From: Patescibacteria group bacterium
GTDB lineage: Bacteria > Patescibacteriota > Microgenomatia > UBA8517
Length of the DNA: 64,000 nucleotides
Direction: 5' to 3'
Assembly: GCA_041742135.1 (NCBI GenBank)
Contig: JBGSJG010000008.1
Span: forward strand, 232,964-296,963
Notes under the pieces: generated by a model
What the model was told of the DNA's origin: nothing
The model's database searches: none
What the model saw: the letters and a program-made list of their open reading frames with translations, nothing else
Part shown: piece after piece, positions 1-64,000 of the stretch
Layout: each line of letters starts with the position of its first letter
Position numbering within the stretch: the first letter of the stretch is position 1
Position numbers and translations under genes: made by a program

Positions 1-2
1 TC

Positions 3-863
3 TCGCACGATTCTGATTTTCTAAATTGTTTTACTGATGGCGTTTTAAATCTCGATGTCCATACTCATAAAGTCGAGCAATTCGTGGGCAATTATTATGA
101 TGTTTTGGAGCAAATCGCTGCAAAGCTTGAACGCGACAGGCGCGAAAATGCCAGAGTGGAAAAAAGCATTAAAGACCGCTTTGAAAAAATTAACAAGCTT
201 GGTGGCAAAAGTATTGCCATGAGCCAACTCGCCCGCAAGATCAGAAGCGATATCGACGAGGATCGGGAGGGAATAGTAGAAATGCGCCGAGAAGATCGCA
301 CAATTGCGGATTTCACCATAGAAACACAGGAATATGTGGGCCATATAATTAAGATCAAAGAGCCAATTGATACTCTTTTGGTTAATGGTATGAGGCTTCA
401 GATCAAAGGCCCAAACGGTATCGGCAAAAGCACTCTTCTTCGCGCGTTTTTAAATGGCCAAAAAGCTGATATTAATCCGGAAGTTCGTGTGGGTTATTAC
501 AGTCAGGATTTTTCGGAGTTAGATTTTAATCAAACCGCTTTTGAGTCTTTGTTGTCCGTGTCCCTAACAGATAAGGTCCAAGATATTTATGAAGCCGGTG
601 CAAGGTTTTTACTTTCAGGGGACATACTAAATACTAAAATTTCAGATTTGTCCGAAGGGCAAAAGGGACTGCTTTGTTATGCAAGGCTTTATTTACAAAA
701 ACCCGGGCTATTAATTTTGGACGAGCCAACAAATCACATAAACTTTAGGCATATTCCCGTCATCACCAAAGCAATTAATGAATTTGAGGGTCCCGTAATA
801 TTCGTGAGCCATTTGGCAGATTTTTACGAGAAGATTGATGAAGTGCGGGTTTTGGAATTATAA
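3..863 (+). CDS. ABC-F family ATPase, C-terminal part (second ABC domain). The 5' end is cut by the window edge; the frame is open back to position 3.
   Basis: Walker A GPNGIGKST; ABC signature LSEGQKG; Walker B LLILDEP; charged coiled linker (EQIAAKLERDRRENARVEKSIKDRFEK) typical of the ABC-F inter-domain arm. No in-frame stop upstream of the annotated Met. Confidence 0.7.
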   Translation, partial: SHDSDFLNCFTDGVLNLDVHTHKVEQFVGNYYDVLEQIAAKLERDRRENARVEKSIKDRFEKINKLGGKSIAMSQLARKIRSDIDEDREGIVEMRREDRTIADFTIETQEYVGHIIKIKEPIDTLLVNGMRLQIKGPNGIGKSTLLRAFLNGQKADINPEVRVGYYSQDFSELDFNQTAFESLLSVSLTDKVQDIYEAGARFLLSGDILNTKISDLSEGQKGLLCYARLYLQKPGLLILDEPTNHINFRHIPVITKAINEFEGPVIFVSHLADFYEKIDEVRVLEL

Positions 864-1124
864 CTTCGCCAAAAAATCCAAAATTAATTTTGCCAAATCC
901 TTCGGCTTATCCGTAATTATAAAGTGATACGAAGGTAGGGAGGCAACCTCCACATTCGGTACAAATTTATATAAAGCCGTCCCCGCGAATGCTTCGATTT
1001 CAGCATCAAGTGTGCCATAAACCATCAAGGTCGGCACAGCAACTTTCTCTACCCATTTTTTGTAAGAATAGCTAAATAAATCTCGATAAAAAGCACCGGT
1101 GGATCTGACAGGCACATTTTGCAA
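858..1124 (-). pseudogene. alpha/beta-hydrolase-like C-terminal fragment (88 aa), probably a gene remnant
   Basis: The short ORF resembles only the C-terminal end of alpha/beta hydrolases. There is no room for a full fold because it overlaps the neighbouring ORFs on both sides. Confidence 0.25.
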
Positions 1125-1994
1125 AAAGGCTTTGGCGTTTTGAGAGACAGTTTGGTAGAGAAATATAACTTAAATTACAAACCGCATATTCATGTAGACT
1201 CGGTTATCGGATGGTCGTGGTTGACATTTAAAGATTACGACTTTGAAGCAAACCTTTTAGGTATCTCACCTGCAGCAATTCCATTATTGAAAAGGCAATA
1301 TGAAAAAATATCTCAAATAAATCTTGCTGATTCTTGGGGAGTTGACTTCCATAAAGGAGTGGGAGCTACACCTGCAGACAGCAGTATGATTATGGTTAAC
1401 AAGTTTGAAGATATTTCTTTACTATCCAAGAAAATTAGTTCAAAAACAGAAATACACCAATTAGCTCAAGAATTTAGTTCATTCTCTCCAGTTGACTATA
1501 CTTTAGAAACCACACGCGCTTCAGGAGCAGCTCTAGCCGCCCTGGTTTCACTAAAAGTTTTAGGTCTGAATGGAATAAGAAGAAATTTAGCCAATTTAGT
1601 CGAACAAACAATCAAGATGAGGCAACTTATCCAAAAAACAAAAGATATGTTTGTATTAAATGATCAATCGGATGGTTTTGTCACAATGGTTGGATTAATA
1701 CCCAGTTATGGGCACATTAAAGATGCTAATGAATGTTCAAAAGGTGAGCTCGAAGAAGACAATAGATATATAAATGAGTTTTTCAAATGGGACAAAAAGA
1801 CAAGGATTGACAAAGGAATTGGAGCTGAATACTCGGTTAGTAGTAGCTACATCAAAACTGCATGCGGGATAGGTGTTGCGGCTATTAAACTATACCCAAC
1901 CTCACCACATTTTAATGAAGAAAATTCTACTGATACTATAGAAACATTAATTAACCAAAAAAAATTGTTTGATGAAAAGATTTGGCAAAGATAG
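1119..1994 (+). pseudogene. group II PLP-dependent decarboxylase, C-terminal half only (fragment starting just before the PLP-lysine region)
   Basis: DSWGVDFHKGVGATP resembles the S-x-x-x-HK PLP-lysine region of group II decarboxylases (DDC/MfnA/GAD). The N-terminal ~200 aa of the fold are missing. Confidence 0.3.
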
Positions 1995-2558
1995 TTACTT
2001 TTCGAACTTTTTCTTGGCAATCTCATAATCTTCTGGTGTGTCAATTTCAATCCAATCCGTGTCTTTAATAGTTGGGATGGCTTTAGCATTTATTTTATTT
2101 TCTCCTACTCCAACACCCCACCATTTAACTTTATCTAAATCTTTGTAGATACTATGTAAGGTCTCTTTTGTTATTAACTCGCAAACATCAGCACCCACAC
2201 CTCTTTCCTTTGAATATTCGATTATACGTCCGTCTTCCAAAACTACTTTCATCGCTTCTGGATCTTTAAAATTAAAATCTACTAAAGACATGGAATCTCT
2301 TTGTTCTTTATAGGCATCAAGTAATGGTTTTAAAGCTCCTTCACTAAGAACTAAATCAGCATCGAGCATTAAACTGTCTTCAAAACCGATTGTGTTCAAA
2401 GCTACTTTCATAGAAAGGGCATTATCTGCCTTTGTATAATTAACATTATGGATTAAAGCAACATTCTCTAATTCTAGAAATTTTTCGGCATGATGGCCTA
2501 TAACTACATATATTGGTCCAACGCCATATTCCCTTAATTGTTTTATTAATCTTTTCAC
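1995..2558 (-). pseudogene. sugar-phosphate nucleotidyltransferase (LicC/MobA-like), N-terminally truncated; GTG start, GxGxR motif absent
   Basis: The core YVVIGHHAEKF...DADLVL resembles the NTP_transferase domain. The ORF begins ~25-30 aa into the fold and an in-frame stop lies immediately upstream. Confidence 0.4.
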
Positions 2559-2825
2559 GATTGGCTTGACGAGCGCGAGTTAACCAAAGAGCAGCTAAGT
2601 GTTACGTCAATTAAAGTTGAAGGTGTAGATAAAAGAGGAATTCTTTCTGACGTGTCTACTTGGGTTTCTGATTTTAAAGGAAACATTGTGGTGCTTGAGT
2701 CCAAATCACAAAACGGTAGATTTTCAATGCTTTTAGTTGTAAAAGGGATTTGCTCTGAAAATGAAGAATCCTTAAAGCAACACTTTGTTGATGATGAGAG
2801 ATTTGAGATTTGGAAGATTGTCTAG
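2550..2825 (+). pseudogene. RelA/SpoT-family C-terminal ACT-domain remnant; no start codon
   Basis: Manual translation gives ...ELTKEQLSVTSIKVEGVDKRGILSDVSTWVSDFKGNIVVLESKSQNGRFSMLLVVKG..., which matches the ACT domain at the C terminus of (p)ppGpp synthetases. The ORF opens right after a stop and has no Met. Confidence 0.4.
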
Positions 2826-2834
2826 TTTTTATAG

Positions 2835-3027
2835 CACCAAGTAATCACATTTTACATCGGGACATCGGTTCAAATTCGTTTTAGAATTTCAATACTAAAA
2901 AAACAAACAGATCGAACATCGACTAAACAGTTCGAATCCTATCGGGGTCGCTTGCCAGTTGATGTTCGAACTTGGATAAGTCTTAATCCCACAGATTTAA
3001 TCTCATTAAATTATGTTACTGCTTAAT
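2835..3027 (+). pseudogene. C-terminal fragment paralogous to the end of the 5678..6115 protein (..ESYRGRLPVDVRTWISLNPTDLISLNYVTA*)
   Basis: Manual translation. It shares the GRLPVDVRTWIS core; 25 nt are identical at the DNA level (tgccagttgatgttcgaacttggat). No start codon. Confidence 0.4.
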
Positions 3028-3072
3028 TTTAAACCCCTGAAATTTGATGGGGAATGATTTGAAGAATAGGTC

Positions 3073-4155
3073 TCAAACAGTAAAGAATTTTGCTGCGCTG
3101 TTGGAGAAAACATCGGATTTTGCTTGCTCTGCTAGTGTCGGCTCAGGATACAGCTGGCTGATCGCATCCCGAATTGCTGTAAGTGATTCCCAATGAATGT
3201 GCACAGCTCCTAAGGCTAAGTGTTTGTATCTTTCGTGATCATCTTTATCAACCCAATGAAAGGGATATTGTGTAACAACTCTTTGCCCTTTTGTGGGATG
3301 ATCATAGAGAACGAATCTGAGTAGGTTTAATGGCTCATCGGTTCCAAACATTATTCGCTTTGTGCCAAATGTACTGAAAGCAGTTTTAAATACTTCTTTA
3401 GAAGCAATCATTGATGTATCCATTGAAATGTTTGGGTATTGGGCTAATTCCGCGTATGTTTCTTCTAAGTTAGGCATTAAAACAGCTGCTAAGCCCATAT
3501 GAGCTAAGCTTATTTTTAAGTTTGGAAATGTTCTTGCCACTTCAATCAATTCGTCTTTACATTCGGTAACAATTTTTGGTAAATGTAAAATTATCGGTGT
3601 TTCAGTTTCTTCGCTTACTCTCAATATATCGGGAGGGAAGTATTGATAAATATTCTTTGCATGGGGATTAAACATTTGATGATACATTTTCAAAGCTTTG
3701 AATTGTTTTGTTCTTAACATCGAATTTGTATAGTCGGGATCATTTGGTATTCCACATAACACGACATTGTCTGGATCTGTTACATTTTTTATTAAATATT
3801 CGTTTGCGCTTTTAATATCTATGCCTCTAAAAGGGAAGGGGAACCGTAATCTACTTAGATTTTTTCCTTCAAACATTGCCCTTTTAGCTTTGTCTGAGTC
3901 TTCGAGACTAAATTGGAGAAAAGTACTATTTAACTGACCGTACATATGATCGTCAATCTCATATACATCTCTAGAAAGCCCACAATGCGTATGGCAGTCA
4001 ATCAAAGTATCTGGAAGCCATTCTTTAAATTCCTGAACTAAAGCTGTTTCTTTCTCTGTAAAAGATAACGAGTTTTCGACATATGTTACAAATGGAATAC
4101 CTCGAGTTCTTTCTGTCATTTTGGGATTGTACCATTTTGATAGGTCAGATAACAA
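3073..4155 (-). CDS. amidohydrolase-2 family (TIM-barrel metal-dependent hydrolase)
   Basis: IDCHTHCG metal-binding motif near the N terminus and FGTDEP near the C terminus, typical of PF04909-like amidohydrolases. Confidence 0.55.
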   Translation of the reverse strand: MLSDLSKWYNPKMTERTRGIPFVTYVENSLSFTEKETALVQEFKEWLPDTLIDCHTHCGLSRDVYEIDDHMYGQLNSTFLQFSLEDSDKAKRAMFEGKNLSRLRFPFPFRGIDIKSANEYLIKNVTDPDNVVLCGIPNDPDYTNSMLRTKQFKALKMYHQMFNPHAKNIYQYFPPDILRVSEETETPIILHLPKIVTECKDELIEVARTFPNLKISLAHMGLAAVLMPNLEETYAELAQYPNISMDTSMIASKEVFKTAFSTFGTKRIMFGTDEPLNLLRFVLYDHPTKGQRVVTQYPFHWVDKDDHERYKHLALGAVHIHWESLTAIRDAISQLYPEPTLAEQAKSDVFSNSAAKFFTV

Positions 4156-4340
4156 ATGAGGCCAAAATTACAATACTTATAATGACTCCACCAAGTCATT
4201 ACCTTATAATTTTGAGGAGATTGAGAAAGGGAGGATTATATCTTCGAAGTTTCCCGAGATCGGTTTCTAAAGTTTTAAGTGATAGAAGATGGTAAAATTC
4301 AAATAGTTGTATTAAAATTTGCAGATTCCGATATACTAGT

Positions 4341-5600
4341 ATGAAAAATAAAAGAATGAGAGAAAGAGAGATACTAAATCCGGCAGAGCTTGAACAGAGA
4401 GTTGACGAACTACTCACTAGAGGGGTTGTTGACGTGATTAATAGGGAGCACTTGAGAGAGAGGATGCTTTCTGGTGATGTTTTAAGAGTGAAGTTTGGTA
4501 TAGATCCGACTGGTCCAAATATTCATATTGGAAGAGGATCCACAATTAAAAAACTTAGGGAATTTCAAGATTTAGGCCATCAGGTTGTTTTGATAATTGG
4601 TGATGCTACGGCGCAAATAGGTGATGCTTCAGATAAAGAAAGTACAAGAAAAATGCTAAGTGCAGAGGAAGTAGCTTCGAACAAAGCAAAGTACTTAGAA
4701 CAAATTGGGAGAATTATAGATATCGATAAAACAGAAATCCACCACAATAGTGAATGGACAGATCAACTTACACCCAAAGACTGGATTCGCTTGGGAAGCC
4801 TTTTTACCTTGCAGCAGATAATACAACGAGACAATTTCGCTAAAAGAATAGCAAAAGATAATCCGGTCGGATTTCATGAAGCCATGTATTCTCTACTTCA
4901 AGGTTTTGATTCTGTGAACATAGAAGCAGATGTTGAAATAGGAGGCACCGACCAACTATTCAATTTACTTGCTGGAAGAAAAATACAAGAGCATTTTGGG
5001 CAAAAGCCTCAAGATGTTATGACACTGCAACTATTAGCTGGAACCGATGGAAGAAAGATGAGCACAAGCTGGGGTAATGTGATACTGGTCAACGAACCCC
5101 CAGAAGAGAAATATGGAAAAGTAATGAGAATAGCCGACCCACTTATACCAGTGTACCTAGAAAATGCAACATTAATGCCTATGGAGAAAGTGCGTGAGAT
5201 AAGAGTGGCACTAGAAGAAGGTACAGGAAATCCTATGGATTACAAAAAAGAGCTAGCATATGAGATAGTGAGTTTTTACGATGGGGAAGAGTTGGCAAAG
5301 CAAGCACAATCAAACTTTGAGCAGGTAGTCCAAAAACAGGAAGTTCCCAATGAGATGGCCGCTATAAAAGTTTCACACGAACTAAGCGTTACGGAATTGT
5401 TTGATGTTTTAAAAGGAGCTAACTTAGTTAAGAGTAAAGCAGACGCAAAGCGATTAATGGATCAAGGCGCAATCCAAATAGGAGATTCCAAATTAAAGGT
5501 CGATGATTTGAAGACCTTGGTTGATATGCCTCAAGATTCTGAAGGGATTGTTGTAAAAGTAGGTAAACGAAGATTTGTACGCTTAGTGGTTGGAGAATAA
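4341..5600 (+). CDS. tyrS: tyrosine--tRNA ligase
   Basis: GIDPTGPNIHIGRG (HIGH-type motif), LIIGDATAQIGDAS, KMSTS (KMSKS motif) and a C-terminal S4-like domain. Confidence 0.85.
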   Translation: MKNKRMREREILNPAELEQRVDELLTRGVVDVINREHLRERMLSGDVLRVKFGIDPTGPNIHIGRGSTIKKLREFQDLGHQVVLIIGDATAQIGDASDKESTRKMLSAEEVASNKAKYLEQIGRIIDIDKTEIHHNSEWTDQLTPKDWIRLGSLFTLQQIIQRDNFAKRIAKDNPVGFHEAMYSLLQGFDSVNIEADVEIGGTDQLFNLLAGRKIQEHFGQKPQDVMTLQLLAGTDGRKMSTSWGNVILVNEPPEEKYGKVMRIADPLIPVYLENATLMPMEKVREIRVALEEGTGNPMDYKKELAYEIVSFYDGEELAKQAQSNFEQVVQKQEVPNEMAAIKVSHELSVTELFDVLKGANLVKSKADAKRLMDQGAIQIGDSKLKVDDLKTLVDMPQDSEGIVVKVGKRRFVRLVVGE

Positions 5601-5677
5601 CCAAACTAATCTTCACACGACTCCTTATTAGAGGTAGCTAATTAGCTTAACTTTAATGTTTTGTATATAATTCTAGC

Positions 5678-6115
5678 ATGCAAAAATCTTTTTGGGATAT
5701 TGTAGGTGTCAGTTCTGAAATTCAGACTATTAACGAAGATTCTATTGTAGACGCTGTCCGTGTAGCTTTTATTAGTAATAAGCATAATTTTTATACAAGC
5801 TGTTGGTTTATCGACATTAAAGAAAAGTTTAGAATATTTAGATTTCATAATATTGCATACATTGCAAAGAAAATAAGTAATGAAAAAGCCGAGAAAGAGA
5901 TTAGTAGTTCTCTAAAGGCTTTCAATAAACTTGATGGTAAAGCAGTTGGAACAAAAACAATGAGGATAGTGGTTCCTAAAAAGATTACTTCTTCAAAGGA
6001 TAGCAATAAGTGTTTCCTGATATCAGAATATTTGGGTCGCCTGCCAGTTGATGTTCGAACTTGGATTAGTCGAAACCCAACAGGTCTAATTGGCTTAAAT
6101 TATATTGCTTTATGA
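5678..6115 (+). CDS. hypothetical protein; its C terminus (GRLPVDVRTWISRNPTGLIGLNYIAL) is duplicated as a fragment at 2835-3027
   Basis: ORF only; no recognisable motif. Confidence 0.35.
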   Translation: MQKSFWDIVGVSSEIQTINEDSIVDAVRVAFISNKHNFYTSCWFIDIKEKFRIFRFHNIAYIAKKISNEKAEKEISSSLKAFNKLDGKAVGTKTMRIVVPKKITSSKDSNKCFLISEYLGRLPVDVRTWISRNPTGLIGLNYIAL

Positions 6116-6164
6116 GTTGAGTTACACTATTTAGCTTTTGCTGAGATAGTATTATAATACCCCC

Positions 6165-6611
6165 ATGAGAGCACCTTACCAAGTACTTGTCTTTCCGTAT
6201 ATAAAGAAAGATCAAGGCATTAACTACTGCATCTTTAAACGCAAAGACATGAAAGTATGGCAGGCGGTTTCAGGTGGTGGAGAAGAAGGAGAAACACCAT
6301 TGGAAGCCGCTAAAAGAGAAGCAAAAGAGGAAGCAAATATTCCTACAAAAAATAGCTTCTTCCAATTAAGCTCAACTGCAAGTATCCCCGTTGAAGCAAT
6401 CCGCGGATTTTTGTGGGGAGAAGATGTTCTTGTTATCCCTGAATATACTTTTGGTGTTGAAGTTGATGACGAGAAGATTGGCTTGAAAGACGAGCATACT
6501 GAATATAAATGGGGGACATACGAAGAAATATCGGAAAAGCTGGAATGGGATAGCAACAAAACTGCATTGTGGGAACTTAATCACCGTCTAACCAAAAACA
6601 AGCTGCAATAA
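6165..6611 (+). CDS. NUDIX hydrolase
   Basis: Nudix box GGGEEGETPLEAAKREAKEEANI. Confidence 0.75.
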   Translation: MRAPYQVLVFPYIKKDQGINYCIFKRKDMKVWQAVSGGGEEGETPLEAAKREAKEEANIPTKNSFFQLSSTASIPVEAIRGFLWGEDVLVIPEYTFGVEVDDEKIGLKDEHTEYKWGTYEEISEKLEWDSNKTALWELNHRLTKNKLQ

Positions 6612-6637
6612 GTAACCAACATATCTGGGCGATACCC

Positions 6638-7081
6638 TTATAATTCAGCTTTTCGTTCAACGTCTGCAGAAAAAGCTTTTTCAGAAGCTTTTCTTAAGAA
6701 ATTTTCGCTATCTCTAGCGAAATCCAATCGCTCGAATTCAGAAGGATTAATAAACCTTATTTCTTGCCCCTCATTACAATTAATTTGTTGACATTCATCA
6801 TACCACGCCCAGAAAATAGTCCTTTCTACTTCTAAGTTTTCGCCAATCATATAATTATCTTTTAGTAGAAAGTACAAGTCTTTAGGTCTTATCACATAAT
6901 CTGTTTCCTCTAATAGTTCCCTTGTTCCAGTTGATATAAGATCCTTATCGATGCTTTCTTCCTTACCCCCACCAACTACTCCCCATTTATCAGGCTCAAG
7001 AATACTCGGAATATTATCCCTGTGTTGTGCTAGTACGGAGCCATCCGGCTTTATTAATATAACTGCAGCATACTGTATCAT
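6638..7081 (-). CDS. NUDIX-like hydrolase (degenerate Nudix box); convergent with the previous gene
   Basis: GGGKEESIDKDLISTGTRELLEETDY. Confidence 0.5.
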   Translation of the reverse strand: MIQYAAVILIKPDGSVLAQHRDNIPSILEPDKWGVVGGGKEESIDKDLISTGTRELLEETDYVIRPKDLYFLLKDNYMIGENLEVERTIFWAWYDECQQINCNEGQEIRFINPSEFERLDFARDSENFLRKASEKAFSADVERKAEL

Positions 7082-7168
7082 AAATAAGTATTATACCGTA
7101 AATAACACAATTGTGTCGTGAACAGGAGCTAAATTTTATTTTATTATAAAAACATATATACTATAGGA

Positions 7169-8362
7169 ATGGTTGAAAATCCTTTATCTGAATTTGCTAG
7201 AAAAGATATTCCAGGTGTCTTTAATGAAGTTAATGTTCTCAGGCAACATAAAACTCGTGTTGAACACGCTTTAAATAATGACACGATTTTGCCTCCGTAC
7301 GAAATTATAATTCACCCAGCTGCTGGTTGTAATCTTCATTGTGACTGGTGTATCGGCGGGAGAGTCCTTGAAGATCAGGATGGCGAATGGAGTGATTTGC
7401 TTCCGAGCGCCCTAGTAAATCCTGACAATATGGAAAGGTTAATAACGGGAGTGGTTAATTATAAGAAAGAAGGTTTCAGGGTTGAGAATGTCTCTTTTTC
7501 AGGTATAACAGGTGAACCTCTTGTAGCCAAACAATCATTTATAAGAGCAGTCGATATCCTTAAAAACGAGGACATCAGAGTTGGCCTTTTCAGCAACGCA
7601 GTTCTTATTGATGAAGAAACAATAGAAGCCCTCTTAAAAATAGATTATATAAGTATTAGTGTTGATGCCGGTACACCCGAGACTTATGCCAATTTGAAAT
7701 ATGGAGGGATGCCTCAGGGAAGAATACTGTTCGAACGCCTTGTCAGAAACATCGATAGTCTTGTTAAGGCTCGAAATGAATCTACGGATAGCAACTTGCA
7801 GGTTAACTCGTCTTTTGTATTATACCCTGACAACTATGATGAAATATACGAAGCTGCGAATCTTTTAAAAGGGTTAGGTGTGGGAACACTTCGGATGAAA
7901 CAAGATATATCTGGTAGAAAGTTGTTGTCTCAAGAACAAAAAGAGGAAGCAAGAATACTACTTGAAAGAGTTGACGGGCTTGTTGATGGTAACTTTGAAT
8001 TTGTAAAAATTCATCAACTCGGTAGACCTTCAGACATGCAACGACTTTTCCATAGGTGTGTAATTACGGACTTAATGGCCGCAATAGGCTCTGATGGTAA
8101 TGTTTATCCATGCAACTATAATGCAACGCTCGAAGGAGTTCCGTATGGTAATGCAATAGATAGTAGTTTTGAAGAAATTTGGGAAGGTGAAAAAAGAAAA
8201 CAAGTCAAAAATCAAATTCCAAGTATTTGCCCTCCATATTGCGATCCTTTCAAAACTCGAGCGAACAACCTATTGCAGGCAGTTAGTGACTCTCAAGAAG
8301 TGCATGGTATAGAAGAAACACAGGGGTACATTCAAGAAATAATAGATACAATTGATAAATAA
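7169..8362 (+). CDS. radical SAM enzyme with C-terminal SPASM/twitch-type Cys cluster
   Basis: CNLHCDWC (CX3CX2C) and a later Cys-rich segment CNYNA...ICPPYCDP. Confidence 0.8.
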   Translation: MVENPLSEFARKDIPGVFNEVNVLRQHKTRVEHALNNDTILPPYEIIIHPAAGCNLHCDWCIGGRVLEDQDGEWSDLLPSALVNPDNMERLITGVVNYKKEGFRVENVSFSGITGEPLVAKQSFIRAVDILKNEDIRVGLFSNAVLIDEETIEALLKIDYISISVDAGTPETYANLKYGGMPQGRILFERLVRNIDSLVKARNESTDSNLQVNSSFVLYPDNYDEIYEAANLLKGLGVGTLRMKQDISGRKLLSQEQKEEARILLERVDGLVDGNFEFVKIHQLGRPSDMQRLFHRCVITDLMAAIGSDGNVYPCNYNATLEGVPYGNAIDSSFEEIWEGEKRKQVKNQIPSICPPYCDPFKTRANNLLQAVSDSQEVHGIEETQGYIQEIIDTIDK

Positions 8363-8376
8363 TTCGAAAGAATAAG

Positions 8377-9546
8377 TTGGCGTACAAATATAATCAGAAA
8401 GATTTAATCTCGATTGGAGAACCGGCTCTTGGGACTGTTTACAACCAAGAGGAGATTGATGTTGTAAATAATGTGCTTAAGAAGTCTATGGATCCCAGTG
8501 TAGGCTTCTACGCGGCAGAAGAGACTTTGAAGTTTGAACATGAATTTTCCAAATTATGCAATTCTAAATATGCGATTGCGTTAAATGGGGCTGGTGGAGC
8601 GATAGATATTGTAATTAGATCTCTCAATATCAAAGACGGAGACGAAATAATTTCCTGTTCGATTAATTTTCCAGGGACACATTTATCAATAATTGGGAAT
8701 GGTGCAAAACTTGTTTTAGCTGAGCCTGATCCTCTTACACTCAACTTAGACCCAACAGATTTAAAGGGACGCTTGACAAAAAGGACCAAAGCGGTGGTTA
8801 TCACTTATATGAATGGTCTTGCAGCTGATATGGACTCAATTAATAGCGTCATTAATAGTTCTAAGTTGTTCGGAAAGGACAAGCCAAAAGTTATTGTTGA
8901 TGCTGCAAGAGCTCTTGGTACTACTTTCAAAAGACATCACATTGGTCCAGAAGCGTGGGCAACTGTATTTAGCTTTCAATCAAAGAAAACTCTATCAACC
9001 TTAGGTGAAGGCGGTATGGTAATTACCAACGACAGTGATTTAGAGCTTGCTTTGAGGCAATTTCGATCATTTGGTAAAAACGAAAATTGGGGTAGTAATT
9101 ATAAGATGACAAAAATTCAAGCTGCTGTAGGGTCAGTACAATTGAATAAATTACCAAAATTGGTAGACAAGAGGAGAAGATTGGCAGAACAAAGGAATCA
9201 GTTTTTTTCTAAAATCCCAGAAATCTCAATTCAACAAGATACCGAATATAGTAAGAACTCATATTATTTATATACTCTGATTTTACCTCCAAATCCAAAA
9301 GGCACTAAGCGCGATAAATTGATGCAGCATCTAAAAAATGGCTATGGAGTAGGTACTGTAGTAGGTAATCCGCCAACTTATAAGTCAAATAGCTTAATTA
9401 AAAAAAGAGTTATTGCGCAGCAGTTACCTATAGCAGAAGACCTCGGGGAAAGAATTATATGTGTGAGCATACATCCACTTTTAACTAAGAAAACTAATCT
9501 GTATGTTATTGATTCGTTTTTAAAAGCATATGAAAAGGCCTTCTGA
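8377..9546 (+). CDS. DegT/DnrJ/EryC1/StrS-family PLP-dependent (sugar) aminotransferase
   Basis: The fold is recognisable along the full length, with the Lys region FSFQSKKTLS and GEGGMVITND. Confidence 0.8.
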   Translation: MAYKYNQKDLISIGEPALGTVYNQEEIDVVNNVLKKSMDPSVGFYAAEETLKFEHEFSKLCNSKYAIALNGAGGAIDIVIRSLNIKDGDEIISCSINFPGTHLSIIGNGAKLVLAEPDPLTLNLDPTDLKGRLTKRTKAVVITYMNGLAADMDSINSVINSSKLFGKDKPKVIVDAARALGTTFKRHHIGPEAWATVFSFQSKKTLSTLGEGGMVITNDSDLELALRQFRSFGKNENWGSNYKMTKIQAAVGSVQLNKLPKLVDKRRRLAEQRNQFFSKIPEISIQQDTEYSKNSYYLYTLILPPNPKGTKRDKLMQHLKNGYGVGTVVGNPPTYKSNSLIKKRVIAQQLPIAEDLGERIICVSIHPLLTKKTNLYVIDSFLKAYEKAF

Positions 9547-10534
9547 CAAAAAATTAGATAAGATTTTAAAATTCCACTACCCTAATTTCAAAGAATATAC
9601 TTTCCAGAAAAAATTAGAAAAGAACGCATTCTTGGTTAAGTCTCAAAATAAGCAGTTCGTTTTAAAAAAATACGACCAAAAAATAACAAAAGAGAGGCTT
9701 CAATTTTTCGAAGAGTTGCAAAACATGACAAACGCTTATATGCAAATCTCACCTCAGGTTTTAAAGACCAAGGATGGAAATTTAAATGTACATAGAAATA
9801 GTTTTTATTATGATTTAACTGAGTTTGTAGAGGGTGAAATGATACAAAGAGAACAAGTGAAGAATATAAGCGAATTCTTTTACAAAATTGGATTATTTGT
9901 TGGCAAGTTGCATAAATCTTTTTCAGAAATTGAAAGTAAAGGCCAAATCACTATGAATTCGTTGTTGTATACAGCACCAGAAAGTCCAAAACACCTTGTG
10001 GATCTACTAGACTCTTATTACAAAGCTCAGATTGATGACAGCTGGAAAGAAATCATTAAAGAAAAAATAACTATAGTTAATTCATATACAGATCATTTAA
10101 AGGTATTTAACGCTTTGCCAAGGAAAATCGTTCATGGGGATTTGTATTTGAAAAACCTTTTGTTTGATAAATCACAGAAAATCATTGGGTTGATTGACTT
10201 TGTTCAGGCAGGTGTATTTTTCAGATGTTACGAAGTTATAAGAGCATTGATTCAAACTAATAAATTCTTTCAGAATACAGATATTGAGGCTCGATATATC
10301 AAACAATACCTAAAAGGATATCTTCAAGGTAATTCTTTAGATGAAAGTGAAATTCATAACATGCTCGATTTCTATATTTATGTCCAGGCTTCGGATACCG
10401 CCTTTTTAGATATTGAAACCATTGTAAATGGAGGTAAAGAAATCAATGAATATGCAAAATACAGATCTAATAGTCTACACGCACTTTTTAGAAATCGCCA
10501 TTTATTAAATGAAGTAATATACAAAGCTAAATAG
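9530..10534 (+). CDS. aminoglycoside-phosphotransferase/choline-kinase-fold kinase
   Basis: HGDLYLKNLLFD...IGLIDFVQAG (Brenner and DFG-like motifs). Overlaps the upstream gene by 17 nt, suggesting an operon. Confidence 0.6.
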   Translation: MKRPSDKKLDKILKFHYPNFKEYTFQKKLEKNAFLVKSQNKQFVLKKYDQKITKERLQFFEELQNMTNAYMQISPQVLKTKDGNLNVHRNSFYYDLTEFVEGEMIQREQVKNISEFFYKIGLFVGKLHKSFSEIESKGQITMNSLLYTAPESPKHLVDLLDSYYKAQIDDSWKEIIKEKITIVNSYTDHLKVFNALPRKIVHGDLYLKNLLFDKSQKIIGLIDFVQAGVFFRCYEVIRALIQTNKFFQNTDIEARYIKQYLKGYLQGNSLDESEIHNMLDFYIYVQASDTAFLDIETIVNGGKEINEYAKYRSNSLHALFRNRHLLNEVIYKAK

Positions 10535-10536
10535 AT

Positions 10537-11505
10537 ATGGAACGTTTTCAACATAAAGACCAAGAACGAAGGAATCCTGTTGGTAATTCTTATACCTTTG
10601 ATTCAACTAAAATTAATTTAATATCATCCTGTGGGGAGACTGTAGAGTTTTGCAATGAGTATTTTGAGTTGTACGCGCAGATAGATGAAGTGACACAAGA
10701 GTGCGACTGGACCGTCGTAGAGCACATAGGCTCATCAACCGAAGGGCATCCTTGGAAAGTTGACGAAGCAAGTAAGTTGGTTACTATTCAAGGAAACGAA
10801 TCTGATAGCAGATTAACTATGAGGATCGTGAGAAGTTTAGTAATGCTCGAGGACATTAACAATGGAAAAGTCATGTTTAAGGGTGGCGCATTTACAAATA
10901 AAGATGGCCAAGGAATAGCTATTATGGGTGAAAAAAGGTCAGGGAAGACCTCATTCTTGCTGGGATATATGTTAAGGAATGACTCTCAAGCGAGATTCGT
11001 TACGAACTCGCACGTTGCATTGGGTTTTGAAAATGACCAGGTTTATGCTTACGGATATCCTATGTCGGTAGGAGTTAGGCTTAATGTACTTGAAGCAATG
11101 AAAAAGAGAGGAAATGACAAAATTACCCCAATAATTGATGACCTAAGAAGCAATTTGCAACCCGGAGGTGAGAATCGTTATTATATAGATCCCGATAAAC
11201 TTAGCCAGTATTTAAGTGGCAGAATTGCTAGCAAGACCCATCTTGATAAAATTATTATAGTTAGGAGCGTTCCGCCAAATTCTTTTTCTGGTATCAAAAA
11301 ATTAAATATAGACGAAGTAGAAGTTTATCTAAAAAGTTATTACCTCAAGCATCTACAAAGCGATGGCTGGTATAGATTATACGATGTTGATGCCAGTCAA
11401 CAAATAAATTCAATTAGAGATATGCTTGAACAAACCGATTTATATGAGCTCACTTTTAATGTTAATAGCAGTATAGACAATATAAATTTAGTAGATCAAA
11501 TCTAA
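10537..11505 (+). CDS. P-loop protein, possibly an HPr-kinase-C-like serine kinase
   Basis: GEKRSGKTSFLLGYMLRND resembles the HprK C-terminal P-loop. Confidence 0.35.
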   Translation: MERFQHKDQERRNPVGNSYTFDSTKINLISSCGETVEFCNEYFELYAQIDEVTQECDWTVVEHIGSSTEGHPWKVDEASKLVTIQGNESDSRLTMRIVRSLVMLEDINNGKVMFKGGAFTNKDGQGIAIMGEKRSGKTSFLLGYMLRNDSQARFVTNSHVALGFENDQVYAYGYPMSVGVRLNVLEAMKKRGNDKITPIIDDLRSNLQPGGENRYYIDPDKLSQYLSGRIASKTHLDKIIIVRSVPPNSFSGIKKLNIDEVEVYLKSYYLKHLQSDGWYRLYDVDASQQINSIRDMLEQTDLYELTFNVNSSIDNINLVDQI

Positions 11506-11507
11506 AC

Positions 11508-12488
11508 ATGGAAAGAGGTAATCTAAGTTGGTTTGGCGGTCCCATTTCGCACATGCATCTAAGGCTCCCAAGTGAACCTAACGATGCAGAAGGCGAAGAG
11601 AATCTACAATTTACCCACGAGACTGCCACATATTACTTAGGCAAGTTATACAGGAACCCAAATGTTAGAATTACGGATACTGCTCATGCTCTGCTTTCAT
11701 TCAGAGATCTCGACAACCTCAGAAGGCCAAATCTAGAATCAGCTGAGAGTTGGAGTAATAGAATTATTACACAGGCTTCAGTAGAAACTTTAAAAAGAGT
11801 ATCAGAAATGAAAAAACTGGCCAATAGTAATATTATCATCGGTGTAGAGGCCGATATTATAGACGATCAAGGTCATTTAAGTTTAGATGATGAATGCTTA
11901 CAAGAAATAGATTTTACAATCGCATCTTTTCACAGATTCATTTGGACAATTTTCTCGGAAAGAGTTTACTATTCTTCAGAAGAACTAATTAATATGTACC
12001 TTGGAGCATTAGATAATCCTTCAGTTCGTGTGTTAGGTCATCCTATAAGAACCTCCTCAAAATTAATCGGACCACGAAAATCTGAAGATTTCTTGCCTGT
12101 CCTCGAAAAAATGAAAGAGAAAAGAGTCGCTTACGAAATCAACCCACTTATCGACCTTTCTGATGAACAACAGAAACTAAATCTTGAGGTGATTAAAGAG
12201 TGTTCTCGAGTTGGCACTCCATTAATTTTGGGGTTTGACTTTCATAATATGGAAGACATTGATTTTCTTAAAGATATATCTCTTGATAATAATGCAATAG
12301 AAGGTTTAAGCCTTGACTATGTTTTTTCCAGAAACGCAGACGTCCATTTTGGGGTATTTAGACGATTGATCAAAAATGTAGGCATTTTGAAAGAGCTAGG
12401 AGTTGGAAAAGAGCAGATTGTAAATAGTAGCGATCAAAATTTCGATCAATGGATTAACGAACGAAAATCCTTGCATCTGCGTGATTAA
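11508..12488 (+). CDS. PHP-domain-like metal-dependent phosphoesterase (tentative)
   Basis: Scattered His/Asp motifs (ASFHRF, LGHPIR, GFDFHN). Confidence 0.3.
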   Translation: MERGNLSWFGGPISHMHLRLPSEPNDAEGEENLQFTHETATYYLGKLYRNPNVRITDTAHALLSFRDLDNLRRPNLESAESWSNRIITQASVETLKRVSEMKKLANSNIIIGVEADIIDDQGHLSLDDECLQEIDFTIASFHRFIWTIFSERVYYSSEELINMYLGALDNPSVRVLGHPIRTSSKLIGPRKSEDFLPVLEKMKEKRVAYEINPLIDLSDEQQKLNLEVIKECSRVGTPLILGFDFHNMEDIDFLKDISLDNNAIEGLSLDYVFSRNADVHFGVFRRLIKNVGILKELGVGKEQIVNSSDQNFDQWINERKSLHLRD

Positions 12489-12538
12489 ATGATTTTAAAT
12501 ATTGATCTAATAGAATAATATGGTACGAGACCTGTTAG

Positions 12539-12613
12539 GGTGGCTGATGGGACTCGAACCCACGGCCTGCTGTTCCACAAACAGCCGCTCTAACCAACTG
12601 AGCTACAGCCACC
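12539..12613 (-). tRNA. tRNA-His (anticodon GTG) with genomically encoded G-1
   Basis: Manual fold of the reverse complement: acceptor GTGGCTG/CAGCCAC, D-arm GCTC-AGTTGGTTA-GAGC, anticodon loop TTGTGGA, T-arm GTGGG-TTCGAGT-CCCAT. An extra 5' G pairs with discriminator C, which is the His hallmark. Confidence 0.85.
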
Positions 12614-12761
12614 TCGTCGCAACGCGACATGCTATCTTTCATCCCGACAAAGTCGGGATTTCATACGCTAGTCGGTTGCTCCTTTTCACAAATCATTCGA
12701 TTTGTGCAGGCATATTATACCAGTCACGCCCAATACGCGTCTAGGCAAATCAAAATGGGGA

Positions 12762-13025
12762 TTATTCTTCTTCAGGTTCTTCTTCGGCTAAAGGATAGCC
12801 TGGGGTGCCTGCGCCATCCTGGACGGATTCCTCGTCTTTATCAATTTCCTCAGCAATCTCAAAGCCGTCTTCTTCGGGATCCGGTTTGTTGCCAATCACG
12901 TTTTGAATCATTTCTTCAGTATCGCTAAACTTATCCGGGCCGCCGTCTGTATAGTCGGTGCCGTAAACATCGTCGTCTTGCTTTTTGAGCTCTTCATCAA
13001 TTTTGCTCGGCGGAATTTTAACCAT
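12762..13025 (-). CDS. small highly acidic hypothetical protein
   Basis: ORF only. Confidence 0.25.
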   Translation of the reverse strand: MVKIPPSKIDEELKKQDDDVYGTDYTDGGPDKFSDTEEMIQNVIGNKPDPEEDGFEIAEEIDKDEESVQDGAGTPGYPLAEEEPEEE

Positions 13026-13068
13026 ATGTTTATTTTAAAGAAAATCATTTATTGCGCAACCAGCAAAA

Positions 13069-14016
13069 TTGGGGGTAGAATATGCTATGATCGAAAGCTT
13101 ACCTGGATTTTTCGATCTGCTCAAGTTGTCATTTGCCCAGTACAAAGCAAATTGGACTTTTTATATTAAAATTCTCGTCCGTGGGTTTTTGTATGGCATA
13201 CTTCTGGCTGGGCTTCCTGGCATTTTGGCAGTTGCAAGCATCTTTTTTTTGCCTAGGCCAACCTCATTTATAGTTTTTGCGGTTTTGATTGTAATCACCA
13301 TAATTGGCTCAATATTTGCTCAAGTTTGGCAAATCTTAGCAATGTCCAAGACCGCAATTGAAGTTAGCGGTGGAGCGACACCTCTTAAGTCTGCAGACGT
13401 GTTTAAGTCAGTCAGGCCTTTGGTATTTGGCTATTTTCTTGTAATGATACTTCAAAGTTTTGCCAGTTTTTCTGGTTATTTGTTATTTATAATCCCTGGA
13501 GTTATTATGTCCATCTGGTTTAGCCTCGCAATCTATACATATCTGATTGACCAGAAAAAGGGAGTTTCCGCACTAATTTTAAGCCGAGACTACGTTAAGG
13601 GCTACACCGGCGGTGTGTTTTTGTATTTTTTCTTTTGGGGAATAATTTCCTACGGCCTTTTGAGTTTCCTGCCCAGCTACATTTTTGAAAAGCTTGACAT
13701 GGATTTACTTGGCGGTCTTGTGAGTCTTGTAATTACACCTGTGATTATTCCACTTAGCACAATATTTGTTCTAAATATTTACCTAGCTCTCAAAAAGATT
13801 AAGGGCCAAATTAACGTTGAATATTCTTCTGAGCGAAAAGCTAAATATTTCATTGCGGCTCTTATGCCACTTGTAGCTATTTCAATACTCGCTGCTTGGA
13901 CAATAAGCATTATGCCTAAGTTGTATAACATGTTCTTGCAAAGCCCGGCTATGGAGGAGAAATTTATGGATTATGACGAGTGGAGCGAACCCACCGAACT
14001 TGATACGTTGTCGTAA
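13069..14016 (+). CDS. polytopic membrane protein, hypothetical
   Basis: Multiple hydrophobic helices. Confidence 0.45.
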   Translation: MGVEYAMIESLPGFFDLLKLSFAQYKANWTFYIKILVRGFLYGILLAGLPGILAVASIFFLPRPTSFIVFAVLIVITIIGSIFAQVWQILAMSKTAIEVSGGATPLKSADVFKSVRPLVFGYFLVMILQSFASFSGYLLFIIPGVIMSIWFSLAIYTYLIDQKKGVSALILSRDYVKGYTGGVFLYFFFWGIISYGLLSFLPSYIFEKLDMDLLGGLVSLVITPVIIPLSTIFVLNIYLALKKIKGQINVEYSSERKAKYFIAALMPLVAISILAAWTISIMPKLYNMFLQSPAMEEKFMDYDEWSEPTELDTLS

Positions 14017-15098
14017 CCGTCTTCACGCACAAGGTCTGCTAAATCTCGATTTATTTTACCGATTAGTTGCGGGCCCTCGTAAATCATTCCAGTTATAAGC
14101 ATGACAAGCGATGCTCCTCTTTTAATTTTTTCGTACGCGTCGTGGGCATTAAACACGCCACCCACTCCAATAATTACAAGTTTGTTGCCATATTTTTTGT
14201 AGGCTCGGAAGATTAATTCATTTGAGCGAGCAAAGCATGGCTTGCCACTAAAATTACCAGCAGGAGCATTTTTTATTTCAGCTTTATCAAAAACTGGATT
14301 AGTTCTGTCTTTTTGCAGGTTTCCAATAATGATTCCAGACACTCTGTGTTTTACGATCACGTTTAGCATCTTGTCAAAATCAGAATTATTTTCACTGATT
14401 GGCATTTTTATAAATAAGGGCTTAGTAAGTTTTAGTTTGTCAATCTTTGCCAAAAGCATATTTAAATTTCGGGGAGGATAAAAAGTAATTGATTTATTGC
14501 CATGAATCAAATTGGGGCAGCTGATATTAAGCTCCCAATAGGCATGTTTAAGATTGGCTTTTTTTAGTTTTTCTAAGCAAGACACGATGTCGTCCATGCT
14601 TTCTTCCAAAGTTGTAAGTGTGGCGGAGTTGCTTCTGCCGATGCTAATTCCCAGAGGATAAGAAAAGGTTTTGCCTCTAAGCCTTGCGGCAATAACGTCT
14701 GCACCGTCGCTTTTGTAGCCTTTATTGACCAGTAACGATTTTGACTTAGGAAGCCTGCCGAGCCGTGGCTTGGGATTGCCTTCGTAGGGGATATTCGTAA
14801 CCGTGCCAACTGACTCAAAGCCAAAGCCAACGTTGGGCAAGATATCAGTCAAATTTGCGTTATAGTCAAAGCCTGCTGACAGGCCGATTGGGTTACTAAA
14901 GCTCATGCCTGCAATTTTTTGCTTAAGGATTGGGTGGCTAAATGCCAAAGTGCTATTAGTAATCTTTCTCGCTTTGCTACTTTTGCCCATTAAACTGCCA
15001 AGGCTTACCATTGTGTTGTGAACCAGTTCAGGATCGAATGAGAAAAATAGTGGCTTGGCCAGAACTTTATATAATAACCCGAAAACCTCGTATTTCAT
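13971..15098 (-). CDS. pyrD: dihydroorotate dehydrogenase (class 2-like)
   Basis: NPIGLSAGFD, ELNISCPN and GVGGV...GASLVML motifs. Confidence 0.8.
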   Translation of the reverse strand: MKYEVFGLLYKVLAKPLFFSFDPELVHNTMVSLGSLMGKSSKARKITNSTLAFSHPILKQKIAGMSFSNPIGLSAGFDYNANLTDILPNVGFGFESVGTVTNIPYEGNPKPRLGRLPKSKSLLVNKGYKSDGADVIAARLRGKTFSYPLGISIGRSNSATLTTLEESMDDIVSCLEKLKKANLKHAYWELNISCPNLIHGNKSITFYPPRNLNMLLAKIDKLKLTKPLFIKMPISENNSDFDKMLNVIVKHRVSGIIIGNLQKDRTNPVFDKAEIKNAPAGNFSGKPCFARSNELIFRAYKKYGNKLVIIGVGGVFNAHDAYEKIKRGASLVMLITGMIYEGPQLIGKINRDLADLVREDGYDNVSSSVGSLHSS

Positions 15099-15134
15099 GG
15101 GCTAATTGTACTATGTTTTGTGCTAATATGAACC

Positions 15135-17258
15135 ATGACTTTGGACATTTTAAGCTCTGTGTTATTGGCCTCTTCAATTGCACGAGTATTAGCGCGATAT
15201 ATTATTGACACACTAGGGATTAATCTTTTTACAAGCACCACAATTCCGGGTTTTTCTGCTGAATTAGCAGTTGCCAAATCCTACGACATTTTGGATTTTA
15301 TTTTGACTGTTGGGCTCACTGCTACGAATTTTGTATTTTTCCGCTACGTTATTAATAACAAAAACAGGGCATTATCAGTCATTTATTTACTATTTAGCCT
15401 AATTCTTTTTACTCAGATAAATTTTGGCTTTTATAGTTTTAATGTAATTATGGTGTTAATGGCGGCGTTTTATGCATCTCTCCTCGCTATTACAAAGCTT
15501 AAAATAAAACTTGAATTATCGGAGTTTAATCAAACTACTTGGCACACTCTTTCCAACGGAATACTTGTCGGCATTTATCTATTAATCCTCATTAACAACT
15601 TTACTACCACCTTGTTTCCTCTTTTGGCTTTGGTTTTGGTGCCGATGGTCTATGTGTTTATTGGGCCCTTGGGGAATATTAGAAGAAGTCCGGGGCATCT
15701 TATCCTGTCGCTCGCGATTTTTGTTCCTACAAATTCAGCTCTCTTGCTTTTACTAGGAGCTGTTTCGGGCGTTTTGGCCTTTTTACTTCGCAATAAGAAT
15801 CTCTTTGCAAAAACATCTTTTCTTTACCCCGTTATTTTTGTAGTTATCGCGGCTTATAACCCACTTTATTTTTTGGGGCATTTGGACTCGGTGGAAGAGG
15901 GCTTTTGGCTTGGCTGGCTTTCGGGTCTTCAGGACGGAAAGGTTTTGTACCGCGACATTGCGGCGTATCACCCGCCAATGATTGTTTGGATTATTAATGC
16001 GGCTCAAAGCGTAATCGGCGCGAGTATCGAAAACACCCGACTAGTTCTTCATATTCTTCAAGTAGTGGGCATGGTAATGTATTACGCGCTTGTTTCGCGG
16101 GTTTTGGATAAAAAGCTTAGTCGGTTTGTTGTCCTTTTGGTTGCACTAAGCCTCACGGCCATCATGGTCCGAAACAACGTTGAGTTTCGTCTTGGAGTGG
16201 GGCTATTAAGCCTCGCACTTTTGCCCATGCCGCTTCTTGCTGGTGCTGTTGCCGCACTTAGTGCACTTACTAGCGTTGAAGTTGGAGTTTCAGCTGCAGC
16301 TGCCACTTTAGCTGTGCTTATGCTTTCTAGCAAAAGATTACCAAATGTCAGCAAGTATTTGTTGGGTGTAAGCATCGTAGCTCTGCCTGTTGCGATTTAT
16401 TTTTTAGCCCGTGGAGCGCTTTTGCCGGCAATAACGCAAATAACTTTTTATGCAAAAGCTTTTTCCGAAGGTTACTTTAACTTGCCGATAGACCGAGGAA
16501 CTACTTCTGCCTTCATTCATTGGCATTTTGTTAATCAGTATGTGAGCGCTTATCCGTTTTATTGGGAGCTGGCTCGTGGAGCGATTTTGGTAGCTCTTTG
16601 TTTTATAGTAAGTAAATTTAAGCCACAGGATCTTCAAAACAAACACAAAATCGCCCTGGCACTTGCAATATTTGGCCTGTTAGTTTTCCGCTCTGCAATG
16701 GGCAGGTCGGATTATTATCATCTGTTGTTTCCGCTTTTGGTCGCGTTGCCACTACTTTTTTACACGCTTGAAACTATTAATAAAAAATATCTTGTGCCAA
16801 TATTCTCGATCTTGTTGGTTTTTGTATTTTTTAGAAACATAGTCCATGCTAGTTTTATTGAAGCCAAGCTCTATGGCCTTCAAACTTACGGGCGAATAGT
16901 CGGGGAAACAGAGCAAGTCTTAACTCCTAGCCAAAGAGATCTTGTTGAATACTTAAAAAACAACACAAATGCCGATCAACCTTTGTTTGTTTTTCCTTGG
17001 AATCCAGAAGTGTATTTTTTGAGTGATCGTCCTAATGCAACCGCACATTACACGCCCTATGGTTTTTTTGACGAGACATATCAAAAAGAAATGGTTGCAC
17101 AAATTGAAAGTACGAAGCCTGTTATAATTTATAACCCCGAGATGAAGTTTGCCAATCTTGCCCCCGGAGCACTCGAAATTGTGAATTCATACATCTTAAG
17201 CACATACTCCGAAGTCACAAGCTTTGGGGATTATAAAATATGGACACCAAAAGATTGA
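15135..17258 (+). CDS. large polytopic membrane protein (707 aa, >12 TM), hypothetical
   Basis: Hydrophobicity pattern only. Confidence 0.45.
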   Translation: MTLDILSSVLLASSIARVLARYIIDTLGINLFTSTTIPGFSAELAVAKSYDILDFILTVGLTATNFVFFRYVINNKNRALSVIYLLFSLILFTQINFGFYSFNVIMVLMAAFYASLLAITKLKIKLELSEFNQTTWHTLSNGILVGIYLLILINNFTTTLFPLLALVLVPMVYVFIGPLGNIRRSPGHLILSLAIFVPTNSALLLLLGAVSGVLAFLLRNKNLFAKTSFLYPVIFVVIAAYNPLYFLGHLDSVEEGFWLGWLSGLQDGKVLYRDIAAYHPPMIVWIINAAQSVIGASIENTRLVLHILQVVGMVMYYALVSRVLDKKLSRFVVLLVALSLTAIMVRNNVEFRLGVGLLSLALLPMPLLAGAVAALSALTSVEVGVSAAAATLAVLMLSSKRLPNVSKYLLGVSIVALPVAIYFLARGALLPAITQITFYAKAFSEGYFNLPIDRGTTSAFIHWHFVNQYVSAYPFYWELARGAILVALCFIVSKFKPQDLQNKHKIALALAIFGLLVFRSAMGRSDYYHLLFPLLVALPLLFYTLETINKKYLVPIFSILLVFVFFRNIVHASFIEAKLYGLQTYGRIVGETEQVLTPSQRDLVEYLKNNTNADQPLFVFPWNPEVYFLSDRPNATAHYTPYGFFDETYQKEMVAQIESTKPVIIYNPEMKFANLAPGALEIVNSYILSTYSEVTSFGDYKIWTPKD

Positions 17259-19891
17259 CCCCTTGGGCGCTCTCCACTGACGACACCTTAAGGATTTTTA
17301 AAACTAGTACATCCGGATTAAGTTCTGCTGACGCAAATGGAAGACAAAGCGAACACGGACTAAACGCACTTCCAAGAGAAAAAGAAGAATCTGCAGTATT
17401 GAAATTTCTTAAGACTTTTTTGGATCCGCTAACTGCAATACTTATTGCTGCGGCAGTAATAAGCGCAGCAGCAGGAGTATTTGAGCACAACTCCGAAAAC
17501 ATCAACAATGCCATGCTGCTTCTGGGGATCGTTATTTTTATGGCTGGCGTGTCTTTTTTTACAGATCGCCAAGCCAGCCGCGCTCTCTCGAAACTTAAGG
17601 ATCTGCAAAAATCCTATGCCAGAGTTTACAGGGACGCAAAAAAAATTGAAGTAGAGTCAGAAAATTTAGTAGTCGGTGACATAGTTCATTTGAATGAAGG
17701 GGATAAAGTGCCCGCTGACGGCAGAATAATCGAGTGCGATCGGGGAGAGGCCAACGAAATGCTTTTAACGGGCGAGTCTGCCTCTGTTGTTAAAAGCACA
17801 GACACACTAAAGGCTTCCTGCCACTTAGCGGAGCGCACTAACATGGTATTTGCAGGCTCGCATCTTGAATCTGGTAATTTAGAATTTGTTGTGACGGCTA
17901 TAGGCACTAAAACAGAACTTGGGAAAATTTGGCAAGAACTACAAAATACAGATGAAGCCGAGACACCACTACAAGCTCAGCTGAATAAACTAGGTAAGGC
18001 GCTTATGGCAGGCACGTTGGTTGTTTGTGTTCTTATAATTGCCGTTTATATTTATCGGGGCCAGCCAATACTCGAAGCCTTGGTTCTCGCGGTAGCTTTG
18101 GCCATCGCATTTATTCCAGAAGCCTTGGGTGCGGTTATCACAATTTCACTGGCGCTTGGCGTGCGCGAAATGGTAAAGCACAAAGCCATAATAAAGCGTC
18201 TTCGTGCGGCCGAAGGGTTGGGGTCTGTTGGTGTCGTGTGTACCGACAAAACGGGGACAATTACTTTTGGGAAGATGACCGCAACTCATATCTGGACTGC
18301 ACAGGGTAAGGCACGCGAAATTAATGGGGATAAATTTACGCAAAACCCGGAGATAAATAGACTCATGCGAGTAGCACATTTATGCAATGACTTGGGAAAC
18401 CCCACGGAAAAAGCTCTTGGAGAGCTGGCTGCGTTTGTAGGATTTGAGATAACTGCAGATAGCCGTCGCACACGAGTTCACGAGTTGGCTTTTACTTCCG
18501 ATCGCAAAATGATGACTGTAGTACATGATCTTTCGAGCGAGCCGGCACTATCGGTACTTGTTAAAGGTGCACCCGATCGACTAATCGATCTAAGCACCCA
18601 CTACTTAAATGGCGACAAAAAAATTCGGCTTAATGTAGCAGTCAGACAAGATATCTTGGCGGCGATTAATAAATTTGAAGAAAAAGGTTATCGAGTTTTG
18701 GCCTTTGCCGATCGCGAACTGCCTTATAAATATGATGCAAAAAGAATTGAAGAGAGGCTTACTTTTGTTGGGCTCGTTGCACTAAGTGATCCTGTGCGGC
18801 CAGAAGTTAAGCTTACTGTGGCCAAAATGAAAAAAGCAGGAATTAGCGCAGTTATGATTACAGGGGACAGTCCGTTGACGGCTCTGGCAATTGCAAAAGA
18901 CGCTGGGATAGTGCCTCAAAGCGCTACGAGTAGTGCGGTACTTCTGGGAGCGGAGATCGATGAGCTTTTGAGTGTCGGTATTGAGAACTTGTCACACGAA
19001 ACTATAACTCGTATTTCGAAAACTCGCGTCTTTGCGCGCACCAGCCCAAGCAACAAAATTAACATCGTGCGAGTTTTTCAAAAGGCTGGAATGCTTGTAG
19101 CCATGAGTGGAGATGGAGTTAATGATGCGCCTTCCTTAAAGCAGGCAGACGTAGGCATTGCTATGAGTAACGGGACCGAGATTACCAAAGAAACTGCAGA
19201 TGTTATTTTGACTGGCTCCTATAGCGCAATTGCTGAGGCGGTGGAGGTTGGCCGCACAATTTTGCACCGTACTCGCCTTTATACACACGCTCTACTGTCC
19301 ACAAATGGTGCCGAGGTCTTGCTTTTTGTGGTAGCTGTTCTCGCAGGCTGGCCGGCTCCATTGACTGCGATCCAGCTTCTTTTGATAAATGTATTGGGGG
19401 ACGCGTGGCTTAGTATAGCTCTAGCCACCGAGAAGGCAGACCGTGGCATTATGAGTGAGCCTCCGCGGCGCAAAACGGATAACATCATCACCCGCTACAT
19501 GTTTACCAGCATTGGTATCCAAAGCATTATTACTACAAGTATTTTGGCTGTGGTTTTTGTCCTAAGCGGCCAATACGCTCAAGCGTTGGGTCTTGATGCA
19601 AAGTCCACGTTGGTACTTCAGCAGTCAGCAGTTTTTAGCACATTTATGGTCCAAAAGATCTTAAGATCAAGTTTTACCGCGCGGTCCTTGAAATTTAATA
19701 TCTGGCAGATTGCAGTATTTTCAAATCAGTGGTCCGTGCTTGCCGCTCTGGCAACTGTAGGGTTGGCATTTTTGGGCCTGTCGCTTCCTGTATTTGGTAT
19801 GACTGCGTTACCTCTGGCTCTTTTGCCTCTGCTTCTTTTGGGACTAATTCCGCCTGTGTCTGAAGAATTACTTAAATTCACTAGGCGCTGA
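17240..19891 (+). CDS. P-type cation-transporting ATPase (type II-like)
   Basis: CTDKTGTIT (phosphorylation site), PEAL, MITGD, GDGVNDAPSLK. Confidence 0.9.
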   Translation: MDTKRLTPWALSTDDTLRIFKTSTSGLSSADANGRQSEHGLNALPREKEESAVLKFLKTFLDPLTAILIAAAVISAAAGVFEHNSENINNAMLLLGIVIFMAGVSFFTDRQASRALSKLKDLQKSYARVYRDAKKIEVESENLVVGDIVHLNEGDKVPADGRIIECDRGEANEMLLTGESASVVKSTDTLKASCHLAERTNMVFAGSHLESGNLEFVVTAIGTKTELGKIWQELQNTDEAETPLQAQLNKLGKALMAGTLVVCVLIIAVYIYRGQPILEALVLAVALAIAFIPEALGAVITISLALGVREMVKHKAIIKRLRAAEGLGSVGVVCTDKTGTITFGKMTATHIWTAQGKAREINGDKFTQNPEINRLMRVAHLCNDLGNPTEKALGELAAFVGFEITADSRRTRVHELAFTSDRKMMTVVHDLSSEPALSVLVKGAPDRLIDLSTHYLNGDKKIRLNVAVRQDILAAINKFEEKGYRVLAFADRELPYKYDAKRIEERLTFVGLVALSDPVRPEVKLTVAKMKKAGISAVMITGDSPLTALAIAKDAGIVPQSATSSAVLLGAEIDELLSVGIENLSHETITRISKTRVFARTSPSNKINIVRVFQKAGMLVAMSGDGVNDAPSLKQADVGIAMSNGTEITKETADVILTGSYSAIAEAVEVGRTILHRTRLYTHALLSTNGAEVLLFVVAVLAGWPAPLTAIQLLLINVLGDAWLSIALATEKADRGIMSEPPRRKTDNIITRYMFTSIGIQSIITTSILAVVFVLSGQYAQALGLDAKSTLVLQQSAVFSTFMVQKILRSSFTARSLKFNIWQIAVFSNQWSVLAALATVGLAFLGLSLPVFGMTALPLALLPLLLLGLIPPVSEELLKFTRR

Positions 19892-20279
19892 AATGTTCGT
19901 GAGCGGGTAACGATACGGTGCTCGAACCTATTTAGCCTGGATGACTATATCAAACCAGATCTAGTTTTACAATTTAACGTTCTTAAAGAGCAGATGAACA
20001 TTGATTCTTTTGCTACCTTTAACTAACCCGCTTGCAACATTTTACTTCTTCGATGCTTGTTTGTACAAGGTTATTACTGTTAATTAGTGTCATTTGCTTA
20101 CAAGACACTTCTGATATATTGTATAATACTTATTACCTTAATTAAAGAGATTTCTTAATTGTAGGAATTATCTAGCCTGTCCCTTGAGGATTCTGATCTC
20201 GCAAAAAAGATTAAGTAGAGTTATAGTTCAAGCAACTAATATGAGTAGTCCAAGTAAAAAGAAAAATCCACAATCTAAA

Positions 20280-20546
20280 ATGACTGTTTTTGGGACCGCG
20301 CCAGTAAGTTCCAAAGGGCAGATTGTTATTCCGGCTAAACTACGAAAAGCACAAGACATAAAGGCTGGAGATACTCTTATTTTTACAGGTAATCCTGACG
20401 CTGGCCACTTCCATGTGCTCAGTGCAAATTCTTTCAAGGGCTTTACCGAAGACTTAAATAATCTTATTTTCAACGGAAATCAAAAGTTATCCGGCGAGCA
20501 AAAGAAGAGCGAAAAAGCTTCATCGAAACAAAAATCGAAAAGCTAA
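20280..20546 (+). CDS. AbrB/MazE/SpoVT-type DNA-binding protein at the left edge of the phage-like module; the ORF is open from 20184
   Basis: SSKGQIVIPAKLRKAQDIKAGDTL swapped-hairpin motif. Confidence 0.45.
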   Translation: MTVFGTAPVSSKGQIVIPAKLRKAQDIKAGDTLIFTGNPDAGHFHVLSANSFKGFTEDLNNLIFNGNQKLSGEQKKSEKASSKQKSKS

Positions 20547-20774
20547 ATCGACCAATATAGTGGCGACAGCTACTGCCACACTGACTTTCACTGCAATTGT
20601 ATTTACTTTGATTTTTAGATCATTTACGTCGTCTTGGATATGATGGAGATGGTTGTCTTTTATCTCTTTTAATTCCTTCCCAACAAACTTAAAGCCACCA
20701 TCCACCCGTTCTTCGAGTTTGGCTACTCGTTCATGCATCTGTACTGTATTTTCGTTAGCTTTTTGCATAGACAT
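20520..20774 (-). CDS. XhlA-like lysis-associated protein (coiled coil plus C-terminal TM)
   Basis: Architecture and its position next to the holin and endolysin. Confidence 0.35.
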   Translation of the reverse strand: MSMQKANENTVQMHERVAKLEERVDGGFKFVGKELKEIKDNHLHHIQDDVNDLKIKVNTIAVKVSVAVAVATILVDLAFRFLFR

Positions 20775-21046
20775 TAAAATGGTAGTTTGTCGATTGTGCT
20801 GTCCTTATCTTCAGTTCCAAAGGTGTCACGCAGTAATTTGCCGACAGAGTTAATTCCAGCAATTCCCCCTGATAAAAAGAATGGAAGGACAAGGCTGTTG
20901 AGAAATTTATCCCAATTTGTCAGTGCCTCGGGTTGTGCATTAACTAGCACCATAGAGCCGGTAAATAGAAATGCTGAAAGAAAGATGCGACCGAATCGCC
21001 ACAAGACTTTTTTCCATTCTGGATATTCATTGTTCATACTGATCAC
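20774..21046 (-). CDS. holin-like two-TM protein
   Basis: Size, two TM helices, adjacency to the endolysin. Confidence 0.4.
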   Translation of the reverse strand: MISMNNEYPEWKKVLWRFGRIFLSAFLFTGSMVLVNAQPEALTNWDKFLNSLVLPFFLSGGIAGINSVGKLLRDTFGTEDKDSTIDKLPF

Positions 21047-22109
21047 CTCCTTTATTCCTTATTAATGTTCCTAAATATTGAAATGCGAGAGAAAAAATAA
21101 TTTGCGGTGTTGGCTGAAGCGGTAGTTTGTCTTTTTGGCAGGTTTCAAACTTACTTTTAAATTCCTGAGCTTCGTTTAACGCTCGACCCTTGGCTTTATT
21201 TACCTCATCAAGCTCGTCTTCCAGTACCCCTATGCGAGCCTGAGCCAACGGTAGGGCATCTGAACCGTTTTTGAGCTGCTTATTTAGAGCGTCAATTAGG
21301 GATTTATAGTACTTTTCTTTATCTAGCAGTGACTTTTCCAGCCTGCTTACATGCTCAACCCTGTTTTCAATTTCCTGGTTAGCCTTGTCCAATTCTGATT
21401 GTTTATCATTTAGCTTGTTAGATAGGTCAGTTTCACGACTTTTATACCCTCCGATAACACTTTTAATTCTGTCACTGGGGGTAGTATTGGAGTCGTCATT
21501 TATCTCAAGTATCTTTAATGCTTCTGGCCACTTTGTAGCTGAGGCGACAATTTGTTCATATTTAATTCGCCATTCTGGAGTGTTCGGGATCAAACATCCT
21601 TCAGGGGTTGAAGTTGTACCTTTTTCTTTTTTGTATTTTCTCAATTCATCAAAAAACTCTTGAGGGTTGATGGCACCAAAATAACCATTGCTATAGTTGT
21701 CGCTGACAAACTTTCCATTTTGTAGCTGCCCACGCTTTACAGTGAGGTGAAGGTGACTCCCTGTGCTGTTGCCAGTGTTGTCACTGACAGCCATCTCATC
21801 GCCTTCATTTTTGTTTTCAAAATGCTCGATTGACTTACAGTGAGCGTATGTGAGCTTATAAGTGTTATAAAGCCGAACAATGACTTCAAAGTACAACCCA
21901 AAACCGTCGTTACCTTCATTGCCTTGGGCATAAAACTGTGACTTCCAGGAGGAAAAAATATATCTAAAACCTTGAGGAGTATCTGGAAACTTGGTTTTTA
22001 AATCCCAGCCATTATGCCCTTTAAGTCCAAAACGGGCATAGGCTTCTGGATTTCCTCCAAATCCTTGAGTAAGTTCAAATGGTTCTATTGGTCGAATAAT
22101 GTCAGACAT
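21027..22109 (-). CDS. M23 (LytM) peptidase-domain endolysin with C-terminal coiled-coil region
   Basis: GHNGWDL (HxxxD) and GNSTGSHLHLTV (HxH). Confidence 0.75.
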   Translation of the reverse strand: MSDIIRPIEPFELTQGFGGNPEAYARFGLKGHNGWDLKTKFPDTPQGFRYIFSSWKSQFYAQGNEGNDGFGLYFEVIVRLYNTYKLTYAHCKSIEHFENKNEGDEMAVSDNTGNSTGSHLHLTVKRGQLQNGKFVSDNYSNGYFGAINPQEFFDELRKYKKEKGTTSTPEGCLIPNTPEWRIKYEQIVASATKWPEALKILEINDDSNTTPSDRIKSVIGGYKSRETDLSNKLNDKQSELDKANQEIENRVEHVSRLEKSLLDKEKYYKSLIDALNKQLKNGSDALPLAQARIGVLEDELDEVNKAKGRALNEAQEFKSKFETCQKDKLPLQPTPQIIFSLAFQYLGTLIRNKGGDQYEQ

Positions 22110-22113
22110 ATGG

Positions 22114-25100
22114 TTATCGGTAAATCAAACTCTTTATACTTTGATTGTCCGTGGAACCTGGCGTTTGTTTCAATGGATTAAGTGTTGATCCCTGTCCATT
22201 ACTTTCACCATCTTGGGGAACTCCACCAGGAAGGGTTGTCTTTAGTAAACGCTGCAAGTCCGTTGCGCTAAAAGTAACACTGCTCTGGAATAAAGCGGCT
22301 TCTTTTGGGTCATCTTTCATTAACAGCGGAACCACTTGGGGGATGAGTTTTTCGGCTTCTTCGTTCCAACGCAAAGCCATCTGTTGAGCGCCTTGAAGGT
22401 CGCCAGCCTCTATCAGCTTTTTCATTTGCAAACGAGTCGTATTGTATCCAACTTCAGTATCGTATTTAATGTCCCAGGCTATTCGTTGCTTCTCACCACC
22501 GTGGGTTCTGTAAAAACGATCCATTGTTAGCCCAAGAACATCTGCAGGGCTCAACAGCTCGCGTGCCAGGCTTCCTGTAAGCCCATAAATGGCGTGAGTA
22601 AGCTTCATCGGGCTTACACCAAGTGCACGGCCGATTGTGATGGCTAAATCAGGCGTTCTGCTGTCATATTGTTCCGATGGTGCTACTTTATCCAATCTTC
22701 TGGGAACAACGGGAAAGCCTGTAAAGAAGTTGGTATTGGTCGCTATCTCTAGCGGGGTGCGAATAATTGGAGGGAGAGCTCCTGAGAAAAATGCTTGTGC
22801 AGATAACTCGCCGTCACGAGTGAATGGAACCGGCGCGAGCTGGCTCATCCATTCCAAACCAAGTTTAAATAAGTTCTGTGGCTCCTGTTTTCTGACATAT
22901 TCAAAGGCATACATTAAGGGATTAAAGAAGATTGCTCCGATATCGCCCTTTGGTATTTGAACAACTTTAGGCACACGGTTGCCTTCTTCGTCTTTGTCTT
23001 CACCGACAATAACGATGAAATAGGTGTCTTTTGCCCATTGAGGAATATCATCCCAGAGTTCTTCGTGGTTCATCACGTTATAAAAATAGGTTGCAATTCC
23101 AGGCAGGACTGTCAGTGCCATAGCCCGAGCAGCAGTTCGAACAGGATTATCTTTTAGCACTCGGCCGACATTTAGCAAACCCTGCCATCGAGCATTCACG
23201 AATGGGACCCACATATTGATCAAACGAGCTTCTACTCCAGATTTAGCAAAATCGACCGTGACATTTCGGGCTTCAAAGGCTGCCTCTAAAGGAGTAGCTC
23301 CTTTACTGATGGCTTTTTTGTATATTCCAAGTCGAGGAGCAAGTTCTATTGCCTCAGAAAAGTTACCAATCAGCTCAAACGGATTAATGACGGCTTTGGT
23401 TCTCTCCATCCATTTTGGACGAAATAATTGTTCCGATGCTGTTGCCAATCCCTTGCTGGATTCGATGTAACCACCGTACCCGCCTTGATTTCTCATAAAT
23501 TCGTCATAGGCTTTGGATTCCCATTTAAATGCTGAGCGGAACCCATCTTTAAATCCTGAAAGCCAAACAGCAGGATTGAAGCCATACTTTGATACTAGTG
23601 TGGCTGTTTGATAGTCACGAACGGCATTAGATAGGGTGAACGGGAAATAGAGCGTTGTAGTTCCTGCTTTAAATGCTTTTGAAGATAGCATGACTAGCTT
23701 GCCCATCAAGCCAGCTTGAGCTGGACTCATGGCATGCATTGCTTCCGATAAATCTTTTGGCACCGCCCAACGTGTAACTTTGCCGCCAATAAAAACGCTG
23801 ACAGACTCCCATTCCTGCGGAGCATTTTCTCCTTCGGGTAAATATCGTATTAAACCTCTGGTAGCATCAGGATGTGTTTTCCTTAAATCAACGAGTTTAA
23901 GTGCAACCTTGTTTCTCTCCACCAGACTTACAGCTTTTGTTAGATTATCGATAATTGAAATAAATGGATCACGGATGATTTTGTCAGTTCCCTCCAAAGC
24001 GCTAACTACTCCTTGTTTGCTAACAGAAAACGTTTCTGAGCCGATGACCATTTTATCGGCTTCTTCCAGGGTGGGAATAAATTCTAAAACATGGAATGGT
24101 AGCCAATTTTTATTCTTTTCTACAACGGCATTAAAGGCTTTGTTGCTCAAAATACCAACATCTCTCATCGGCTCTAAAATTGCCTTAATCGCCCAATTCT
24201 GCATACCGTTACCAACTTGTTCAAACGTCTGGAAAGACTTATCACCCACCTTATTTTTCAATTCTTTAAGAGCTTCTTCTGCTGTGTGTTGAGTCACTCC
24301 AAGAGGGTTTTCGATTCCTCTTGCAGCTCTTTCTGAGGTTCTTTGCGCCAAAATATAGCGGGTAAAGTCTGCCCTCATTTTTCTCACTGGCTGGATGATT
24401 CCGTAGAGATCTCGAAAGTTACCTTCCACGATGCCAAAGCGACCGGCATACATTCTGGCTCCTACATACGGACTCGAGTTTATATCGATGGGTTTTCCTT
24501 GGAGTTTGCTCACTTTGTTTTCAAACTCACGAATAGGAGCGAATCGATCAGTAAAAAGACGGGGAAAGACTTCCATTGCCTTTTTTGCTTTATCTAGCAA
24601 ATTGGCAGCTGGTGACAATTTACCAACCATAGCATCAATTTGTTTTAAAGCGCTTCCGTCAGGTGGTGGGCTATCTGATCCGATAGGAATTTCTTGAGGA
24701 GGTCTGGGTGGAGTGCCGGGTGGTGCTGATACAAGCTCATCAGCTCTTTGAGTCTCTGGGGCAACAACGTTCCCATTTCTTCGTTCCTGGAATACCGGCT
24801 CATTGGAAACTTCCTTAGGATCAGGGGCACGCTCAGCTTGCTGCAACTCAACTTCTTCCGATTTTTTATATTTTTCTCTGATTTCGGCTGCTTTTACTGC
24901 GACTTTCTCATCTTTAGATAACTTTTCCATTAGACCTAAAGCTTCAGCGTCTTGAGGTTGATTTGTTACTGAATTAATAGTCGGTGTTTGATCTCTGAAA
25001 GCTTTATCGTATCCACGGCGAAAAGTTTCCAGAGACCCTTCTTTGTCAGAGTAAACCTTGGTTACTCTTACGTCTTTGGGGTTGAGGGCAACCAATAAAT

Positions 25101-27126
25101 CAGCTTCACCGGCCGCTTTAAGAACTACGGAGTCATATCCCGCTTTTCTGAGAGCAGCATCTACCAACAATCTTGCTGTTTTATCTTTTATATAGGTGTC
25201 TATACTCTGATCAAGGTTGGTTTTACCAAGTACTTTATGTATAAACTTGCCCCATTCACCAGCGCCAAAACCCATAAACTTCTGTGGCAGGTCAATAATG
25301 AATGGCTTCTTTGGTGTAAATTCAGTCTCAATGATTGCCAAGTTTGCGCCCATTCCAGATGGATCAGCACGTTTACCATAAAAAAGAGCACCAGACATCG
25401 CACCTTTATTTCCTGGTTGTAAATAAACCCCTTCGCCATATTTTCTTCCGCCAGAGGCACTAAAAGTCTCGGCTTCTGGAACTTTGAATCCAGTTTTTTG
25501 AATGATGTCTGCAATTGCTCTGGTGGTACCGTGATAAGAAATTACTGGTTTGTTTGGCACAATATCACCGGCTTGTTTTGCTAAAGCCAAACCTCGCTCA
25601 TAGCCCTCCTGAAGTATCTGCTTCCCCGATTCAATGCTGGAATATCTTTTCTTTATCCATTCAGGGATACGTTCAAATGTTTCATCAATTGTTTGTCGCA
25701 ATTCTGGCTGAGTTGTTTGCTTACTTGTTGAAGCTGCAGGTTTGGAAGGTGTGACGTCTATCTTGTTTTCCATGGCCACCGTCACTAAGTCGGCATCAGT
25801 CAATTCAGCAACTTTACCTAATCTGGTTTTTGCACTTTGACCGCCAAGACTGGTAACGATTTCATTTCTCTGGGCATCATTTAATGTGGCTCTAATGGAT
25901 AACCCTGCAGGCATATTTCTGACTGCTCGCACCACAATTGCACGCTTATTCGGGACATCTCTCCAAAGTTGGTAGTACAGATCCTGAAACTCCTGTCTGA
26001 ATGTCTTACCTGTATATCCCGTTGGATTACTTACCTTTGATAAAAACTCGTAGGCACGATTGGCAGTATTCCATGCTTGATTAAACTGTCCCATCTCTTG
26101 AGGAGTTTGCTTGGCTTGAGCTGGAAATTGCTTGGTAATATTAACCACCTTGCTTTTCCAAGCTTGTTTGATTTCTAGAGCGGTAGCTTTTTCATTAACT
26201 CCCAAGTATTCCAACGCTTGATTCTTGGTAATTTTTAACTGCTCGCCGGCTATTTTTTCAATTTGTTTTTCAGCAGCTGATTTGTTTGGAAGATATTTAG
26301 CTACGGCGAAATTAAGCGAATGTAATCCCATCATTGCAGCTGTATTTTTGAGAGCGTCCTCACTCGATTCACCCTTTATAAGCGAAGTTACATAAGTGGC
26401 TGGTCCGATAATGGCGGAGGATTTTATAAACGAGGGCTTCATTCCGGCAATGGAAAACGCACCTCCAAGAGCAAAATCGCTTACAAAATCTTTTGAACGT
26501 TGCTGTGCATCTTTGTGCGCTTCTTCTTTCTGTAGTTGAGTTAACCCTGCGAATGTCAGCCCATTTGAGAGAACACTAAAAGTTTTCGGAGCAATTGTTG
26601 CTACTCTACCTAAAAGAGGCACTCCTTTAAGGGCACCTTGCACCAGTCCGCCTCCAACTACAAAGGTACCAATGGTTCCCAAGACGTTAAACTCAACCTC
26701 AGTCATTTTTCCGGCCATTTCTTCAACGTCATTGGCGTATTTGATTTCCGGATCCCACCAGCCAAAAGTTAGTGCTTGTGCCAATCCATCTCCGGCACCC
26801 TTGAGTGCACCAATTGTTGCTTTAGGAAGGCGTTCAAGCACGTCTGTATCACGCGCCCCGAAACCAAGAGTTTGTGCCGTGGCTTCAACATAAATGTTCT
26901 TGAATGGCTTATATGACCCAACGGTTGGTCCTGGAATAGAGAACTCACTTTGTTCAGGTTTTAGCTTTTCTAGTGGGGTCAGAATATCTTCAATTTTCTG
27001 AGAGCCTATTTTCGCCACTTTACCAACAGTCTTTTGAGACTTACCAAACAAATCACCAATTGTCTGTCCGGTCGCTTGGATAGATGAGGTGATATTGGTT
27101 TTGAGATTACTTAGAAAGTTGTCCAT
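22114..27126 (-). CDS. giant (1670 aa) virion internal / ejection-type protein with a central ADP-ribosyltransferase-like segment
   Basis: N-terminal Gly-rich hydrophobic stretches. A central ISYHGTTR ... FSASGG ... IIETEF segment carries an R / S-x-S / E-x-E arrangement. The position matches the T7 core-protein slot. Confidence 0.55.
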   Translation of the reverse strand: MDNFLSNLKTNITSSIQATGQTIGDLFGKSQKTVGKVAKIGSQKIEDILTPLEKLKPEQSEFSIPGPTVGSYKPFKNIYVEATAQTLGFGARDTDVLERLPKATIGALKGAGDGLAQALTFGWWDPEIKYANDVEEMAGKMTEVEFNVLGTIGTFVVGGGLVQGALKGVPLLGRVATIAPKTFSVLSNGLTFAGLTQLQKEEAHKDAQQRSKDFVSDFALGGAFSIAGMKPSFIKSSAIIGPATYVTSLIKGESSEDALKNTAAMMGLHSLNFAVAKYLPNKSAAEKQIEKIAGEQLKITKNQALEYLGVNEKATALEIKQAWKSKVVNITKQFPAQAKQTPQEMGQFNQAWNTANRAYEFLSKVSNPTGYTGKTFRQEFQDLYYQLWRDVPNKRAIVVRAVRNMPAGLSIRATLNDAQRNEIVTSLGGQSAKTRLGKVAELTDADLVTVAMENKIDVTPSKPAASTSKQTTQPELRQTIDETFERIPEWIKKRYSSIESGKQILQEGYERGLALAKQAGDIVPNKPVISYHGTTRAIADIIQKTGFKVPEAETFSASGGRKYGEGVYLQPGNKGAMSGALFYGKRADPSGMGANLAIIETEFTPKKPFIIDLPQKFMGFGAGEWGKFIHKVLGKTNLDQSIDTYIKDKTARLLVDAALRKAGYDSVVLKAAGEADLLVALNPKDVRVTKVYSDKEGSLETFRRGYDKAFRDQTPTINSVTNQPQDAEALGLMEKLSKDEKVAVKAAEIREKYKKSEEVELQQAERAPDPKEVSNEPVFQERRNGNVVAPETQRADELVSAPPGTPPRPPQEIPIGSDSPPPDGSALKQIDAMVGKLSPAANLLDKAKKAMEVFPRLFTDRFAPIREFENKVSKLQGKPIDINSSPYVGARMYAGRFGIVEGNFRDLYGIIQPVRKMRADFTRYILAQRTSERAARGIENPLGVTQHTAEEALKELKNKVGDKSFQTFEQVGNGMQNWAIKAILEPMRDVGILSNKAFNAVVEKNKNWLPFHVLEFIPTLEEADKMVIGSETFSVSKQGVVSALEGTDKIIRDPFISIIDNLTKAVSLVERNKVALKLVDLRKTHPDATRGLIRYLPEGENAPQEWESVSVFIGGKVTRWAVPKDLSEAMHAMSPAQAGLMGKLVMLSSKAFKAGTTTLYFPFTLSNAVRDYQTATLVSKYGFNPAVWLSGFKDGFRSAFKWESKAYDEFMRNQGGYGGYIESSKGLATASEQLFRPKWMERTKAVINPFELIGNFSEAIELAPRLGIYKKAISKGATPLEAAFEARNVTVDFAKSGVEARLINMWVPFVNARWQGLLNVGRVLKDNPVRTAARAMALTVLPGIATYFYNVMNHEELWDDIPQWAKDTYFIVIVGEDKDEEGNRVPKVVQIPKGDIGAIFFNPLMYAFEYVRKQEPQNLFKLGLEWMSQLAPVPFTRDGELSAQAFFSGALPPIIRTPLEIATNTNFFTGFPVVPRRLDKVAPSEQYDSRTPDLAITIGRALGVSPMKLTHAIYGLTGSLARELLSPADVLGLTMDRFYRTHGGEKQRIAWDIKYDTEVGYNTTRLQMKKLIEAGDLQGAQQMALRWNEEAEKLIPQVVPLLMKDDPKEAALFQSSVTFSATDLQRLLKTTLPGGVPQDGESNGQGSTLNPLKQTPGSTDNQSIKSLIYR

Positions 27127-27131
27127 AATTT

Positions 27132-28202
27132 TTATACTCCAGGCGTAAATAAGCGTCTTAAGAAACCCATTACTCCAGGCTGATTTTTAAGTTGCCATTC
27201 TTCATCGATAATGCTTGATGCGTTTTTACCTTTATCTGTACTGACACTTGAAAGATTTGTCTTTAATTGATCCGGAGTAAAGCCTTGCTTCCAAGCGGAA
27301 CGTATTTCAGTACGTAGATCGCCTTCATTTACAGTTGTACCTGTTGATTCTTCAGAGGGTTGCTCGTATAAACTGGTAGTTCCCAATGATGGATCAAAGA
27401 AGCCTATGACGTTCCCAAAGGCATCTTTGACTTGCTGTTTGGCATAAGTACTGCTTGAACCACCGGCTTTTGACCGATTAGTCTGGGCTTCATAGAGCTT
27501 TAGTTCAAACTCTTTTTCCCAGCGATCCTCCTCTTTAGCTGCCGATAGCTCAGACGACCTTACTTGGTTGTAGGTGTTGACCAATCCACCCAAAAATTGA
27601 AGATCATAACGAAGATTGTTTAACTTAGCTTCCTTACCCTGGGTTTCCAAAGCAACCTTGCGAGTTATTTCACCAAGGCGGGCATTATAGTCCTCAGCTT
27701 TAGCATTTCTCTCCTGAATGAAATTGTTGATTTTTGCATTAGCTAGCCTTTGCACCTCACCCGACTCTCCGGTTATAGTGGCTGCCGAGTAACCGGGATT
27801 TTTTCTTATTTTGCTGACTGATTCATCACGAACATTTTTCTCAGCAGCAATGTCAGTGTCTAGAGTAGAGATAGTATCTTTGAGTGTGTCTAATTTTGCT
27901 TTGCTGTATTCCTCGTCATATCGCTTTGTTTGATATCCTTCCAAGTCACCAGAAAGATCCTGAGCTTGTTTATAGGTGTTCTGAAACTTAGTGTTGAGTG
28001 TTCCAATATCAAAACCCAGAATCTTATCTGAGCCACCGCCTAATTCAGAAAGTCCTGTACTAAGATTTGAAATAGATTGTTGCTTTGTTGGTTCATCACC
28101 ATCAGACCAGACATCTTTACCTGAAGAGTCAGTACCCCACCAGCGAAGAGCCTTGTCTTGATTGGGTTGCCAGTACCAGCCGCCGTATTGTTTGTCTGCC
28201 AT
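27132..28202 (-). CDS. hypothetical phage structural protein (coiled-coil rich)
   Basis: Synteny. Confidence 0.35.
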   Translation of the reverse strand: MADKQYGGWYWQPNQDKALRWWGTDSSGKDVWSDGDEPTKQQSISNLSTGLSELGGGSDKILGFDIGTLNTKFQNTYKQAQDLSGDLEGYQTKRYDEEYSKAKLDTLKDTISTLDTDIAAEKNVRDESVSKIRKNPGYSAATITGESGEVQRLANAKINNFIQERNAKAEDYNARLGEITRKVALETQGKEAKLNNLRYDLQFLGGLVNTYNQVRSSELSAAKEEDRWEKEFELKLYEAQTNRSKAGGSSSTYAKQQVKDAFGNVIGFFDPSLGTTSLYEQPSEESTGTTVNEGDLRTEIRSAWKQGFTPDQLKTNLSSVSTDKGKNASSIIDEEWQLKNQPGVMGFLRRLFTPGV

Positions 28203-28448
28203 TTACGACACACCTCCTTTCTGGTCACCAGATTTGCTTGGAACTATCTGATTAATTCTTCCGGTACCAAGGTCAAATGTGTATTCGGTATTAGCATCCA
28301 AGCCATACTTGAAATACTTATTTACCAACCAGCGATCTTTTTGTGCTTCTAAAGCTTGGACCACTAGTTTGTATTGATTGATCATCTGCATCCTGGCCTG
28401 CAGTTCATCAAGATCTGATTTGTCGAGTTTTTTAGTTTTTTTGAACAT
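28203..28448 (-). CDS. small hypothetical phage protein
   Basis: ORF in the structural operon. Confidence 0.3.
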   Translation of the reverse strand: MFKKTKKLDKSDLDELQARMQMINQYKLVVQALEAQKDRWLVNKYFKYGLDANTEYTFDLGTGRINQIVPSKSGDQKGGVS

Positions 28449-29763
28449 ATGACTTAATCTCCTCTCTGCCCAACATAGAGACGAACCTTCGCCGGTAATC
28501 GGCTATTTCTTCCTCTATATTTGGACCGCCACGTTTCCTCATAAGGCTTACCTGGTGTTCAAGATATTTCTGCTTGAAAACTGTTTCGTCTTCACCGCTT
28601 TGTTTGAGTAATGGTTCACCTTCCGGTTCAAAGTCGAAATCAAAGTACCCATCACGAACGGTATAGACGCAGAAATCAAACGCTACGTTAGATACACCAA
28701 TGAGCAACTCTTTTACTAAGAGGTACTCATTTGTCAGTTCTGAGATATACAAACCGTTACAATCGGCTCGGGGAGTCAAGTATGCAGTGATATTTCGGGG
28801 ATCGCTGACCGCTATAAAGTGGTCTGGGAAGTCAATTCGTGTCTGTCCGTTACTGAGATTTGCTGTTCCTCGATAAACGAGGAGAACTTCTGCTGCCTCA
28901 ATCCCAGTATACACCAATCTATGGCCCTTTTTCCGGGGGTGCGGGATAGAGAAATTCGAAGTACCTGTTTTATTAATGTTTCCGGCCACATTTAGAGCTT
29001 CAAGGCCAGACATCAGGATATTGACCGAGTTGAAGTAGCCTGTACCACCATAAATTCTCTCAGCACTCATCTGACCTGCATTCACTTTGCCGGCGTTTAA
29101 ATCATTAACTTCTGCATTGGTGACTGCCAAGTCCTGAATTTTAGCCGTGCTGATGGCTGCGTTTGCAATCCGAGAGTTGCCGACCTCTAGAGCACCTATC
29201 TTTGCGTTAGTGATTGAAGCATCTGCGATCTCGGCATTCGTTACAGCTGCATCCTGGATTTTGGCTGTACTAATAGCGGCATTTGCTATTCGAGAGTTGC
29301 CGACTTCCAAAGCGCCAATCTTTGCATTGGTAATAGCTGCATCGGCGATCTCAGCGTTTGTGATGGCTGCCGTTTGAATTTTTGCTGTTGATATGGCTGC
29401 GTTGGCTATGCGAGAGTTGGTAATCTGCGCCAGGCCTATATGAGCTGTGAGAATAATGGCTTCTTCGATCTGAGCGGAGAGAGTGATAACGGACCCTGCT
29501 TTATAAACTTTTGCGGCAGTAATGGCATCATCTTTTATTTTTTGAGTTGCTACAGCGGCATCTGCCAATTTTTGTTCAGTGACAGAAAAGTCACTCAGCT
29601 CTGTATCGCTCACGGCACCTGGTTTTATATTGACGCTGTCAACTGAATTTGGAGCTAGCAGGGGGGAATCAACCCCATTATGGCCATGTGGCACGACCTC
29701 AGGAAATGGTTGATCCTGAACTTTCTTGTTTTCTAGTACTTTATCTATTTGTTTGGTTAGCAT
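28432..29763 (-). CDS. tail fibre protein with internal 41-aa tandem repeats
   Basis: NSRIANAAISTAKIQ.AA.TNAEIADA.ITNAKIGALEVG is repeated ~2.5 times; the position matches the fibre slot. Confidence 0.55.
   Translation of the reverse strand: MLTKQIDKVLENKKVQDQPFPEVVPHGHNGVDSPLLAPNSVDSVNIKPGAVSDTELSDFSVTEQKLADAAVATQKIKDDAITAAKVYKAGSVITLSAQIEEAIILTAHIGLAQITNSRIANAAISTAKIQTAAITNAEIADAAITNAKIGALEVGNSRIANAAISTAKIQDAAVTNAEIADASITNAKIGALEVGNSRIANAAISTAKIQDLAVTNAEVNDLNAGKVNAGQMSAERIYGGTGYFNSVNILMSGLEALNVAGNINKTGTSNFSIPHPRKKGHRLVYTGIEAAEVLLVYRGTANLSNGQTRIDFPDHFIAVSDPRNITAYLTPRADCNGLYISELTNEYLLVKELLIGVSNVAFDFCVYTVRDGYFDFDFEPEGEPLLKQSGEDETVFKQKYLEHQVSLMRKRGGPNIEEEIADYRRRFVSMLGREEIKSYVQKN
29150..29440. 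repeat. 123-bp-period tandem repeat (~2.4 copies) inside the tail-fibre gene
   Basis: Direct comparison: gcgtttgcaatccgagagttgccgacctctagagcacc... / gcatttgctattcgagagttgccgacttccaaagcgcc... / gcgttggctatgcgagagttgg... Confidence 0.8.
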
Positions 29764-29767
29764 AGTT

Positions 29768-31213
29768 TTATAAAATTCCTAATGGATCGAAATAAGTGGT
29801 TGCCGAAATAATCTCTGGAGTATCATTGCCATTCGGGTGTAAATTCATTGCCAACTCATATTCTTCGCCCGCTCCCGGATCTTCTTCATCACCGCCGGTT
29901 TCGATAGTGAATATGGCTTTTGATTTTCCTTCTTTATCAAAAAGTTCAGCTCCGTCCTGCATGGTGGCTTTTTGCCAATCTGCTTGCTGATTTACTTTGA
30001 AGAAAATTTCAACACTGCAATCTTGAGGCAGAGGTTTAGTCACTAGCTTAATGTGGCGAAATCCTTTTTGAGTAAATGACTCCCCACCATCAAAGACCAG
30101 TCCTTCAAATCGTGCTTCAGCCTTGTTATCAGCATCGACAACATCCACACCAAATTCTGAACCGTTTTTCCAGGAACAGTGGAGCTTGTCTTCATACATG
30201 GTTAAAGCTCCCAGCAGGACGTTTTCAAGCTGACCGTGTGAAGGCACATACTCCAGATTTAATGCATAAGGATCATTTTTGTTAAGCCGACCGTATGAGT
30301 AAATGCCGCATTTATCACTGCCATTAACCCCAAGTAAGGGCAGACCGCCCATGATAGTCACACCGCCTGGATTAACCCAACCATACTCACCAGGAAGCTT
30401 TTTTATCCTTAACAAACTTGAGGTATCCCAGAAATAAAGACCTCCTCTGACTCCGGCTTGAATCAATAAGAACTCGCCTTGTAGAAGAGCGTTAATACCG
30501 CGCTCGGCTACCATTCGCCTTTGGATCCAGGAAGGTTGAATTTTGTCCCATGTCCACAGCCACCCTTCTTCTACTTTGTCGCCTTTAGTTGATCCGAATA
30601 TCACTAGTTGATCCAAACCGAATAAACACTTATTTCTGTGGCCGAGGGGAAGATCGATAGCATCCAGGTTAAAGCCACCTTCGTAATCGACCATCGCCAA
30701 GTCCTTTGAATCACAGATGAGTAAAACTCCAAGCGCTTCGCTCATGGTGTGCCAACTGGGATCCCCATCCAAAGTCTGCCAGTCGTGTTCTACGTCTGTT
30801 GACCAATCACCTGAGAGTTTTATTCTGCTTACTTTGGTTTCGGTTACCCAATAAAGGTATGGAACGTAATTATCCGCTCCATCGTTATTCGTATACTCAG
30901 CAGCTCCAGTGATGCTACCGTTTGAATCGGTGTAAACCAGCTCCCAAGCTCCGCTACCGCCTTGTTTTCTATAAATGCGGCCACTATCACCAAAACCATA
31001 TAAATTGCCGTTAGAAGCGGGTACAAAAAAGAGAATAAGGTCAGTAACTACCGTATCGCTGTCTAAATCTTCTTTGAGGCGTTGATTACATTTCAGTAAA
31101 TTTTCTTCACCACGAATATTTAGTCCGTAGCCAAAACGGAAAGATTCCCTAACACCTTGGTAGGGATCATCTGCTATTCCGCCTCTAAATCCTTGTATTC
31201 TGTATGCATTCAT
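29768..31213 (-). CDS. phage structural protein (tail tubular / nozzle-like), hypothetical
   Basis: Synteny, size (481 aa), Gly/Trp-rich. Confidence 0.4.
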   Translation of the reverse strand: MNAYRIQGFRGGIADDPYQGVRESFRFGYGLNIRGEENLLKCNQRLKEDLDSDTVVTDLILFFVPASNGNLYGFGDSGRIYRKQGGSGAWELVYTDSNGSITGAAEYTNNDGADNYVPYLYWVTETKVSRIKLSGDWSTDVEHDWQTLDGDPSWHTMSEALGVLLICDSKDLAMVDYEGGFNLDAIDLPLGHRNKCLFGLDQLVIFGSTKGDKVEEGWLWTWDKIQPSWIQRRMVAERGINALLQGEFLLIQAGVRGGLYFWDTSSLLRIKKLPGEYGWVNPGGVTIMGGLPLLGVNGSDKCGIYSYGRLNKNDPYALNLEYVPSHGQLENVLLGALTMYEDKLHCSWKNGSEFGVDVVDADNKAEARFEGLVFDGGESFTQKGFRHIKLVTKPLPQDCSVEIFFKVNQQADWQKATMQDGAELFDKEGKSKAIFTIETGGDEEDPGAGEEYELAMNLHPNGNDTPEIISATTYFDPLGIL

Positions 31214-31219
31214 AATGTT

Positions 31220-31924
31220 TTATGACCATCTGATATTTTTGGCTTGGCCAACAAAGACGCTCGATGGTTCTTCGTCTTCACGGTCTTTTAGCTGTTGCAG
31301 TAGAGCATGTGCCTCAACAACTTCTTTTTCGCCATCATTTTTTCTACCTGGAGCTTTAGCTAGACAGGTACCTAGTGCCAGCTTGAGGACTGGCTCATCC
31401 ATTTCTTCTGGGGTAATCGGCTCGTCAGTTTCTTCAACCAGCCTTACCGGTCGGCGTTTATAAAACAGGTCAATCACTTTCTCTGCGGTATCGGCGACAG
31501 GATCTAAAAAGTATTGATCTCCAATAACGGCATAGACTTTTTGCCAGCGCCAGTCTGTATGGGTTGAAGGATGCACAACATCTAGAGAAGGGTGGAATGT
31601 GGGCGCAATCTTGTTGTCAGATTTTCGGCTCAGATACTGATTTTCCGTAGCCTTGTGGTACTCCTCACCGTCTAAGGAGAGAAAAACCATTCCGCCAGGC
31701 TTATAATCAAATGGTAAGAAGTAAGACTCTTTCCCAGATCCATCTGGGTTGAGTTCTGTTAACTGAGTAGCGTGTTTACTAAGAAACTTCCACCGCGCAA
31801 AGTTACAGGCACGAATAATTGCTTTATTGATCCAACGGTCTTTATCTGAATCCTTCCAGAACCCGCTTACTTTTGAGGCGGTAATTCTGGCGTTTAAGTC
31901 TTGTCTAAATTCTTGTAATTGCAT
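31220..31924 (-). CDS. hypothetical phage protein; the likely start is the internal Met (the ORF is open to 31999 but then overlaps the upstream gene by 64 nt)
   Basis: ORF plus synteny. Confidence 0.35.
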   Translation of the reverse strand: MQLQEFRQDLNARITASKVSGFWKDSDKDRWINKAIIRACNFARWKFLSKHATQLTELNPDGSGKESYFLPFDYKPGGMVFLSLDGEEYHKATENQYLSRKSDNKIAPTFHPSLDVVHPSTHTDWRWQKVYAVIGDQYFLDPVADTAEKVIDLFYKRRPVRLVEETDEPITPEEMDEPVLKLALGTCLAKAPGRKNDGEKEVVEAHALLQQLKDREDEEPSSVFVGQAKNIRWS

Positions 31925-31935
31925 AGTTTTGATTT

Positions 31936-33600
31936 CTACTGGAGATTTCCAGTTGCTCGATAATGTTGAACATATGGCAACAGAGCATTCCCGGGACAAT
32001 CCGTTGCCGATTCAGGCACTTCTCCGTGACCCAAAACACGTTCTTTTGGAATACTTCGCTCTTGTCTTAAGTTGTCTAAGACGGCCTGAAGAGTTGCTAG
32101 TTGTGAGGAGGTGGGAGTCTCATTGCTATGAAAATTTCCGCACAGAACTACGCCTAGGGACCGGTAATTCATCTTGTTACTGCCACAGTGAGCTCCAATA
32201 ACGTTGTCTGGTCTTCCTAGTATCAGGACTCCATCACCATCAAGTGCTCCAGCAATCCATTTGTGATAGCCAACATCATCCCATCCGTAGCCAATATGAG
32301 CTTTTTTAATAGTTTGAAAGTAGGTGTTATCTCTAGGTGTGGCAGAGTGGTGGACGATAATAAACTCTGGATAATTAGCTTTGTTGTAAACTTCAACGTC
32401 TTTGTCGAGTGTTGTCACTCTGCGTTCACCAGTCCAGGCAACTACTAGCTGAGGAGCGTATTTACCGGAGTCTTGGTTATAGTCCCAGATATACTTTGTA
32501 TTACCATGCCCTGAAAAATAGTTTTCTAAAACAATTCCCAATTTGCTTCCTGCCCAGCCGGGACGGTCAACAATCTCTTGGACAACTTCTTTCAGCTCTG
32601 GAGATTCATACACACTTTCCGCCGTCCAATGATCTCCTATCAGTACTCCTGCTTCTGCATGACCAGTATTCCATTGTACTTTCGCACTAGTTTTATTTCT
32701 CAGTGATGGCTTATTTGATCCGTCCGTGAGGAAGACTCCAGCATCATCTTCTGCTATGCCCTTAACGAGGATGTTGGCTTGGCCATTGTTTTGTATCGGG
32801 CTTGTGACCAATAGTTTTGCTGAAAGGATTTCTGCTCCCTGAGGTAAAGAAATAGGGCTAAAGATAAATCCTGCATCGTTGGCTGACTCATCTGGATCTA
32901 AGCTCCCATCATCGCCAAAGGTTGTCATGTTGTTCTGGAAGCCACTTGGATACCAAGTAGTTTTGTAATCTTCCTCGCCGTCCCGGTCGTCACCTTGAAT
33001 AAGACCAATTGTGATTTGTTCGTGCAAACCTTGAGGGAGATAGTAAATTTCCAGTTCCGCCTGATATCCATCACCTTTGCTTAAATCAAAACATGTTTTT
33101 GATTGATCTGAAGGGCTACCGTCGTCTTCAATAACAAACGCCAGTGCATTACCAGATTTCCAGCTAGATTGGGCTATAAGTTCTTCCACGACTAAGTTTA
33201 AATTAGGTGTTTGAACCCACTCGTGAACATTCCATTTTTTAATGATGTCCCAATCCACTGAATTAACGGTTTTGTTTCTTGTAGAAGGGCGGTTAGAACC
33301 ATCTGATTTGAATGGAGCAGGATCCGACTCTTTAATTCCTTTAATTTTTAAATTAACGGTAAAATCACTACCATCGCTGACTGCAGGACGCAGTCTTAAT
33401 CTGGCCAGAAAAATCTTTGAAAACTGAGGGATATCAATTCCTCTAAATCTGAAAGCGGCCGTTTGAGTGCCAGTAAAATTGCCAAAGGTTATAACGCTTG
33501 ATGAATTGCCATCTTTATTCCAAGACGAAGTACCAGCCTCTCTGCCGTCATCAGAGTTTTCTTGGGTTATTGCTTTGATCTTCAGTACTTGGTTTGTCAT
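31936..33600 (-). CDS. virion-associated peptidoglycan hydrolase: two copies of a ~125-aa repeat domain plus a C-terminal amidase_2/PGRP (T7-lysozyme-type) domain
   Basis: IIVHHSATP ... GYH ... ILGRPDNVIGAHCGSNKMNYRSLGVVLCGNF zinc-amidase motifs. The two internal repeats share the motifs DGS-RPSTRNKT ... VDWD. Confidence 0.65.
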   Translation of the reverse strand: MTNQVLKIKAITQENSDDGREAGTSSWNKDGNSSSVITFGNFTGTQTAAFRFRGIDIPQFSKIFLARLRLRPAVSDGSDFTVNLKIKGIKESDPAPFKSDGSNRPSTRNKTVNSVDWDIIKKWNVHEWVQTPNLNLVVEELIAQSSWKSGNALAFVIEDDGSPSDQSKTCFDLSKGDGYQAELEIYYLPQGLHEQITIGLIQGDDRDGEEDYKTTWYPSGFQNNMTTFGDDGSLDPDESANDAGFIFSPISLPQGAEILSAKLLVTSPIQNNGQANILVKGIAEDDAGVFLTDGSNKPSLRNKTSAKVQWNTGHAEAGVLIGDHWTAESVYESPELKEVVQEIVDRPGWAGSKLGIVLENYFSGHGNTKYIWDYNQDSGKYAPQLVVAWTGERRVTTLDKDVEVYNKANYPEFIIVHHSATPRDNTYFQTIKKAHIGYGWDDVGYHKWIAGALDGDGVLILGRPDNVIGAHCGSNKMNYRSLGVVLCGNFHSNETPTSSQLATLQAVLDNLRQERSIPKERVLGHGEVPESATDCPGNALLPYVQHYRATGNLQ

Positions 33601-33865
33601 AGTCTTTTTTGTTGTTTTTAGGTGGCACGTCTAGCTTGACGTTGATCCTGGCGTTAGCTTTAATTCCAACCAGTTTCATAATTCGTCTGATAGCTGCTAT
33701 GGTCGAGCCTTCCTTGCCAACTAATGCACCTGCATCTTGGTTATCTAAGCGAACAACTAACAAAACACCCATTTCGTCGACTTTGCGTTCAATCACGACA
33801 TTTTCTGGTTTGTCAGCGATTGCTTTGACTATTTGTTCTAGTAGAGCTACATCTTTTTCTTGCAT
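33551..33865 (-). CDS. KH-domain RNA-binding protein (KhpA/YlqC-like) inside the structural module
   Basis: ENVVIERKVDEMGVLLVVRLDNQDAGALVGKEGSTIAAIRRIMKLVG matches the KH_4/UPF0109 pattern. The 3' tail overlaps the next gene start by 50 nt. Confidence 0.55.
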   Translation of the reverse strand: MQEKDVALLEQIVKAIADKPENVVIERKVDEMGVLLVVRLDNQDAGALVGKEGSTIAAIRRIMKLVGIKANARINVKLDVPPKNNKKDYDKPSTEDQSNNPRKL

Positions 33866-33891
33866 GGCTTTTTCACCTCCTTTTCATTTAG

Positions 33892-34506
33892 TTAAGTAAC
33901 ATTTGGTTCGATCGTTAATACCAGTTCAGCTGCATTAGCAGCCCCACTGTTAAAATCCCAAATGTTTTCATACTGGTTTGCAGGACTGCTATCGTCTTCA
34001 ATCACTAGAGCAAGGGCTTTTCCGTCAAATTCAGCTTGTTGAATAAGCTCGTTGATGACTGAGGCAATATTGGGGGATTCATACCAGGTGTTTAGTACCC
34101 AATCTTCTGTAATATCCCAATCAACAGCCGCAGTTGTTTTACTTCTTGTTGACGGACGGTCACTTCCATCTCCAGCGAAAGGGCTGGGACTTGCTTCTAG
34201 GATGCCTTTGACTTTCAGAGTTGGTCTTTTGGTGGAATTAACGGCAGCCTTAACTCTCAATATGGCGCTGGTTACTTTGGCGTTATTGGGAATAAATGCT
34301 CGAAGAAATCTCAATGCTGTATCACAACTGCCGGTGTTATCGTTTCCGACACTTATTTGATTGGACCCAAAGCCATTGGGATACCAACTGGTATCGTAAT
34401 CTTCTTCACCATCATCATTGTTCCCCAAAACTTTAAGTTTTGTGACAATAATGCTGTCAAGCTTTGTATCTAGGTTTCCTGATTTTGCGCTATTAAATTT
34501 GGCCAT
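33892..34506 (-). CDS. protein consisting of a single copy of the same ~125-aa repeat domain found twice in the adjacent lysin
   Basis: GDGSDRPSTRSKTTAAVDWDITEDW ... ALALVIEDDSSP aligns with both repeats in 31936..33600. Confidence 0.5.
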   Translation of the reverse strand: MAKFNSAKSGNLDTKLDSIIVTKLKVLGNNDDGEEDYDTSWYPNGFGSNQISVGNDNTGSCDTALRFLRAFIPNNAKVTSAILRVKAAVNSTKRPTLKVKGILEASPSPFAGDGSDRPSTRSKTTAAVDWDITEDWVLNTWYESPNIASVINELIQQAEFDGKALALVIEDDSSPANQYENIWDFNSGAANAAELVLTIEPNVT

Positions 34507-34508
34507 AT

Positions 34509-34805
34509 TTATTTTTCAGTCACTATCTCCACAATTTGTCCTGCTACTGACGAGCTGACTACAATCTGGGTTGTATTTTTAATGCGCAAAGATAAGCTGT
34601 CACCAGGGTTATCCAGAATAAATGGCACATTTTTACTGTCGATATCATCGTGGGCGACTTTAATCTCCCCGGTGTTGTCGGCTTTGCTTTTAATAACAAC
34701 CTCGCAGCCTTCTCCAACTTTAATATCAGGTAGTGGATACCATTCATCCTGATTAGTCAGAGTTAGTTGAGCAGTTGTAAAGGTGGGTCTACTATTGCTG
34801 GACAT
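34509..34805 (-). CDS. hypothetical phage protein
   Basis: ORF in the operon. Confidence 0.3.
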   Translation of the reverse strand: MSSNSRPTFTTAQLTLTNQDEWYPLPDIKVGEGCEVVIKSKADNTGEIKVAHDDIDSKNVPFILDNPGDSLSLRIKNTTQIVVSSSVAGQIVEIVTEK

Positions 34806-34811
34806 ATCTTT

Positions 34812-35450
34812 TTAAAACTTTGGCTGTTCAGCCGTACTTCTAATTCCGGTTACAGATTTCTGGGTGTCAGCTCCCTCTGCAGCTCCTTTTATTTCAACTT
34901 CTTTTTTCTGCAGAGCTTTTTCTCTAGCTGCTACTTCTTTTTCTCTTTCCTCAAGAGTTCGGAATTTCTCCTGATAAATCTGATCAACGCTTTTACCACC
35001 TTTAAGATCTGTCGTTTGAACTTTCCTGAACACACTGCCGAAGTTAGGATGATTGTCTAAGTATTCGACTTCTTCCTGATCCTTAGTCTTGTAAACACCC
35101 TCATGGAATTGGATGTACTTTCCCCGGATAATTAGAACCTTGCCACCAACTTCTTTAAGGTAGGAAGGATTCATAACCAATTTCAGCTCTAAATAACGGG
35201 AAATATATACAATCTCTTTGGCTGGTTCAGCTTTTTGGGCAGTCCCTTTATTAGAAGGCTGTTCTGCGGATTGTTTGTCGGAATTGGATTCATTCGCAGG
35301 AGGTTCCTCGGCTCCAGAATCTTGAGCTTCGCTAATGCGTGCAATAAGCTCCTCTTTTTTGCCTGCTTTGGAAATGCCTAGTCGCTTAGCTTCATTCCAC
35401 AACTCAGCCATGTTCATGTCTTGTAATTGTTTTTCAGTTGTTTCTGTCAT
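34812..35450 (-). CDS. Rho_N/SAP-like N-terminal domain protein, phage-associated
   Basis: MAELWNEAKRLGISKAGKKEELIARI. Strong SD sequence GAGGTGA upstream. Confidence 0.4.
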   Translation of the reverse strand: MTETTEKQLQDMNMAELWNEAKRLGISKAGKKEELIARISEAQDSGAEEPPANESNSDKQSAEQPSNKGTAQKAEPAKEIVYISRYLELKLVMNPSYLKEVGGKVLIIRGKYIQFHEGVYKTKDQEEVEYLDNHPNFGSVFRKVQTTDLKGGKSVDQIYQEKFRTLEEREKEVAAREKALQKKEVEIKGAAEGADTQKSVTGIRSTAEQPKF

Positions 35451-35507
35451 AATTTTTCACCTCACTTTCTTTGTTGTCTGATTTAATAGAGTTCCAGACT
35501 TGAGTTT

Positions 35508-35533
35508 GAAGGGGTGATAACGCTCACCCCTTC
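35508..35533. promoter_or_regulatory. perfect 10-bp stem / 6-nt loop hairpin (GAAGGGGTGA-taacgc-TCACCCCTTC) in the gap downstream of the capsid gene
   Basis: Read directly. There is no U-tract on either strand, so it is not a canonical intrinsic terminator. Confidence 0.5.
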
Positions 35534-35621
35534 TTAGGCGACTACACTGGGTAAGAAAGTGTGTAGTGACTTCCGGTTTTTAGTTATTTCTTTCATAAGT
35601 TTTTTCAGTAATTGATCGGCT

Positions 35622-36791
35622 TTAGAGTGAACCTACGCTCATAATGGCGTGGCGTTGCTCTTGTTCCATTTGCAGACCACATTCGGTCAGGTATTCGTCA
35701 ACTTGGCTGTCTTCACCGGGATTCTGACGGTTAGTCAAAAGCTTGGTGTCACGATTTGTCAGGTAGCGGTAGGTCAAGGCTTCCATGTCCAGACCAACGG
35801 CGTAATTACCATAAGTCGTTCCGATCAATAGTGGATGCTTGATGATATGCAGAGTTCCGTGTGGGGAGTCATAAGTCACGATTCGCAGTCCATAGGCTTT
35901 CGTGGGATTAACCACTTGGAGCTTCCCTTTAGCCCAACCGTTAACCATCGAAACAACTGCTGCAGATGCGAACAGATATTTCTCGGTGTTACCGTGAGCG
36001 AAGAGGCTTTCCAGCCATGAGTCAAATTCTGACTCGGTGTCAACGTTGGCAGATGCGTAAGTGGCAATCCTTCCTAGGATACCGTTGGTAAATCGTTTCG
36101 GATGAGTTCCAGATGTAACGATTCCTTTCTTACCAAACATAAAGGTTCGCTCGATATCGACATAGTGCTCGATACCTTTTTTGCGCCTTTGGTAATCAAA
36201 GTCGTTTTCTTTCACCCAACCTTGCGTGTTTCTGGCGGTTTCTGTGATACCTACCGGAGTTCGGAAAATCTGACAGTAGTTTGCTACTTCGGCAATAGTT
36301 GTCGACTTGATATCTCGCAAGCCGGCACCTTCTTCATTGGCATTACCAATGAGCCATACGTCTCCGACTGCAGAAGCGGCCGATCCTGTTGCCCCACCTA
36401 ACTCAGCCCCGACGGTAACCGTGTTAGCGTCTACGATTGCAGTGACTTGGAAGACCCATTTTTGGGCTGAAACCAAGATAATGTCGCCAACCTGTAAATA
36501 CTGGGATTGACCAGTAATGGTTAAGTTGCCTCCATCTGGATCAACTGTGCTGGATCCTGTAAGTTGTCGTTTACCAAATTCATCTTCAAACCATTTGAAT
36601 TCTGGATCAGAAGACTCTCTTTTTTTCAGAGCTTCGCCTTCGCCGGTTGCAGGATCTTTACCTGCATTCGTCAATATCGCTACTAGAGGATATCGATTGA
36701 CATCCAAAAGCGATACGACATCCGCCACGTCATACTTGCGTGTCGCGCCGACATTTCCTGTACCTCTGATTCCTGTTGCTGATGCTGGCAT
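35622..36791 (-). CDS. putative major capsid protein
   Basis: Size (389 aa), position after the scaffold-like gene, strong SD (GGAGGTGA), hairpin downstream. Confidence 0.5.
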   Translation of the reverse strand: MPASATGIRGTGNVGATRKYDVADVVSLLDVNRYPLVAILTNAGKDPATGEGEALKKRESSDPEFKWFEDEFGKRQLTGSSTVDPDGGNLTITGQSQYLQVGDIILVSAQKWVFQVTAIVDANTVTVGAELGGATGSAASAVGDVWLIGNANEEGAGLRDIKSTTIAEVANYCQIFRTPVGITETARNTQGWVKENDFDYQRRKKGIEHYVDIERTFMFGKKGIVTSGTHPKRFTNGILGRIATYASANVDTESEFDSWLESLFAHGNTEKYLFASAAVVSMVNGWAKGKLQVVNPTKAYGLRIVTYDSPHGTLHIIKHPLLIGTTYGNYAVGLDMEALTYRYLTNRDTKLLTNRQNPGEDSQVDEYLTECGLQMEQEQRHAIMSVGSL

Positions 36792-36828
36792 AATATTTTT
36801 TCACCTCCTTTCTTAATAACGTGGGCGG

Positions 36829-37641
36829 TTAGATCCCTAACCCTCCCAAGGGGCTTTTTGACCCGCTTCCGGCGAGAGCTTTCTGGATGCGTTTTGTTTC
36901 GGCATCCGAGCCATCGGGTTGAGTCGGAGCGCCCGCTCCACTCTCAACTTGAGCTTTTGCCTTTTTCAGGCGGCTCTTTTCTTGATCTGATAATTCTTCA
37001 GATTCACCTTCATTGTTGTCCTCGGGTTCGTCAACTTTGTGCTTACCGAGGAAAGCATCGACCTGCACACAAGCCTCTTTCAAAGAGACCGTAGTGCCTT
37101 TAGCACTGGCAGCATCGATAATTGTTTGGACCATCTTTCGATAGTCTTGATCATGTAGTGGATGATCCTTCTTGGCTTCTTCTATTTCTTTTTGAACAGC
37201 CGTGCGTACTTTTTCCTGAATTTCAATGGTTCTCTTTACACCCTCGTCAATACGGGTCAGAACCCATTTGGCAAAATCTGAAGGGGTCATCTTTTGCAGT
37301 TCTTCCGCACTCGGAAGATTTAGTTCTTTATTTTCGTCTTGATTTTCCTTGCCTTCATCGTCATCTGGTTTTTCGTTTTTCTCAAGAGATTCATATTCTT
37401 TGATAATTTCCTCACGGCTCTTGCCGTGCCATCGATCTTTATCTTTGGTGTCTTTCTTTTTGTCTTTTGATTTACTTTTGTCGTTCATAGATTTATCTTT
37501 TTTGTCAGGATCTGACTCATCCTTTGGTTCCTTTTCATCTGGATTTTCATTAGATTCATCCTCAGATGACTCATCATCAGGAGCATCCATTAAGGCTTTT
37601 AATTCTTCTTGTTCTTTTTGTTTCATTTGTTCTTCGTCCAT
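36829..37641 (-). CDS. putative scaffolding protein (very acidic, Lys/Glu/Asp-rich, coiled-coil)
   Basis: Composition and position before the capsid gene. Confidence 0.45.
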   Translation of the reverse strand: MDEEQMKQKEQEELKALMDAPDDESSEDESNENPDEKEPKDESDPDKKDKSMNDKSKSKDKKKDTKDKDRWHGKSREEIIKEYESLEKNEKPDDDEGKENQDENKELNLPSAEELQKMTPSDFAKWVLTRIDEGVKRTIEIQEKVRTAVQKEIEEAKKDHPLHDQDYRKMVQTIIDAASAKGTTVSLKEACVQVDAFLGKHKVDEPEDNNEGESEELSDQEKSRLKKAKAQVESGAGAPTQPDGSDAETKRIQKALAGSGSKSPLGGLGI

Positions 37642-37645
37642 AGGT

Positions 37646-37900
37646 TTATTCCTTCCTTAAGCTTTGAGCGGTTTCATCGCGCTCTTTTATAACGCCTGCT
37701 ACCATACTCAAAACTTTTTTGTAGGCCTTGATCAGTTGTTTATGCTCAAGGTCTTCTTCTACTGGGCAATCCAGTAGATCTTTGGTTTCAATTTCAATTT
37801 CTTTACTGACCAAGTTTTCGATAATGTGCCAGCCTTCTGTCTGGGTCATTTCCCAAACTGCTCGGCCTCGCTCTAGTTTTTCGTCAATATTGTTAGCCAT
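37646..37900 (-). CDS. hypothetical phage protein
   Basis: ORF. Confidence 0.3.
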   Translation of the reverse strand: MANNIDEKLERGRAVWEMTQTEGWHIIENLVSKEIEIETKDLLDCPVEEDLEHKQLIKAYKKVLSMVAGVIKERDETAQSLRKE

Positions 37901-37902
37901 TT

Positions 37903-38235
37903 TTATAAGTTGGGATTGGCCGGAGGAGTTTCTCCCTCTGGTTGTTCCTGGTCTTCTAACCCCATACTTTTTTTCTGTGCTCCAAGGCCGCCAAGTGGTC
38001 GAACTTCGTTTTCTTTCATGTCTTGCAGAGTGGCAATTAAGCTATCTAGCACTTCCAAAAAGGTTGACTGCCCCTGGAAATATGTATTTCTGGCCACCGT
38101 AAAGAGAGAATCAACTTTGTCCCAGGTCTGAGTCTCATTTGGCTGATTTGCCTTGTTTACCTCAGGAGCCGGCTCCTTGGCTTTTTGCTCTGGCATTGAT
38201 TCTTTTTTGTTTTGATTGGTTTGGTCAGGTTCCAT
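37903..38235 (-). CDS. hypothetical phage protein
   Basis: ORF. Confidence 0.3.
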   Translation of the reverse strand: MEPDQTNQNKKESMPEQKAKEPAPEVNKANQPNETQTWDKVDSLFTVARNTYFQGQSTFLEVLDSLIATLQDMKENEVRPLGGLGAQKKSMGLEDQEQPEGETPPANPNL

Positions 38236-38244
38236 ATTTTCTCC

Positions 38245-38643
38245 TTATGTAAATGGGAACGGCCGTTGGGCGTTCCATAGTAATGCTCCGACATAAACTT
38301 CGGCGGACGGCGATGAGCCACCTGCTATAGTTACAACTGCTCGGAGATATCTTTTCCTGCGGTCAATCTGCATTTTGTACCCGGTATCTGCTGTAACCGT
38401 TATTTCCTCACCACCCACAGCTACACTTACACCACTTGAAAAGTCCGAGGCATCAGATTCCTCAATTTTTACTTTGGTTGAGGTTTGGTCACCCAAATCA
38501 CCGATTGCGATATCTACAAGTCCTGAGTCATAAGCTGGTCTGTTGCTGAGATATGTATCAACGCCAGTTGCTTCAGTAGTTGCCGTGATTACACCAATTG
38601 CGAGGAGAGTAGCGGTGTGAATGTTTTGATTTAGTGTTTTCAT
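38245..38643 (-). CDS. hypothetical protein with N-terminal signal-peptide-like segment
   Basis: ORF. A conserved upstream motif is shared with the portal gene. Confidence 0.35.
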   Translation of the reverse strand: MKTLNQNIHTATLLAIGVITATTEATGVDTYLSNRPAYDSGLVDIAIGDLGDQTSTKVKIEESDASDFSSGVSVAVGGEEITVTADTGYKMQIDRRKRYLRAVVTIAGGSSPSAEVYVGALLWNAQRPFPFT

Positions 38644-38712
38644 ATTTACTTCAGTTGTTTAAAAGCCAAGCAAAAAGGGCTGCAACTTCTAAACACACGC
38701 TTAATTTGCGTA

Positions 38713-38742
38713 TATTCAGAAGCCACAGCCCCGATTGTTTCG
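38713..38742 (-). promoter_or_regulatory. conserved motif (minus-strand sense GCCTAACGAAaCaATCGGGGCTGTGG) upstream of 38245..38643; also present upstream of the portal gene
   Basis: 22/24 nt are identical between the two sites, both ~40-100 nt upstream of minus-strand phage gene starts. Confidence 0.4.
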
Positions 38743-38940
38743 TTAGGCTTTACTTCGATATGAGTCCAGTCTAGTGAAGGAGAATTAAAACAGCAATAAA
38801 CTTTCTGTCAGTTTGTGGTGATATTAAAAGTTGGAACATCTTAACTATTTATGAGCCCATTGTTTTAATTTTCACCAGATTGAGCTATAATCGGCACTAT
38901 ATTTTAGAATATCGAAATATATCAATGAGGCTTAGAAATT

Positions 38941-39996
38941 ATGAAAGAAAATTTACAACATTACGAACACCATCAAAGTCATGGATCTGACGCACTACGA
39001 GTAGTTGAACAACGAATTCAATTCTTGGAGATTGATCAAAATGAAAAGCTTGGTCAACACTTTTTAATTGATGATTATTCACTCAGCAGAATGGCACAAG
39101 AAGTTGAGCCTGGAGCCAATGTAATAGAGGTTGGGGCTGGAGTGGGCCAACTTACAGAGTTGCTTACTCAGCAGGCCGATCGTGTAATATCAATTGAAAT
39201 TGATCGCAGATATGAAGCCGTGCTTCAGCAAATCCAAGCTCAACACCCAGGACTGGAAATTGTTTATGGAGATGTTCTTTCAACCAAACTAGGCGCACTA
39301 GTTCGTAAGTTAGAATCCGAAGAACATAATGTTCAGATCGTGGCTAATCTTCCATACCACATTACCGAGCCTTTTATGCAGCAAGCATCAGGACTACATA
39401 TTCCAATGAGTTTGATGGTGGGAGAGAAGTTTGCACAAACCGCAGTAATTGAAAATCCCAACGAACCTTTTTACTCTAGTCTTTCATTGCTTAGTCAATC
39501 TTTTTTTGAGGTTGAAAGAATTCTTGATGTGCCAAGAGAAGCTTTTCTTCCAGAACCACGAACGAAATCTGCTATTATGCGGTTTACTCCAAAAGGAAAT
39601 GTTAAACACTTATCCAGGCAAGATTTCATATCTCAAAGATTGTTTTTGACGATGAATAAAAGTCCTCTTGTAAAAAATGTAATCAAAGAATCTCTGATTG
39701 CTTACTCAGAAGTTTCTCGATATGGGACACGTACAAAAACAGAATCAAGCAGGCTTAGTCGCAGGACTACAAAACAAGAGCTTAAAACCTTGCTTCATCA
39801 ATACCAATTCGGTATTCGCAGTGAAGAAGATGGTAATAGTAGTGCAAACGAAATTGGATTGACACAAAATCAGGCTAAGGACATTATTGGAAACATGGGC
39901 ATATCAGAGCCTATCCTTAACAAGCCATTTTCTCAATTGAATAATAGCGAAATAAGGATTTTAGCACTTTGTTTACAGGGCTCAGGATTACGCTAG
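38941..39996 (+). CDS. rsmA: 16S rRNA (adenine-N6)-dimethyltransferase KsgA/RsmA-like, with ~80-aa C-terminal extension
   Basis: QHFLID ... IEVGAGVGQLTELL (SAM motif I) and NLPYHIT. Confidence 0.7.
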   Translation: MKENLQHYEHHQSHGSDALRVVEQRIQFLEIDQNEKLGQHFLIDDYSLSRMAQEVEPGANVIEVGAGVGQLTELLTQQADRVISIEIDRRYEAVLQQIQAQHPGLEIVYGDVLSTKLGALVRKLESEEHNVQIVANLPYHITEPFMQQASGLHIPMSLMVGEKFAQTAVIENPNEPFYSSLSLLSQSFFEVERILDVPREAFLPEPRTKSAIMRFTPKGNVKHLSRQDFISQRLFLTMNKSPLVKNVIKESLIAYSEVSRYGTRTKTESSRLSRRTTKQELKTLLHQYQFGIRSEEDGNSSANEIGLTQNQAKDIIGNMGISEPILNKPFSQLNNSEIRILALCLQGSGLR

Positions 39997-40041
39997 TTTT
40001 GAAGTTTACAGAAAACAGAGGTTTCAAAGTATAATAAATTT

Positions 40042-41004
40042 ATGGATAAAAAAACTTTTATTTCTCAAATTGAAAAATGTTCAGAATTGCACGATGTTAA
40101 ACCAGGTGTATTACTAGATTTCTTTAAATTACTACTTGAAAAAAATAATGTAACCACAGCAGAACTGGTTTATAAACTTGGCATTCCAAGAACACATCTA
40201 GGCAGGATCCTACAATTTTTTGAAGATTTTCTGCAACCAAAATCTCACCATGTTCGACTGCTGGCTCAATACAATGAACCTTTATCTCACATACTGCGTT
40301 CAGAAAATATAATTGACGAAAAAGAGTTTAGTAGCAAACTATTGAAACTGTTTTCTGAAATACAAAAAGAGCGACCACATCCCAAAAGAGAGCTTGATCA
40401 GTTTTTAGCAACAACAGAGACCATGATTAAAAGAGCTCTCTACTTGCATAAAAATAACGATGTGTATAAAAGAAAAATATTATTGCTTGGAGACGACGAT
40501 TTGACTTCTGTGGCCATAGCCCTTCTAAATACAGCCGATAATAAGATAATGGTCGCTGATATTGATAAAGATGTATTGACTAACTTACAAAGATTAGTTG
40601 AAAAATACAACCTGCCAATAAAAACAACACAAGCAGATTTTCGAACTGATGAATTAGAAAGTCTAAAAGGACAATTTGACTTGGTTTTTACAGATCCTCC
40701 TTACACAACGGATGGTATCAGTCTTTTTCTAGATAGAGCAATTAACTCCATTCGACTTAGAAATAGTTCCAGTATTTATTTTTGCTATGGCAACAGCTCT
40801 AGAGCAACTGAAAGAATATTATCTGTCCAAAAAGCTGTTCTTAATAAAGATCTTGTCTTAACTTCTATTGAAAAGAACTTCAACCAATACACGGGAGCTG
40901 ATAGTATTGGAAATGGAAGTTCACTTTATGGATGTGCTGTAACACCGTCTATTAAGCTTCCAAAGCTCAATAAAACAAAAGAAAGAATATATACACATGA
41001 ATGA
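40042..41004 (+). CDS. DUF43/BpsA-like aminopropyltransferase (putative branched-chain polyamine synthase)
   Basis: LLLGDDDLTSVA and FTDPPYT motifs. Overlaps speH by 8 nt. Confidence 0.4.
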   Translation: MDKKTFISQIEKCSELHDVKPGVLLDFFKLLLEKNNVTTAELVYKLGIPRTHLGRILQFFEDFLQPKSHHVRLLAQYNEPLSHILRSENIIDEKEFSSKLLKLFSEIQKERPHPKRELDQFLATTETMIKRALYLHKNNDVYKRKILLLGDDDLTSVAIALLNTADNKIMVADIDKDVLTNLQRLVEKYNLPIKTTQADFRTDELESLKGQFDLVFTDPPYTTDGISLFLDRAINSIRLRNSSSIYFCYGNSSRATERILSVQKAVLNKDLVLTSIEKNFNQYTGADSIGNGSSLYGCAVTPSIKLPKLNKTKERIYTHE

Positions 41005-41347
41005 CAAACGCCCATTTATCAGACATATTACTATAGAACTTTGGTCAGATTTTAATAATATTTTTGATCCTGAGACTTTTTTTGATCAATTGATTGATAA
41101 TCTAAAACTTAAAGTTGTCGATTCAAACAAACACCTATTTGAAAATGGCGGTTTGACTAAAGTATGCATTCTTTCAACTTCTCATATTGCGCTCCATACG
41201 TGGCCAGAGTTGGGCTATATCCACATTGATTTACTTTCTTGCAGGAAAGATCTTTCCGAAACTAATGTTGAAAGTGTTGCACTTACATTATTCGGCAATA
41301 AGAAAGAAATACCTAAATATGTTATTCGAAGAATCGAAGAATTATGA
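40997..41347 (+). CDS. speH: S-adenosylmethionine decarboxylase proenzyme (class 1b)
   Basis: LSTSHIALHTWPELGYIHIDLLSC (pyruvoyl-forming serine region). Confidence 0.7.
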   Translation: MNDKRPFIRHITIELWSDFNNIFDPETFFDQLIDNLKLKVVDSNKHLFENGGLTKVCILSTSHIALHTWPELGYIHIDLLSCRKDLSETNVESVALTLFGNKKEIPKYVIRRIEEL

Positions 41348-41363
41348 TACAATTCGTAGGTAA

Positions 41364-41924
41364 ATGAGTAACTTAGATAAAATCCAAAAATCTTACTTAG
41401 AAATCTTGCAAGAGTTTGGCATTACTAGCGATGAGGTTTTAGAAAACACTCCTGCCAGAGCAGCAAAAGCAATGCAAGAGTTGCTTGATGGTCACAATGA
41501 ACTTGCCAAAATTAATTGGAAAACCTTTGATATCAACGAGCCGGGTGAGTTGGTTTTGATAAAAGGCATTGCTTTTCAATCTCTTTGCGAACATCATATT
41601 CTGCCGTTCGCTGGAACTGTCTCTGTAGCTTACATTCCGAAGAATAAAGTAGTGGGACTCAGTAAAATCCCCAGATTGGTAAAAGCTGTAAGTCATCAGC
41701 TACAATTGCAGGAAAGAATGACTAATCAAATTGCGGATCTATTGCAGGAAAAACTGGATCCGAAAGGGATAGCTGTTTACGTCAAGGCTGAACATGCTTG
41801 CATGTATATGCGAGGAATTTGTTCAACCTCTGAAACTGTTACATATACATTACGAGGTGAGTTTAAAGCTGATAAACAACTCAGAGATGAGTTCTTTCAG
41901 TGCATAGAAAGTGAGCGAAAATGA
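41364..41924 (+). CDS. folE: GTP cyclohydrolase I
   Basis: CEHHILPFAGTVSVAYIP and VKAEHACMYMRG. Confidence 0.85.
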   Translation: MSNLDKIQKSYLEILQEFGITSDEVLENTPARAAKAMQELLDGHNELAKINWKTFDINEPGELVLIKGIAFQSLCEHHILPFAGTVSVAYIPKNKVVGLSKIPRLVKAVSHQLQLQERMTNQIADLLQEKLDPKGIAVYVKAEHACMYMRGICSTSETVTYTLRGEFKADKQLRDEFFQCIESERK

Positions 41925-42280
41925 TTATAATGAAACAATTTACATTTGATTCTTCTCATCAGTTGATGGATTATGATGGTCCTTGTGCTAACTTGCATGG
42001 TCATACCTACAAACTTGAAATTTACGTTTCTGGCCCACTTACTAAACAAGGCTTCGTGGTTGATTTTACAATTGTGAAGAAAATTGTTCAGGAAAACGTG
42101 ATACAGATTCTTGATCACCATCACCTTAATGACATTATTGAACAACCTACCGCCGAACATATTACTCAATGGATTTGGAATCATATTGAAGAGCCAATTA
42201 GTTCTCAAGAAAAAAATCTTAAGCTTTCCAAAGTGGTCCTTTGGGAAACACCAACTAGCTGTGCAATCCTTGAGAAGTAA
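41921..42280 (+). CDS. queD: 6-carboxy-5,6,7,8-tetrahydropterin synthase
   Basis: CANLHGHTY (C-x3-HGH) and its size. Confidence 0.8.
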   Translation: MIIMKQFTFDSSHQLMDYDGPCANLHGHTYKLEIYVSGPLTKQGFVVDFTIVKKIVQENVIQILDHHHLNDIIEQPTAEHITQWIWNHIEEPISSQEKNLKLSKVVLWETPTSCAILEK

Positions 42281-43093
42281 TTATTTCAATCGAAAGATTG
42301 CCTGGCTGTAATAACCCAATAACAGCGAACTTTTCCAAATAAACAGATAACAACCCGCTAGAACCCCCTTCTTTTTTGAAGCTTGAATAATGTATTTATT
42401 TGCGCTTCCAACAATACCAGTTGGCTTGTCATGTACTCCGATTTCAACCCCAATCCTTTTACCTACACCATACCAAAAAGCACTCCGAAGATCTCGACGA
42501 GGTGTTAGTGGTGGGTGAAGAACTCTGGCTGTTGAGTCGTATGATATTTTTAATCCAGCTTTTTGAACTCTACTGTCAAATTCACTGTCTTCTAACCAAC
42601 ATAACTTGGGGTGGAAAAAATAACCTCCGATGTGAGTTTTTATTTTTTTGCTAAACAAGAGAGGTGGTGAAAAGGCACTTATCTTGTCGCTAGTATGATA
42701 TTCCCTTGAACGAGAAACCACTTTTGACAGGAAAGAGTCATGAGTAAATACAACCTTACCCTTTGATAGCAAATTCCCGTTTAAGTTTGCATACAATTTT
42801 TGAATACAGCTCTTATCAAAAATACAATCTGAATCCATAAGTAAAATTAGTTCATGGGTCGCAGCTTTAATGCCGTTATTGTAAGCACCTGCAATTGATG
42901 CTTCTTTGATTGTGCACGTTTTTATTTTCAGGTGGGATAGCTTTTTAGATCGCAATAATTTTTTAATTTCCTCCAGCACCTTTTTAGATGGTTTATTAAG
43001 CGATATGACTACCTCCACCTTTTCATCAATTGATTTTATACAATCACTAATTCTTAAATCGTCAGAAACGGGAATAACAATTGATATATTCAT
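42281..43093 (-). CDS. family-2 glycosyltransferase
   Basis: N-terminal IVIPVSDD and LMDSDC (DxD). Confidence 0.6.
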   Translation of the reverse strand: MNISIVIPVSDDLRISDCIKSIDEKVEVVISLNKPSKKVLEEIKKLLRSKKLSHLKIKTCTIKEASIAGAYNNGIKAATHELILLMDSDCIFDKSCIQKLYANLNGNLLSKGKVVFTHDSFLSKVVSRSREYHTSDKISAFSPPLLFSKKIKTHIGGYFFHPKLCWLEDSEFDSRVQKAGLKISYDSTARVLHPPLTPRRDLRSAFWYGVGKRIGVEIGVHDKPTGIVGSANKYIIQASKKKGVLAGCYLFIWKSSLLLGYYSQAIFRLK

Positions 43094-43773
43094 ATGCTTT
43101 CCTTAAGAACCATTTTTTCACACAAGTTCCAAGAATATGTCACTGACATTCCAGTTTTTTTCTCAAAAGTTTCTTCAAACTTATTTGTTTCCTTGATCGA
43201 CAGAAGCAGCTCAACCATCTTTTTTTGCCCTATCTCTTTAATCACGGTAGCAATATATTTGTAAGCAGTAAGATAGCTGTAAGCAGGAACATCATGTTTT
43301 CCAAAAGGTCGTATGTTCTGAGAAAGGTTAAAAAAACCATGTTGGTTTAGTAACTGAGAAAATTCTTTCTCTCTTTTCTGAAAACTTAAATTAGCACCAA
43401 CATATACAGCAACTCCTTCTTCAAACCAGACAGGGGCTTTTATTGTGTGGCGCCTGAAGAAAAGATGCACCATTTGATGAATTAAGCTCTCAGTTAAATC
43501 TACTAAAGTATGACCCGTCTCATCCTCTTTCCAAAGAGAAGGGTCGTATAGATAGATAGTGTCATCCTGGTTGGTTGTAACTCCGGATTTTGGACGATCC
43601 TTACCAATAAGAGTACACATGCTTTCATGATCTTTTGCCACTACCACTTTTATGTCAAGAAAGTCTTCATGGAAAAAATCTTTAATAATCTTTTTGGCTG
43701 AAAAGGTGGATTCAATTACAATCTTACTTGTTGCTACAGATATTCCAGGTTCAAATGAGACGGTGACATTCAT
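43090..43773 (-). CDS. hypothetical protein; 4-nt overlaps on both sides link it into the queC-GT2 operon
   Basis: ORF; no motif recognised. Confidence 0.35.
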   Translation of the reverse strand: MNVTVSFEPGISVATSKIVIESTFSAKKIIKDFFHEDFLDIKVVVAKDHESMCTLIGKDRPKSGVTTNQDDTIYLYDPSLWKEDETGHTLVDLTESLIHQMVHLFFRRHTIKAPVWFEEGVAVYVGANLSFQKREKEFSQLLNQHGFFNLSQNIRPFGKHDVPAYSYLTAYKYIATVIKEIGQKKMVELLLSIKETNKFEETFEKKTGMSVTYSWNLCEKMVLKESI

Positions 43774-43780
43774 TGTAATT

Positions 43781-44917
43781 TTAGTAAATCTTTACTTTCG
43801 ACAACTGCTTTAATCTAAGATTAATTTTTGCTTCATATCTATGGTATCTTGACTTGAGAAAAACTTTTAGGGAATCGGGGATGATTTCTTCGTATTGATG
43901 GAGAGCATAGAGTATGTCCAGTTTTCTCTCTATCTGTAATTTGGAAAACCGAGCAATATACCCTTTATCAATGGTCCCTTCTTTGTCTGCTAGAGGATGC
44001 GAAATATATCGATCAAGTTTTTGGCCGGCAATAATGAAGGAGATAGCTCTATTGAAACATGCCTTACAGTTACCACAATTGTTTCCCAAATAACAACTCA
44101 CTGTCTCACTTGGAGCAACACCAAAGGACTCACTCCAATGGTTTTTCCAGAAGGAAATAATCTCAGGCTTAGTATAGTCAAAAAAGGGAGTTGTTAATTC
44201 TATATTCTTGGAATATATCTTTGAGAAAATTCTGTTACAAGACGAGTAAAACCTACGGCTTTTATCAGTATTTACATAGTTTATTTCTTCTTTATGCGCA
44301 CATATAAATACAGAAATTTTTTCCTTAGTTGATTGATTGGCAATTTCTGAAGCAACTGCTGCAAATAAAAGATTTCTAGCAGGAATAATTCCCATTTTCC
44401 AACGATCCCAGCCTGCATCAACATAACTTTTCAGATTGATTTTTACTATGAGAAGTTTAATTTTCAATTTTTTGCAAAGCTTTTTAACAACGCGTAACTC
44501 ATCTGCTTCGTTTTTTTGCCCAAATCCTATCCACACGGCCAAAACCTTCATTCCTTTATCTAGTGCATACAAAGCGCCAGCGGTGCTATCAACCCCACCA
44601 CTAAAAGAAATGACGCAATCGTAGTCGTTCTTTTCTGAAGCAACTAAAGTATTACTATCACCAGTAAACTCAAAATCAAGATTAAATGTTCTTGGAGCAG
44701 CTCTTTTGTCATTAAGGACATAAGATAAGAAAGAATTTAGTGCAGGTTTTGAGAAAAATTTTTTACCATTTACTGATACTGTGTCTTTTTCCAGATATCC
44801 AGCCAAAGTTGTTAAAAGTGCAACTTTAACAAAGACACCAATGGTATCTGGATTAATACCTTCTATGTTTAGATCGCTAGTATTTATTTGTTTATTACCT
44901 ATTTTTCCGATAATCAT
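43781..44917 (-). CDS. queC: QueC-like PP-loop ATPase (7-cyano-7-deazaguanine synthase homologue) with ~100-aa N-terminal and ~80-aa C-terminal extensions
   Basis: SFSGGVDST PP-loop and a CYLGNNCGNCKAC zinc cluster. At 378 aa it is far longer than the ~220 aa expected. Confidence 0.65.
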   Translation of the reverse strand: MIIGKIGNKQINTSDLNIEGINPDTIGVFVKVALLTTLAGYLEKDTVSVNGKKFFSKPALNSFLSYVLNDKRAAPRTFNLDFEFTGDSNTLVASEKNDYDCVISFSGGVDSTAGALYALDKGMKVLAVWIGFGQKNEADELRVVKKLCKKLKIKLLIVKINLKSYVDAGWDRWKMGIIPARNLLFAAVASEIANQSTKEKISVFICAHKEEINYVNTDKSRRFYSSCNRIFSKIYSKNIELTTPFFDYTKPEIISFWKNHWSESFGVAPSETVSCYLGNNCGNCKACFNRAISFIIAGQKLDRYISHPLADKEGTIDKGYIARFSKLQIERKLDILYALHQYEEIIPDSLKVFLKSRYHRYEAKINLRLKQLSKVKIY

Positions 44918-46638
44918 ATTGTTCTTCCTTTTTCAACCCAATAACTTCCAATAGCCAGGCAGTCTATTTCGCTTGTATACAGCGTTTTTATTGCTTGCTC
45001 GGGAGTAGTAACTATTGGTTCACCCCCAATGTTAAAGGATGTATCCAGTACGATTGGTATGCCAGTAAGTTTGTTAAATTCTTCAATCAGTCGATAGTAT
45101 AAAGGACTATTATGTTTATAGACCGATTGATAACGTGCTGTTCCATCTACATGCACAATAGCAGGAACCTCGGCTCTTTTATTTTTCGTGACGTAATGGG
45201 TTAGAAGCATAAAAGGACTATCGCAAGCATCATCAAAGTATTCTTTAGCTCTATTACCGATGACGCTTGGAGCAAGCGGTCGCCACTGCTCACGAGACTT
45301 TATAACATTCAATGTTCTATGCATTTCAGAGATAGAGGGATTTGCAACAATACTTCTAGAACCTAGTGCTCTGGGACCAATTTCCATTCTTCCTTGAAAC
45401 CATCCAACTATTTTCCCGTCAGCGACAGCTCGAGCAGTTTTAAGTGCGATGTCAGAAACCTGGGTGTGAGGAATTTTCAATCTTTGAAGTTCTTCTTCAA
45501 TTTCTTCGTCAGAGTAGCTTACTCCCCAATATGAGTGATCCATTTTGGGAAAACCAGCCTCACCATTTTCGTAGGCAACCTCAAGAGCTGCCCCTAAACT
45601 CACACCAGCATCATTCGCTGCTGGCTGAATATAGAGGGAGTCGGCATATTTTTCAGTCAAAATTCTTCCATTAGCTATACAGTTAAGTGCAACCCCGCCA
45701 GAATAGGCTACATTCCTGTTGCCAGTTTTCTGCACCAATACCGATACCAGATGTAAAACCGTATTTTCTAAGGCTTTTTGTACAGATGCCGCAAAGTCTT
45801 TGGAGAACTGAGAAAGAAGAAGTTCTTCTTGCACTTTTCCTGTTTTTTTAGAGAAAGAGAACTTTTTATCTATTTTTTCTTTCGGAAAACGTTTTGAGAA
45901 ACTATTAAGCCAAAATTCTTGAATAGGTTTTTGTTTATCTAATTGTCCTTTTTGTTCAACAGAATCTAATCCCACGATAGAATATCCAGTATTGTCCAGC
46001 ACTATTTCTGGGAATTCATAGACTGGTTTTCCGTGAGCTGCTAACCCCATTAATTTCCCGGCATCAGATGACCTCAAACCAATAAATGTGCATGCAGCTT
46101 CAATAAAATATCCAAGTGAATATTCGATAGGGAATGTCTTAAAGAATTCAATTTGGCCACCATCAGAATATCCCAATGCTCCGCTTCCAAATTCTCCCTG
46201 ACCATCAAGTACTAATATCGAAGATTTATCGAAACCTGAAACGCGAAAAGCGCTAGCGGCGTGAGCAATGTGATGGGGTACGTATTGAATTTTGGGTAGA
46301 CGTTTTAAATCATTAATCTCTGATAAATTAAAGGGGAATAATTCTTTTAATAAGCCCTTATCATTTGGAAACGGATACTTTAATCCGGCAGCTTTATATA
46401 GCCCTGGCTTATCCCAACCATAGACCACAACATCAATATCCCCAATGGTAAGATTGTGTTGTTCAAGGCAGTATTTAATTGCATGAATTGGAAAAACATC
46501 AAAAGCATAGCGTTTCCGAATAAAACGCTCTTCTTCAACAAACGAAAGAATTTGGTTATCCTTGATCAAACATGCTGAAGCGTCATGACCTTGTGTTTTC
46601 CAACCATTGACCCCTAATATAGTTAGATTTTTCTTCAT
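44914..46638 (-). CDS. NodU/CmcH/TobZ-family carbamoyltransferase
   Basis: N-terminal Kae1/YgjD-like region (GHDASACL, VPHHIAHAASAF) and C-terminal YrdC-like region. Confidence 0.8.
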   Translation of the reverse strand: MKKNLTILGVNGWKTQGHDASACLIKDNQILSFVEEERFIRKRYAFDVFPIHAIKYCLEQHNLTIGDIDVVVYGWDKPGLYKAAGLKYPFPNDKGLLKELFPFNLSEINDLKRLPKIQYVPHHIAHAASAFRVSGFDKSSILVLDGQGEFGSGALGYSDGGQIEFFKTFPIEYSLGYFIEAACTFIGLRSSDAGKLMGLAAHGKPVYEFPEIVLDNTGYSIVGLDSVEQKGQLDKQKPIQEFWLNSFSKRFPKEKIDKKFSFSKKTGKVQEELLLSQFSKDFAASVQKALENTVLHLVSVLVQKTGNRNVAYSGGVALNCIANGRILTEKYADSLYIQPAANDAGVSLGAALEVAYENGEAGFPKMDHSYWGVSYSDEEIEEELQRLKIPHTQVSDIALKTARAVADGKIVGWFQGRMEIGPRALGSRSIVANPSISEMHRTLNVIKSREQWRPLAPSVIGNRAKEYFDDACDSPFMLLTHYVTKNKRAEVPAIVHVDGTARYQSVYKHNSPLYYRLIEEFNKLTGIPIVLDTSFNIGGEPIVTTPEQAIKTLYTSEIDCLAIGSYWVEKGRTI

Positions 46639-46650
46639 AATATTTTTGTT

Positions 46651-47508
46651 TTAAACTCCTCTTTTGGCACCCCATATTTCATTTTGTAATCTACCTAGGA
46701 GTCTATAGCCCTTCTTTTTAGCGTACTCGACTACTCTTTGGGCATTATGCCTTACTTCCTCTGCCGTAACCCCCTGCGGCATAAGAATAACTTGTTCAAC
46801 TGGAATGGCCATCCCTTTAACCCATTCATTTTCAATCTCATCTAAATCTTCATCGTGCATCACTACGAACTTGAACATTGTGTTTGCCTGTGAAAGTGCT
46901 TGAATTACTTCTGGTCTTTTACGAGCATTCTTATGGTTTTGACTATTTTTCAGTTTAGGGCTACAGTTAAATTGACATCTAGAAAGCTGTGACTCTGTGG
47001 GCATAATTGTGCCATTGGTTTCAATTTCAATGACCCAATCCTCTCCCAACTCTGTCATTAATAAGTCTATCTGGTCTTTTTGCAGGAGAGGCTCACCGCC
47101 GGTGATAACAACACGCTTTTGTACATCTGGGTTTTCAGCTCCCCACTCTTGAGAAACACGTTCTGCGGTTTTTTCTATAGACCATTGTTCGCTTTCGGTC
47201 CAAAACTCCTTACTCTTAGGGTTCCATGTATAGTAAGCATCGCACCAGACGCACCTCAAGTTGCAAACATGCAATCTCAAGAAAACAGTTGGTTCGCCCA
47301 TACTAGGACCTTCACCTTGAATAGTGTAGAAAACACTGTCTCCACTAACTCTAAAGTGTCCTTTTTCAAGTCGAACATTTTCTGGAATCCTTAAAGCAGG
47401 ATCAACCTCATTGTTATCGAAGTCAAACGCTCGCTTTAATTCCTCGTCAAAGCTTTCTTCGATCCCATCTCCAAGGAATTGTTTTATTCTTTCTGTATTT
47501 AAAGACAT
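46651..47508 (-). CDS. queE: 7-carboxy-7-deazaguanine synthase (radical SAM)
   Basis: TIQGEGPSMGEPTVFLRLHVCNLRCVWCD. Confidence 0.75.
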   Translation of the reverse strand: MSLNTERIKQFLGDGIEESFDEELKRAFDFDNNEVDPALRIPENVRLEKGHFRVSGDSVFYTIQGEGPSMGEPTVFLRLHVCNLRCVWCDAYYTWNPKSKEFWTESEQWSIEKTAERVSQEWGAENPDVQKRVVITGGEPLLQKDQIDLLMTELGEDWVIEIETNGTIMPTESQLSRCQFNCSPKLKNSQNHKNARKRPEVIQALSQANTMFKFVVMHDEDLDEIENEWVKGMAIPVEQVILMPQGVTAEEVRHNAQRVVEYAKKKGYRLLGRLQNEIWGAKRGV

Positions 47509-47584
47509 TTTTAAGCTTTCTAAATTTCGTTAAATTGATCATATTATACACAAAGTAGGTCAATATTTCTCTGGAGATTCTCTA

Positions 47585-48214
47585 TCATTCTTTGAGCAAC
47601 TCCGTATATCTTTTTATTTGAAATACCTCTGCATATTCACAACCCTCATGCAATAGACCCCTATACTGATTCAGTCCCTTGATTGCCAGATCTATACGTG
47701 ATTTATCCAATTGAGATTGATAAAGAGACAATGCTTTCATTTTTTGATTTATTTTCGATGAAATGTCTTCAGTTAAGTTGTATGTTTGCAATGGTTTGTG
47801 AACCTCGTACAACACTAATCCTTTAGCAGGTTTTTTTGTGAGTTGATTATATCTCCAGAATGACTCAATAATTAGCTGATACGCTATCTTGTGTTCATAG
47901 TCAGCATCATCAGCATGATTACAATAAATTAAATCAGGAGTACTAATTTTAAAAATATCTATTATTTTCTTAATATTTTGTGCAGACACTTTAAAAGATT
48001 GGTCTTTCAATCGAAGAAAATAATGCTCTTTGACTCCCATGAATTTGCAGACTTCTTTCGCCTCTTTTTCCCTCAAATCTTCAATACTATCTCCTGAAGA
48101 TAAATATAAGACATCCACTTCATGATGTGCTTCCACAGCCTTGGCCATTAAACCACCAGCACCAATAATTTCATCATCGGGGTGTGGAGCTACAACTAAT
48201 ATTTTCTTTTTCAT
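47585..48214 (-). CDS. PIG-L/LmbE-family N-acetyl-sugar deacetylase
   Basis: VVAPHPDDEIIGAGG. Confidence 0.75.
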   Translation of the reverse strand: MKKKILVVAPHPDDEIIGAGGLMAKAVEAHHEVDVLYLSSGDSIEDLREKEAKEVCKFMGVKEHYFLRLKDQSFKVSAQNIKKIIDIFKISTPDLIYCNHADDADYEHKIAYQLIIESFWRYNQLTKKPAKGLVLYEVHKPLQTYNLTEDISSKINQKMKALSLYQSQLDKSRIDLAIKGLNQYRGLLHEGCEYAEVFQIKRYTELLKE

Positions 48215-48250
48215 AAAGTATCTTCTTGAACTATAATACCATTAATAACT

Positions 48251-49255
48251 ATGAACCCAAAAGAAACTTTGACCAGAAAAAACCCTGACATTCACCTCCG
48301 ACAAGCTGTTCAGAGATGGGATCTTGCTGGGATAATAAGCATGGACGATTATACCAGTCGTGGGGCTCATGGTGGAGTTGTGAAAATAACTACAACTAAA
48401 GGTGATTTTGCTTTAAAAAGATATGATTCTTATACTAGTGAGAAAATTCCATTTTTTAATAATGTCTATAATTGTTTGTTAAAAAATGGTTTTGATGATT
48501 TTCCAGTGCCAGTCAGTACTAAAAAAAATGAACCTTATTTCAAAGACGAAGCCGACAATGCTTGGGAACTTGTTCCTTGGGTAGATGGTACTAGCCTGTC
48601 AAGTCTCGAGCTAAATAATAAATTAGTTAAGGGTGCGTCGACATTCATTGCAAATTTTCATCTGTATTGTAGAGATTTTAATATCGATTCATCGAGCGTT
48701 CTCGATAAAAGTCACTCTACGGTATGGATACCCGAAATGTTACATCGAAGAGAATTGATTGGGCGGTCGCTGGAAGGTGGGTTTGCTAACCAAGAAGTTG
48801 AACATCTTGTCACAGAACTTTTTCAACTTTCCGCTAAAATTATTCCACGGCTGACCTCAATTAGGTTCTCAAAACTTGAAGAAGGTCTACCATCTTGTGT
48901 CATACACGCAGATCTATCATTCGATCACATCTTAGCAGACGAAAGTGGTTACAAGTTAATCGACTTCGATAGAATGAGAATAGGAAAAAGAATAGTCGAT
49001 ATAGAACGGTTAATATCTGAGAGCTCAAAAAAAACTCCACAACTTGGTGAAACCGCACTAGCATCTTATCAAGAGATTTCAAGTCTAACTGCTAACGAAC
49101 AGAGTGTGTTGCCTATTTTCATTGCTTACCAACGAACGAGGCGAGCTTATTGGAGAGCTGAGAGGTTAGTCAATAATCCTGAACTATTTCAAAATGAAGG
49201 CGAAGAGTTTCGTAAGGAGTTATTGTCGGCAGTGTCTCATCTTAGTAATTTTTAA
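48251..49255 (+). CDS. APH/CotS-type small-molecule kinase
   Basis: VIHADLSFDHIL...LIDFD. Confidence 0.5.
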   Translation: MNPKETLTRKNPDIHLRQAVQRWDLAGIISMDDYTSRGAHGGVVKITTTKGDFALKRYDSYTSEKIPFFNNVYNCLLKNGFDDFPVPVSTKKNEPYFKDEADNAWELVPWVDGTSLSSLELNNKLVKGASTFIANFHLYCRDFNIDSSSVLDKSHSTVWIPEMLHRRELIGRSLEGGFANQEVEHLVTELFQLSAKIIPRLTSIRFSKLEEGLPSCVIHADLSFDHILADESGYKLIDFDRMRIGKRIVDIERLISESSKKTPQLGETALASYQEISSLTANEQSVLPIFIAYQRTRRAYWRAERLVNNPELFQNEGEEFRKELLSAVSHLSNF

Positions 49256-49264
49256 GGGCAAAAT

Positions 49265-49963
49265 ATGAAAGAAAGATCATTTACAAAACAATTTCGGGGA
49301 GATAGAGCAGAAAAGCGTTATCAAAACGAACTTGATGCGCACCTGCTTTTTCCAGACCTAATACCAGCAGTTCTCAGTACCGATGAAGAATTATTAGAAA
49401 TTACTTTTGAACACATTTCAGGCGATTCTACTGAATGCAGTAATGAATTTTTGTTTGCTGTTGGGACAGCATTGGCAAACATTCACAAAAGCCACCAAAG
49501 TTTTTCAGAATGGAAAAATTCAAATTTAATCGAAAGATATAAATCATTTAGTGATAAGTATCTTGTAGAGTTAGTTGACCATTTACTTGATGATGTGCCA
49601 AAACCACTATACGGTTTTACCCATGGAGATTATCGGCGTAGAAATATCCTTGCATTGCCCGATACGATTAAAGTTGTTGATTGGGAATTTTTTGGGATCA
49701 ATTTTGTATACTGGGATCTAGCAATTTTTGCAGGCGATTATGTGCACCAAAAATTTCACAATCTCCAAACTAATAGCCTTAAACCATTCTGGGAAGGATA
49801 TCTTGCTGGCAATGAGCTTACAAAGGAAGAGTTAATACTTTGTAAAACACTAGGGGGTCTTGACATTATTGCTGACCCATCTTGCTACAACCAGGAGAAA
49901 AGCCCCCAGAACCAAAAGAATTATTTCTTGACTTTAATGAGACAGAAAAACAGTATTTATTAG
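49265..49963 (+). CDS. short APH-type kinase-like protein
   Basis: GFTHGDYRRRNIL ... VVDWEF. Confidence 0.4.
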   Translation: MKERSFTKQFRGDRAEKRYQNELDAHLLFPDLIPAVLSTDEELLEITFEHISGDSTECSNEFLFAVGTALANIHKSHQSFSEWKNSNLIERYKSFSDKYLVELVDHLLDDVPKPLYGFTHGDYRRRNILALPDTIKVVDWEFFGINFVYWDLAIFAGDYVHQKFHNLQTNSLKPFWEGYLAGNELTKEELILCKTLGGLDIIADPSCYNQEKSPQNQKNYFLTLMRQKNSIY

Positions 49964-49998
49964 ATCATGAAAATTACATGTAGCTGATAGTTTTAAAT

Positions 49999-50916
49999 AT
50001 GAAATATAAAATTCTTGTAACAGGCGGGGCTGGATTTATTGGATCACACATTGTTGATGCTTATATTGAAGCTGGACATCATGTAGCAGTAGTCGATGAT
50101 TTTTCAACAGGGTTTCATAGAAACTTAAATCCTCAGGCCACTATTTTTGAAGGTAATATCCAAGACAAATGGTTTATTAGAGAAGTTTTTAACCACTTTG
50201 TTCCAAACATTGTAAATCACCATGCCGCACAAATTTCTGTTGAAAAGTCTGTAGAAAATCCTTTATTAGATAATAAAATTAATGTTGAGGGTACTCTAAA
50301 TCTTTTAGAGGCAAGTAAACAAAAAATTCAAAAGTTCATCTTTGCCTCATCTGGTGGGGCTGTATATGGGAATCAATCTGGTGCATCTGATGAAGAAACT
50401 TGCCCCAATCCAATTTCTCCATATGGAATTTCTAAGCTAGCTTGTGAACAATATCTTAATTTCTATTCCGAGCAGTATTCACTAAAAATTCAAATCCTAA
50501 GATATTCTAATGTGTATGGTGACAGGCAAAATGCGCTTGGTGAGGCAGGGGTAATTACTAAGTTTTTTCATCAGTTTCAAAATGGCGTTCAACCGATCAT
50601 ATATGGAGATGGCAACAATACAAGAGACTTTGTTTTTGTTAGAGATGTTGCAAGTGCAAATTTGTTAGCTTTGCACAATGACAAAGAAGGCGTCTGGAAT
50701 ATTAGTTCAAATACTGAAACGAGTGTTAATGATTTATATGACCAAATATCAATCTTAGTAAACACTAGATTGCCAAAGACTCATGGACCTGCTCGAAGCA
50801 GCGAAGTAAAAAGTAGCAAACTTGATAATACTAAAGCAATTAATGAACTGGGCTGGACTCCAAAATTTAACCTTCATTCAGGACTAAAAACATTACTAGA
50901 TTCAGAAAACATTTAA
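49999..50916 (+). CDS. NAD-dependent sugar epimerase/dehydratase (SDR)
   Basis: VTGGAGFIGSH Rossmann motif; the YxxxK region is present. Confidence 0.85.
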   Translation: MKYKILVTGGAGFIGSHIVDAYIEAGHHVAVVDDFSTGFHRNLNPQATIFEGNIQDKWFIREVFNHFVPNIVNHHAAQISVEKSVENPLLDNKINVEGTLNLLEASKQKIQKFIFASSGGAVYGNQSGASDEETCPNPISPYGISKLACEQYLNFYSEQYSLKIQILRYSNVYGDRQNALGEAGVITKFFHQFQNGVQPIIYGDGNNTRDFVFVRDVASANLLALHNDKEGVWNISSNTETSVNDLYDQISILVNTRLPKTHGPARSSEVKSSKLDNTKAINELGWTPKFNLHSGLKTLLDSENI

Positions 50917-50929
50917 ACCAAGTTAATAA

Positions 50930-52837
50930 CTAACTAGTGAGCATCTTTCCCAAACCCGGGATTTTCCCCACTAGCTCCCGAATTTTGTTTTTACTCGCTA
51001 GAGGTGGCTCATTGGCCGTATTTGCAGACAAAGTGCCATTAGGAGGCGACACAGGGGCGACCACTGCCTCTTTTGGAGGCACTTCTTCAGCTTCTTCCTG
51101 CTTTTCCGGTATTTCTGGACCAAGCAGGATGTTAACGTATTGATCTAAGTCTAGTTCTTCCAGAACCATTTTCTGCAGAGCTCGCTTTCGGATAAGCCAT
51201 CGTTTTACATCTGCTGGGCTGTTTGGGTCTGGTTTATCCTGTGCGATAAACTTGTCATATAAAAGTAAGATCTGATTTAGTCGTGCTTGTTTGTCAGGCG
51301 GAATCACTGGTTCGACTTCAACAATTGCATCTACGTGGACTTTTTTATCCTCTGATTTGAATTCCTTGAAGTTCACACTGTTACCTACGATACGGTACAG
51401 TTTGTCCTCACTTAAGAACTCACGATTCAGTTGAATAAGGATATTGGCTACTGTAGTCAAGGCATTGGAAATGTTCTGAGCGTTTATGCTTAATCGCAAA
51501 TTACTTTGACCCAACAGCATTGCTACTTTGCCAAGTGGCTCGCTCGATGACCTTGGGAGACCCTGCAGATACTCGCCTAACGCTAAAGTTCTGGAGATCT
51601 CGTCCCTGAGGAGTTTGTCTTCATTAAGTCCCATTAAGCTGATTTCTGGCGGCCGTTCGATCACCACATCATCCATTTTCCTGAGTTCCCACACGGCACC
51701 TGGCGAGAAGATGATGTCATTTTTAGTTATTCCAGTGTCTTTACGAATTTTGACCACTGGATCAAGCATCAATATCACATCATCCATTCGTTGGTTGCGA
51801 AGATCAGCAATCTCCATAATTGTGCTTTCAACTGGCTCAACATGACCTGTTGCCCAGAACTCCCACAGCAGTGACATATCGGGGAGGTCTACATAAATAT
51901 GCCCATTGTTAATATCCAGGTAAGGATTTTCGTCATCTCTGATTACTACTTCACCGTTGGCTATCACTACCAATTCGTCTTCTTCGTAGTCCCAGCACTC
52001 CCACAACTCCAATTGCTTTTCCTGATCGTTTTTAACAGGTAGGACTTTTTGTTCTCCCGTATCAGCTTTTTTTAGATCACCGTCAATCTGAGACATTTTC
52101 TTTGTATTGATCTCATAGCGCTCTTTTTTCCAATCTTCCACATTCTTAGGTTCACAATATTCAATATTTTTATAAATGTTGTTTTCACCTCGGTTTTCTT
52201 CCTCCTTGGTGATTTTTTCTTTTGTCTTAACTATCCTATGTATCAGCCAAGGGCAACCTTCCTGAAGGTCTTCTGTTTCCGGAGCTGGTAGAAAATCCCA
52301 CAAGTCACAGAGAATCATTGTTGGATCGTCGTACAACGTTTTGAACGTGCCGTCTGACTTTTTCCTGCTTTTAACTTTCCATGCTAACTTAACTATTCCA
52401 TTTCCATACAACACAGAAGATTCGATCCAATTGGGGAGTTTCTTGGCTAACTCAATAATATCGAAGTCGTAATTCACCAGGTCATCCCAGGAGGATAAGG
52501 ATTTGGACTCTACATCACGTTTGTCTCTTGGGATCACTCGGGTTTTGCGCTTAGCTGTTGCTAGACGTGAGACAACCGTTTTGACGATCTCAAAAGCAAT
52601 CGGCGGCATTAGCCGAGTGTTGTAGGCGTAATTTTGTTTATGTTGATAGGCCCGATATAGTCTGTACATTCTGAGCCACTTGGCTTGGTACGGCTCGCGA
52701 AACTCTTTTGCACGCTTAAATCTGGCCTTCCATTTTTTGAGAAGTTCTTCGTCACGTTCAGAAGGTGTGTATCTTTTCTGAGGTGTGATCTTTGTTTCTT
52801 TAACTTTAGGCTTTGACATAGTGGTGTTGACCAACAA
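50930..52837 (-). CDS. phage portal (head-tail connector) protein, T7 gp8-like; TTG start, or ATG at 52819
   Basis: The segment RPPEISLMGLNEDKL parallels T7 gp8 RPEDISFLQLEKQ; the N-terminal basic/aromatic region and size (635 aa) fit a portal. Confidence 0.55.
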   Translation of the reverse strand: MLVNTTMSKPKVKETKITPQKRYTPSERDEELLKKWKARFKRAKEFREPYQAKWLRMYRLYRAYQHKQNYAYNTRLMPPIAFEIVKTVVSRLATAKRKTRVIPRDKRDVESKSLSSWDDLVNYDFDIIELAKKLPNWIESSVLYGNGIVKLAWKVKSRKKSDGTFKTLYDDPTMILCDLWDFLPAPETEDLQEGCPWLIHRIVKTKEKITKEEENRGENNIYKNIEYCEPKNVEDWKKERYEINTKKMSQIDGDLKKADTGEQKVLPVKNDQEKQLELWECWDYEEDELVVIANGEVVIRDDENPYLDINNGHIYVDLPDMSLLWEFWATGHVEPVESTIMEIADLRNQRMDDVILMLDPVVKIRKDTGITKNDIIFSPGAVWELRKMDDVVIERPPEISLMGLNEDKLLRDEISRTLALGEYLQGLPRSSSEPLGKVAMLLGQSNLRLSINAQNISNALTTVANILIQLNREFLSEDKLYRIVGNSVNFKEFKSEDKKVHVDAIVEVEPVIPPDKQARLNQILLLYDKFIAQDKPDPNSPADVKRWLIRKRALQKMVLEELDLDQYVNILLGPEIPEKQEEAEEVPPKEAVVAPVSPPNGTLSANTANEPPLASKNKIRELVGKIPGLGKMLTS

Positions 52838-52876
52838 AAATGGGGCTTAGGTTCGTCTACTTATGGAAAATAGAGA

Positions 52877-52900
52877 AACCCAAGCCCCGATAGATTCGTT
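52877..52900 (-). promoter_or_regulatory. second copy of the conserved motif (minus sense GCCTAACGAAtCtATCGGGGCTTGGG), ~40 nt upstream of the portal start
   Basis: Matches the 38713-38742 site. Confidence 0.4.
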
Positions 52901-52989
52901 AGGCGGATTTATTTATGCTTTAAGGCTATAAAATAGTAGGGGGAAACGCTAGTTTATTGCTGTCAGAAGCTGTAACTTTGAGGGATTTA

Positions 52990-55401
52990 TCAAAACATTC
53001 GTCTGGTTTTTGTTTCGATCTTCACTTTCCAAACTTCCATAATAAATTTATTTACGTCTTCTTCTGTGATCAGAGGTAACAAATCATCATCTGCACGATC
53101 CATAATCGGTATGTGTCCGTAACGACTTCTTTTCTTTTCTACAAGTCCATGCACTTCCATCATTAGTTGATCATAACTTGGCGAAATTAATTTCCCTTTT
53201 TCTGGCGGACCTTCTGGGTACCATTTTTTTCGATACGCATCTTCAAAAGTTTTTATATAAATTTTCAATTCGTCTACAATCTCTTTCTTACCTAATTTCA
53301 GCGCCAGCACTCCAATGTAGCAAGCTCTTTCCATTATTCTTGGTTCTGTAAAGCCATAACTATCACCTTCGCCTAAAGTCAACATTTTAATAGCAAAGTT
53401 GTAGAGAATTTTTATTGCATCTTTGGCAGTTTGATCTAAATCTTGCTGAATGGCTTTTATACCTATTTTTGATACCGCCTCGATTAAAGAGTCAAACGAA
53501 TTGTTATCTTTGATCTTTTTAAGGTCGTGAGTAAACCACTCTGTTTGGAAGATATACCAACCAATTTGTTTTGTTAATTCCTCTTTGTCACCTGCCCATT
53601 TTTCGTTTTTGGTTAAGTCGACCAATAAACAACCCACATCGGAAATAATCTCACCAAAGGTACTGACTAAAATGTGATTAGCTGTTTTCATTTTTTCTGA
53701 AAGGTACCGTAGAGTTGATCTTAACTCTTCTGTAGTAGTAAAGAATGCTTCCTTCCAGTCCTTGATTTCTTCTTCAGTTTTTGCATTCGTGGCTGCTCTA
53801 GCTGTTTGGAAAATCATCGAGGACATTGCTGTGAATGGGTTAGCTAAGTTTGTTTGAATTGAGAAGCTGTTATCAAGGGAACCTGTCACCATAGAAACAT
53901 ATGCATAAAAAATAATATTCCTCAGATGCTCCCATAAAGACCTTAGTTCCATCTCCAAGTTAAAGTATTTTGTCGCTATCAGTTGAGAGAGAATTGAGGT
54001 GTAAGTATTGATTACCTGTCCCAAAACTACGTTATATTTATTTGTTAGGGCACTCATGGCAATTTTGTCGAGCATGTCATAAATTGATATGAACTCGTGG
54101 TGGAGATTCTGTTTTATTACGATTGGGATTATTTCTTCATATGCTAATATTCCTTGGAACAAAGCCTCCTGATGGTTAAATTTAATAGCGCTCTCAAGCA
54201 GTTGGTTTAAGTAGCCTCTACATTGCTCCATTATTGGGCTTTCTACTTTGCGTTTGGTCAGGTAGTTGATCTCGCTGGCTGACTTACATAACTGCACAAA
54301 AATAGAAATTACTCGAGTAACCCCTTCATTGTCATTTTCTCTCATGTAATTCTCACCGACGGCCACCAATCTTTCGAGTGGAGGAGTTAAGAAAGCACGA
54401 GAGTCACTCGTGGTTGCTAAGATGAATCCGGCAGGCAATACAAACGAGGAATCTTTTCTAGTCTGAAAATACTTTTGAAGGATATTGGTTATTACCTGCA
54501 GAACACCCAGAGCCGAGCTTCGTTCATTGGAGGCCACCAACTTTCCATGGTAATCAAAAAGATAGTTGAGTCTACTGTTGATGTACGCAAACTCTGGTTT
54601 TAAGTATTGGAACGAGGTTGCCAAGGCTTCCTCTTTGGTAACCTTTTTATCAAGCTTTGGCTGTCTAATCAGAACGTCAGCAATTTCCTGAGCTCGTTTG
54701 TGAGTGAAATCTAACTTGGCGAAGGCTTGCTTAGAGGCAATTTTTAATACATTGTTTGGGTCAAGCCGGTCCCTGACCCTTTGATAGAAGACAAATGTTA
54801 GGTAAAAAACAAAGCCAATTAAGAATAACGCCAATTGGAAAGAGAACACTGTAAGTCCCAGATTGAGTTTGCCAAACAGTAGTGCAAAAGAGAAGACCGC
54901 TAAGGAACAACTGCTAATGAGAAAAAATATCACATCGTGCAACCAATCTCTTGCAGCAGTCTCATAAAAGCCCACCGGAATACGCTCTGCGGCATTGCCC
55001 ATTAGAAGGATACTAAGCGAAAAGATAATCGCCAAGATTCCACCGATCATGGCCGCTACTGCTGTGAAGAAGGTGATGGCATCACTCCTAGCAAATGCCG
55101 GATCAATAAACTGCCCGAGTAAAAAAATAGAGCCGATCAGAAGTAAGAAATAAATCAGAGAACCAATAAGCATTTTCTTGGCATTAAGAAAATGGAAGAC
55201 TCGAAATCTGAAGTACGTTTTTACCGTTAATCTGCCTAGGTAAAAATAAAAGATAGCAGTTTTTTTAAGTAAGGAAACCTTTTTAATTACCTTTCTACGC
55301 CAAGAGAGAAGGATTTTCTTTGCAGTTTGAAGAGTTTCCGGGCTGAAGTATTCTTTCAACCCCTTTTTTCGTTTTTTAGTCTTTTTATTATTTGCACCCA
55401 T
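52990..55401 (-). CDS. 803-aa protein: N-terminal 4-5 TM segment plus large alpha-helical cytoplasmic domain. It starts 21 nt after res and may be co-operonic with the Type III R-M.
   Basis: Hydropathy; no catalytic motif recognised. Confidence 0.4.
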   Translation of the reverse strand: MGANNKKTKKRKKGLKEYFSPETLQTAKKILLSWRRKVIKKVSLLKKTAIFYFYLGRLTVKTYFRFRVFHFLNAKKMLIGSLIYFLLLIGSIFLLGQFIDPAFARSDAITFFTAVAAMIGGILAIIFSLSILLMGNAAERIPVGFYETAARDWLHDVIFFLISSCSLAVFSFALLFGKLNLGLTVFSFQLALFLIGFVFYLTFVFYQRVRDRLDPNNVLKIASKQAFAKLDFTHKRAQEIADVLIRQPKLDKKVTKEEALATSFQYLKPEFAYINSRLNYLFDYHGKLVASNERSSALGVLQVITNILQKYFQTRKDSSFVLPAGFILATTSDSRAFLTPPLERLVAVGENYMRENDNEGVTRVISIFVQLCKSASEINYLTKRKVESPIMEQCRGYLNQLLESAIKFNHQEALFQGILAYEEIIPIVIKQNLHHEFISIYDMLDKIAMSALTNKYNVVLGQVINTYTSILSQLIATKYFNLEMELRSLWEHLRNIIFYAYVSMVTGSLDNSFSIQTNLANPFTAMSSMIFQTARAATNAKTEEEIKDWKEAFFTTTEELRSTLRYLSEKMKTANHILVSTFGEIISDVGCLLVDLTKNEKWAGDKEELTKQIGWYIFQTEWFTHDLKKIKDNNSFDSLIEAVSKIGIKAIQQDLDQTAKDAIKILYNFAIKMLTLGEGDSYGFTEPRIMERACYIGVLALKLGKKEIVDELKIYIKTFEDAYRKKWYPEGPPEKGKLISPSYDQLMMEVHGLVEKKRSRYGHIPIMDRADDDLLPLITEEDVNKFIMEVWKVKIETKTRRMF

Positions 55402-55422
55402 ATCTGCCTATTTAACAGCCGC

Positions 55423-57729
55423 TCAAAATTTGAATGCGCTGCTCAAAATTGCATTAAAGCTGTTCTCGCTGTTAACAGCTGTGTGGGGCAGAAGTTTGTA
55501 TATCCATTTTTTCTTCGTAGCGTTTGTAGCGATTTTGCACCATTCTTCTGCCTGCTTTGCTTTTTCCAATACCTCTGGATCTCTTTTGTCGAGCTTACTT
55601 TTATCTTTAACCTCAACTAAATAATAAGCGTCTTTATGTTCAACAATAAAATCTGGATTGTAGTTACCATAAATGTATCTGATCGGCAGTTGTCCATTTC
55701 TTAGTCTCAACCAGCTCACTACCGATTTATCTCTATCGAGTGAGTCTGCCAATAATTTCTCTTGAGCAGAATCAAAGTCATAGGCAGGATATACGCTTTT
55801 CTTATACCCCTCAATAATATTCCCTCTGGATTCAGACTCATTGACCTCATCTTTATTCAAAGGCACAGCAGATTTTTTAACCGTTTTGAAATATGGCTCA
55901 AACTCTAATTCCTCGTCGAGAACTCTATATTCAATTTTAGTCTGCTCTTGAATTTTTTCTCTTAGTTGAGGCAACACATCGTTTAAAATGGTTTGTTCGT
56001 GAAGTTTGACCAATTTTGACAATTCCTTACCTTTTGCTGGCAGTTGATCAAGATAATGTTTAATTATTTTTTGCAGTGTAGCTTTAAAAGAGACATCAAA
56101 TTCGCTCATCTCCAGAATTATTAATCTGACCATTCTGTTAATTGGATCAATTCCTTCTTTAATTTCAATATCGCCAGCTTCTTCTGTTTCCTGAGAGACA
56201 ATATCGGCTTTAACAAGTTTGGGGGTAATCTTCTTAAGTTCTTCTAGTCGCAGTTCTATAGGAAAGAACTCCAGTTTATTACTAGATTTTACCTTTGCCT
56301 CCACCACGGGGATACTAATCAAAAGTTTTTTGTCTTCAACAGGCTTAATTTCAACAGTTTTAAGCCCCTCTTTCTTTTCAGCTTTCTTAACTCCTAATCC
56401 TTCAGCGACTTCATGAGCGACCGAAACTACTCTAGAAAAGTTGTCATGCGAAATAATGTCCAAAGAGTCTAACTCCTCAACGCCTGTAAGCTCACCAAAA
56501 GGTAATCTCAAACCCCTACCAATTGTCTGTTCAATTAAAGTCTTGCTTATTGATGCTCTAAAGGGAATTATCGTATAAACGTTTTTAACATCCCAGCCTT
56601 CTTTGAGTTTGTCTACATGAATAACAATTTCATTTTTATTGACAGGGTAGGGTTCTTCCAAACGAAGAAGTTGGTTAATGGAATCAACCTCACTTTCGCT
56701 TGTCACAAGCAAGGTTTTGTTTTTATAATAACCTTCAAAAAAATCATCACTCTCAATCAAACTTTTTACATCTTTTGCATGCTGAATACTTTTTGTTGTA
56801 AGCAGGGTAATTGGGAGAACAAATGGTAGCTTGTTATTTTTACAATACTCCTCAATCAAGGCCTTCTTTTCTTGATGTCTTCTAATACCATCCTCAAGTT
56901 TGACCATCTCAAGATCGCCTTTGTAGGTATAATCATCGCTTCTGGCAATAACATAGGGCACCTTGATATACCCTCCTTTTGCGCCATTACCATTGCCTAG
57001 GCTCTCCAAAGCCTTCTTAGAGTCGTTTATGGCGTCTCCAAGCGTGTATGAGTAGACAATATTCTCACTGATTGGGGTAGCAGTAAATTCTAATCCGAGT
57101 TCTGGTTTTAGGTGGTTGATTGCTTTTATAGACTTGAGGCCACGATACCGATGACTCTCGTCCATCATTATCACAAGATCTTTTTGCTGGAGAAGTTCAG
57201 CAAAGCTGGATCCCAATGTCTCTTGAAACTTGTGAAATTTAAACTCAACGTCAGTTCGCTCGTTGAATATTTTTTGAATGTTAAACACATATATATTTAG
57301 CGATTCAAAAAGTTGATTGGCAAAATTAGAATACTCATAGTTTTCGCCGGTTATTAGATTGAACAATGGAAAATCGGTTAAACCTTCGAAAACATATTTT
57401 TTGCTTCCCGGGGTAAAGTTTTCAATCGTTTTTGTGTAGATTGTTTCACCCGGGGTAAGTATAAAAAAGTCCTTCAGACCTTTCGTTTCATATAGGTAAG
57501 CAATCATTGCTGCCATGAGCCTGGTTTTACCCACACCTGTAGCCAGAGCGAAGGTAAAGGAAGGAAACTCAGTATCAAACTTAATGTTTCCCACCAATTT
57601 GACTTCAATATCTTCTATGCTTTCCTTACCCAATTTAACATTCGAAAGTAATGTGTCTAGCTTTATCAGTGAAAGCTCTTGTGGTTTTCTTAAACTTAAT
57701 TCTTTAGTGGTTTTATCGATTATCTTCAT
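55423..57729 (-). CDS. res: Type III restriction enzyme Res subunit (SF2 helicase plus C-terminal PD-(D/E)xK)
   Basis: ATGVGKTRL (motif I), IMMDESHRY (DExH), C-terminal NPDFIVEH...LVEVKDK. Overlaps mod by 4 nt. Confidence 0.75.
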   Translation of the reverse strand: MKIIDKTTKELSLRKPQELSLIKLDTLLSNVKLGKESIEDIEVKLVGNIKFDTEFPSFTFALATGVGKTRLMAAMIAYLYETKGLKDFFILTPGETIYTKTIENFTPGSKKYVFEGLTDFPLFNLITGENYEYSNFANQLFESLNIYVFNIQKIFNERTDVEFKFHKFQETLGSSFAELLQQKDLVIMMDESHRYRGLKSIKAINHLKPELGLEFTATPISENIVYSYTLGDAINDSKKALESLGNGNGAKGGYIKVPYVIARSDDYTYKGDLEMVKLEDGIRRHQEKKALIEEYCKNNKLPFVLPITLLTTKSIQHAKDVKSLIESDDFFEGYYKNKTLLVTSESEVDSINQLLRLEEPYPVNKNEIVIHVDKLKEGWDVKNVYTIIPFRASISKTLIEQTIGRGLRLPFGELTGVEELDSLDIISHDNFSRVVSVAHEVAEGLGVKKAEKKEGLKTVEIKPVEDKKLLISIPVVEAKVKSSNKLEFFPIELRLEELKKITPKLVKADIVSQETEEAGDIEIKEGIDPINRMVRLIILEMSEFDVSFKATLQKIIKHYLDQLPAKGKELSKLVKLHEQTILNDVLPQLREKIQEQTKIEYRVLDEELEFEPYFKTVKKSAVPLNKDEVNESESRGNIIEGYKKSVYPAYDFDSAQEKLLADSLDRDKSVVSWLRLRNGQLPIRYIYGNYNPDFIVEHKDAYYLVEVKDKSKLDKRDPEVLEKAKQAEEWCKIATNATKKKWIYKLLPHTAVNSENSFNAILSSAFKF

Positions 57730-59423
57730 ACTTTAAATTTCCTTAATAATACATCTGGAACTCTTTTAACTTCTATATTATCTGGTAATTTTAAATTTTT
57801 GGAAATAGTTTTTGCATAGATGACAATATAGTCAGCCTCGACGCCCACTTCATTTTCTAGAACTCTCACATAGTCCTGAGTAACGTATTGCTCAGTAACA
57901 TGAGCTATAGTTCTCCCAGCAATTCCGTGTAGCCCATTGTCAGGGTGTAACAATTTAAATCCTTCAACTTTTAGTACTGCTCTAATCAAAGGACCATTGA
58001 ACATCTTGGGGTTGAGAACTGTTAGTTTAAGGTCATTATCTTGAACGAATAAGCTCTCGCCAAGTTCAAAATACTTGAACCCACTGCCACCGTTCCAACG
58101 TGCTGTTTTAGTGATTCCGCTTTTATCTTTACCAAGGACAATTTTTTCTAATCGAGGAGTAATATGTGTCTCTGCGTGTCCACCTATTTCTACCATGACC
58201 CATTTTCTGCCCATTTTATGTGCGACTGCACCAGTTGTTCCAGATCCCGCAAAGCTATCCAATACCCAATCACCCTTTTCTGTCGCTAGGTCAATGATGC
58301 GTCTTAGGAGGGTTTCTGGTTTTTTACCTCTCCTGAAGTCTACCGATCCTTCGTTGGCCAAATCAGCTTTGGGAATCTCAGCATGACCCCAGAAATCAGT
58401 CATTTTGTTTTCTTTGACAATACCTTCTTCAGTTTTAGAAGCAGAATCTTTTAACCAAGCAAATAGCTCTTTATTTAAGTAGTAATTTGTAACTTCTTGA
58501 CCCTTATATCTGCCTCTACTCGGGATATAATCTACCGAATACAAATTTTTATCCATTCTCGAAATTAATTCGTGTTGAAATGAATTTTCTTTTTGAGGGT
58601 TGGTTGTTCTGAAGATGTTCTCGAAATTATTCTTATACTGTTCTCTAATTTCTTCTTCTCTGTCAGCAAAACTCCTTAGAGAAATGGATTCAATATCATA
58701 ATCTGAGTGTTTATAAATTTTCACCATTTCGCCGTTGGATTTCGAAGCAAACTCTCCAATTAGTTTTTTAGAACCCTTATTCTTGAGGATATATCGATAT
58801 CGTTGCATCACCTTTTTTTCCAATGGATATCTGCTAAGAGCTTGTGCTAAGTCAATTGAAGCTATATCTTTTGCAAATACCAAAACATACTCATGAGTGT
58901 TTACAAGAAACTTTCCACCCTGACCAATACCAGCACTACCTGATCTTTCATATGCTATCTGTGCCAAGAAGTTTTTTCTACCAAAAACTTCATCTAAAAT
59001 CATTCTGCAGTAATGTACTTCTGTATCGTCTAAGTGAATCCAGATAGTCCCATCTTTTTTAAGTAGTTTATGCAAGAGCGTAAGTCTATCTCGCATCATT
59101 GTCAGCCAGATTGAGTGCTCTAATCCATCATCGTAATGATCGAAGGCTTGTCCTGTGTTAAATGGAGGATCTATATAAACTAGCTTTATCTTGTTTCTAA
59201 AATCTTGAAGTAGTGCTTTGAGAGCAAGCAGGTTATCTCCCTTAACTAACATATTTTCAGAGTTTTTTTCACCAAATGATGATTTTTCAAGGAAAATACG
59301 AGGCTCTGATACTCTCGGATCTTTTTTGTCTACCCAAACGTATGTCTTTTCATTCAAGTCATAAAAGAGACTCTTGTCTTTGTTAAACCAGGTTAGTTCT
59401 AATTTTGTATCGTTTTTAGCCAT
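57726..59423 (-). CDS. mod: Type III R-M Mod subunit (beta-class N6-adenine/N4-cytosine DNA methyltransferase); the ORF is open to 59486 but the internal Met (MAKNDTKLELTWFNKDK) is the likely start
   Basis: VYIDPPFNTG (motif IV) precedes DSFAGSGTTG (motif I). Confidence 0.8.
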   Translation of the reverse strand: MAKNDTKLELTWFNKDKSLFYDLNEKTYVWVDKKDPRVSEPRIFLEKSSFGEKNSENMLVKGDNLLALKALLQDFRNKIKLVYIDPPFNTGQAFDHYDDGLEHSIWLTMMRDRLTLLHKLLKKDGTIWIHLDDTEVHYCRMILDEVFGRKNFLAQIAYERSGSAGIGQGGKFLVNTHEYVLVFAKDIASIDLAQALSRYPLEKKVMQRYRYILKNKGSKKLIGEFASKSNGEMVKIYKHSDYDIESISLRSFADREEEIREQYKNNFENIFRTTNPQKENSFQHELISRMDKNLYSVDYIPSRGRYKGQEVTNYYLNKELFAWLKDSASKTEEGIVKENKMTDFWGHAEIPKADLANEGSVDFRRGKKPETLLRRIIDLATEKGDWVLDSFAGSGTTGAVAHKMGRKWVMVEIGGHAETHITPRLEKIVLGKDKSGITKTARWNGGSGFKYFELGESLFVQDNDLKLTVLNPKMFNGPLIRAVLKVEGFKLLHPDNGLHGIAGRTIAHVTEQYVTQDYVRVLENEVGVEADYIVIYAKTISKNLKLPDNIEVKRVPDVLLRKFKV

Positions 59424-59430
59424 AATTCTT

Positions 59431-60717
59431 TTATCCCTTATTGTAAACGCTGAATTCACTACCGGATAATACAGGAGTTTTGCCAACGTACATTTTCTTC
59501 ATTTTTTTGTCAGTCAGATTAAAAGCGTGACCATTGCCAATTTTATTATTGGCAAGGGAAAGGGGACTTTTACCGAGATTTACTTGATAAGCAATTGTGT
59601 CCATAAAAGCTACCCTGCCAATCAAGTTGCCTTTTAGCACCTCGAATGCTACAAAATAGTGGTTATTGCCTTGCTTTACTTTTTGAGCAACAAAGCTGTT
59701 GTCTCCCACGCTTACAAAATCCTCGGCATTACCCGTGCCTTCTCTTATAAAATTACGAATAGGCTTTAAATTCCCTGAGAAAACATTTGAAAGAACTCCA
59801 CTTTTGTCTGCACAATAAGTAAAATATTCTAGCGCCACCTTCGCCACAAAGCGGGCAGTATTCACATCTACATCTTGAGACGCAATGAAACTCGACTTAA
59901 TTTGTTTTGGCTGCTCGTCATCATTGACTGTTTCCTTGCTTGATCCTGATTTTAACCCCAAATTCTTTAGTGCAGCTTGCACAATTTCAGATGAATCGTC
60001 TCTATCTCCAATCCAGTCTGCCGATTCAGTTCCTTCTCTAAAACTTCTTATCTTATATTGCAGCTTTTTAATTTTATTTTGGGATTTTATATTAGCCACT
60101 TCCTCTGCGAAGATGAGGGCATGGAGGTTACCTTTTTTTAACAAAAGAATGGGGTCTTTGGTAAAACCGACTTTATCTAATGCACTTTTTACTAATAGCA
60201 ACAGTGGATTGTATTCAATTGTGGTTTCGGGAGAAAAGTGGAATTTTAGGAGGCTTGAATCGTAAAGAATAACTGGACTTTGTTTACCTGTCTTTCTTAT
60301 GAGGAGAAGTCTTGCTATTAAGCCTTCAAAACTTTTTTCTGCAAAGTGTTTTTCAATTGTCTCGCCCAATTTGCTATTACATTGGTCACAAACAACATCC
60401 CCTTGAAAGAATAAATCCGGCTGAAAATTACCCATAAACTGGCTCAAAATGTGAGCCTTTTTCTTGAAAGAGTTTGGTTCTTGGCTACTGCAGTAAATGC
60501 ATTTGGGGGTTTGTCTATTCATATTTATTTTCTTATTGTTCAAGATTGCCTCAATATCTTTCGGATCATAGCGCCTGTCACCACGTTCATTCACTATAAT
60601 TGCTTTCAGCTTGCCTCGTTTATCCCAACGCCTTAACGTTTCCGAATGAACGTTTAGTATTTCGGCCGCCTGCTTGATAGTTAGCAGCTTTGGTAGCTGA
60701 TGTTTTTTCTTCGGCAT
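59431..60717 (-). CDS. HTH (excisionase/MerR-type) plus HNH/Zn-ribbon plus large unknown C-terminal domain protein, 8 nt upstream of mod
   Basis: LTIKQAAEILNVHSETLRRWDKRGKL; CIYCSS...KKAHI...CDQCN. Confidence 0.5.
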   Translation of the reverse strand: MPKKKHQLPKLLTIKQAAEILNVHSETLRRWDKRGKLKAIIVNERGDRRYDPKDIEAILNNKKINMNRQTPKCIYCSSQEPNSFKKKAHILSQFMGNFQPDLFFQGDVVCDQCNSKLGETIEKHFAEKSFEGLIARLLLIRKTGKQSPVILYDSSLLKFHFSPETTIEYNPLLLLVKSALDKVGFTKDPILLLKKGNLHALIFAEEVANIKSQNKIKKLQYKIRSFREGTESADWIGDRDDSSEIVQAALKNLGLKSGSSKETVNDDEQPKQIKSSFIASQDVDVNTARFVAKVALEYFTYCADKSGVLSNVFSGNLKPIRNFIREGTGNAEDFVSVGDNSFVAQKVKQGNNHYFVAFEVLKGNLIGRVAFMDTIAYQVNLGKSPLSLANNKIGNGHAFNLTDKKMKKMYVGKTPVLSGSEFSVYNKG

Positions 60718-60760
60718 ACCTATACAAAATTATACAAAAATAATGACTGAAATGGTATAG
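60701..60760. repeat. copy A of a duplicated promoter/5' cassette (ttcttcggcatacct-atacaaaattatacaaaaataa-tgactgaaatggtata)
   Basis: ~80% identical to 63188-63250. The minus sense contains TATAAT ~12 nt before the ATG of 59431..60717. Confidence 0.6.
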
Positions 60761-60787
60761 CAATAAGCGAAAGAGTCTTCATAAAAG

Positions 60788-62209
60788 TCATGTTTGGTTG
60801 ACTGATTTGAGTCTTTTCCATATTTCTACCATTGCTAGCGTATCTAGCCTGCAGTACTTGAGTAAATTCTTTCTAACTTGATCTTTTTGTTCTTCTGAAG
60901 CATTCCCATGCACAACCTCCCACCATCGGGTCATAGCTGTTGCCCCTTCGGCAATTTCCATATCATCGTAACTAAGCTCGGGACATAATACTGGTAAAAC
61001 TTTTTTAATAGAGGCACTGCCATGAAAGCGGTAGTCAACATAAAGACCATTTTTAAAAATATCCATTAGATCGAAAACTCGTCCATTAATACCTTCAATC
61101 TCGTTGCTGTAAACTGGTTGTAGAATGGCTAATTCTTCATTCCGCTTACATTCAAAGTGTTTGTTCCAGACGATGACTGAACCACTATCACCAATAACTT
61201 TCATTAGCGCCTCGGTAAACTGAGGGCTAGGTTCATCGACTTCAGTAGTGATAAATTCGTAGTGGCTTAATTGAGTATCCTCTGGCTTTGCCAATACGTG
61301 TAAGGAGAATTGAAAGACGATATGTTGATAGGGTGTGTAGCTGTCATGAATAGGAATAGCAGGCCCAAATGTTTCATAGTCTAAAAAGTAATGAGGGAAG
61401 GTTAGATTTCCCAACTCTCTACTTATTCCCTCTCGGTCGATTATCGCCTGTTGAGTTTTAATTGAACGTAGTTGAAGTATCTGTTTGGGGTTTAAGTCTT
61501 CCGTTTCATCAATATCTACAAGGTTTGAATAGCCTTTTTCTACCAGTTTTTCGTACTGACCTACTTTCCACCATGACAAGTCATAAATTGGGTACTCTCC
61601 TAGATTTGGGTGGCATAGTTGGAGGCAGGAGCAGTCGTTAGGTTTATAGCAGCGATTTTCTGGTGGATTATCTGCTTTTAGAACTTCTAACGCCTCGGAC
61701 CGCAATTTGAAGACTTCATCCTCAAGCTTAGCGATTACGTTTGCCATGTCTTCAACCAAGAAAAACTTTTGTAAGTCGATTTGACCATTTTTTACATAAT
61801 CTCCATTTACATGCACCAGGTATGTTTTATGAACGGGCAGTGTAGCCTTACCAATAAGATGTTGAAACGTCACATCATACTTATTCTGCTTATCAACTTT
61901 AGTACTGCTCTTTATCTCGTATAAGTCATATGTGTTATTAAGTGTGTCATGTACCAAAGCATCAATTCTGGCTTCGTAGTTGCCGTCAGTCAGGACGTAT
62001 TGAAAATCTATAGTGCTTCCAGGGGGATATTCCGCTTCAACTTTGTTTTGTAGAAATTGTTTGGCAAGACGCTCAACTTCATAACCTTGTTTTGCTATTA
62101 ATTGATCATAAGCCGAGAACTTTTTACTCTCCAGTTTGCCATTGACCTCTGCCCACAAGTGCATTGGTGAATCTAGAAATGTAAGGAAGTTGGATTTAGT
62201 TAGTATCAT
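60788..62209 (-). CDS. DUF2779-type protein: N-terminal RecB/Cas4-like PD-(D/E)xK nuclease plus C-terminal DEDD-like 3'-5' exonuclease fold
   Basis: DLYEIKSSTK; CYKPNDCSCLQLC Cys cluster; YFLDYETF. Confidence 0.55.
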   Translation of the reverse strand: MILTKSNFLTFLDSPMHLWAEVNGKLESKKFSAYDQLIAKQGYEVERLAKQFLQNKVEAEYPPGSTIDFQYVLTDGNYEARIDALVHDTLNNTYDLYEIKSSTKVDKQNKYDVTFQHLIGKATLPVHKTYLVHVNGDYVKNGQIDLQKFFLVEDMANVIAKLEDEVFKLRSEALEVLKADNPPENRCYKPNDCSCLQLCHPNLGEYPIYDLSWWKVGQYEKLVEKGYSNLVDIDETEDLNPKQILQLRSIKTQQAIIDREGISRELGNLTFPHYFLDYETFGPAIPIHDSYTPYQHIVFQFSLHVLAKPEDTQLSHYEFITTEVDEPSPQFTEALMKVIGDSGSVIVWNKHFECKRNEELAILQPVYSNEIEGINGRVFDLMDIFKNGLYVDYRFHGSASIKKVLPVLCPELSYDDMEIAEGATAMTRWWEVVHGNASEEQKDQVRKNLLKYCRLDTLAMVEIWKRLKSVNQT

Positions 62210-62229
62210 TTACTGTTATTGATTACTTT

Positions 62230-62481
62230 TTAGTCATAGGGATCAAGTCCAAAATTCTTTTTAGCTCGTTCCTCATTTGCCTTGTTCACTTCTGCAATTT
62301 CATTTCGGTTTCTTCTTTGGATTTCCTCCTCACTTTCCAGCTCCTCAGGGTAAAAGTTTTGTGGCACGCCGTTTTCCATTCTTACCTGAATTTTTTGTTC
62401 CCCGTCTTCTTCCAACTCTTTAAGAACAACTCCCTTGCCCATAACTTTATGCCTAACAACCATTCCTCTCGTAAAATTCAT
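62230..62481 (-). CDS. small (83 aa) protein, 4-nt overlap with the upstream HNH gene
   Basis: ORF; N-terminal GMVVRHKVMGKGVV is KOW/SH3-like. Confidence 0.35.
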   Translation of the reverse strand: MNFTRGMVVRHKVMGKGVVLKELEEDGEQKIQVRMENGVPQNFYPEELESEEEIQRRNRNEIAEVNKANEERAKKNFGLDPYD

Positions 62482-63167
62482 GAAGACACCTCCTCTCTCT
62501 CTTGAAGTAAAAATTCATTTAACTTACCTACTGCCATTGAGATGGCCACCTGACTTTGCCTATAAGCCTCCAGTAATCTGTTTGTAACCTCAGCAAAGGC
62601 GTTCCCCTCAGCCCTTGTGTTTGCGTACATATTAACAAAGGTATTTACTCTCCCTACTCCAGCATATGCTTTGTTGATCTCGTCTCTTAAACCATCTGGC
62701 AAGAGCAGAAGCGAGCCTTGAGCTATGGATCGGTTGTATTCGTTATCATGGAGTATACATCCTATTTTGTCCTGCCATTGAGAGCCGCTTGTGAACTGTT
62801 TTACAACCAACTCATTGTGCCCTAATTCTAGAGACATACCCTCTAACGGGCCGACATCAACATCCCTTGGGGCGGAAATAAGTGCTTCTGGATGCTTGGA
62901 GCAAGTCTCCAGCCACTGTTTCTTATGTGCAAGTAATTCTATTTTAGTGAACTTTCTTCCTCTTGGATGAGCATCGTTGTAATGATTTACCTCAGCGTGG
63001 CACTCAAAACATAGTGGTATGGCATTCTCAATATCGTCACTTCCACCATCAGCCTTATGTTCAACGTGATGAAGTTCCATTTTAACGCCACAAAATCTGT
63101 GACACACGCAGCATCTCCTGTGGCAATGAGCTAGTAGTTTTGAAACTTTATTTTTATCAAAAGCCAT
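62478..63167 (-). CDS. HNH endonuclease-domain protein with ~150-aa unknown C-terminal domain
   Basis: CHRRCCVCHRFCGVKMELHHVEHKADGGSDDIENAIPLCFECH. Confidence 0.6.
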   Translation of the reverse strand: MAFDKNKVSKLLAHCHRRCCVCHRFCGVKMELHHVEHKADGGSDDIENAIPLCFECHAEVNHYNDAHPRGRKFTKIELLAHKKQWLETCSKHPEALISAPRDVDVGPLEGMSLELGHNELVVKQFTSGSQWQDKIGCILHDNEYNRSIAQGSLLLLPDGLRDEINKAYAGVGRVNTFVNMYANTRAEGNAFAEVTNRLLEAYRQSQVAISMAVGKLNEFLLQEREEVSS

Positions 63168-63187
63168 ATTATTTATTAGTTGCCCAT

Positions 63188-63250
63188 TAGTTCTTCGGCA
63201 TACCTCTATTTAATTATACAAAAATAAAGCCTAAATTGGTATACTTGCAG
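63188..63250. repeat. copy B of the same cassette, in the divergent intergenic region. On the minus strand it carries an ATG CCG AAG AAC TAA remnant of the MPKK start.
   Basis: Direct alignment with copy A. Confidence 0.6.
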
Positions 63251-63257
63251 CACAACC

Positions 63258-64000
63258 ATGAGTGCAAAAAAAACGAATAACCATTTACCATCGCATAGTG
63301 ACAACGACTTTACAGATAAGGAGTCAGTAAGTCTTATTGAAAATATTTTAGCTCGCCACAAACGAGTAATGCCGAAGCTGTATTCGAGCGACAAATGGCC
63401 TAATATTGATGGTCATATTGAAGTCCAAGATATTAGTAATGTATTAATGGGGCGTTCATACGTGCAAGTAAAAACTTTTCCTGCCAACCATAATTTGAAA
63501 TTTGCATGCCCTGTATCTTTTCTCACAAGTTGTGAGCTAGACCCTTGTTTTTTGTTTGGTGTTGATAATCAAAATGGGAGGGTTTATTGGCTTTATTTCG
63601 ATGCTCAGGTTATAAAAGAAATTGATTTCGAAAACAATACATCCACAAAAACAATTGAATTTATTCAATCACAATACTTCGATAAGGATAAGGTTGATTA
63701 TGTTGAGGAGTGGGAAAAAATCATCAGAGATAACCAGCAAAAATTTAAGCAGTATAACGAGCTAAAAGAATCGTACGAGCTTATTCTCAGTAGTTCCAAT
63801 AGAGCCATAGGGAAAACTGATAAAAATTTTTCTAAAATTCATTTATTTCTTGATGAGTTGAACAGCGGACTCGATCACCAGTTTCGAATAGTAAAAGATA
63901 TTTTTTATCCACGAACTTGGAAAATAGGACTTGCGTACTATGACTATGAAGACACAAAGGTTGCCTACACTCCGTTTCCCATCCCAATTGATCAGAATGA
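63258..64000 (+). CDS. hypothetical protein, 3'-truncated by the window end; possible PD-(D/E)xK-like N-terminal region
   Basis: Manual translation is open from the ATG at 63258 to the window end (247 codons): MSAKKTNNHLPSH...WPNIDGHIEVQD... Confidence 0.35.
   Translation, partial: MSAKKTNNHLPSHSDNDFTDKESVSLIENILARHKRVMPKLYSSDKWPNIDGHIEVQDISNVLMGRSYVQVKTFPANHNLKFACPVSFLTSCELDPCFLFGVDNQNGRVYWLYFDAQVIKEIDFENNTSTKTIEFIQSQYFDKDKVDYVEEWEKIIRDNQQKFKQYNELKESYELILSSSNRAIGKTDKNFSKIHLFLDELNSGLDHQFRIVKDIFYPRTWKIGLAYYDYEDTKVAYTPFPIPIDQN

Follow-up and report, generated by a model that had tools for sequence, protein, structure and literature searches.

A Type III restriction-modification operon from a Patescibacteria genome as a probable instance of a modular defence cassette ending in a membrane protein

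Introduction

The P2/P4 hot spots and the E. coli immigration control region are defence hot spots flanked by conserved genes, and the integron platform is made up of a tyrosine integrase (IntI), attI, and the attC sites bounding its cassettes. Membrane-anchored defence sensors are represented by ZorA of Zorya and KwaA of Kiwa. In Type III systems, Mod is a beta-class N6-adenine methyltransferase that has motif IV (DPPY/F) ahead of motif I (FxGxG) and a central TRD, and cleavage depends on ATP, on Mod-Res complexes and on unmethylated sites. Regarding nucleases, linkage to restriction-modification (R-M) operons has been described for at least 16 HEPN clades (PMC3710099), and both the analogy with PrrC and a multi-pronged defence logic have been proposed earlier (Anantharaman et al. 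2013, PMC3710099). Further, the methylation-based defence operon MADS begins with mad1, a dispensable regulator-like gene, and its model treats MAD6, MAD7 and MAD8 as mandatory (10.1101/2023.03.30.534895).

Here, we describe a locus from the genome of an uncultured member of the Patescibacteria (CPR), located in a window of 64,000 nucleotides, the whole stretch of DNA that was analysed and from whose first letter all positions are counted. Positions 52834-60765 probably exemplify a type of modular defence operon found widely among Patescibacteria/CPR, with an HTH and its promoter at the front and an 803-aa membrane protein, here called M803, at the end. At the front of the frame lie an extended -10 promoter and a short HTH gene of the Xis/MerR type, M803 closes it, and the cargo in between is interchangeable. 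In the window, this cargo comprises a module here called HNH5C together with mod and res, a canonical Type III pair.

Results

Gene content and the Type III pair

As originally predicted, four genes are found on the minus strand: a 428-aa HTH-HNH gene (59431-60717, from ORF and domain searches), the Type III mod (57726-59423, 565 aa counted from the ATG) and res (55423-57729, 768 aa), and M803 (52990-55401) as the terminal gene of the cassette. In the mechanical ORF list, mod is extended to a TTG at 59486. Read from the sequence, the mod/res junction is an ATGA with a 4-nt overlap and the gap between res and M803 is 21 nt, both in agreement with the prediction, while 7 nt, rather than the 8 nt given there, lie between the stop codon (TAA) of the 428-aa gene and the ATG of mod. 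Numerous homologues were found for each of the four, at E-values as low as 0, and the four are therefore real genes and not chance ORFs. Based on spacing and motifs, they very probably form one transcription unit.

The description of Mod and Res as canonical holds for Mod motifs, Res motifs and gene order alike. Mod matches Pfam N6_N4_Mtase (1.1e-43) and, over aa 5-562, PADLOC MTase_III PDLC03636 (1.6e-123), and with motif IV (DPPF) ahead of motif I (FAGSGTT) in its translation it is a predicted beta-class N6-adenine methyltransferase. Res matches Pfam ResIII (1.7e-21) and RE_endonuc (7.7e-07) as well as PADLOC REase_III (6.6e-90), and its translation includes SF2 helicase motifs (GVGKT, DESH) and a C-terminal PD-(D/E)xK endonuclease motif (PDF...EVK). 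The pair thus shares with systems of the EcoP15I/EcoP1I type the position of mod 5' of res, here with the short overlap, the class of Mod, the domain make-up of Res and the strong matches to PADLOC Type III models. It differs from them in that Res is short and that the operon has four genes, with an HTH-nuclease fusion ahead and a membrane protein behind. Mod would methylate host DNA, and the Mod-Res complex would cut unmethylated incoming DNA.

The 428-aa protein

The 428-aa protein begins with a predicted HTH_17/MerR/Xis-type DNA-binding domain (aa 1-63; 60529-60717, minus strand), of which aa 11-62 match Pfam MerR_1 (6.7e-11) and HTH_17 (1.6e-10), and which also matches PADLOC mad1 (5.8e-11) and has an Xis/BldC fold with excisionases as its best structural matches. 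The remainder is HNH5C (aa 66-428, 363 aa; 59431-60522, minus strand), a member of Pfam HNH_5 (PF14279) with 30.4 bits at aa 73-127 against a cut-off of 27.5. These residues hold a Cys4 zinc/HNH motif, and across the family alignment C110, C113 and N114 are invariant and H124 nearly so, with mostly Ala, not Glu, preceding the catalytic His; the C-terminal part is an alpha/beta domain of approximately 300 aa. HNH5C is described here as a predicted nuclease-like protein, the Ala being a point against nuclease activity. Nothing among PDB and BFVD structures matched the 428-aa protein beyond its HTH, a sequence search of the PDB returned no relative of HNH5C, and in PADLOC-DB v2 the protein matches mad1 alone, via the HTH.

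In sister cassettes, the HTH homologue is a free-standing first gene of 60-82 aa, and short HTH-like ORFs with 55-87% identity are present in L001, L007, L018-L020, L024-L026, L028, L030 and L031 (L numbers denote compared loci). HNH5C is elsewhere a separate gene of 334-363 aa, and in L018-L020 the two occur as separate genes. Judged from these sequences, the 428-aa protein arose by a lineage-specific fusion of the HTH gene with HNH5C, through loss of the HTH stop codon. The original prediction had stressed that the protein is far larger than a C-protein, which is true of its 428 aa, but its size results from a C-protein-sized HTH, which measures 60-70 aa in other loci, being fused to the first cargo gene.

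Like R-M C proteins and MADS mad1, the small HTH gene comes first, right after a promoter with repeated GTATAC-like boxes, and the HTH domain may autoregulate its own promoter through these boxes in the manner of an R-M controller protein or mad1. In contrast to a classical C protein, a small HTH protein of the XRE type that binds C-boxes in its own promoter, it belongs to MerR_1/HTH_17 and not to XRE/HTH_3, and it differs from both C proteins and mad1 in being fused here to a 363-aa nuclease-like protein. The operon also falls outside MADS, as the mandatory mad6-8 set is absent; among the PADLOC MADS models, mad1 is matched by the HTH (5.8e-11), mad8 only marginally by Res (0.0079), and mad6 and mad7 have no match.

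HNH5C occurs without any R-M genes in L015/L016, L017, L064 and L066, and in sister loci its position is taken by HEPN, AbiU2 or pP_pnuc_1 nuclease genes. It would thereby fill a slot for a second nuclease, and by analogy with PrrC-EcoprrI it may be an independent back-up or abortive-infection nuclease and not a subunit of the restriction enzyme. With PrrC/RloC and the R-M-linked HEPN families, it shares the placement of a predicted nuclease gene inside an R-M operon. However, it combines HNH_5 (beta-beta-alpha-metal) with a C-terminal domain instead of an ABC-ATPase-HEPN architecture, and domain searches of the 428-aa protein detected neither an ATPase nor a HEPN domain, leaving a likeness to PrrC/RloC in position only.

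M803

M803 begins with a basic tail, which is followed by four TM helices and then by an alpha-solenoid approximately 580 aa long. The four hydrophobic helices are predicted at about aa 77-205 (window positions around 54787-55173), and the AF2 model is all-alpha (pLDDT 82.9, pTM 0.73). Searches against Pfam, NCBIfam, PHROGs and PADLOC models gave zero matches, and fold comparison returned a generic alpha-solenoid with no functional homologue, for which reason any mechanism of M803 is a guess. Comparison with the defence database (PADLOC), which the original prediction had proposed, thus left both flanking genes without annotation beyond the matches to HTH and HNH_5 domains. The M803 family includes 779 clusters at 50% identity, and across CPR lineages its identity ranges from 36 to 94%, with TM2 nearly invariant. 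Such conservation is high for a defence gene and counts against a defence reading.

DUF2254 (PF10011), comprising predicted membrane proteins without an assigned function, is the family with a partial likeness: in distant members of the M803 family, the N-terminal module with its four TM helices can be aligned to positions 6-168 of the profile, with matches in 10 of 37 members and a best score of 27.7 bits, which is below the cut-off of 28.8. M803 of the window has no match and lies outside DUF2254, whose 368-position profile has no counterpart of the 580-aa solenoid. With ZorA and KwaA, M803 has in common several TM helices, a large helical part in the cytoplasm and an operon shared with nucleic-acid-targeting effectors. 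Unlike them, it matches no PADLOC Zorya or Kiwa model, has no ZorB or KwaB-like partner, stands last and not first in its operon, and has a solenoid instead of a coiled-coil tail as its cytoplasmic part.

M803 neighbourhoods and cargo

In approximately 40 non-redundant loci, M803 nearly always closes a cassette of closely spaced genes; the loci were obtained by pattern-based scans and are a sample and not a census of the 779 clusters. The upstream gene is co-directional in 36 of 40 loci, with a gap to M803 of at most 21 nt in 26 of these 36, and in 14 M803 directly adjoins the gene of an R-M subunit. The cargo ahead of M803 is Type III in the window, L004, L026, L043, L045 and L057, Type I in L007, L025, L027, L028, L030, L032, L047, L048 and L054, with three kinds of R subunit and three gene orders, and Type ISP/IIG in L031, L035, L044 and L056. 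Cargo other than R-M includes HEPN_AbiU2 (L024), HEPN_Cthe2314, a ThsB-like TIR (L047), SNase (L060) and DUF4238 (L002/L029). Additionally, M803 stands alone without cargo in L008, L034, L051 and L023, and is kept beside a decayed res in L021. In the M803 tree, R-M linkage appears in several deep branches.

Loci with the same chromosomal flank differ in cargo: HNH5C and Type III in the window and L004, pP_pnuc_1 and Type III in L057, and AbiU2 and a 237-aa gene in L024. Conversely, L018-L020 carry near-identical HTH-HNH5C-mod-res cassettes without M803. In L022, M803 comes after a VirB4-like ATPase and an M23 peptidase, and in L002 it lies near T4SS-pilin and T2SSE genes, two contexts that fit a non-defence membrane role.

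Promoter, terminator and signs of shuffling

The promoter region of the cassette (60718-60765, minus strand) contains the extended -10 TGTATAAT (TATAAT at 60734-60729) and a TATACC box, which lie about 10 nt and about 43 nt ahead of the ATG, respectively. In L004, L014, L020, L024, L057, L026 and L062, the element precedes the first cassette gene at fixed spacing (-43, -18), and L001 has retained the -10 only. This conserved promoter is confined to the first cassette gene, and solo M803 genes are preceded by a separate TGTATAAT-like -10, which cargo-linked M803 genes lack. The operon would be transcribed from the TGTATAAT promoter as one nearly leaderless mRNA, with M803 co-expressed with nucleic-acid-targeting systems. 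Between M803 and a portal-like gene lies an intrinsic-terminator-like hairpin (52834-52888, minus strand) with a G+C-rich outer stem of about 13 bp, a 7-bp inner stem and a following AUUUUUG; the RNA fold of 52830-52990 reaches -42.2 kcal/mol (z = -4.8), with 0 of 200 shuffles as good. Generic promoter and terminator scans showed no enrichment over shuffles, and the pattern scan missed this hairpin because its stem-loop exceeds the loop limit of the scan.

A second cassette (60766-63252, minus strand) is inserted upstream in this genome only, according to blastn and alignment. It contains a duplicated promoter with a 4-codon HTH gene remnant, ATGCCGAAGAACTAA (63201-63187, minus strand), followed on the same strand by an HNH protein (62478-63167), an 83-aa ORF (62230-62481) and a DUF2779 protein (60788-62209), the first and last of these three identified by domain search. 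By blastn, 60766-63190 is missing from L004, L037, L057 and L024, where a flanking 555-aa gene abuts the HTH promoter, and the alignment places duplicated copies of the promoter and HTH start around the 2.4-kb insertion. In L062, a deletion has fused about 11 HTH codons to M803, which stays under the promoter. Further, HNH5C and res of the window are closest to those of L018/L019 (79-83% and 87-89%), loci without M803, and between the window and L004, M803 shares 94% identity but res only 75%. The duplicated promoter, the cargo-deletion derivative and the mosaic identities are evidence of cassette shuffling. Recombination at the promoter/HTH and M803 could swap, stack or delete cargo, and M803 would always be last because, from its fixed 3' position, it would form a pair of homologous handles with the promoter/HTH shared at the 5' end.

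The arrangement resembles P2/P4-type hot spots and integron-style arrays in having conserved ends around interchangeable defence cargo, cassettes stacked behind repeated copies of one promoter, and cargo lost while the ends are retained. It departs from them in that the frame of HTH and M803 itself moves between genomic contexts and CPR lineages and that its 3' end is a large membrane protein, probably co-transcribed with the cargo. No integrase domain was found among the scanned genes adjoining the cassette.

Discussion

The original prediction regarded the HTH-HNH protein and the membrane protein as possible partners of the R-M system, and in its strictest form, a dedicated four-component Type III R-M, this is very improbable and largely refuted by comparison. 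The same four-gene order with tight spacing is indeed conserved in close relatives (L004, L009-L014, L037, L046), but these represent one lineage with M803 about 94% identical. Elsewhere the components come apart, as L018-L020 have the other genes without M803, another gene replaces HNH5C beside mod-res and M803 in L057, L026, L043 and L045, M803 follows Type I, IIG or non-R-M genes or stands alone, and HNH5C is found without R-M. The flanking genes thus recur beside R-M genes in relatives but also apart from mod/res, and such independence, which the original prediction had itself named as its refutation, is found for both and speaks against specific Type III partners. What survives of the predicted novel accessory or defence component is that the M803 family looks like a generic component of defence operons, and not a Type III R-M accessory.

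M803 is best described, by inference, as an undescribed defence-associated membrane protein. An autonomous defence function is plausible, if somewhat short of an even chance. Under it, M803 would act at the cell membrane independently of any particular upstream partner, most likely as an envelope-level module against phages or mobile genetic elements, of the exclusion or sensor type. A role as a partner-dependent tether or sensor is unlikely. In its fuller form, equally unlikely, M803 would be a generic adaptor whose solenoid tethers or activates the upstream nuclease system at the site of DNA entry, comparable to Zorya or Kiwa. The alpha-solenoid is a protein-binding fold, translational coupling is seen in many loci, where hsdS overlaps M803 (-4 to -8 nt) or hsdR is separated from it by 1-2 nt, and recurrent small genes between R-M and M803 (c19, 460 aa; c44, 237 aa; c30, 189 aa) are possible adaptors. 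However, partners that range over three kinds of Type I, IIG, III, HEPN, TIR and SNase are too varied for one binding surface, solo M803 genes have their own promoter, and the L062 deletion retains M803 without cargo; M803 clades partly track R-M type, but this correlation may merely mirror host phylogeny.

That M803 is not a defence protein at all, being either a hot-spot flank or part of a mobile element, is a substantial minority possibility. As a conserved envelope or DNA-uptake/T4SS-associated scaffold beside a recombination hot spot that collects defence cassettes, a rather improbable role, it would account for the L022 and L002 contexts, for the strong conservation with its nearly invariant TM2, and for the lineage with the 555-aa-gene flank, where M803 is syntenic and diverges about as fast as the flank while the cargo changes. 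Against this, the adjacency of R-M and M803 recurs in unrelated genomic contexts and deep family branches, M803 lies in the operon of the cargo without its own promoter, and a mere hot-spot flank would not move with cassettes across CPR lineages. Less probable still is that the frame belongs to an integrative element which a large serine recombinase mobilises, the Xis-like HTH serving as directionality factor and R-M as addiction module or cargo. The idea arises because several loci (L001, L007, L008, L021, L025, L026, L030, L034, L048, L063) carry large serine recombinases within 4-9 kb, accompanied by the recurrent small genes HTH_3, DUF5659, c18 and c40, and it is in line with the excisionase-like HTH structure, the portal-like gene after M803 in the window and the listing of the L037 contig in IMG/VR. 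Nevertheless, within the 11 kb surrounding the cassette, the window, L004, L024 and L057 yielded no recombinase, and their left flank is housekeeping (YceG, sigma factor), and the HTH is always promoter-proximal in the cargo operon, never adjoining a recombinase.

Returning to the modular operon, the broader proposal, that promoter/HTH and M803 together represent an undescribed CPR-wide defence cassette frame with M803 as a new membrane-anchored immune component and its ends as recombination handles, is tentative and on present evidence doubtful. If true, M803 would be an envelope-level sensor or excluder working alongside whichever nuclease system is loaded ahead of it, and the conserved ends would enable Patescibacteria to exchange modules such as R-M, HEPN and TIR.

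Organization of the Type III locus

The original prediction described a Type III restriction-modification (R-M) operon with two unusual flanking partners, all on the minus strand, and its four ORFs were confirmed in the window sequence with unchanged coordinates: the gene of a 428-aa protein (59431-60717), mod (57726-59423; 565 aa counted from its ATG), res (55423-57729; 768 aa) and the gene of an 803-aa membrane protein, here called M803 (52990-55401). Regarding the junctions, the 4-nt ATGA overlap of mod and res and the 21-nt gap between res and M803 stood, while the gap between the 428-aa protein gene and mod is 7 nt and not 8. Mod and Res had been called canonical, and this was borne out by Pfam and PADLOC Type III model matches as well as by their motifs. 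Mod matches N6_N4_Mtase (1.1e-43) and, over its full length, the PADLOC Type III methyltransferase model (1.6e-123), with the motif order of the beta class (DPPF before FAGSGTT), and Res matches ResIII, RE_endonuc and PADLOC REase_III (6.6e-90), featuring the motifs GVGKT and DESH and a C-terminal nuclease motif, PDF...EVK. The pair is an ordinary Type III member, and the nearest relatives in the databases come from MAGs assigned to candidate division WWE3, to Woesebacteria and to other Patescibacteria, which places the window in a CPR genome.

The 428-aa protein carries an HNH_5 zinc/HNH motif at residues 73-127 (30.4 bits); searches of PDB and BFVD gave no relative for the remaining approximately 300 residues. 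In three comparison loci (L018, L019, L020), two overlapping genes encode this sequence, one for a 67-69-aa HTH protein and one for a 363-aa HNH_5 nuclease-like protein (HNH5C), and the internal Met that is the HNH5C start elsewhere is kept in the fused proteins (alignment A2 of the HNH5C family). Judged from these alignments, the 428-aa protein is a fusion of HTH and HNH5C. Four lineages (the window, the L004 group, L018 and L019) have HNH5C 5' of mod-res, and the proposal that it is a specific partner of mod-res fails on loci without any R-M: L015/L016, where it is flanked by 183-aa and 644-aa genes, L017, and two loci with distant homologues, L066 and L064 (the latter in a prophage-like island, 3' of a DUF5677 gene). 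Further, other Type III loci have a different nuclease-type gene between HTH and mod: a HEPN protein (L026, L045), pP_pnuc_1 (L057) and an uncharacterised 267-aa protein with an Rx4H motif (L043), and in L024, which lacks R-M, a HEPN_AbiU2 gene occupies the place of HNH5C.

Elsewhere in the window, four clustered genes for a QueC-like PP-loop protein, a NodU/Nol-type carbamoyltransferase, a QueE-like radical SAM protein and a PIG-L deacetylase (43781-48214, minus strand) are adjoined by kinases and an epimerase; this cluster could be a glycan biosynthesis or 7-deazaguanine-type nucleic-acid modification pathway. Additionally, a block of raised G+C (16000-38000; 0.42-0.47 vs 0.35-0.40 elsewhere in the window) holds a 1670-aa ORF (22114-27126) and a run of minus-strand genes.

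The M803 family and its neighbourhoods

M803 consists of a Lys/Arg-rich N-terminal tail, four hydrophobic helices at approximately residues 77-205 and an otherwise all-helical remainder, for which a good AF2 model was obtained (pLDDT 82.9, pTM 0.73). It had no match in Pfam, NCBIfam, PHROGs or PADLOC scans. Neither profile A1 nor the HNH5C profile A2 retrieved a meaningful sequence match from PDB. An exhaustive profile search (E <= 1e-3) recovered a family of 779 clusters at 50% identity, nearly all of whose members are 750-830 aa long, with TM2 and several polar motifs (YLFDYH, SDS, GFTEPRIM) nearly invariant. The TM half of DUF2254 gave sub-threshold matches in 10 of 37 distant members (at most 27.7 bits vs a cut-off of 28.8), and a literature search found no functional description of DUF2254 or of CPR R-M membrane partners.

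We collected 67 loci through pattern-seeded scans, which do not amount to a census, and mapped their ORFs and protein clusters mechanically; positions were counted over the 40 non-redundant loci in which a gene upstream of M803 could be seen. This gene is co-directional with M803 in 36 of the 40 loci, it overlaps M803 or lies within 21 nt of it in 26, and it encodes an R-M subunit in 14. The cargo includes Type III mod-res, Type I systems in the orders R-M-S, M-S-R and M-M-S-R with EcoEI-, EcoR124- and HSDR_N-type R subunits, and Type ISP/IIG enzymes, one with an SNF2 helicase, as well as HEPN_AbiU2, HEPN_Cthe2314, a ThsB-like TIR protein, SNase, DUF4238 and the recurrent uncharacterised genes c19 (460 aa), c44 (237 aa) and c30 (189 aa). 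In L022 a VirB4-like ATPase and an M23 peptidase replace the usual cargo, and four loci have a solo M803. On a neighbour-joining tree, M803 genes linked to R-M fall into several deep branches, and the cargo differs between close relatives. With such diverse cargo and solo copies, the 803-aa protein is independent of mod-res and not the specific partner that had been suggested.

Several further features of these neighbourhoods were recorded. Proteins of cluster c19 (448-461 aa; no Pfam or PADLOC match) are encoded directly 3' of a Type III res in L018, L019, L020, L026, L042, L043 and L050, before M803 or instead of it, and c19 is a further accessory-gene candidate. Immediately past the M803 terminator, the window has a lone portal-like gene (50930-52837, minus strand; SU10_portal 4.8e-9; PHROG head-tail adaptor/portal), near which further phage structural genes were not seen; M803 has this neighbour only in the closest lineage (L004, L021, L037, L038), and the L037 contig is listed as a viral contig in IMG/VR. 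A scan of viral contigs for M803 yielded one contig only, identical to metagenome locus L037; M803 is thus no common gene of phages. In L007 and L025, an HTH / Type I R-M / M803 / HEPN_Cthe2314 arrangement sits between two large serine recombinase genes, which are accompanied by recurrent small genes (DUF5659, c18, c40, c58, c59); the whole may represent one integrative element or a tandem pair. The same M803-bearing contig occurs in MAGs labelled Neomarinimicrobiota and Deltaproteobacteria (L035/L036), and further M803 loci bear the labels Gammaproteobacteria or Actinomycetota; misbinning or mislabelling is the probable cause, and not real spread outside CPR.

A shared frame and its shuffling

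In at least 12 loci a short HTH_17 gene, whose product shares 55-87% identity with residues 1-63 of the 428-aa protein, comes first in the cassette, i.e. the unit running from promoter and HTH gene through the cargo to M803. At a fixed distance 5' of the first cassette gene, the window and L004, L014, L020, L024, L026 and L057 share an element with the layout aGTATAcCAAt, approximately 17 nt, TTTTTGTATAAT, approximately 10 nt, ATG, of which L001 keeps only the -10. A TGTATAAT-like -10 of its own precedes M803 where the gene is solo but not where it is linked to cargo, and a stable hairpin with a U-run follows M803 (RNA fold, z = -4.8). A generic scan yielded fewer promoters than in shuffles and no enrichment of terminators; the cassette promoter was found by comparison between loci and the terminator by folding.

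An insertion specific to this genome among the compared loci (60766-63252, minus strand) carries the genes of a 229-aa HNH protein, an 83-aa ORF overlapping the HNH protein gene by 4 nt, and a 473-aa DUF2779 protein; the stretch 60766-63190 with these genes is missing from four sister loci, and the insertion is preceded by a second promoter copy and the first four HTH codons, then a stop. L024 and L027 likewise have DUF2779 genes in the vicinity of M803.

In L062 the cargo has been lost, and what remains behind the retained promoter is M803 joined in frame to approximately 11 codons of the HTH gene. This locus was considered as an ancestral empty site, which was rejected, since an M803 ORF beginning with HTH-homologous codons marks a deletion derivative. 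L021 (approximately 5700-9983 of that locus) has an intact M803 beside a 255-aa res remnant, and judging from this sequence its R-M has decayed or been replaced with M803 kept intact; a serine recombinase-bearing segment occupies the place where HTH, HNH5C and mod would stand. Identities are mosaic, with the window HNH5C and res closest to L018/L019, which lack M803, and the window M803 closest to that of L004. The frame, with promoter and HTH in front and M803 at the rear, appears to load, stack and lose defence cassettes.

Proposed function and significance

The comparisons establish the anatomy of the locus and show that it is modular and that both flanking genes are independent of mod-res. 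By analogy with C proteins or with MADS mad1, a gene that can be deleted with little consequence for defence (10.1101/2023.03.30.534895), the HTH would autoregulate the cassette promoter. Mod-Res would restrict unmethylated DNA, and HNH5C may serve as an independent second-line putative nuclease in a slot otherwise held by HEPN-type genes, following the PrrC logic for nucleases in R-M operons (PMC3710099). Both nuclease genes within R-M operons and small first-gene regulators are of known kinds.

M803 would act at the membrane. It could be a tether or sensor dependent on its partner, which we consider quite unlikely; the partners are too diverse, M803 has a promoter of its own where it stands solo and it persists after loss of the cargo, so a specific partner seems unnecessary. 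A role outside defence or in mobile elements is possible, though less likely than not. An autonomous defence role at the envelope level is quite possible, if short of probable. No description was found in the literature of the M803 family, of its systematic terminal position in many defence-operon types or of the shared promoter/HTH frame; that these form a frame for defence cassettes across CPR, with M803 as a new membrane component, is a possible but somewhat unlikely generalisation.

Patescibacteria/CPR are episymbionts with tiny genomes that are thought to depend on R-M systems, and CRISPR is largely absent from them. Here, defence operons with at least four R-M architectures are linked to a large uncharacterised family, which a guilt-by-association screen would mark as a candidate new defence component. 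If M803 turns out to be an immune protein of the membrane, R-M defence would gain a partner-agnostic layer at the envelope, and M803 would provide a marker gene for finding further CPR defence genes, for which the genes wedged before it (c19, c44, c30, c59 and HNH5C) are the immediate candidates.

Follow-up and report, generated by a model that had tools for sequence, protein, structure and literature searches.

A repeated promoter-head borders a variable HNH nuclease cassette beside a type III restriction-modification operon in a CPR bacterium

Promoter-early stem-loop (PeSL) sequences are mobile regulatory cassettes of T4-type phages (Arbiol et al. 2010, PMC2839356; PMC4122927). In the ORF192 topology, known from the comparison of RB49 with phi1, a gene stands between two copies of the cassette whereas the relative has a single copy (PMC2839356; PMC4122927). 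C proteins, together with their C-boxes, are the controllers of type II restriction-modification (R-M) systems (PMC2632904, PMC2175313). RptR (PMC12255303) and BrxR (PMC9122601) are defence-island regulators that travel with their operators, and the BldC family comprises minimal MerR-like winged-HTH regulators (PMC5859096).

We analysed a 64-kb stretch of a CPR (Patescibacteria) chromosome, hereafter the window. A repeat search across it reported a single direct-repeat family, made up of two ungapped 53-nt copies at 60707-60759 (copy A) and 63191-63243 (copy B), which are identical at 45 of 53 positions (85%) and spaced 2,484 bp apart, start to start. A preliminary description had reported a duplicated cassette of ~55 bp here; the repeat is real and survives proper, gap-free alignment, although it had been drawn a few bases too wide and its identity put too low, at ~80%. 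The longest exact blocks shared by the copies are 16 and 15 nt. Within the window, neither the 15-mer AGGTATGCCGAAGAA nor the exact 11-mer TTTTGTATAAT occurs outside copies A and B, and a 37-nt degenerate pattern derived from the conserved core of the two copies matched these two sites alone when scanned across the 64 kb (0.00 expected from 100 shuffles); no third copy was found anywhere in the window. The repeat takes in a putative promoter -10 box as well as the opening 11 nt of a coding sequence. Since only its short -10 core resembles other promoters of the window, it is not a generic, genome-wide AT-rich promoter.

Copy A heads the following operon:
60707..60759, minus strand: copy A of the promoter-head, ahead of HTH::HNH_5-Mod-Res
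60729..60734, minus strand: -10 box (TATAAT) in copy A, 11 nt before the HTH::HNH_5 ATG at 60717
59431..60717, minus strand: HTH::HNH_5 fusion gene, 428 aa (Pfam, NCBIfam, PADLOC mad1, PDB 6amk/6ama BldC)
57726..59486, minus strand: type III methyltransferase Mod (PADLOC MTase_III, 1.7e-123; Pfam N6_N4_Mtase)
55423..57729, minus strand: type III restriction subunit Res (Pfam ResIII and RE_endonuc; PADLOC REase_III, 6.6e-90)

Mod and Res lie together in one operon, as befits a type III R-M system. The true start of Mod is probably the ATG at 59423; in relatives, Mod begins 6 nt past the upstream gene. Residues 11-62 of the fusion protein form a BldC/Xis-like MerR-type HTH and the remainder is an HNH_5 protein, while in relatives the HTH and HNH_5 are encoded by two separate genes or the HTH is missing. 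An HTH domain or gene precedes (HNH_5)-Mod-Res in the window and in five relatives (L001, L014, L015, L044 and L054). The HTH has Pfam matches to MerR_1, HTH_17 and MerR, with none to HTH_3, and its structural matches are the BldC-DNA complexes 6amk and 6ama (E = 4e-4), the phage Xis 4j2n and MerR. It also matches the NCBIfam BldC and excisionase models, its BldC score (NF033787) of 28.3 bits being below the cut-off of 77. Stand-alone relatives of the HTH are, like BldC (about 60-70 aa) and Xis, small proteins (61-77 aa) with no other domain than the winged HTH, whereas the window's copy is fused to HNH_5. BldC is described as binding direct repeats head-to-tail (PMC5859096). The HTH further matches PADLOC mad1 at 5.8e-11. 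In the preprint on MADS, the methylation-associated defence system, mad1 figures as an accessory, widespread type of regulator; the mandatory MADS components MAD6-MAD8 were not found, and the other mad match, of Res to mad8 (E = 0.0079), has no stretch that passes alone.

As in C-protein systems, a small HTH gene comes first in the operon with a restriction gene downstream, and conserved DNA lies directly upstream of the regulator start, where the transcript is leaderless or nearly so (here predicted). C genes, too, occur with non-R-M cargo from mobile elements. The HTH of the window, however, has a MerR/HTH_17 (BldC/Xis-like) fold rather than one of Xre/Cro type, the R-M system is of type III with both Mod and Res downstream, and a clear TATAAT is present where C promoters typically have none. 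Neither a C-box consensus nor palindromic C-box operators, which stand ~18 nt before the start in C systems, were found in the head. The locus resembles those of RptR and BrxR in that a small regulator heads an R-M-centred defence island, regulator and promoter sites recur in conserved form from genome to genome, and members of one regulator family are found next to diverse defence systems. The head also holds three GTAT(A/G)C-like elements, of the GTATAC-like kind, reminiscent of the three RptR repeats that overlap the -10 box. The protein family and the host phyla differ; moreover, PMC12255303 and PMC9122601 propose no promoter recombination site and report no start-codon capture by unrelated genes.

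Copy B has a different setting:
63191..63243, minus strand: copy B of the promoter-head, at the single-promoter position of related genomes, adjoining the divergent 555-aa-type gene
63213..63218, minus strand: -10 box (TATAAT) in copy B, 11 nt before the remnant ATG, read from the sequence
63187..63201, minus strand: remnant of the head, ATG CCG AAG AAC TAA, a 4-codon mini-ORF left from the opening codons of the HTH gene family
63168..63186, minus strand: decayed rest of the head, 19 nt, from the mini-ORF stop to the HNH229 start
63240..63245, plus strand: TATACT -10-like box of the divergent gene, 12 nt before its ATG at 63258, read from the sequence
63258..64000, plus strand: divergent 555-aa-type gene, partial, the conserved left flank of the variable locus

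The preliminary description had placed a TATAAT box and an ATG CCG AAG start within the repeat, a start-codon remnant before the HNH gene, and copy B in a divergent intergenic region facing the ORF at 63258; all three observations hold. Intact heads open with the same ATG CCG AAG as the copy B mini-ORF. The ATG of HNH229 (63167) lies 34 nt from the head ATG, no Shine-Dalgarno motif was found in the 19 nt ahead of it, and past +11 the remnant is too decayed for a significant alignment on its own. The divergent intergenic region measures 90 nt. Its TATACT box corresponds to the left end of the repeat, AGTATACC, in reverse complement, and the same divergent arrangement is present in L001, L015, L017 and L024. 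The upstream half of the repeat is the -10 box of the divergent neighbour, making the element a putative compact bidirectional promoter. At copy A the divergent -10 box has decayed to TATAGC and the divergent gene is absent.

A generic sigma-70 scan called neither copy, because both lack a TTGACA-like -35 element. TATAAT boxes 6-8 nt before an ATG that has no Shine-Dalgarno motif are common in the window, and the 11-nt spacing in copies A and B exceeds that of these other apparently leaderless genes. Such a spacing implies a near-leaderless mRNA, with a predicted leader of about 4 nt. By sequence, the head is a PeSL-like element, that is, an intergenic motif of ~50-100 bp with a sigma-70-like promoter reaching the ATG. 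Like a PeSL, it is a short conserved intergenic cassette with a -10 promoter (a strong one in PeSL) that extends to the downstream start codon. The stem-loop or terminator component of PeSL is absent: no terminator-like site was found at copy A or copy B (folding z-scores 0.15 and 0.46).

The DNA between the two positions encodes three genes:
60760..63243, no strand: unit present here and absent from same-flank relatives, 2,484 bp, one repeat copy plus three genes
62478..63167, minus strand: HNH229, 229 aa (Pfam HNH), with an N-terminal McrA-like HNH nuclease domain and a C-terminal helical bundle
62230..62481, minus strand: HNH229 partner, 83 aa, its start overlapping the HNH229 stop, with a strong Shine-Dalgarno motif
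60788..62209, minus strand: DUF2779 protein, 473 aa (Pfam DUF2779 at 2e-38), third gene of the inserted unit

HNH229 has 408 homologues and an AlphaFold model with a pLDDT of 86, whose best fold matches, ScoMcrA and EcoKMcrA, cover the HNH domain only (E about 0.06). HNH229 and its small partner are found across bacteria and archaea. At eight other sequenced loci the HNH229 homologue is followed by a homologue of the partner (74-82 aa; 61 aa or more in the incomplete L029 contig), and at a ninth a 77-aa ORF comes next. Searches of Pfam, PADLOC and NCBIfam gave no family match for the 83-aa partner. The DUF2779 protein is not a constant partner, being missing from other HNH229 loci. From the genomic context we infer that the three genes form a defence unit. 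Of the two linked defence units of the preliminary description, one is identified as a type III R-M system, whereas the HNH229-small-DUF2779 unit matched no known defence system in PADLOC.

WWE3 relatives (L001-L010, L036 and L044) contain one 53-nt copy, alignable with A as well as with B, and lack the 2,431 nt that separate the two copies here. By blastn, positions 7959-8011 of L001 align to copy A and to copy B, and window positions 60760-63190 have no counterpart in L001 or L044. These relatives share both flanks, namely Mod-Res-p803 and the 555-aa gene (the product of the divergent 63258 gene is 87% identical in amino acids to the 555-aa protein of L001), with a single promoter copy and no cassette. 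The indel is therefore bounded exactly by the repeat. As in PeSL, variable genes lie between two copies where a close relative has one (here the window against L001 and L044), and gain or loss by recombination between copies is proposed for both. With moderate confidence, we propose that promoter-heads are a portable regulatory element and that the 2,484-bp unit was gained or lost via homologous recombination between heads.

Two other readings of the indel carry little weight. Copies A and B might be alike through convergence or purifying selection for binding of a shared regulator and RNA polymerase, with an indel unrelated to the repeat. The resemblance of the -10 core to other promoters of the window would fit, as would the conserved regulator-operator pairs known in defence islands (RptR, PMC12255303). 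This reading is already disfavoured and very improbable, given that the edges of the indel coincide with the repeat to the base, that the similarity enters the coding sequence by 11 nt, which at copy B are untranslated junk, and that the spacing is identical family-wide. A mis-join at the repeated element would be conceivable in a metagenome-assembled contig, the more so as the relatives also come from metagenomes. We regard it as extremely improbable: exact A/B matches of 15-16 nt at most fall under the usual assembler k-mer sizes, the genes follow a coherent order in which the cassette points the same way as the operon, and the head::HNH junction is independently present in L024 and L029.

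L024 and L029 are other metagenome contigs in which the promoter-head::HNH229 junction stands beside unrelated divergent neighbours. The distance from the head ATG to that of the HNH229 homologue is 34 nt in L029 and 33 nt in L024, where the codons of the head can still be made out. Decayed heads are also retained before HNH229 homologues in L056, L058, L059 and L013, while in L011 and L057 HNH229 and the small partner occur without any head. The junction, shared at this offset in other contexts, thus predates the present locus. Copy B matches the orthologous single copy (L036/L001) at 49 of 53 positions, compared with the 45 it shares with copy A, and at 24 of 24 between -42 and -19. Over the same stretch copy A matches L036 and copy B at 20/24, as closely as it matches any other family member, and between -11 and -1 it carries the 'TTTGT' variant of L034 and L056, the resident variant being 'TAAGT/TAAAT'. 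The first codons of copy B, CCG AAG, are those of HNH-linked and other heads, where the ortholog has CCA AAC. The pattern of copy B appears chimera-like, on very few informative sites. The two copies are thus not each other's nearest relatives. Because copy B is nearer to the ortholog and its junction is shared by L024 and L029, it is not a fresh local copy of A. The earlier suggestion that the cassette had been copied or recombined is thus supported as regards shuffling via the shared sequence, and not as regards a recent local duplication of A into B.

Local duplication could nevertheless have taken another course. Illegitimate insertion of HNH229-small-DUF2779 may have hit the resident HTH gene at its 5' end, with ~60 bp of promoter and start duplicated in situ, either as a long target duplication or as a later tandem copy, restoring expression of the R-M operon. 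Direct repeats on either side of the insert would be expected, and the 20/24 match of copy A over -42 to -19 agrees. We consider this unlikely, since the junction with its 33-34 nt offset recurs beside unrelated neighbours, copy B is nearer to the ortholog, and copy A has the non-resident 'TTTGT'. We know of no transposition mechanism that makes a 60-bp target duplication. The likeness of copy A to the L001-type intergenic region runs slightly beyond the repeat, through ATTGCTA to about 60766; this left flank resembles the promoter on the 555-gene side, which local duplication would fit too.

HNH229 could also be a free-standing homing-type endonuclease that cleaves the conserved HTH head, its gene being copied in when the break is repaired. 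It is an HNH nuclease by Pfam and is matched by PHROG HNH endonuclease families, its gene is present or absent at an otherwise conserved site, and the junction recurs at the same fixed position in three contexts. This explanation is nonetheless quite unlikely. To the right of the cassette lie DUF2779 and a complete second promoter-head rather than the rest of an interrupted HTH gene, and the best fold matches are McrA-type restriction enzymes rather than homing enzymes. HNH229 and its partner also occur headless, spread over bacteria and archaea, and the head has been taken over by genes that encode no nuclease as well (L014, L043). In the arrangement observed, the left junction is fixed and the target does not continue on the right, unlike that of a free-standing HNH homing endonuclease.

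Copies A and B are members of a widespread promoter-head family of CPR bacteria. The family element is a TATAAT, kept in all members, 11 nt before the ATG-CCG-AAG start of a small (63-70 aa) BldC/Xis-like MerR-type HTH. Across CPR phyla, a protein search recovered 613 clusters of HTH relatives; of its top 120 matches, 65 begin with MPK. The conservation from the -10 box to the ATG is partly ascertainment, since the 32 metagenome loci were retrieved by a DNA pattern with 21 fixed positions; unbiased support comes only from the loci found by protein similarity (L001, L014, L015, L017 and L056-L059). The metagenomes contain at least eight cargo sets behind the head, type III R-M operons and at least seven others. 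The head precedes HNH_5, HEPN or pP_pnuc_1 genes, with Mod and Res next in line; elsewhere it stands before VWA with AAA_5, Mrr_cat with DUF4238, DUF4145, or a 465-aa protein with a methyltransferase. Its promoter and first codons have been captured by a Peptidase_S26 membrane protein gene (L014) and an unrelated ORF (L043), and truncated heads occur in L049, L038 and L032. A search for further copies in related genomes, which the preliminary description had called for, thus found a single copy in the WWE3 relatives and others ahead of different cargo in metagenomes; the variety of cargo and the cassette-free relatives support its proposal of modular shuffling via a shared promoter.

Under the promoter-head recombination that we favour, the head would be a compact bidirectional promoter of about 57 bp whose HTH stands at the front of type III R-M operons and of other defence-type cargo. 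Copy A would be the intact head driving HTH::HNH_5-Mod-Res. Copy B would occupy the ancestral promoter site next to the 555-aa-type gene and would now be fused to a decayed head remnant of ~34 nt, which in several genomes appears to travel with the HNH229-small pair and to serve it as promoter. The whole 2,484-bp unit, made up of head remnant, HNH229, small gene, DUF2779 and one promoter copy, would have been gained here, or lost from the relatives, most likely by a Campbell-type single crossover; the shared AGGTATGCCGAAGAA block or its vicinity is among the sites compatible with such an exchange. Copy B would then supply transcription of the cassette, its ATG mini-ORF probably giving ribosome loading to the Shine-Dalgarno-less HNH229, and copy A would give the R-M operon back a promoter of its own. 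The same HTH may use both copies as operators, which would place the cassette under the R-M regulator.

Recombination of this kind is, on our best reading, comparable to the PeSL cassettes of T4-type phages. The present element differs in lying on a cellular (CPR) chromosome rather than in a phage, in having two copies in the 64-kb window against about 50 per phage genome, in hyperplastic regions, and in being tied to a specific HTH regulator gene, first codons included. A cassette bracketed by two copies and missing from close relatives suggests that, in these tiny CPR bacteria of groundwater, recombination at a common regulatory element brings in, removes and re-wires defence genes.

The exact blocks of 16 and 15 nt are short for RecA-dependent exchange, which counts against this reading. 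Beyond the cassette, the R-M operon is 64-73% identical to that of L001, compared with about 80-91% for both flanks, and is closer to the L045 type than to L001; the locus is therefore a mosaic.

The 53 nt that lead into the gene for a 428-aa HTH-HNH protein occur twice on the minus strand of the window, as copy A (60707-60759) and copy B (63191-63243). A repeat search of the window placed these in one repeat family, 2,484 bp apart and aligned without gaps at 45 of 53 positions, which confirms the preliminary description in its claim that the promoter and 5' sequence of the HTH-HNH gene recurs near a second HNH gene. A 37-nt degenerate core pattern has only these two sites in the 64-kb window (shuffles expect 0.00), and neither the 15-mer AGGTATGCCGAAGAA nor the exact 11-mer TTTTGTATAAT occurs in it outside the two copies. 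Each copy contains a perfect TATAAT 11 nt upstream of ATG. Two further points of that description, the minus-strand reading ATG CCG AAG AAC TAA before the HNH start and the position of copy B facing a plus-strand ORF, were borne out by the gene order:

From 63258, plus strand: divergent ORF, on the other side of copy B
63201-63187, minus strand: mini-ORF ATG CCG AAG AAC TAA, at copy B and followed by 19 nt
63167-62478, minus strand: HNH gene, 229 aa (HNH229)
62481-62230, minus strand: small gene, 83 aa
62209-60788, minus strand: DUF2779 gene, followed by 28 nt and then copy A
60717-59431, minus strand: gene for a 428-aa protein, with a MerR/HTH_17 domain at the N-terminus and also an HNH_5 domain
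After the 428-aa gene, minus strand: Mod and Res of type III, followed by the gene for an 803-aa protein

At 70% identity, the nearest full-length homologue of HTH-HNH_5 belongs to the CPR candidate division WWE3 and was recovered from groundwater metagenomes. Ten contigs with this homologue share the order opposite-strand 555-aa gene, 57-bp intergenic region, HTH-HNH_5, Mod, Res, 803-aa and 629-aa genes, and the product of the window ORF at 63258 is 87% identical to their 555-aa protein. By blastn, the single 53-nt element of the relative L001 (7959-8011) matches both copy B and copy A, and no counterpart of window positions 60760-63190, which hold the cassette of HNH229, small gene and DUF2779, was found in L001 or L044, two relatives with the same flanks. 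The 2,484-bp unit is therefore an indel with its limits exactly at the repeat. A sliding comparison with L001 gives ~80-84% identity for the 555-type gene and 81-91% for the 803-aa gene, with a drop to 64-73% over the restriction-modification (R-M) operon, where part of Mod is at 36-40%. The window HTH-HNH_5 and Res are nearer to the L045/L015 haplotype (83% for HNH_5 and 89% for Res at the amino-acid level), which has flanking genes different from those of the window. The segment from the promoter to the 803-aa gene is thus a mosaic. A composition profile of the cassette revealed no clearly foreign base composition.

The repeat consists of a predicted promoter and the ATG-CCG-AAG start of a small BldC/Xis-like HTH gene, hereafter the head. 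Scanning metagenomes with TTTTGTATAMTT-N6-AGGTATGCC returned 32 loci with identical spacing throughout, though a pattern-based DNA search biases the apparent conservation of the head core. One of the 32, L051, is an evident chance match in GC-rich DNA. A search that used only the 63-aa HTH as protein query, and so escapes the DNA-pattern bias, gave 613 clusters; the best 120 of these (P0161-P0280) are all 61-77 aa long and 78-91% identical, and 65 of them begin MPK. Named sources of these 120 include Microgenomates, Gottesmanbacteria, Pacebacteria, Parcubacteria, CPR3 and some DPANN bins; several CPR phyla, Nanoarchaeota and Woesearchaeota are represented, and conservation is unusually high. 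Such a distribution suggests either frequent horizontal spread or binning cross-talk between episymbionts. A scan of genome contigs with TATACCANTNNNNNCNTNNNTTTTGTATA gave six matches, five of them in non-CPR genomes outside those inspected; the single CPR match (L019) was rejected as a head copy, as it falls within coding sequence and has the look of a chance match. In a viral collection the sole match to the head was the contig of L036, another WWE3 relative, and Rfam and tRNA scans found nothing near the element.

Of the 53 nt, copy B shares 49 with the orthologous single copy (L036/L001), 47 with each of L044 and L029 and only 45 with copy A; the best matches of copy A are copy B (45), L034 (44) and L036 (43). 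From -42 to -19, copy B and L036 are identical (24/24). The first codons of copy B (CCG AAG) are those of other heads; L036 and L044 have CCA AAC. The resulting pattern of copy B looks chimeric, on few informative sites. By these comparisons, copies A and B are members of a wider family and not a fresh local duplicate. The earlier proposal that a shared promoter reflects shuffling of defence cassettes is supported by the repeat-bounded indel, with this refinement to the origin of the pair.

In favour of local duplication as the source of the A/B pair is the sequence ATTGCTA, still present in the flank of copy A and shared with the L001 promoter on the 555 side. Against it stands the head-HNH junction itself, which recurs in two loci with HNH229 homologues (77-81% identity), the distance from head ATG to HNH start being 33 nt in L024, 34 nt in L029 and 34 nt in the window, with unrelated divergent neighbours in all three. 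Four further HNH homologues found by protein similarity (L056, L058, L059 and L013) retain the TATAAT and GTTGAGGT portions, or recognisable head debris; that of L011 has no head sequence in front of it. Judged across these loci, the head remnant is of long standing in the lineage of the HNH gene, and local duplication is therefore the less likely origin. A functional upstream peptide at copy B was considered and rejected because the reading state of the remnant differs among loci: its codons are fused in frame with the HNH protein in L024 (there MPKKNTTSPNN), form a 15-codon ORF overlapping the HNH start in L029, are absent in L056 and make a 4-codon ORF in the window. HNH229 is without a Shine-Dalgarno motif; ribosomes may load at the remnant's terminal ATG and would then re-initiate at HNH229.

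The source record annotates the HNH gene as 209 aa (P0030, from an internal GTG start), while homologues align from ATG 63167, giving 229 aa. The predicted model of HNH229 (pLDDT 86) has an N-terminal HNH domain and a helical bundle. Its nearest folds are the restriction enzymes ScoMcrA and EcoKMcrA, matched through the HNH domain alone (E ~0.06), and the C-terminal bundle gave no informative fold match. A conserved small gene follows the HNH homologue in 8/8 other loci with retrieved DNA, encoding 74-82 aa where complete (at least 61 aa in L029, where the contig ends within the gene), and a ninth locus has a 77-aa ORF at this position. The small proteins (window 62230-62481, minus strand; L011, L013, L056-L059) share the motif FxRGxVVxHKxMGxG...VRMxNG...FYPEELE and matched no known family. 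The pair occurs in many unrelated contexts, one archaeal bin among them; DUF2779 is not a constant partner. None of the three cassette proteins matched a known defence system in PADLOC, NCBIfam or PHROGs, and from its context a role of the cassette in defence is plausible.

Intact heads open a separate ORF of 63-70 aa and precede at least eight different cargo sets of nuclease, R-M or ATPase type. These comprise HNH_5, HEPN or pP_pnuc_1, each followed by Mod and Res; a 207-aa protein with Res-like and Mod-like genes; VWA with AAA_5; Mrr_cat with DUF4238; DUF4145; and a 465-aa protein with a methyltransferase. In the type III R-M operons led by the HTH, a variable second gene sits between HTH and Mod: HNH_5 in the window (59431-60717), L001 and L045, HEPN in L054 (2394-3056), L034 and L048, pP_pnuc_1, a predicted pPIWI-associated nuclease, in L044 (3792-4520), and a 207-aa protein without assigned family in L026 (2680-3303). 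This slot looks like an interchangeable accessory-nuclease position.

Heads have also been captured by other genes. In L014, a 601-aa Peptidase_S26 membrane protein (2583-4432) starts from this promoter and ATGCGGAAAAAAAT; it is inserted before HTH-HNH_5-Mod-Res, and the HTH behind it starts MDKNN and lacks its own promoter copy. In L043, the promoter plus ATGCCGAAA begins an unrelated ORF, and the head of L049 reads MPK-stop. Truncated heads occur in L032 and L038, one adjoining a tRNA gene: that of L038 (~538-800) is cut after 22 codons and abuts an opposite-strand tRNA gene, and may be the scar of an island deleted at a tRNA-linked site.

On the gene strand the repeat has AGTATACC at its left end, which reads TATACT on the opposite strand, 12 nt before ATG 63258, and in L017 a TATACT box lies 7 nt before a divergent ATG. 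At most loci a divergent gene starts 20-35 nt from the T-tract, these neighbours belonging to at least 12 unrelated families. The element is thus predicted to be a compact back-to-back promoter. At copy A the divergent box has decayed (TATAGC) and there is no divergent gene. A Shine-Dalgarno-like motif precedes only 12 of 50 window ORFs, and in many first genes the ATG follows a TATAAT-like box by 6-8 nt and such a motif is lacking (gene starts at 5678, 6165, 6638, 7169, 13971/15135 and 40042 are examples), so leaderless initiation looks common in the source genome. The head itself would give a leader of ~4 nt. A generic sigma-70 scan called neither copy, owing to the lack of a TTGACA-like -35. 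A terminator scan found none between DUF2779 and copy A, making read-through from promoter B into the R-M operon likely. Riboswitch, attenuator and terminator readings of the repeat were rejected because copies A and B, folded as RNA, were no more structured than shuffled controls.

The HTH matches the BldC-DNA structures 6amk and 6ama, a phage Xis and the PADLOC mad1 profile, as well as NCBIfam BldC and excisionase models below their cut-offs. An HTH of this type is also found as the N-terminal part of proteins with different C-terminal domains (P0024-P0029), of 290 aa, 694 aa and, with an alanyl-tRNA-synthetase-like region, 428 aa; their N-termini differ (MNKLL, MDKLL). BldC binds head-to-tail on direct repeats (PMC5859096). 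For a large share of C proteins, translation from leaderless RNA is predicted (PMC2632904), and RptR travels with repeats overlapping its -10 box (PMC12255303); both serve as models for reading the head as the operator of its HTH. By this analogy we infer that the head is a candidate operator, in which case promoter B would put the HNH cassette under the R-M regulator. A MerR-type operator between -35 and -10 was rejected, there being no dyad there. BldC-type AATT-N4-C repeats were noted in the head as a lead only, the region being AT-rich.

In the PeSL cassettes of T4-type phages, promoter copies flank variable genes and recombination between copies is the proposed mechanism (PMC2839356). The present locus is similar: the variable genes lie between two copies in one genome, and a close relative carries just one copy. 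It differs from the known PeSL kind in lying in a cellular CPR defence locus, in its tie to a BldC/Xis-like HTH and in including the first codons of the HTH gene. We propose that a Campbell-type crossover could have joined a resident head with a circle carrying head remnant, HNH229, small gene, DUF2779 and promoter. Such a crossover fits because the left part of copy B is resident-like, copy A carries the 'TATAATTTTGT' variant present also upstream of the closest HNH homologue (L056), and both share the 15-nt block AGGTATGCCGAAGAA. An equally good fit is recombination between A and B that removed the unit from the relatives. The element is, on this sequence evidence, probably a regulatory cassette doubling as a recombination site, with few informative sites bearing on the crossover. 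We regard as improbable, and offer as speculation, the broader reading that the ~57-bp head and its HTH form a dedicated CPR cassette-exchange device, integron-like without an integrase, whose cargo leaves as promoter-bearing circles and re-inserts at any resident head. The excisionase-like HTH would then bend or synapse head copies, cargo would spread between CPR phyla, and newcomers would automatically come under the resident regulator and a leaderless start.

CPR bacteria (Patescibacteria) have tiny genomes and few CRISPR systems, and their gene regulation and gene flow are poorly understood. What matters here is that one highly conserved, bidirectional and apparently near-leaderless head, a predicted promoter, coincides exactly with the edge of a cassette indel that separates close relatives. 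Were head recombination a general route, it would explain both the lasting modularity of CPR defence islands and the way in which incoming genes gain expression and regulation in a single step, and a mechanism known to date from T4-type phages would then apply to cellular genomes as well. To our knowledge, almost no transcription factors have been characterised in CPR bacteria, for which the HTH and head offer a candidate operator-regulator pair.

Just past the 803-aa gene and the type III R-M operon, a 635-aa portal-like protein (50930-52837, minus strand) stands alone, matching Pfam SU10_portal (35.6 bits against a cut-off of 30) and PHROG head-tail adaptor and portal families. It is kept in L001-type relatives as the 629-aa protein. 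On its far side, to ~42 kb, the genes examined look cellular (an epimerase, APH-type kinases, PIG-L and others), and a 54-kb relative contig (L060) appears as a viral genome in the IMG/VR listing. The Mod ORF as mechanically listed has a TTG start and overlaps the end of HTH-HNH_5 by 56 nt (59421-59486, minus strand); the 550-aa Mod of the relatives suggests that the real start is probably ATG 59423, 8 nt past the upstream stop codon.

Follow-up and report, generated by a model that had tools for sequence, protein, structure and literature searches.

Three genes lie close together on the minus strand of the window, by which we mean the whole 64,000-nt stretch of a Patescibacteria genome that was analysed. 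They encode an HNH protein (62478-63167; an open reading frame of 229 aa), a small protein of 83 aa (62230-62481) and a DUF2779 protein of 473 aa (60788-62209). The HNH gene and the small gene overlap by 4 nt, ATGA, within TCTTCATGAATT. Because the start of the small gene overlaps the HNH stop in this way, the pair is probably translationally coupled. Between the small gene and the DUF2779 gene are only 20 nt, AAAGTAATCAATAACAGTAA. A consensus promoter and terminator scan predicted no terminator between any of the three genes. The same scan returned fewer promoter-like sites than were found in shuffled sequence, and is thus uninformative. Three co-directional genes packed this closely, with no terminator predicted between them, may be expressed together in this strain, perhaps as a newly formed functional combination.

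The HNH protein matches Pfam PF01844 (32.3 bits against a cut-off of 21.4; E=1.1e-7). The core, which is McrA/IscB-like and has zinc-binding cysteines, occupies residues ~15-65 and is followed by a C-terminal helical bundle. We found 408 homologues, and in 19 of the family that were compared C15, C19, C20, C22, C26, H34, N48, C53, C56 and H57 are invariant. These include the catalytic His/Asn/His residues (H34, N48, H57) and the cysteine pairs of PF01844 endonucleases. The closest sequence and structure matches are the HNH of a group II intron maturase, EcoKMcrA, ScoMcrA and IscB. For the AF2 model (pLDDT 81.6), the best structural matches are the HNH domains of EcoKMcrA and ScoMcrA, and these are weak (E at least 0.08); a profile search of solved structures matched the protein through its core only. 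Unlike McrA- and IscB-type nucleases, with which the match spans just ~40-60 residues, the window protein has its HNH domain at the N-terminus, and the helical bundle behind it has no specific match among structures. It lacks a 5mC or phosphorothioate reader domain, as well as RuvC or RNA-binding parts. The score against the IscB model NF040563 is 33.5 bits, compared with a cut-off of 175, and only the HNH segment of that model (186-243) aligns. Partial matches in PADLOC-DB v2 are to DpdF (7.8e-5) and mREase_IV (6e-4), and a plasmid search gave three partial matches. The public annotation, at 209 aa, probably starts 20 codons too late, a likely shortening that had been overlooked in an earlier note on this DNA.

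The 83-aa protein is acidic (pI 5.1) and its family is tiny, with 16 representatives among 1.84 billion proteins. It has no Pfam family, and only chance-level matches were returned by a profile search of solved structures. In the AF2 model (pLDDT 79.8) the protein is predicted to form a five-stranded Tudor/SH3-like barrel with a long C-terminal helix. The top Foldseek matches of this model are C-terminal Tudor domains of UvrD/PcrA (7egs_B and 5dma; E ~6e-3, target-normalised TM 0.72-0.76), with further matches to the Mfd RID and CarD. These RNA-polymerase-interacting, Tudor-like domains superpose on the modelled barrel, and the motif 'GxxVxHxxxGxGVV' resembles them. In contrast to them, the window protein is stand-alone and carries an extra long acidic helix, and the sequence similarity is not significant (Pfam PcrA_UvrD_tudor E=0.17; Foldseek E ~6e-3).

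The HNH gene and the small gene are a conserved pair. They occur together at 28 loci with differing flanks, and their frames abut or overlap, by 4 nt in many cases. We define here an HNH and small-protein cassette by the small gene lying directly 3' of HNH across independent contexts. Loci that were fetched through homologues of the small protein have this arrangement in every instance, and the small gene is present in all HNH loci of at least 62% identity where the contig reaches that far. A partner was also sought for the more distant HNH homologues (at most 53% identical), which have the same length; none is conserved downstream of them. Large serine recombinases were identified in the HNH loci L002, L004, L006/7, L105, L117 and L120.

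A conserved leader, here called P, usually precedes the cassette; in the closest relatives a 60-aa HTH_17 gene comes after it. This HTH_17 gene was located 3' of the HNH pair in 13 clustered loci, and more were found by tblastn. In the window there are two copies of P, both on the minus strand, which form a direct repeat of 85% identity. Copy 1 (63191-63243; 53 nt) serves the HNH cassette as leader or promoter region, with a -10-like TTGTATAAT followed by GGTATGCCGAAGAA, which corresponds to a start codon and MPK(N*). Copy 2 (60707-60759) comprises a promoter-like region and the start codon of an HTH_17 gene that lies beyond DUF2779. The 31-nt core pattern of P occurs exactly twice in the window, where no occurrence is expected. 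P is also present upstream of HNH in 10 other loci and upstream of the HTH_17 gene in L092, a contig that carries a close relative of the window DUF2779 gene. The motif was absent from IMG/VR. The HNH leader carries a conserved imperfect palindrome. RNAalifold gave no prediction of an RNA hairpin for it. A structure that we drew for the leader has 83% paired cells, compared with 18-47% in slid controls, and its covariation is not significant (55 of 500 shuffles reached the observed score).

In several respects the cassette resembles free-standing HNH homing-endonuclease cassettes. It is ~1 kb long, encodes a nuclease, has variable flanks and shows presence/absence polymorphism between homologous loci. 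It also abuts the 5' end of a conserved gene, HTH_17, whose start region is duplicated. Unlike that class, the cassette has a second conserved gene, the known DNA-binding modules of the class were not detected in it, and the comparisons recovered no exact 'empty site' flanked by identical sequence.

A nuclease gene followed by a small acidic partner, with a 4-nt overlap, is the form expected if the pair is a toxin-immunity (addiction) system, in which the partner would neutralise the nuclease and the cassette would stabilise its carrier element. The strict adjacency at 28 loci, the location on elements with serine recombinases and the palindromic leader common to the cassette and the HTH regulator gene are consistent with such a function. 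However, the partner is confined to the clade of at least 62% identity and absent from the more distant homologues of the same length, which suggests that the nuclease does not by itself require an antidote. Furthermore, the modelled fold of the small protein resembles RNA-polymerase- and UvrB-binding Tudor domains rather than known nuclease inhibitors. We consider an addiction function somewhat unlikely. More broadly, the domains and context would suit a nuclease that is borne by the element and used in defence, in addiction or in competition between elements; the small protein would then act as its regulator or adaptor.

The DUF2779 protein matches PF11074 over residues 274-400 (E=2e-38; 131.9 bits against a cut-off of 23.3), and all 18 aligned homologues match the same family. 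Two domains are predicted: at the N-terminus a Cas4/RecB-like PD-(D/E)xK nuclease, which includes four clustered cysteines, and at the C-terminus a 3'-5' exonuclease of the DEDDy, RNase H-like type. Among the 18 homologues, 4 match Cas_Cas4 (best 3.5e-6), 6 match HSDR_N_2, 1 matches PDDEXK_1 and 5 match RNase_H_2; the N-terminal domain of the window protein itself has only a weak match, to SduA_C (E=0.078). Invariant in the 18 close homologues are D83 and E98-x-K100 of the PD-(D/E)xK domain, C187, C193 and C199, and D277-x-E279, D380 and Y452-x3-D456 of the DEDD(h/y) domain. The predicted catalytic residues of the window protein are all intact. A profile search of solved structures gave no match at E<=1, and a search for phage relatives gave just four partial matches, in Helicobacter prophage records.

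The two-domain, Cas4-like and DEDD(y) architecture of this family has been published (PMC3985635; PMC13621843). The family includes UU173 and MMSYN1_0389, with which the window protein shares the architecture and catalytic residues as well as a full-length match to the Pfam domain. Unlike the UU173 model (~650 aa), the window protein is 473 aa long and adjoins a Type III R-M system inside a prophage remnant. Unlike the Mycoplasma protein, which has two cysteines only, it retains C187, C193, C195 and C199. It scores 49.9 bits against NCBIfam NF045869 (UU173), for which the cut-off is 225, and only the C-terminal half aligns. DUF2779 is quasi-essential in JCVI-syn3.0 (MMSYN1_0389), a minimal Mycoplasma (PMC13621843), and an M. 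bovis transposon mutant in this gene is listed beside DnaB, HolA and RecD mutants (PMC7373297). In Anaerolineae the gene has conserved housekeeping synteny (HAD hydrolase, DinB_2, MgtC, phosphorylase). Large serine recombinases are encoded in the DUF2779 loci L024, L049, L086 and L097. Based on domains and context, the protein is probably a stand-alone dual exonuclease for DNA-end processing or repair. The context data fit a housekeeping role in DNA metabolism for this widespread family.

Downstream of DUF2779 on the minus strand is a gene for a 428-aa fusion protein (59431-60717), which had been overlooked in the earlier note. It has an excisionase-like HTH_17/MerR N-terminus (MerR_1 6.7e-11; HTH_17 1.6e-10), then HNH_5 (3.7e-7), and thus a further nuclease module, followed by ~300 aa with no assigned function. 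Elsewhere, HTH_17 genes of 60-64 aa that come after the HNH cassette are homologous to the HTH part; over the first 56-59 aa the identity is 76-89%, both to the HTH_17 genes of L092/L093 and to those of at least 13 HNH loci. This N-terminus also weakly matches a terminase small-subunit PHROG (phrog_57, 6e-5). In L092 the C-terminal part has no counterpart at the DNA level, and its place is taken by a pP_pnuc_1 gene.

Genes for a Type III R-M system follow, with Mod (57726-59486; PADLOC MTase_III 1.7e-123, Pfam N6_N4_Mtase 1.1e-43) and Res (55423-57729; PADLOC REase_III 6.6e-90, Pfam ResIII and RE_endonuc) in tandem on the minus strand and overlapping by 4 nt. Mod is just 55% identical to that of L092 and Res is 92% identical, which we read as a specificity-domain swap. 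Also on this strand are genes for an 803-aa protein (52990-55401) and a phage portal protein (50930-52837). Searches of Pfam, PADLOC, NCBIfam and PHROG gave no match for the 803-aa protein, the N-terminus of which has hydrophobic segments. A conserved counterpart of 816 aa, 71% identical, accompanies the R-M block in L092/L093. The portal protein (SU10_portal 4.8e-9, 35.6 bits against a cut-off of 30; phrog_332 1.4e-16; phrog_1216, portal, 2.2e-7) is 89% identical to that of L093 and marks the far end of a prophage remnant.

Part of this had been put forward in the earlier note. The ORF calls agree with its description of three close-set minus-strand genes and of the overlap (4 nt) and gap (20 nt) between them, and the Pfam match with its HNH assignment. 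Its view of DUF2779 as a RecB/Cas4-like PD-(D/E)xK nuclease joined to a DEDD-like exonuclease holds at the family level, through the Pfam matches of homologues and the invariant residues. The R-M system that it placed alongside is the Type III Mod and Res, and the island context that it assumed holds as well, with R-M genes and mobile elements. The defence-HMM scan that it proposed was run with PADLOC. The neighbouring Mod and Res were matched as Type III R-M, but there was no match for DUF2779 or the 83-aa protein, and there were only weak partial matches for HNH. This bears out the remark that the gene combination is not recognised as a named system.

In the Patescibacteria clade of the window, 22 of 29 loci have R-M-type genes within ~0-2 kb 3' of DUF2779, compared with 4 of 54 loci elsewhere. 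The partners are of many kinds (Type I, IIG, III, and SF1 or SNF2 helicases). Even where the DUF2779 proteins are 83-97% identical, the partners change from locus to locus and the synteny upstream stays constant. In most loci compared they are on the opposite strand (convergent), and they are co-directional in the window, L092/L093, L035 and L094. Unrelated, changing partners next to constant upstream synteny are the signature of an integration hotspot, and the 3' flank of DUF2779 is an R-M hotspot in this Patescibacteria clade. Integration hotspots for defence or R-M genes can be flanked by core genes, and defence hotspots also occur within prophages and satellites. Such sites are reportedly described in work on P2/P4 hotspots and on E. 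coli defence islands. The DUF2779 flank is similar in that a conserved gene adjoins fast-changing R-M content, and the island seen in the window is embedded between phage terminase and portal genes. It differs from known hotspots in that the host belongs to the Patescibacteria, the anchor gene is DUF2779, and the prophage, a remnant, lacks capsid and tail genes within the sequence covered. This hotspot could be a handle for finding new CPR defence genes.

The same proximity could be taken to mean that DUF2779 is functionally coupled to neighbouring R-M in Patescibacteria, maybe by processing or degrading restriction fragments in the role of an accessory exonuclease. A Cas4-like and a DEDDy domain would suit DNA-end processing, and the genes are co-directional in the window and in L092. 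Against this, the partners are unrelated, mostly on the opposite strand, and replaced among DUF2779 proteins of such similarity, 50 of the 54 more distant loci are R-M-free, and the gene is quasi-essential in a minimal Mycoplasma (PMC13621843). We judge such coupling unlikely.

A tblastn search of 86 DUF2779 loci (80 from GTDB genomes and L092-L097; within 8-10 kb) found no homologue of HNH or the small protein, and protein clustering placed DUF2779 in none of about 90 HNH loci. These numbers refer to 80 loci per scan with flanks of 8-10 kb, the species of the window not being among the GTDB representatives. The trio was seen in this genome and in near-identical Logan contigs only. The earlier note had read the HNH protein, the small protein and DUF2779 as one defence or maintenance module, and had named co-occurrence as a check; the reading fails that check and is not supported. 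Its opposite case, that the three are housekeeping neighbours conserved in all related genomes, does not describe the locus either, as the trio genes are not conserved neighbours at all.

A dedicated three-nuclease system, possibly acting with the adjacent R-M, would fit the tight packing, the common strand and the lack of a terminator-like site between the genes, as well as the island context with its Type III R-M and further HNH_5 nuclease. It is largely refuted by the co-occurrence data. In addition, the nearest DUF2779 relative has the entire downstream block and no HNH pair, comparison at the DNA level shows a junction a few bases from the stop codon of the small gene, and PADLOC reports no such system. 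Such a system would have been notable, but we regard it as extremely unlikely; the evidence identifies the trio as a strain-specific juxtaposition. The case is a caution that tight gene spacing alone does not warrant inferring a system.

That nearest relative, P0002, is 86% identical and is encoded on contigs L092/L093. Here the gene order is DUF2779, HTH_17, pP_pnuc_1, Mod, Res, the 816-aa protein and portal. About 8 kb of other genes lie upstream of DUF2779 in L092, and an intact 518-aa TerL (phrog_675, 4e-90) is 7.4 kb upstream. Six HNH-cassette loci contain homologues of a gene for 336 aa that belongs to the L092 element. DNA comparison shows that homology between the window and other HNH loci runs from 63246 to about 62224-62270, and homology to the L092 DUF2779 locus resumes at ~62222. 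The two homologies meet within a few bases of the stop codon of the small gene, and the 20-nt spacer (62210-62229, minus strand) contains the point at which recombination joined the cassette to the DUF2779 block.

On the other side of the cassette, comparison with L092 and with the Logan contig L098 locates a TerL breakpoint, with a 3'-side remnant and junction sequence upstream of P (63209-63352, minus strand). L098 is 100% identical to window positions 62064-63331. It carries TerL residues 1-313, 93% identical to the TerL of L092 and fused at the junction. In the window, all three minus-strand frames upstream of the junction are closed, and a plus-strand ORF that runs from 63369 has no family match. 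Left of the junction, then, the window and L098 differ, which reflects either two haplotypes or one wrong assembly.

The HNH gene of L098 is ~100 nt downstream of the TerL frame, and the island in L092/L093 is located between terminase and portal genes. Together with the weak phrog_57 match of the HTH_17 N-terminus, this would be expected if the nuclease were a phage DNA-packaging HNH (HK97 gp74-like) that acts with terminase and portal, the cluster being part of a packaging module. However, TerL is truncated at residue 313 exactly at the junction, and thus the HNH-TerL adjacency was created by disruption. Among the fetched loci tblastn found TerL in L092 and L098 only, so no other HNH locus has a terminase. 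No relatives of the HNH family were identified in 50,697 GenBank phage genomes or, by pattern scan, in IMG/VR, and in phage genomes no conserved placement beside an intact terminase and portal was found. There are no capsid or tail genes 3' of the portal gene. A packaging role is very unlikely.

The gene content, the lack of co-occurrence, the breakpoints and the duplicated P are direct observations, and the reading that we favour, and hold to be probable, is that the trio marks an evolutionary junction: two modules with no relation to each other have met within a decayed prophage or mobile island, in a Patescibacteria (CPR) genome. The first module would be a self-contained mobile cassette of ~1 kb (~62224-63246), composed of P, HNH and the coupled acidic, Tudor-like 83-aa partner. 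In related elements it sits between P and the 60-aa HTH_17 (excisionase/MerR-like) regulator gene that heads variable cargo. The second would be DUF2779, a stand-alone Cas4-like and DEDDy dual exonuclease and the edge marker of a site of R-M turnover in the clade. In this lineage, DUF2779 precedes a block of P, HTH_17, nuclease, Type III Mod, Res and 803-aa genes, between terminase and portal. In the window, the HNH cassette probably replaced ~8 kb, from terminase codon 313 to ~20 nt upstream of the DUF2779 start, which put HNH and the small gene directly before DUF2779. This direction of events, insertion with deletion, is suggested by one outgroup locus on two contigs (L092/L093). Because no terminator was detected, read-through from P may co-transcribe all three genes here, and this would be incidental.

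Two more specific roles may be proposed, and we consider them unlikely. HNH and the Tudor-like partner might form an undescribed two-gene module of CPR mobile elements for defence or inter-element competition, in which the small protein would tether or gate the nuclease via RNA polymerase or UvrB, to which the Tudor domains of UvrD, Mfd and CarD bind. DUF2779, beyond anchoring an R-M hotspot, might be a generic DNA-end-processing partner that is kept beside whatever R-M Patescibacteria carry. Overall, the region is an ordinary mosaic of a mobile and defence island with two modest leads. The compact HNH and Tudor-like cassette is previously undescribed and recurs on mobile elements of uncultivated bacteria.

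Three co-directional minus-strand genes are tightly packed in the window, encoding a 229 aa HNH protein (62478-63167; Pfam HNH, E = 1.1e-7), an 83 aa protein (62230-62481) and a 473 aa DUF2779 protein (60788-62209; Pfam DUF2779, E = 2e-38). The open reading frames confirm this arrangement, with a 4-nt overlap (ATGA) between the HNH and small-protein genes and a 20-nt spacer before the DUF2779 gene. The earlier note had proposed that the three genes form one system, and this is not supported by their distribution, as the trio does not recur among loci fetched separately for each protein. Only 13 homologues of the small protein were detectable among 5.8 billion clusters, and a profile search run exhaustively against 1.84 billion proteins yielded 16 representatives. 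In every locus looked up, the small-protein homologue lies directly 3' of a ~228 aa HNH gene with the 4-nt overlap, and it is never followed by DUF2779. In a metagenome scan of HNH neighborhoods (80 loci), the small gene is present wherever the HNH protein is at least 62% identical and the contig extends far enough; below 62% identity it is absent from all loci, which have no conserved neighbor of any kind. The co-occurrence comparison across genomes also ran from the DUF2779 side, and tblastn detected neither HNH nor small-protein homologues in 80 DUF2779 loci (one genome per GTDB species) or in six loci of closer relatives. Thus, the trio is confined to this genome and near-identical Logan contigs (L001, L098), and it is HNH together with the small protein that is conserved as a unit. 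A mobile HNH cassette, a stand-alone nuclease gene of wide distribution and a Type III restriction-modification (R-M) block make up this mosaic locus in a decayed prophage, and its novelty is modest.

The public record of the HNH protein (P0121) is 209 aa in length. The first 20 residues of our reading frame are conserved across homologues and include invariant C15, R17, R18, C19 and C20; thus, the public start is probably 20 codons too late (63108-63167 left out). Elsewhere, several loci have an HNH reading frame that is 11 codons longer still. The core of the HNH structural model (pLDDT 81.6) is nearest to the HNH domains of McrA and IscB, and the helical bundle has no informative structural match. 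The small protein is acidic and has no matches in Pfam, PADLOC, NCBIfam or PHROGs. In its model (pLDDT 79.8), a long helix follows a five-stranded barrel, and the best structural matches, with weak E-values, are the UvrD/PcrA Tudor domains (RNA-polymerase- or UvrB-binding), then Mfd and CarD. It is possible that the two proteins are a toxin-immunity pair, but more distant HNH homologues occur without any partner, which weakens this reading. We infer that the pair comprises a mobile nuclease and a clade-specific adaptor or regulator.

The description of DUF2779 as a Cas4-like domain joined to a DEDD exonuclease fold is correct and was already published. PF11074 has been placed among 3'-5' exonucleases and its co-occurrence with DUF83 (Cas4) noted (PMC3985635), and MMSYN1_0389, a quasi-essential gene of JCVI-syn3.0, is a Cas4-like and DEDDh/y fusion (PMC13621843). 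Our residue conservation and per-member domain matches agree. Alignment of 18 homologues (48-100% identity to the window protein) identified D83, E98, K100, C187, C193, C199, D277, E279, D380, Y452 and D456 as invariant, and scans of single homologues matched Cas_Cas4 (4/18), HSDR_N_2 (6/18), PDDEXK_1 (1/18) and RNase_H_2 (5/18). Both domains of the enzyme are predicted to be active. In Anaerolineae, DUF2779 occurs in stable housekeeping synteny; this and the findings in Mycoplasma suggest that it acts generally in the processing of DNA ends.

The closest DUF2779 relative, represented by two contigs (L092/L093), encodes in order DUF2779, a 64 aa HTH_17 protein, a pP_pnuc_1 nuclease, Type III Mod and Res, an 816 aa protein, a portal protein and then the chromosomal epimerase that the window also has at this point. 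The window and L092 become homologous at the DNA level ~13-20 nt before the start codon of DUF2779. Upstream of DUF2779, L092 has two divergent genes; farther out lies a sigma-factor gene, among others, followed by an intact gene for the large terminase subunit (TerL; 1019-2575; phrog_675, 4e-90). Homology between the window and other HNH loci stops within a few bases of the small-gene stop codon and, at the other edge, begins ~80 nt upstream of HNH (63246). The near-identical contig L098 is 100% identical to the window over 62064-63331 and diverges completely beyond 63331. In L098 (269-1321) the terminase frame is broken after residue 313 and joined to cassette-side sequence; the window keeps only a short terminase remnant (63209-63352, minus strand), followed by an unrelated plus-strand open reading frame of at least 210 aa (63369-64000) that continues beyond the end of the window and is unmatched in Pfam. 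The divergence reflects either two population haplotypes or an assembly join. From the junctions on the terminase and DUF2779 sides, we infer that a ~1-kb cassette replaced ~8 kb between terminase and DUF2779.

A 53-nt direct repeat (P) has one copy (63191-63243) upstream of HNH and a second, 85% identical copy (60707-60759) upstream of a 428 aa HTH_17/MerR and HNH_5 fusion gene. It comprises TTGTATAAT, then GGTATGCCGAAGAA, which includes the start codon of the HTH gene and the codons right after it; a -10-like TATAAT lies within P. The 31-nt core is found at exactly two places in the window (0 expected) and also precedes HNH in ten further loci, where HNH, the small gene and a 60 aa HTH_17 gene follow in succession with gaps of 4-5 nt; the longer HNH reading frames extend up to an ATG within P. 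In L092, P immediately precedes the HTH_17 gene. This fits "empty" P-HTH_17 and "filled" P-HNH-small-HTH_17 forms in related elements, with variable cargo after HTH_17. An imperfect palindrome within P (GTATGCCG-N10-CGaCATAC) is kept in 12 loci (83% paired cells versus 18-47% in slid controls) and is a possible operator for HTH_17 binding. Covariation gives no significant support for an RNA hairpin in the P leader.

The fusion gene (59431-60717) lies 3' of DUF2779 and corresponds to the separate HTH_17 and pP_pnuc_1 genes of L092 (11496-12415). There is no DNA homology between window and L092 in the nuclease part after the HTH domain; this part appears to have been exchanged ahead of a Type III R-M system that is otherwise conserved. 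Next in the window are genes for Type III Mod (57726-59486), Res (55423-57729) and an 803 aa protein (52990-55401), all on the minus strand like the fusion gene. Identity to the relative is 86% for DUF2779, 89% for HTH_17, 55% for Mod, 92% for Res and 71% for the large protein, and we read the Mod and Res values as a specificity-domain swap. The 803 aa protein has hydrophobic N-terminal segments and no family matches in Pfam, PADLOC, NCBIfam or PHROGs; like its 816 aa counterpart it is encoded directly 3' of Res, and it may belong to the R-M block as an accessory component.

R-M-type genes lie 3' of DUF2779, mostly no more than 2 kb away, in 22 of 29 loci of the Patescibacteria clade that includes the window protein (at least 46% identity), compared with 4 of 54 in other lineages. 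They encode Type I HsdR/HsdS, Eco57I-like Type IIG enzymes, Type III Res/Mod, and SNF2 or SF1 helicases or helicase-nucleases (L012-L035, L092-L097; window 55423-59486). A functional link between DUF2779 and these genes is a minority possibility. Genomes that share 83-97% identity in DUF2779 and have matching upstream genes carry different downstream systems, a pattern typical of an integration hotspot for which DUF2779 is the anchor.

The minus-strand portal gene (50930-52837; SU10_portal above cut-off; phrog_332, 1.4e-16) and the terminase remnant, with no capsid or tail genes within reach, place the island inside a prophage remnant. It is odd that the portal is well conserved (89% amino acid identity to L093) when there is no terminase. 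HNH and DUF2779 are both atypical of phages, which disfavors a role of the HNH protein in packaging. Several HNH loci and several DUF2779 loci have large serine recombinases no more than a few kb away, and six HNH-cassette loci contain homologues of a 336 aa gene from the L092 element. In several loci (L004:7318-16246, L002:7318-16246, L006/L007) the P-HNH-small-HTH_17 module and a large serine recombinase are 7-8 kb apart, and genes for Xre-type regulators, HTH_36 and DUF5659 lie between them. This arrangement looks like a compact, possibly satellite-like, integrative element of CPR bacteria.

Also present (42281-50916) are genes for a QueC-like PP-loop enzyme, a radical SAM protein, a carbamoyltransferase, a PIG-L deacetylase, two APH-type kinases, a family 2 glycosyltransferase and an NAD-dependent epimerase. 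This cluster resembles a pathway for modifying sugars or nucleosides and is unrelated to the present finding.
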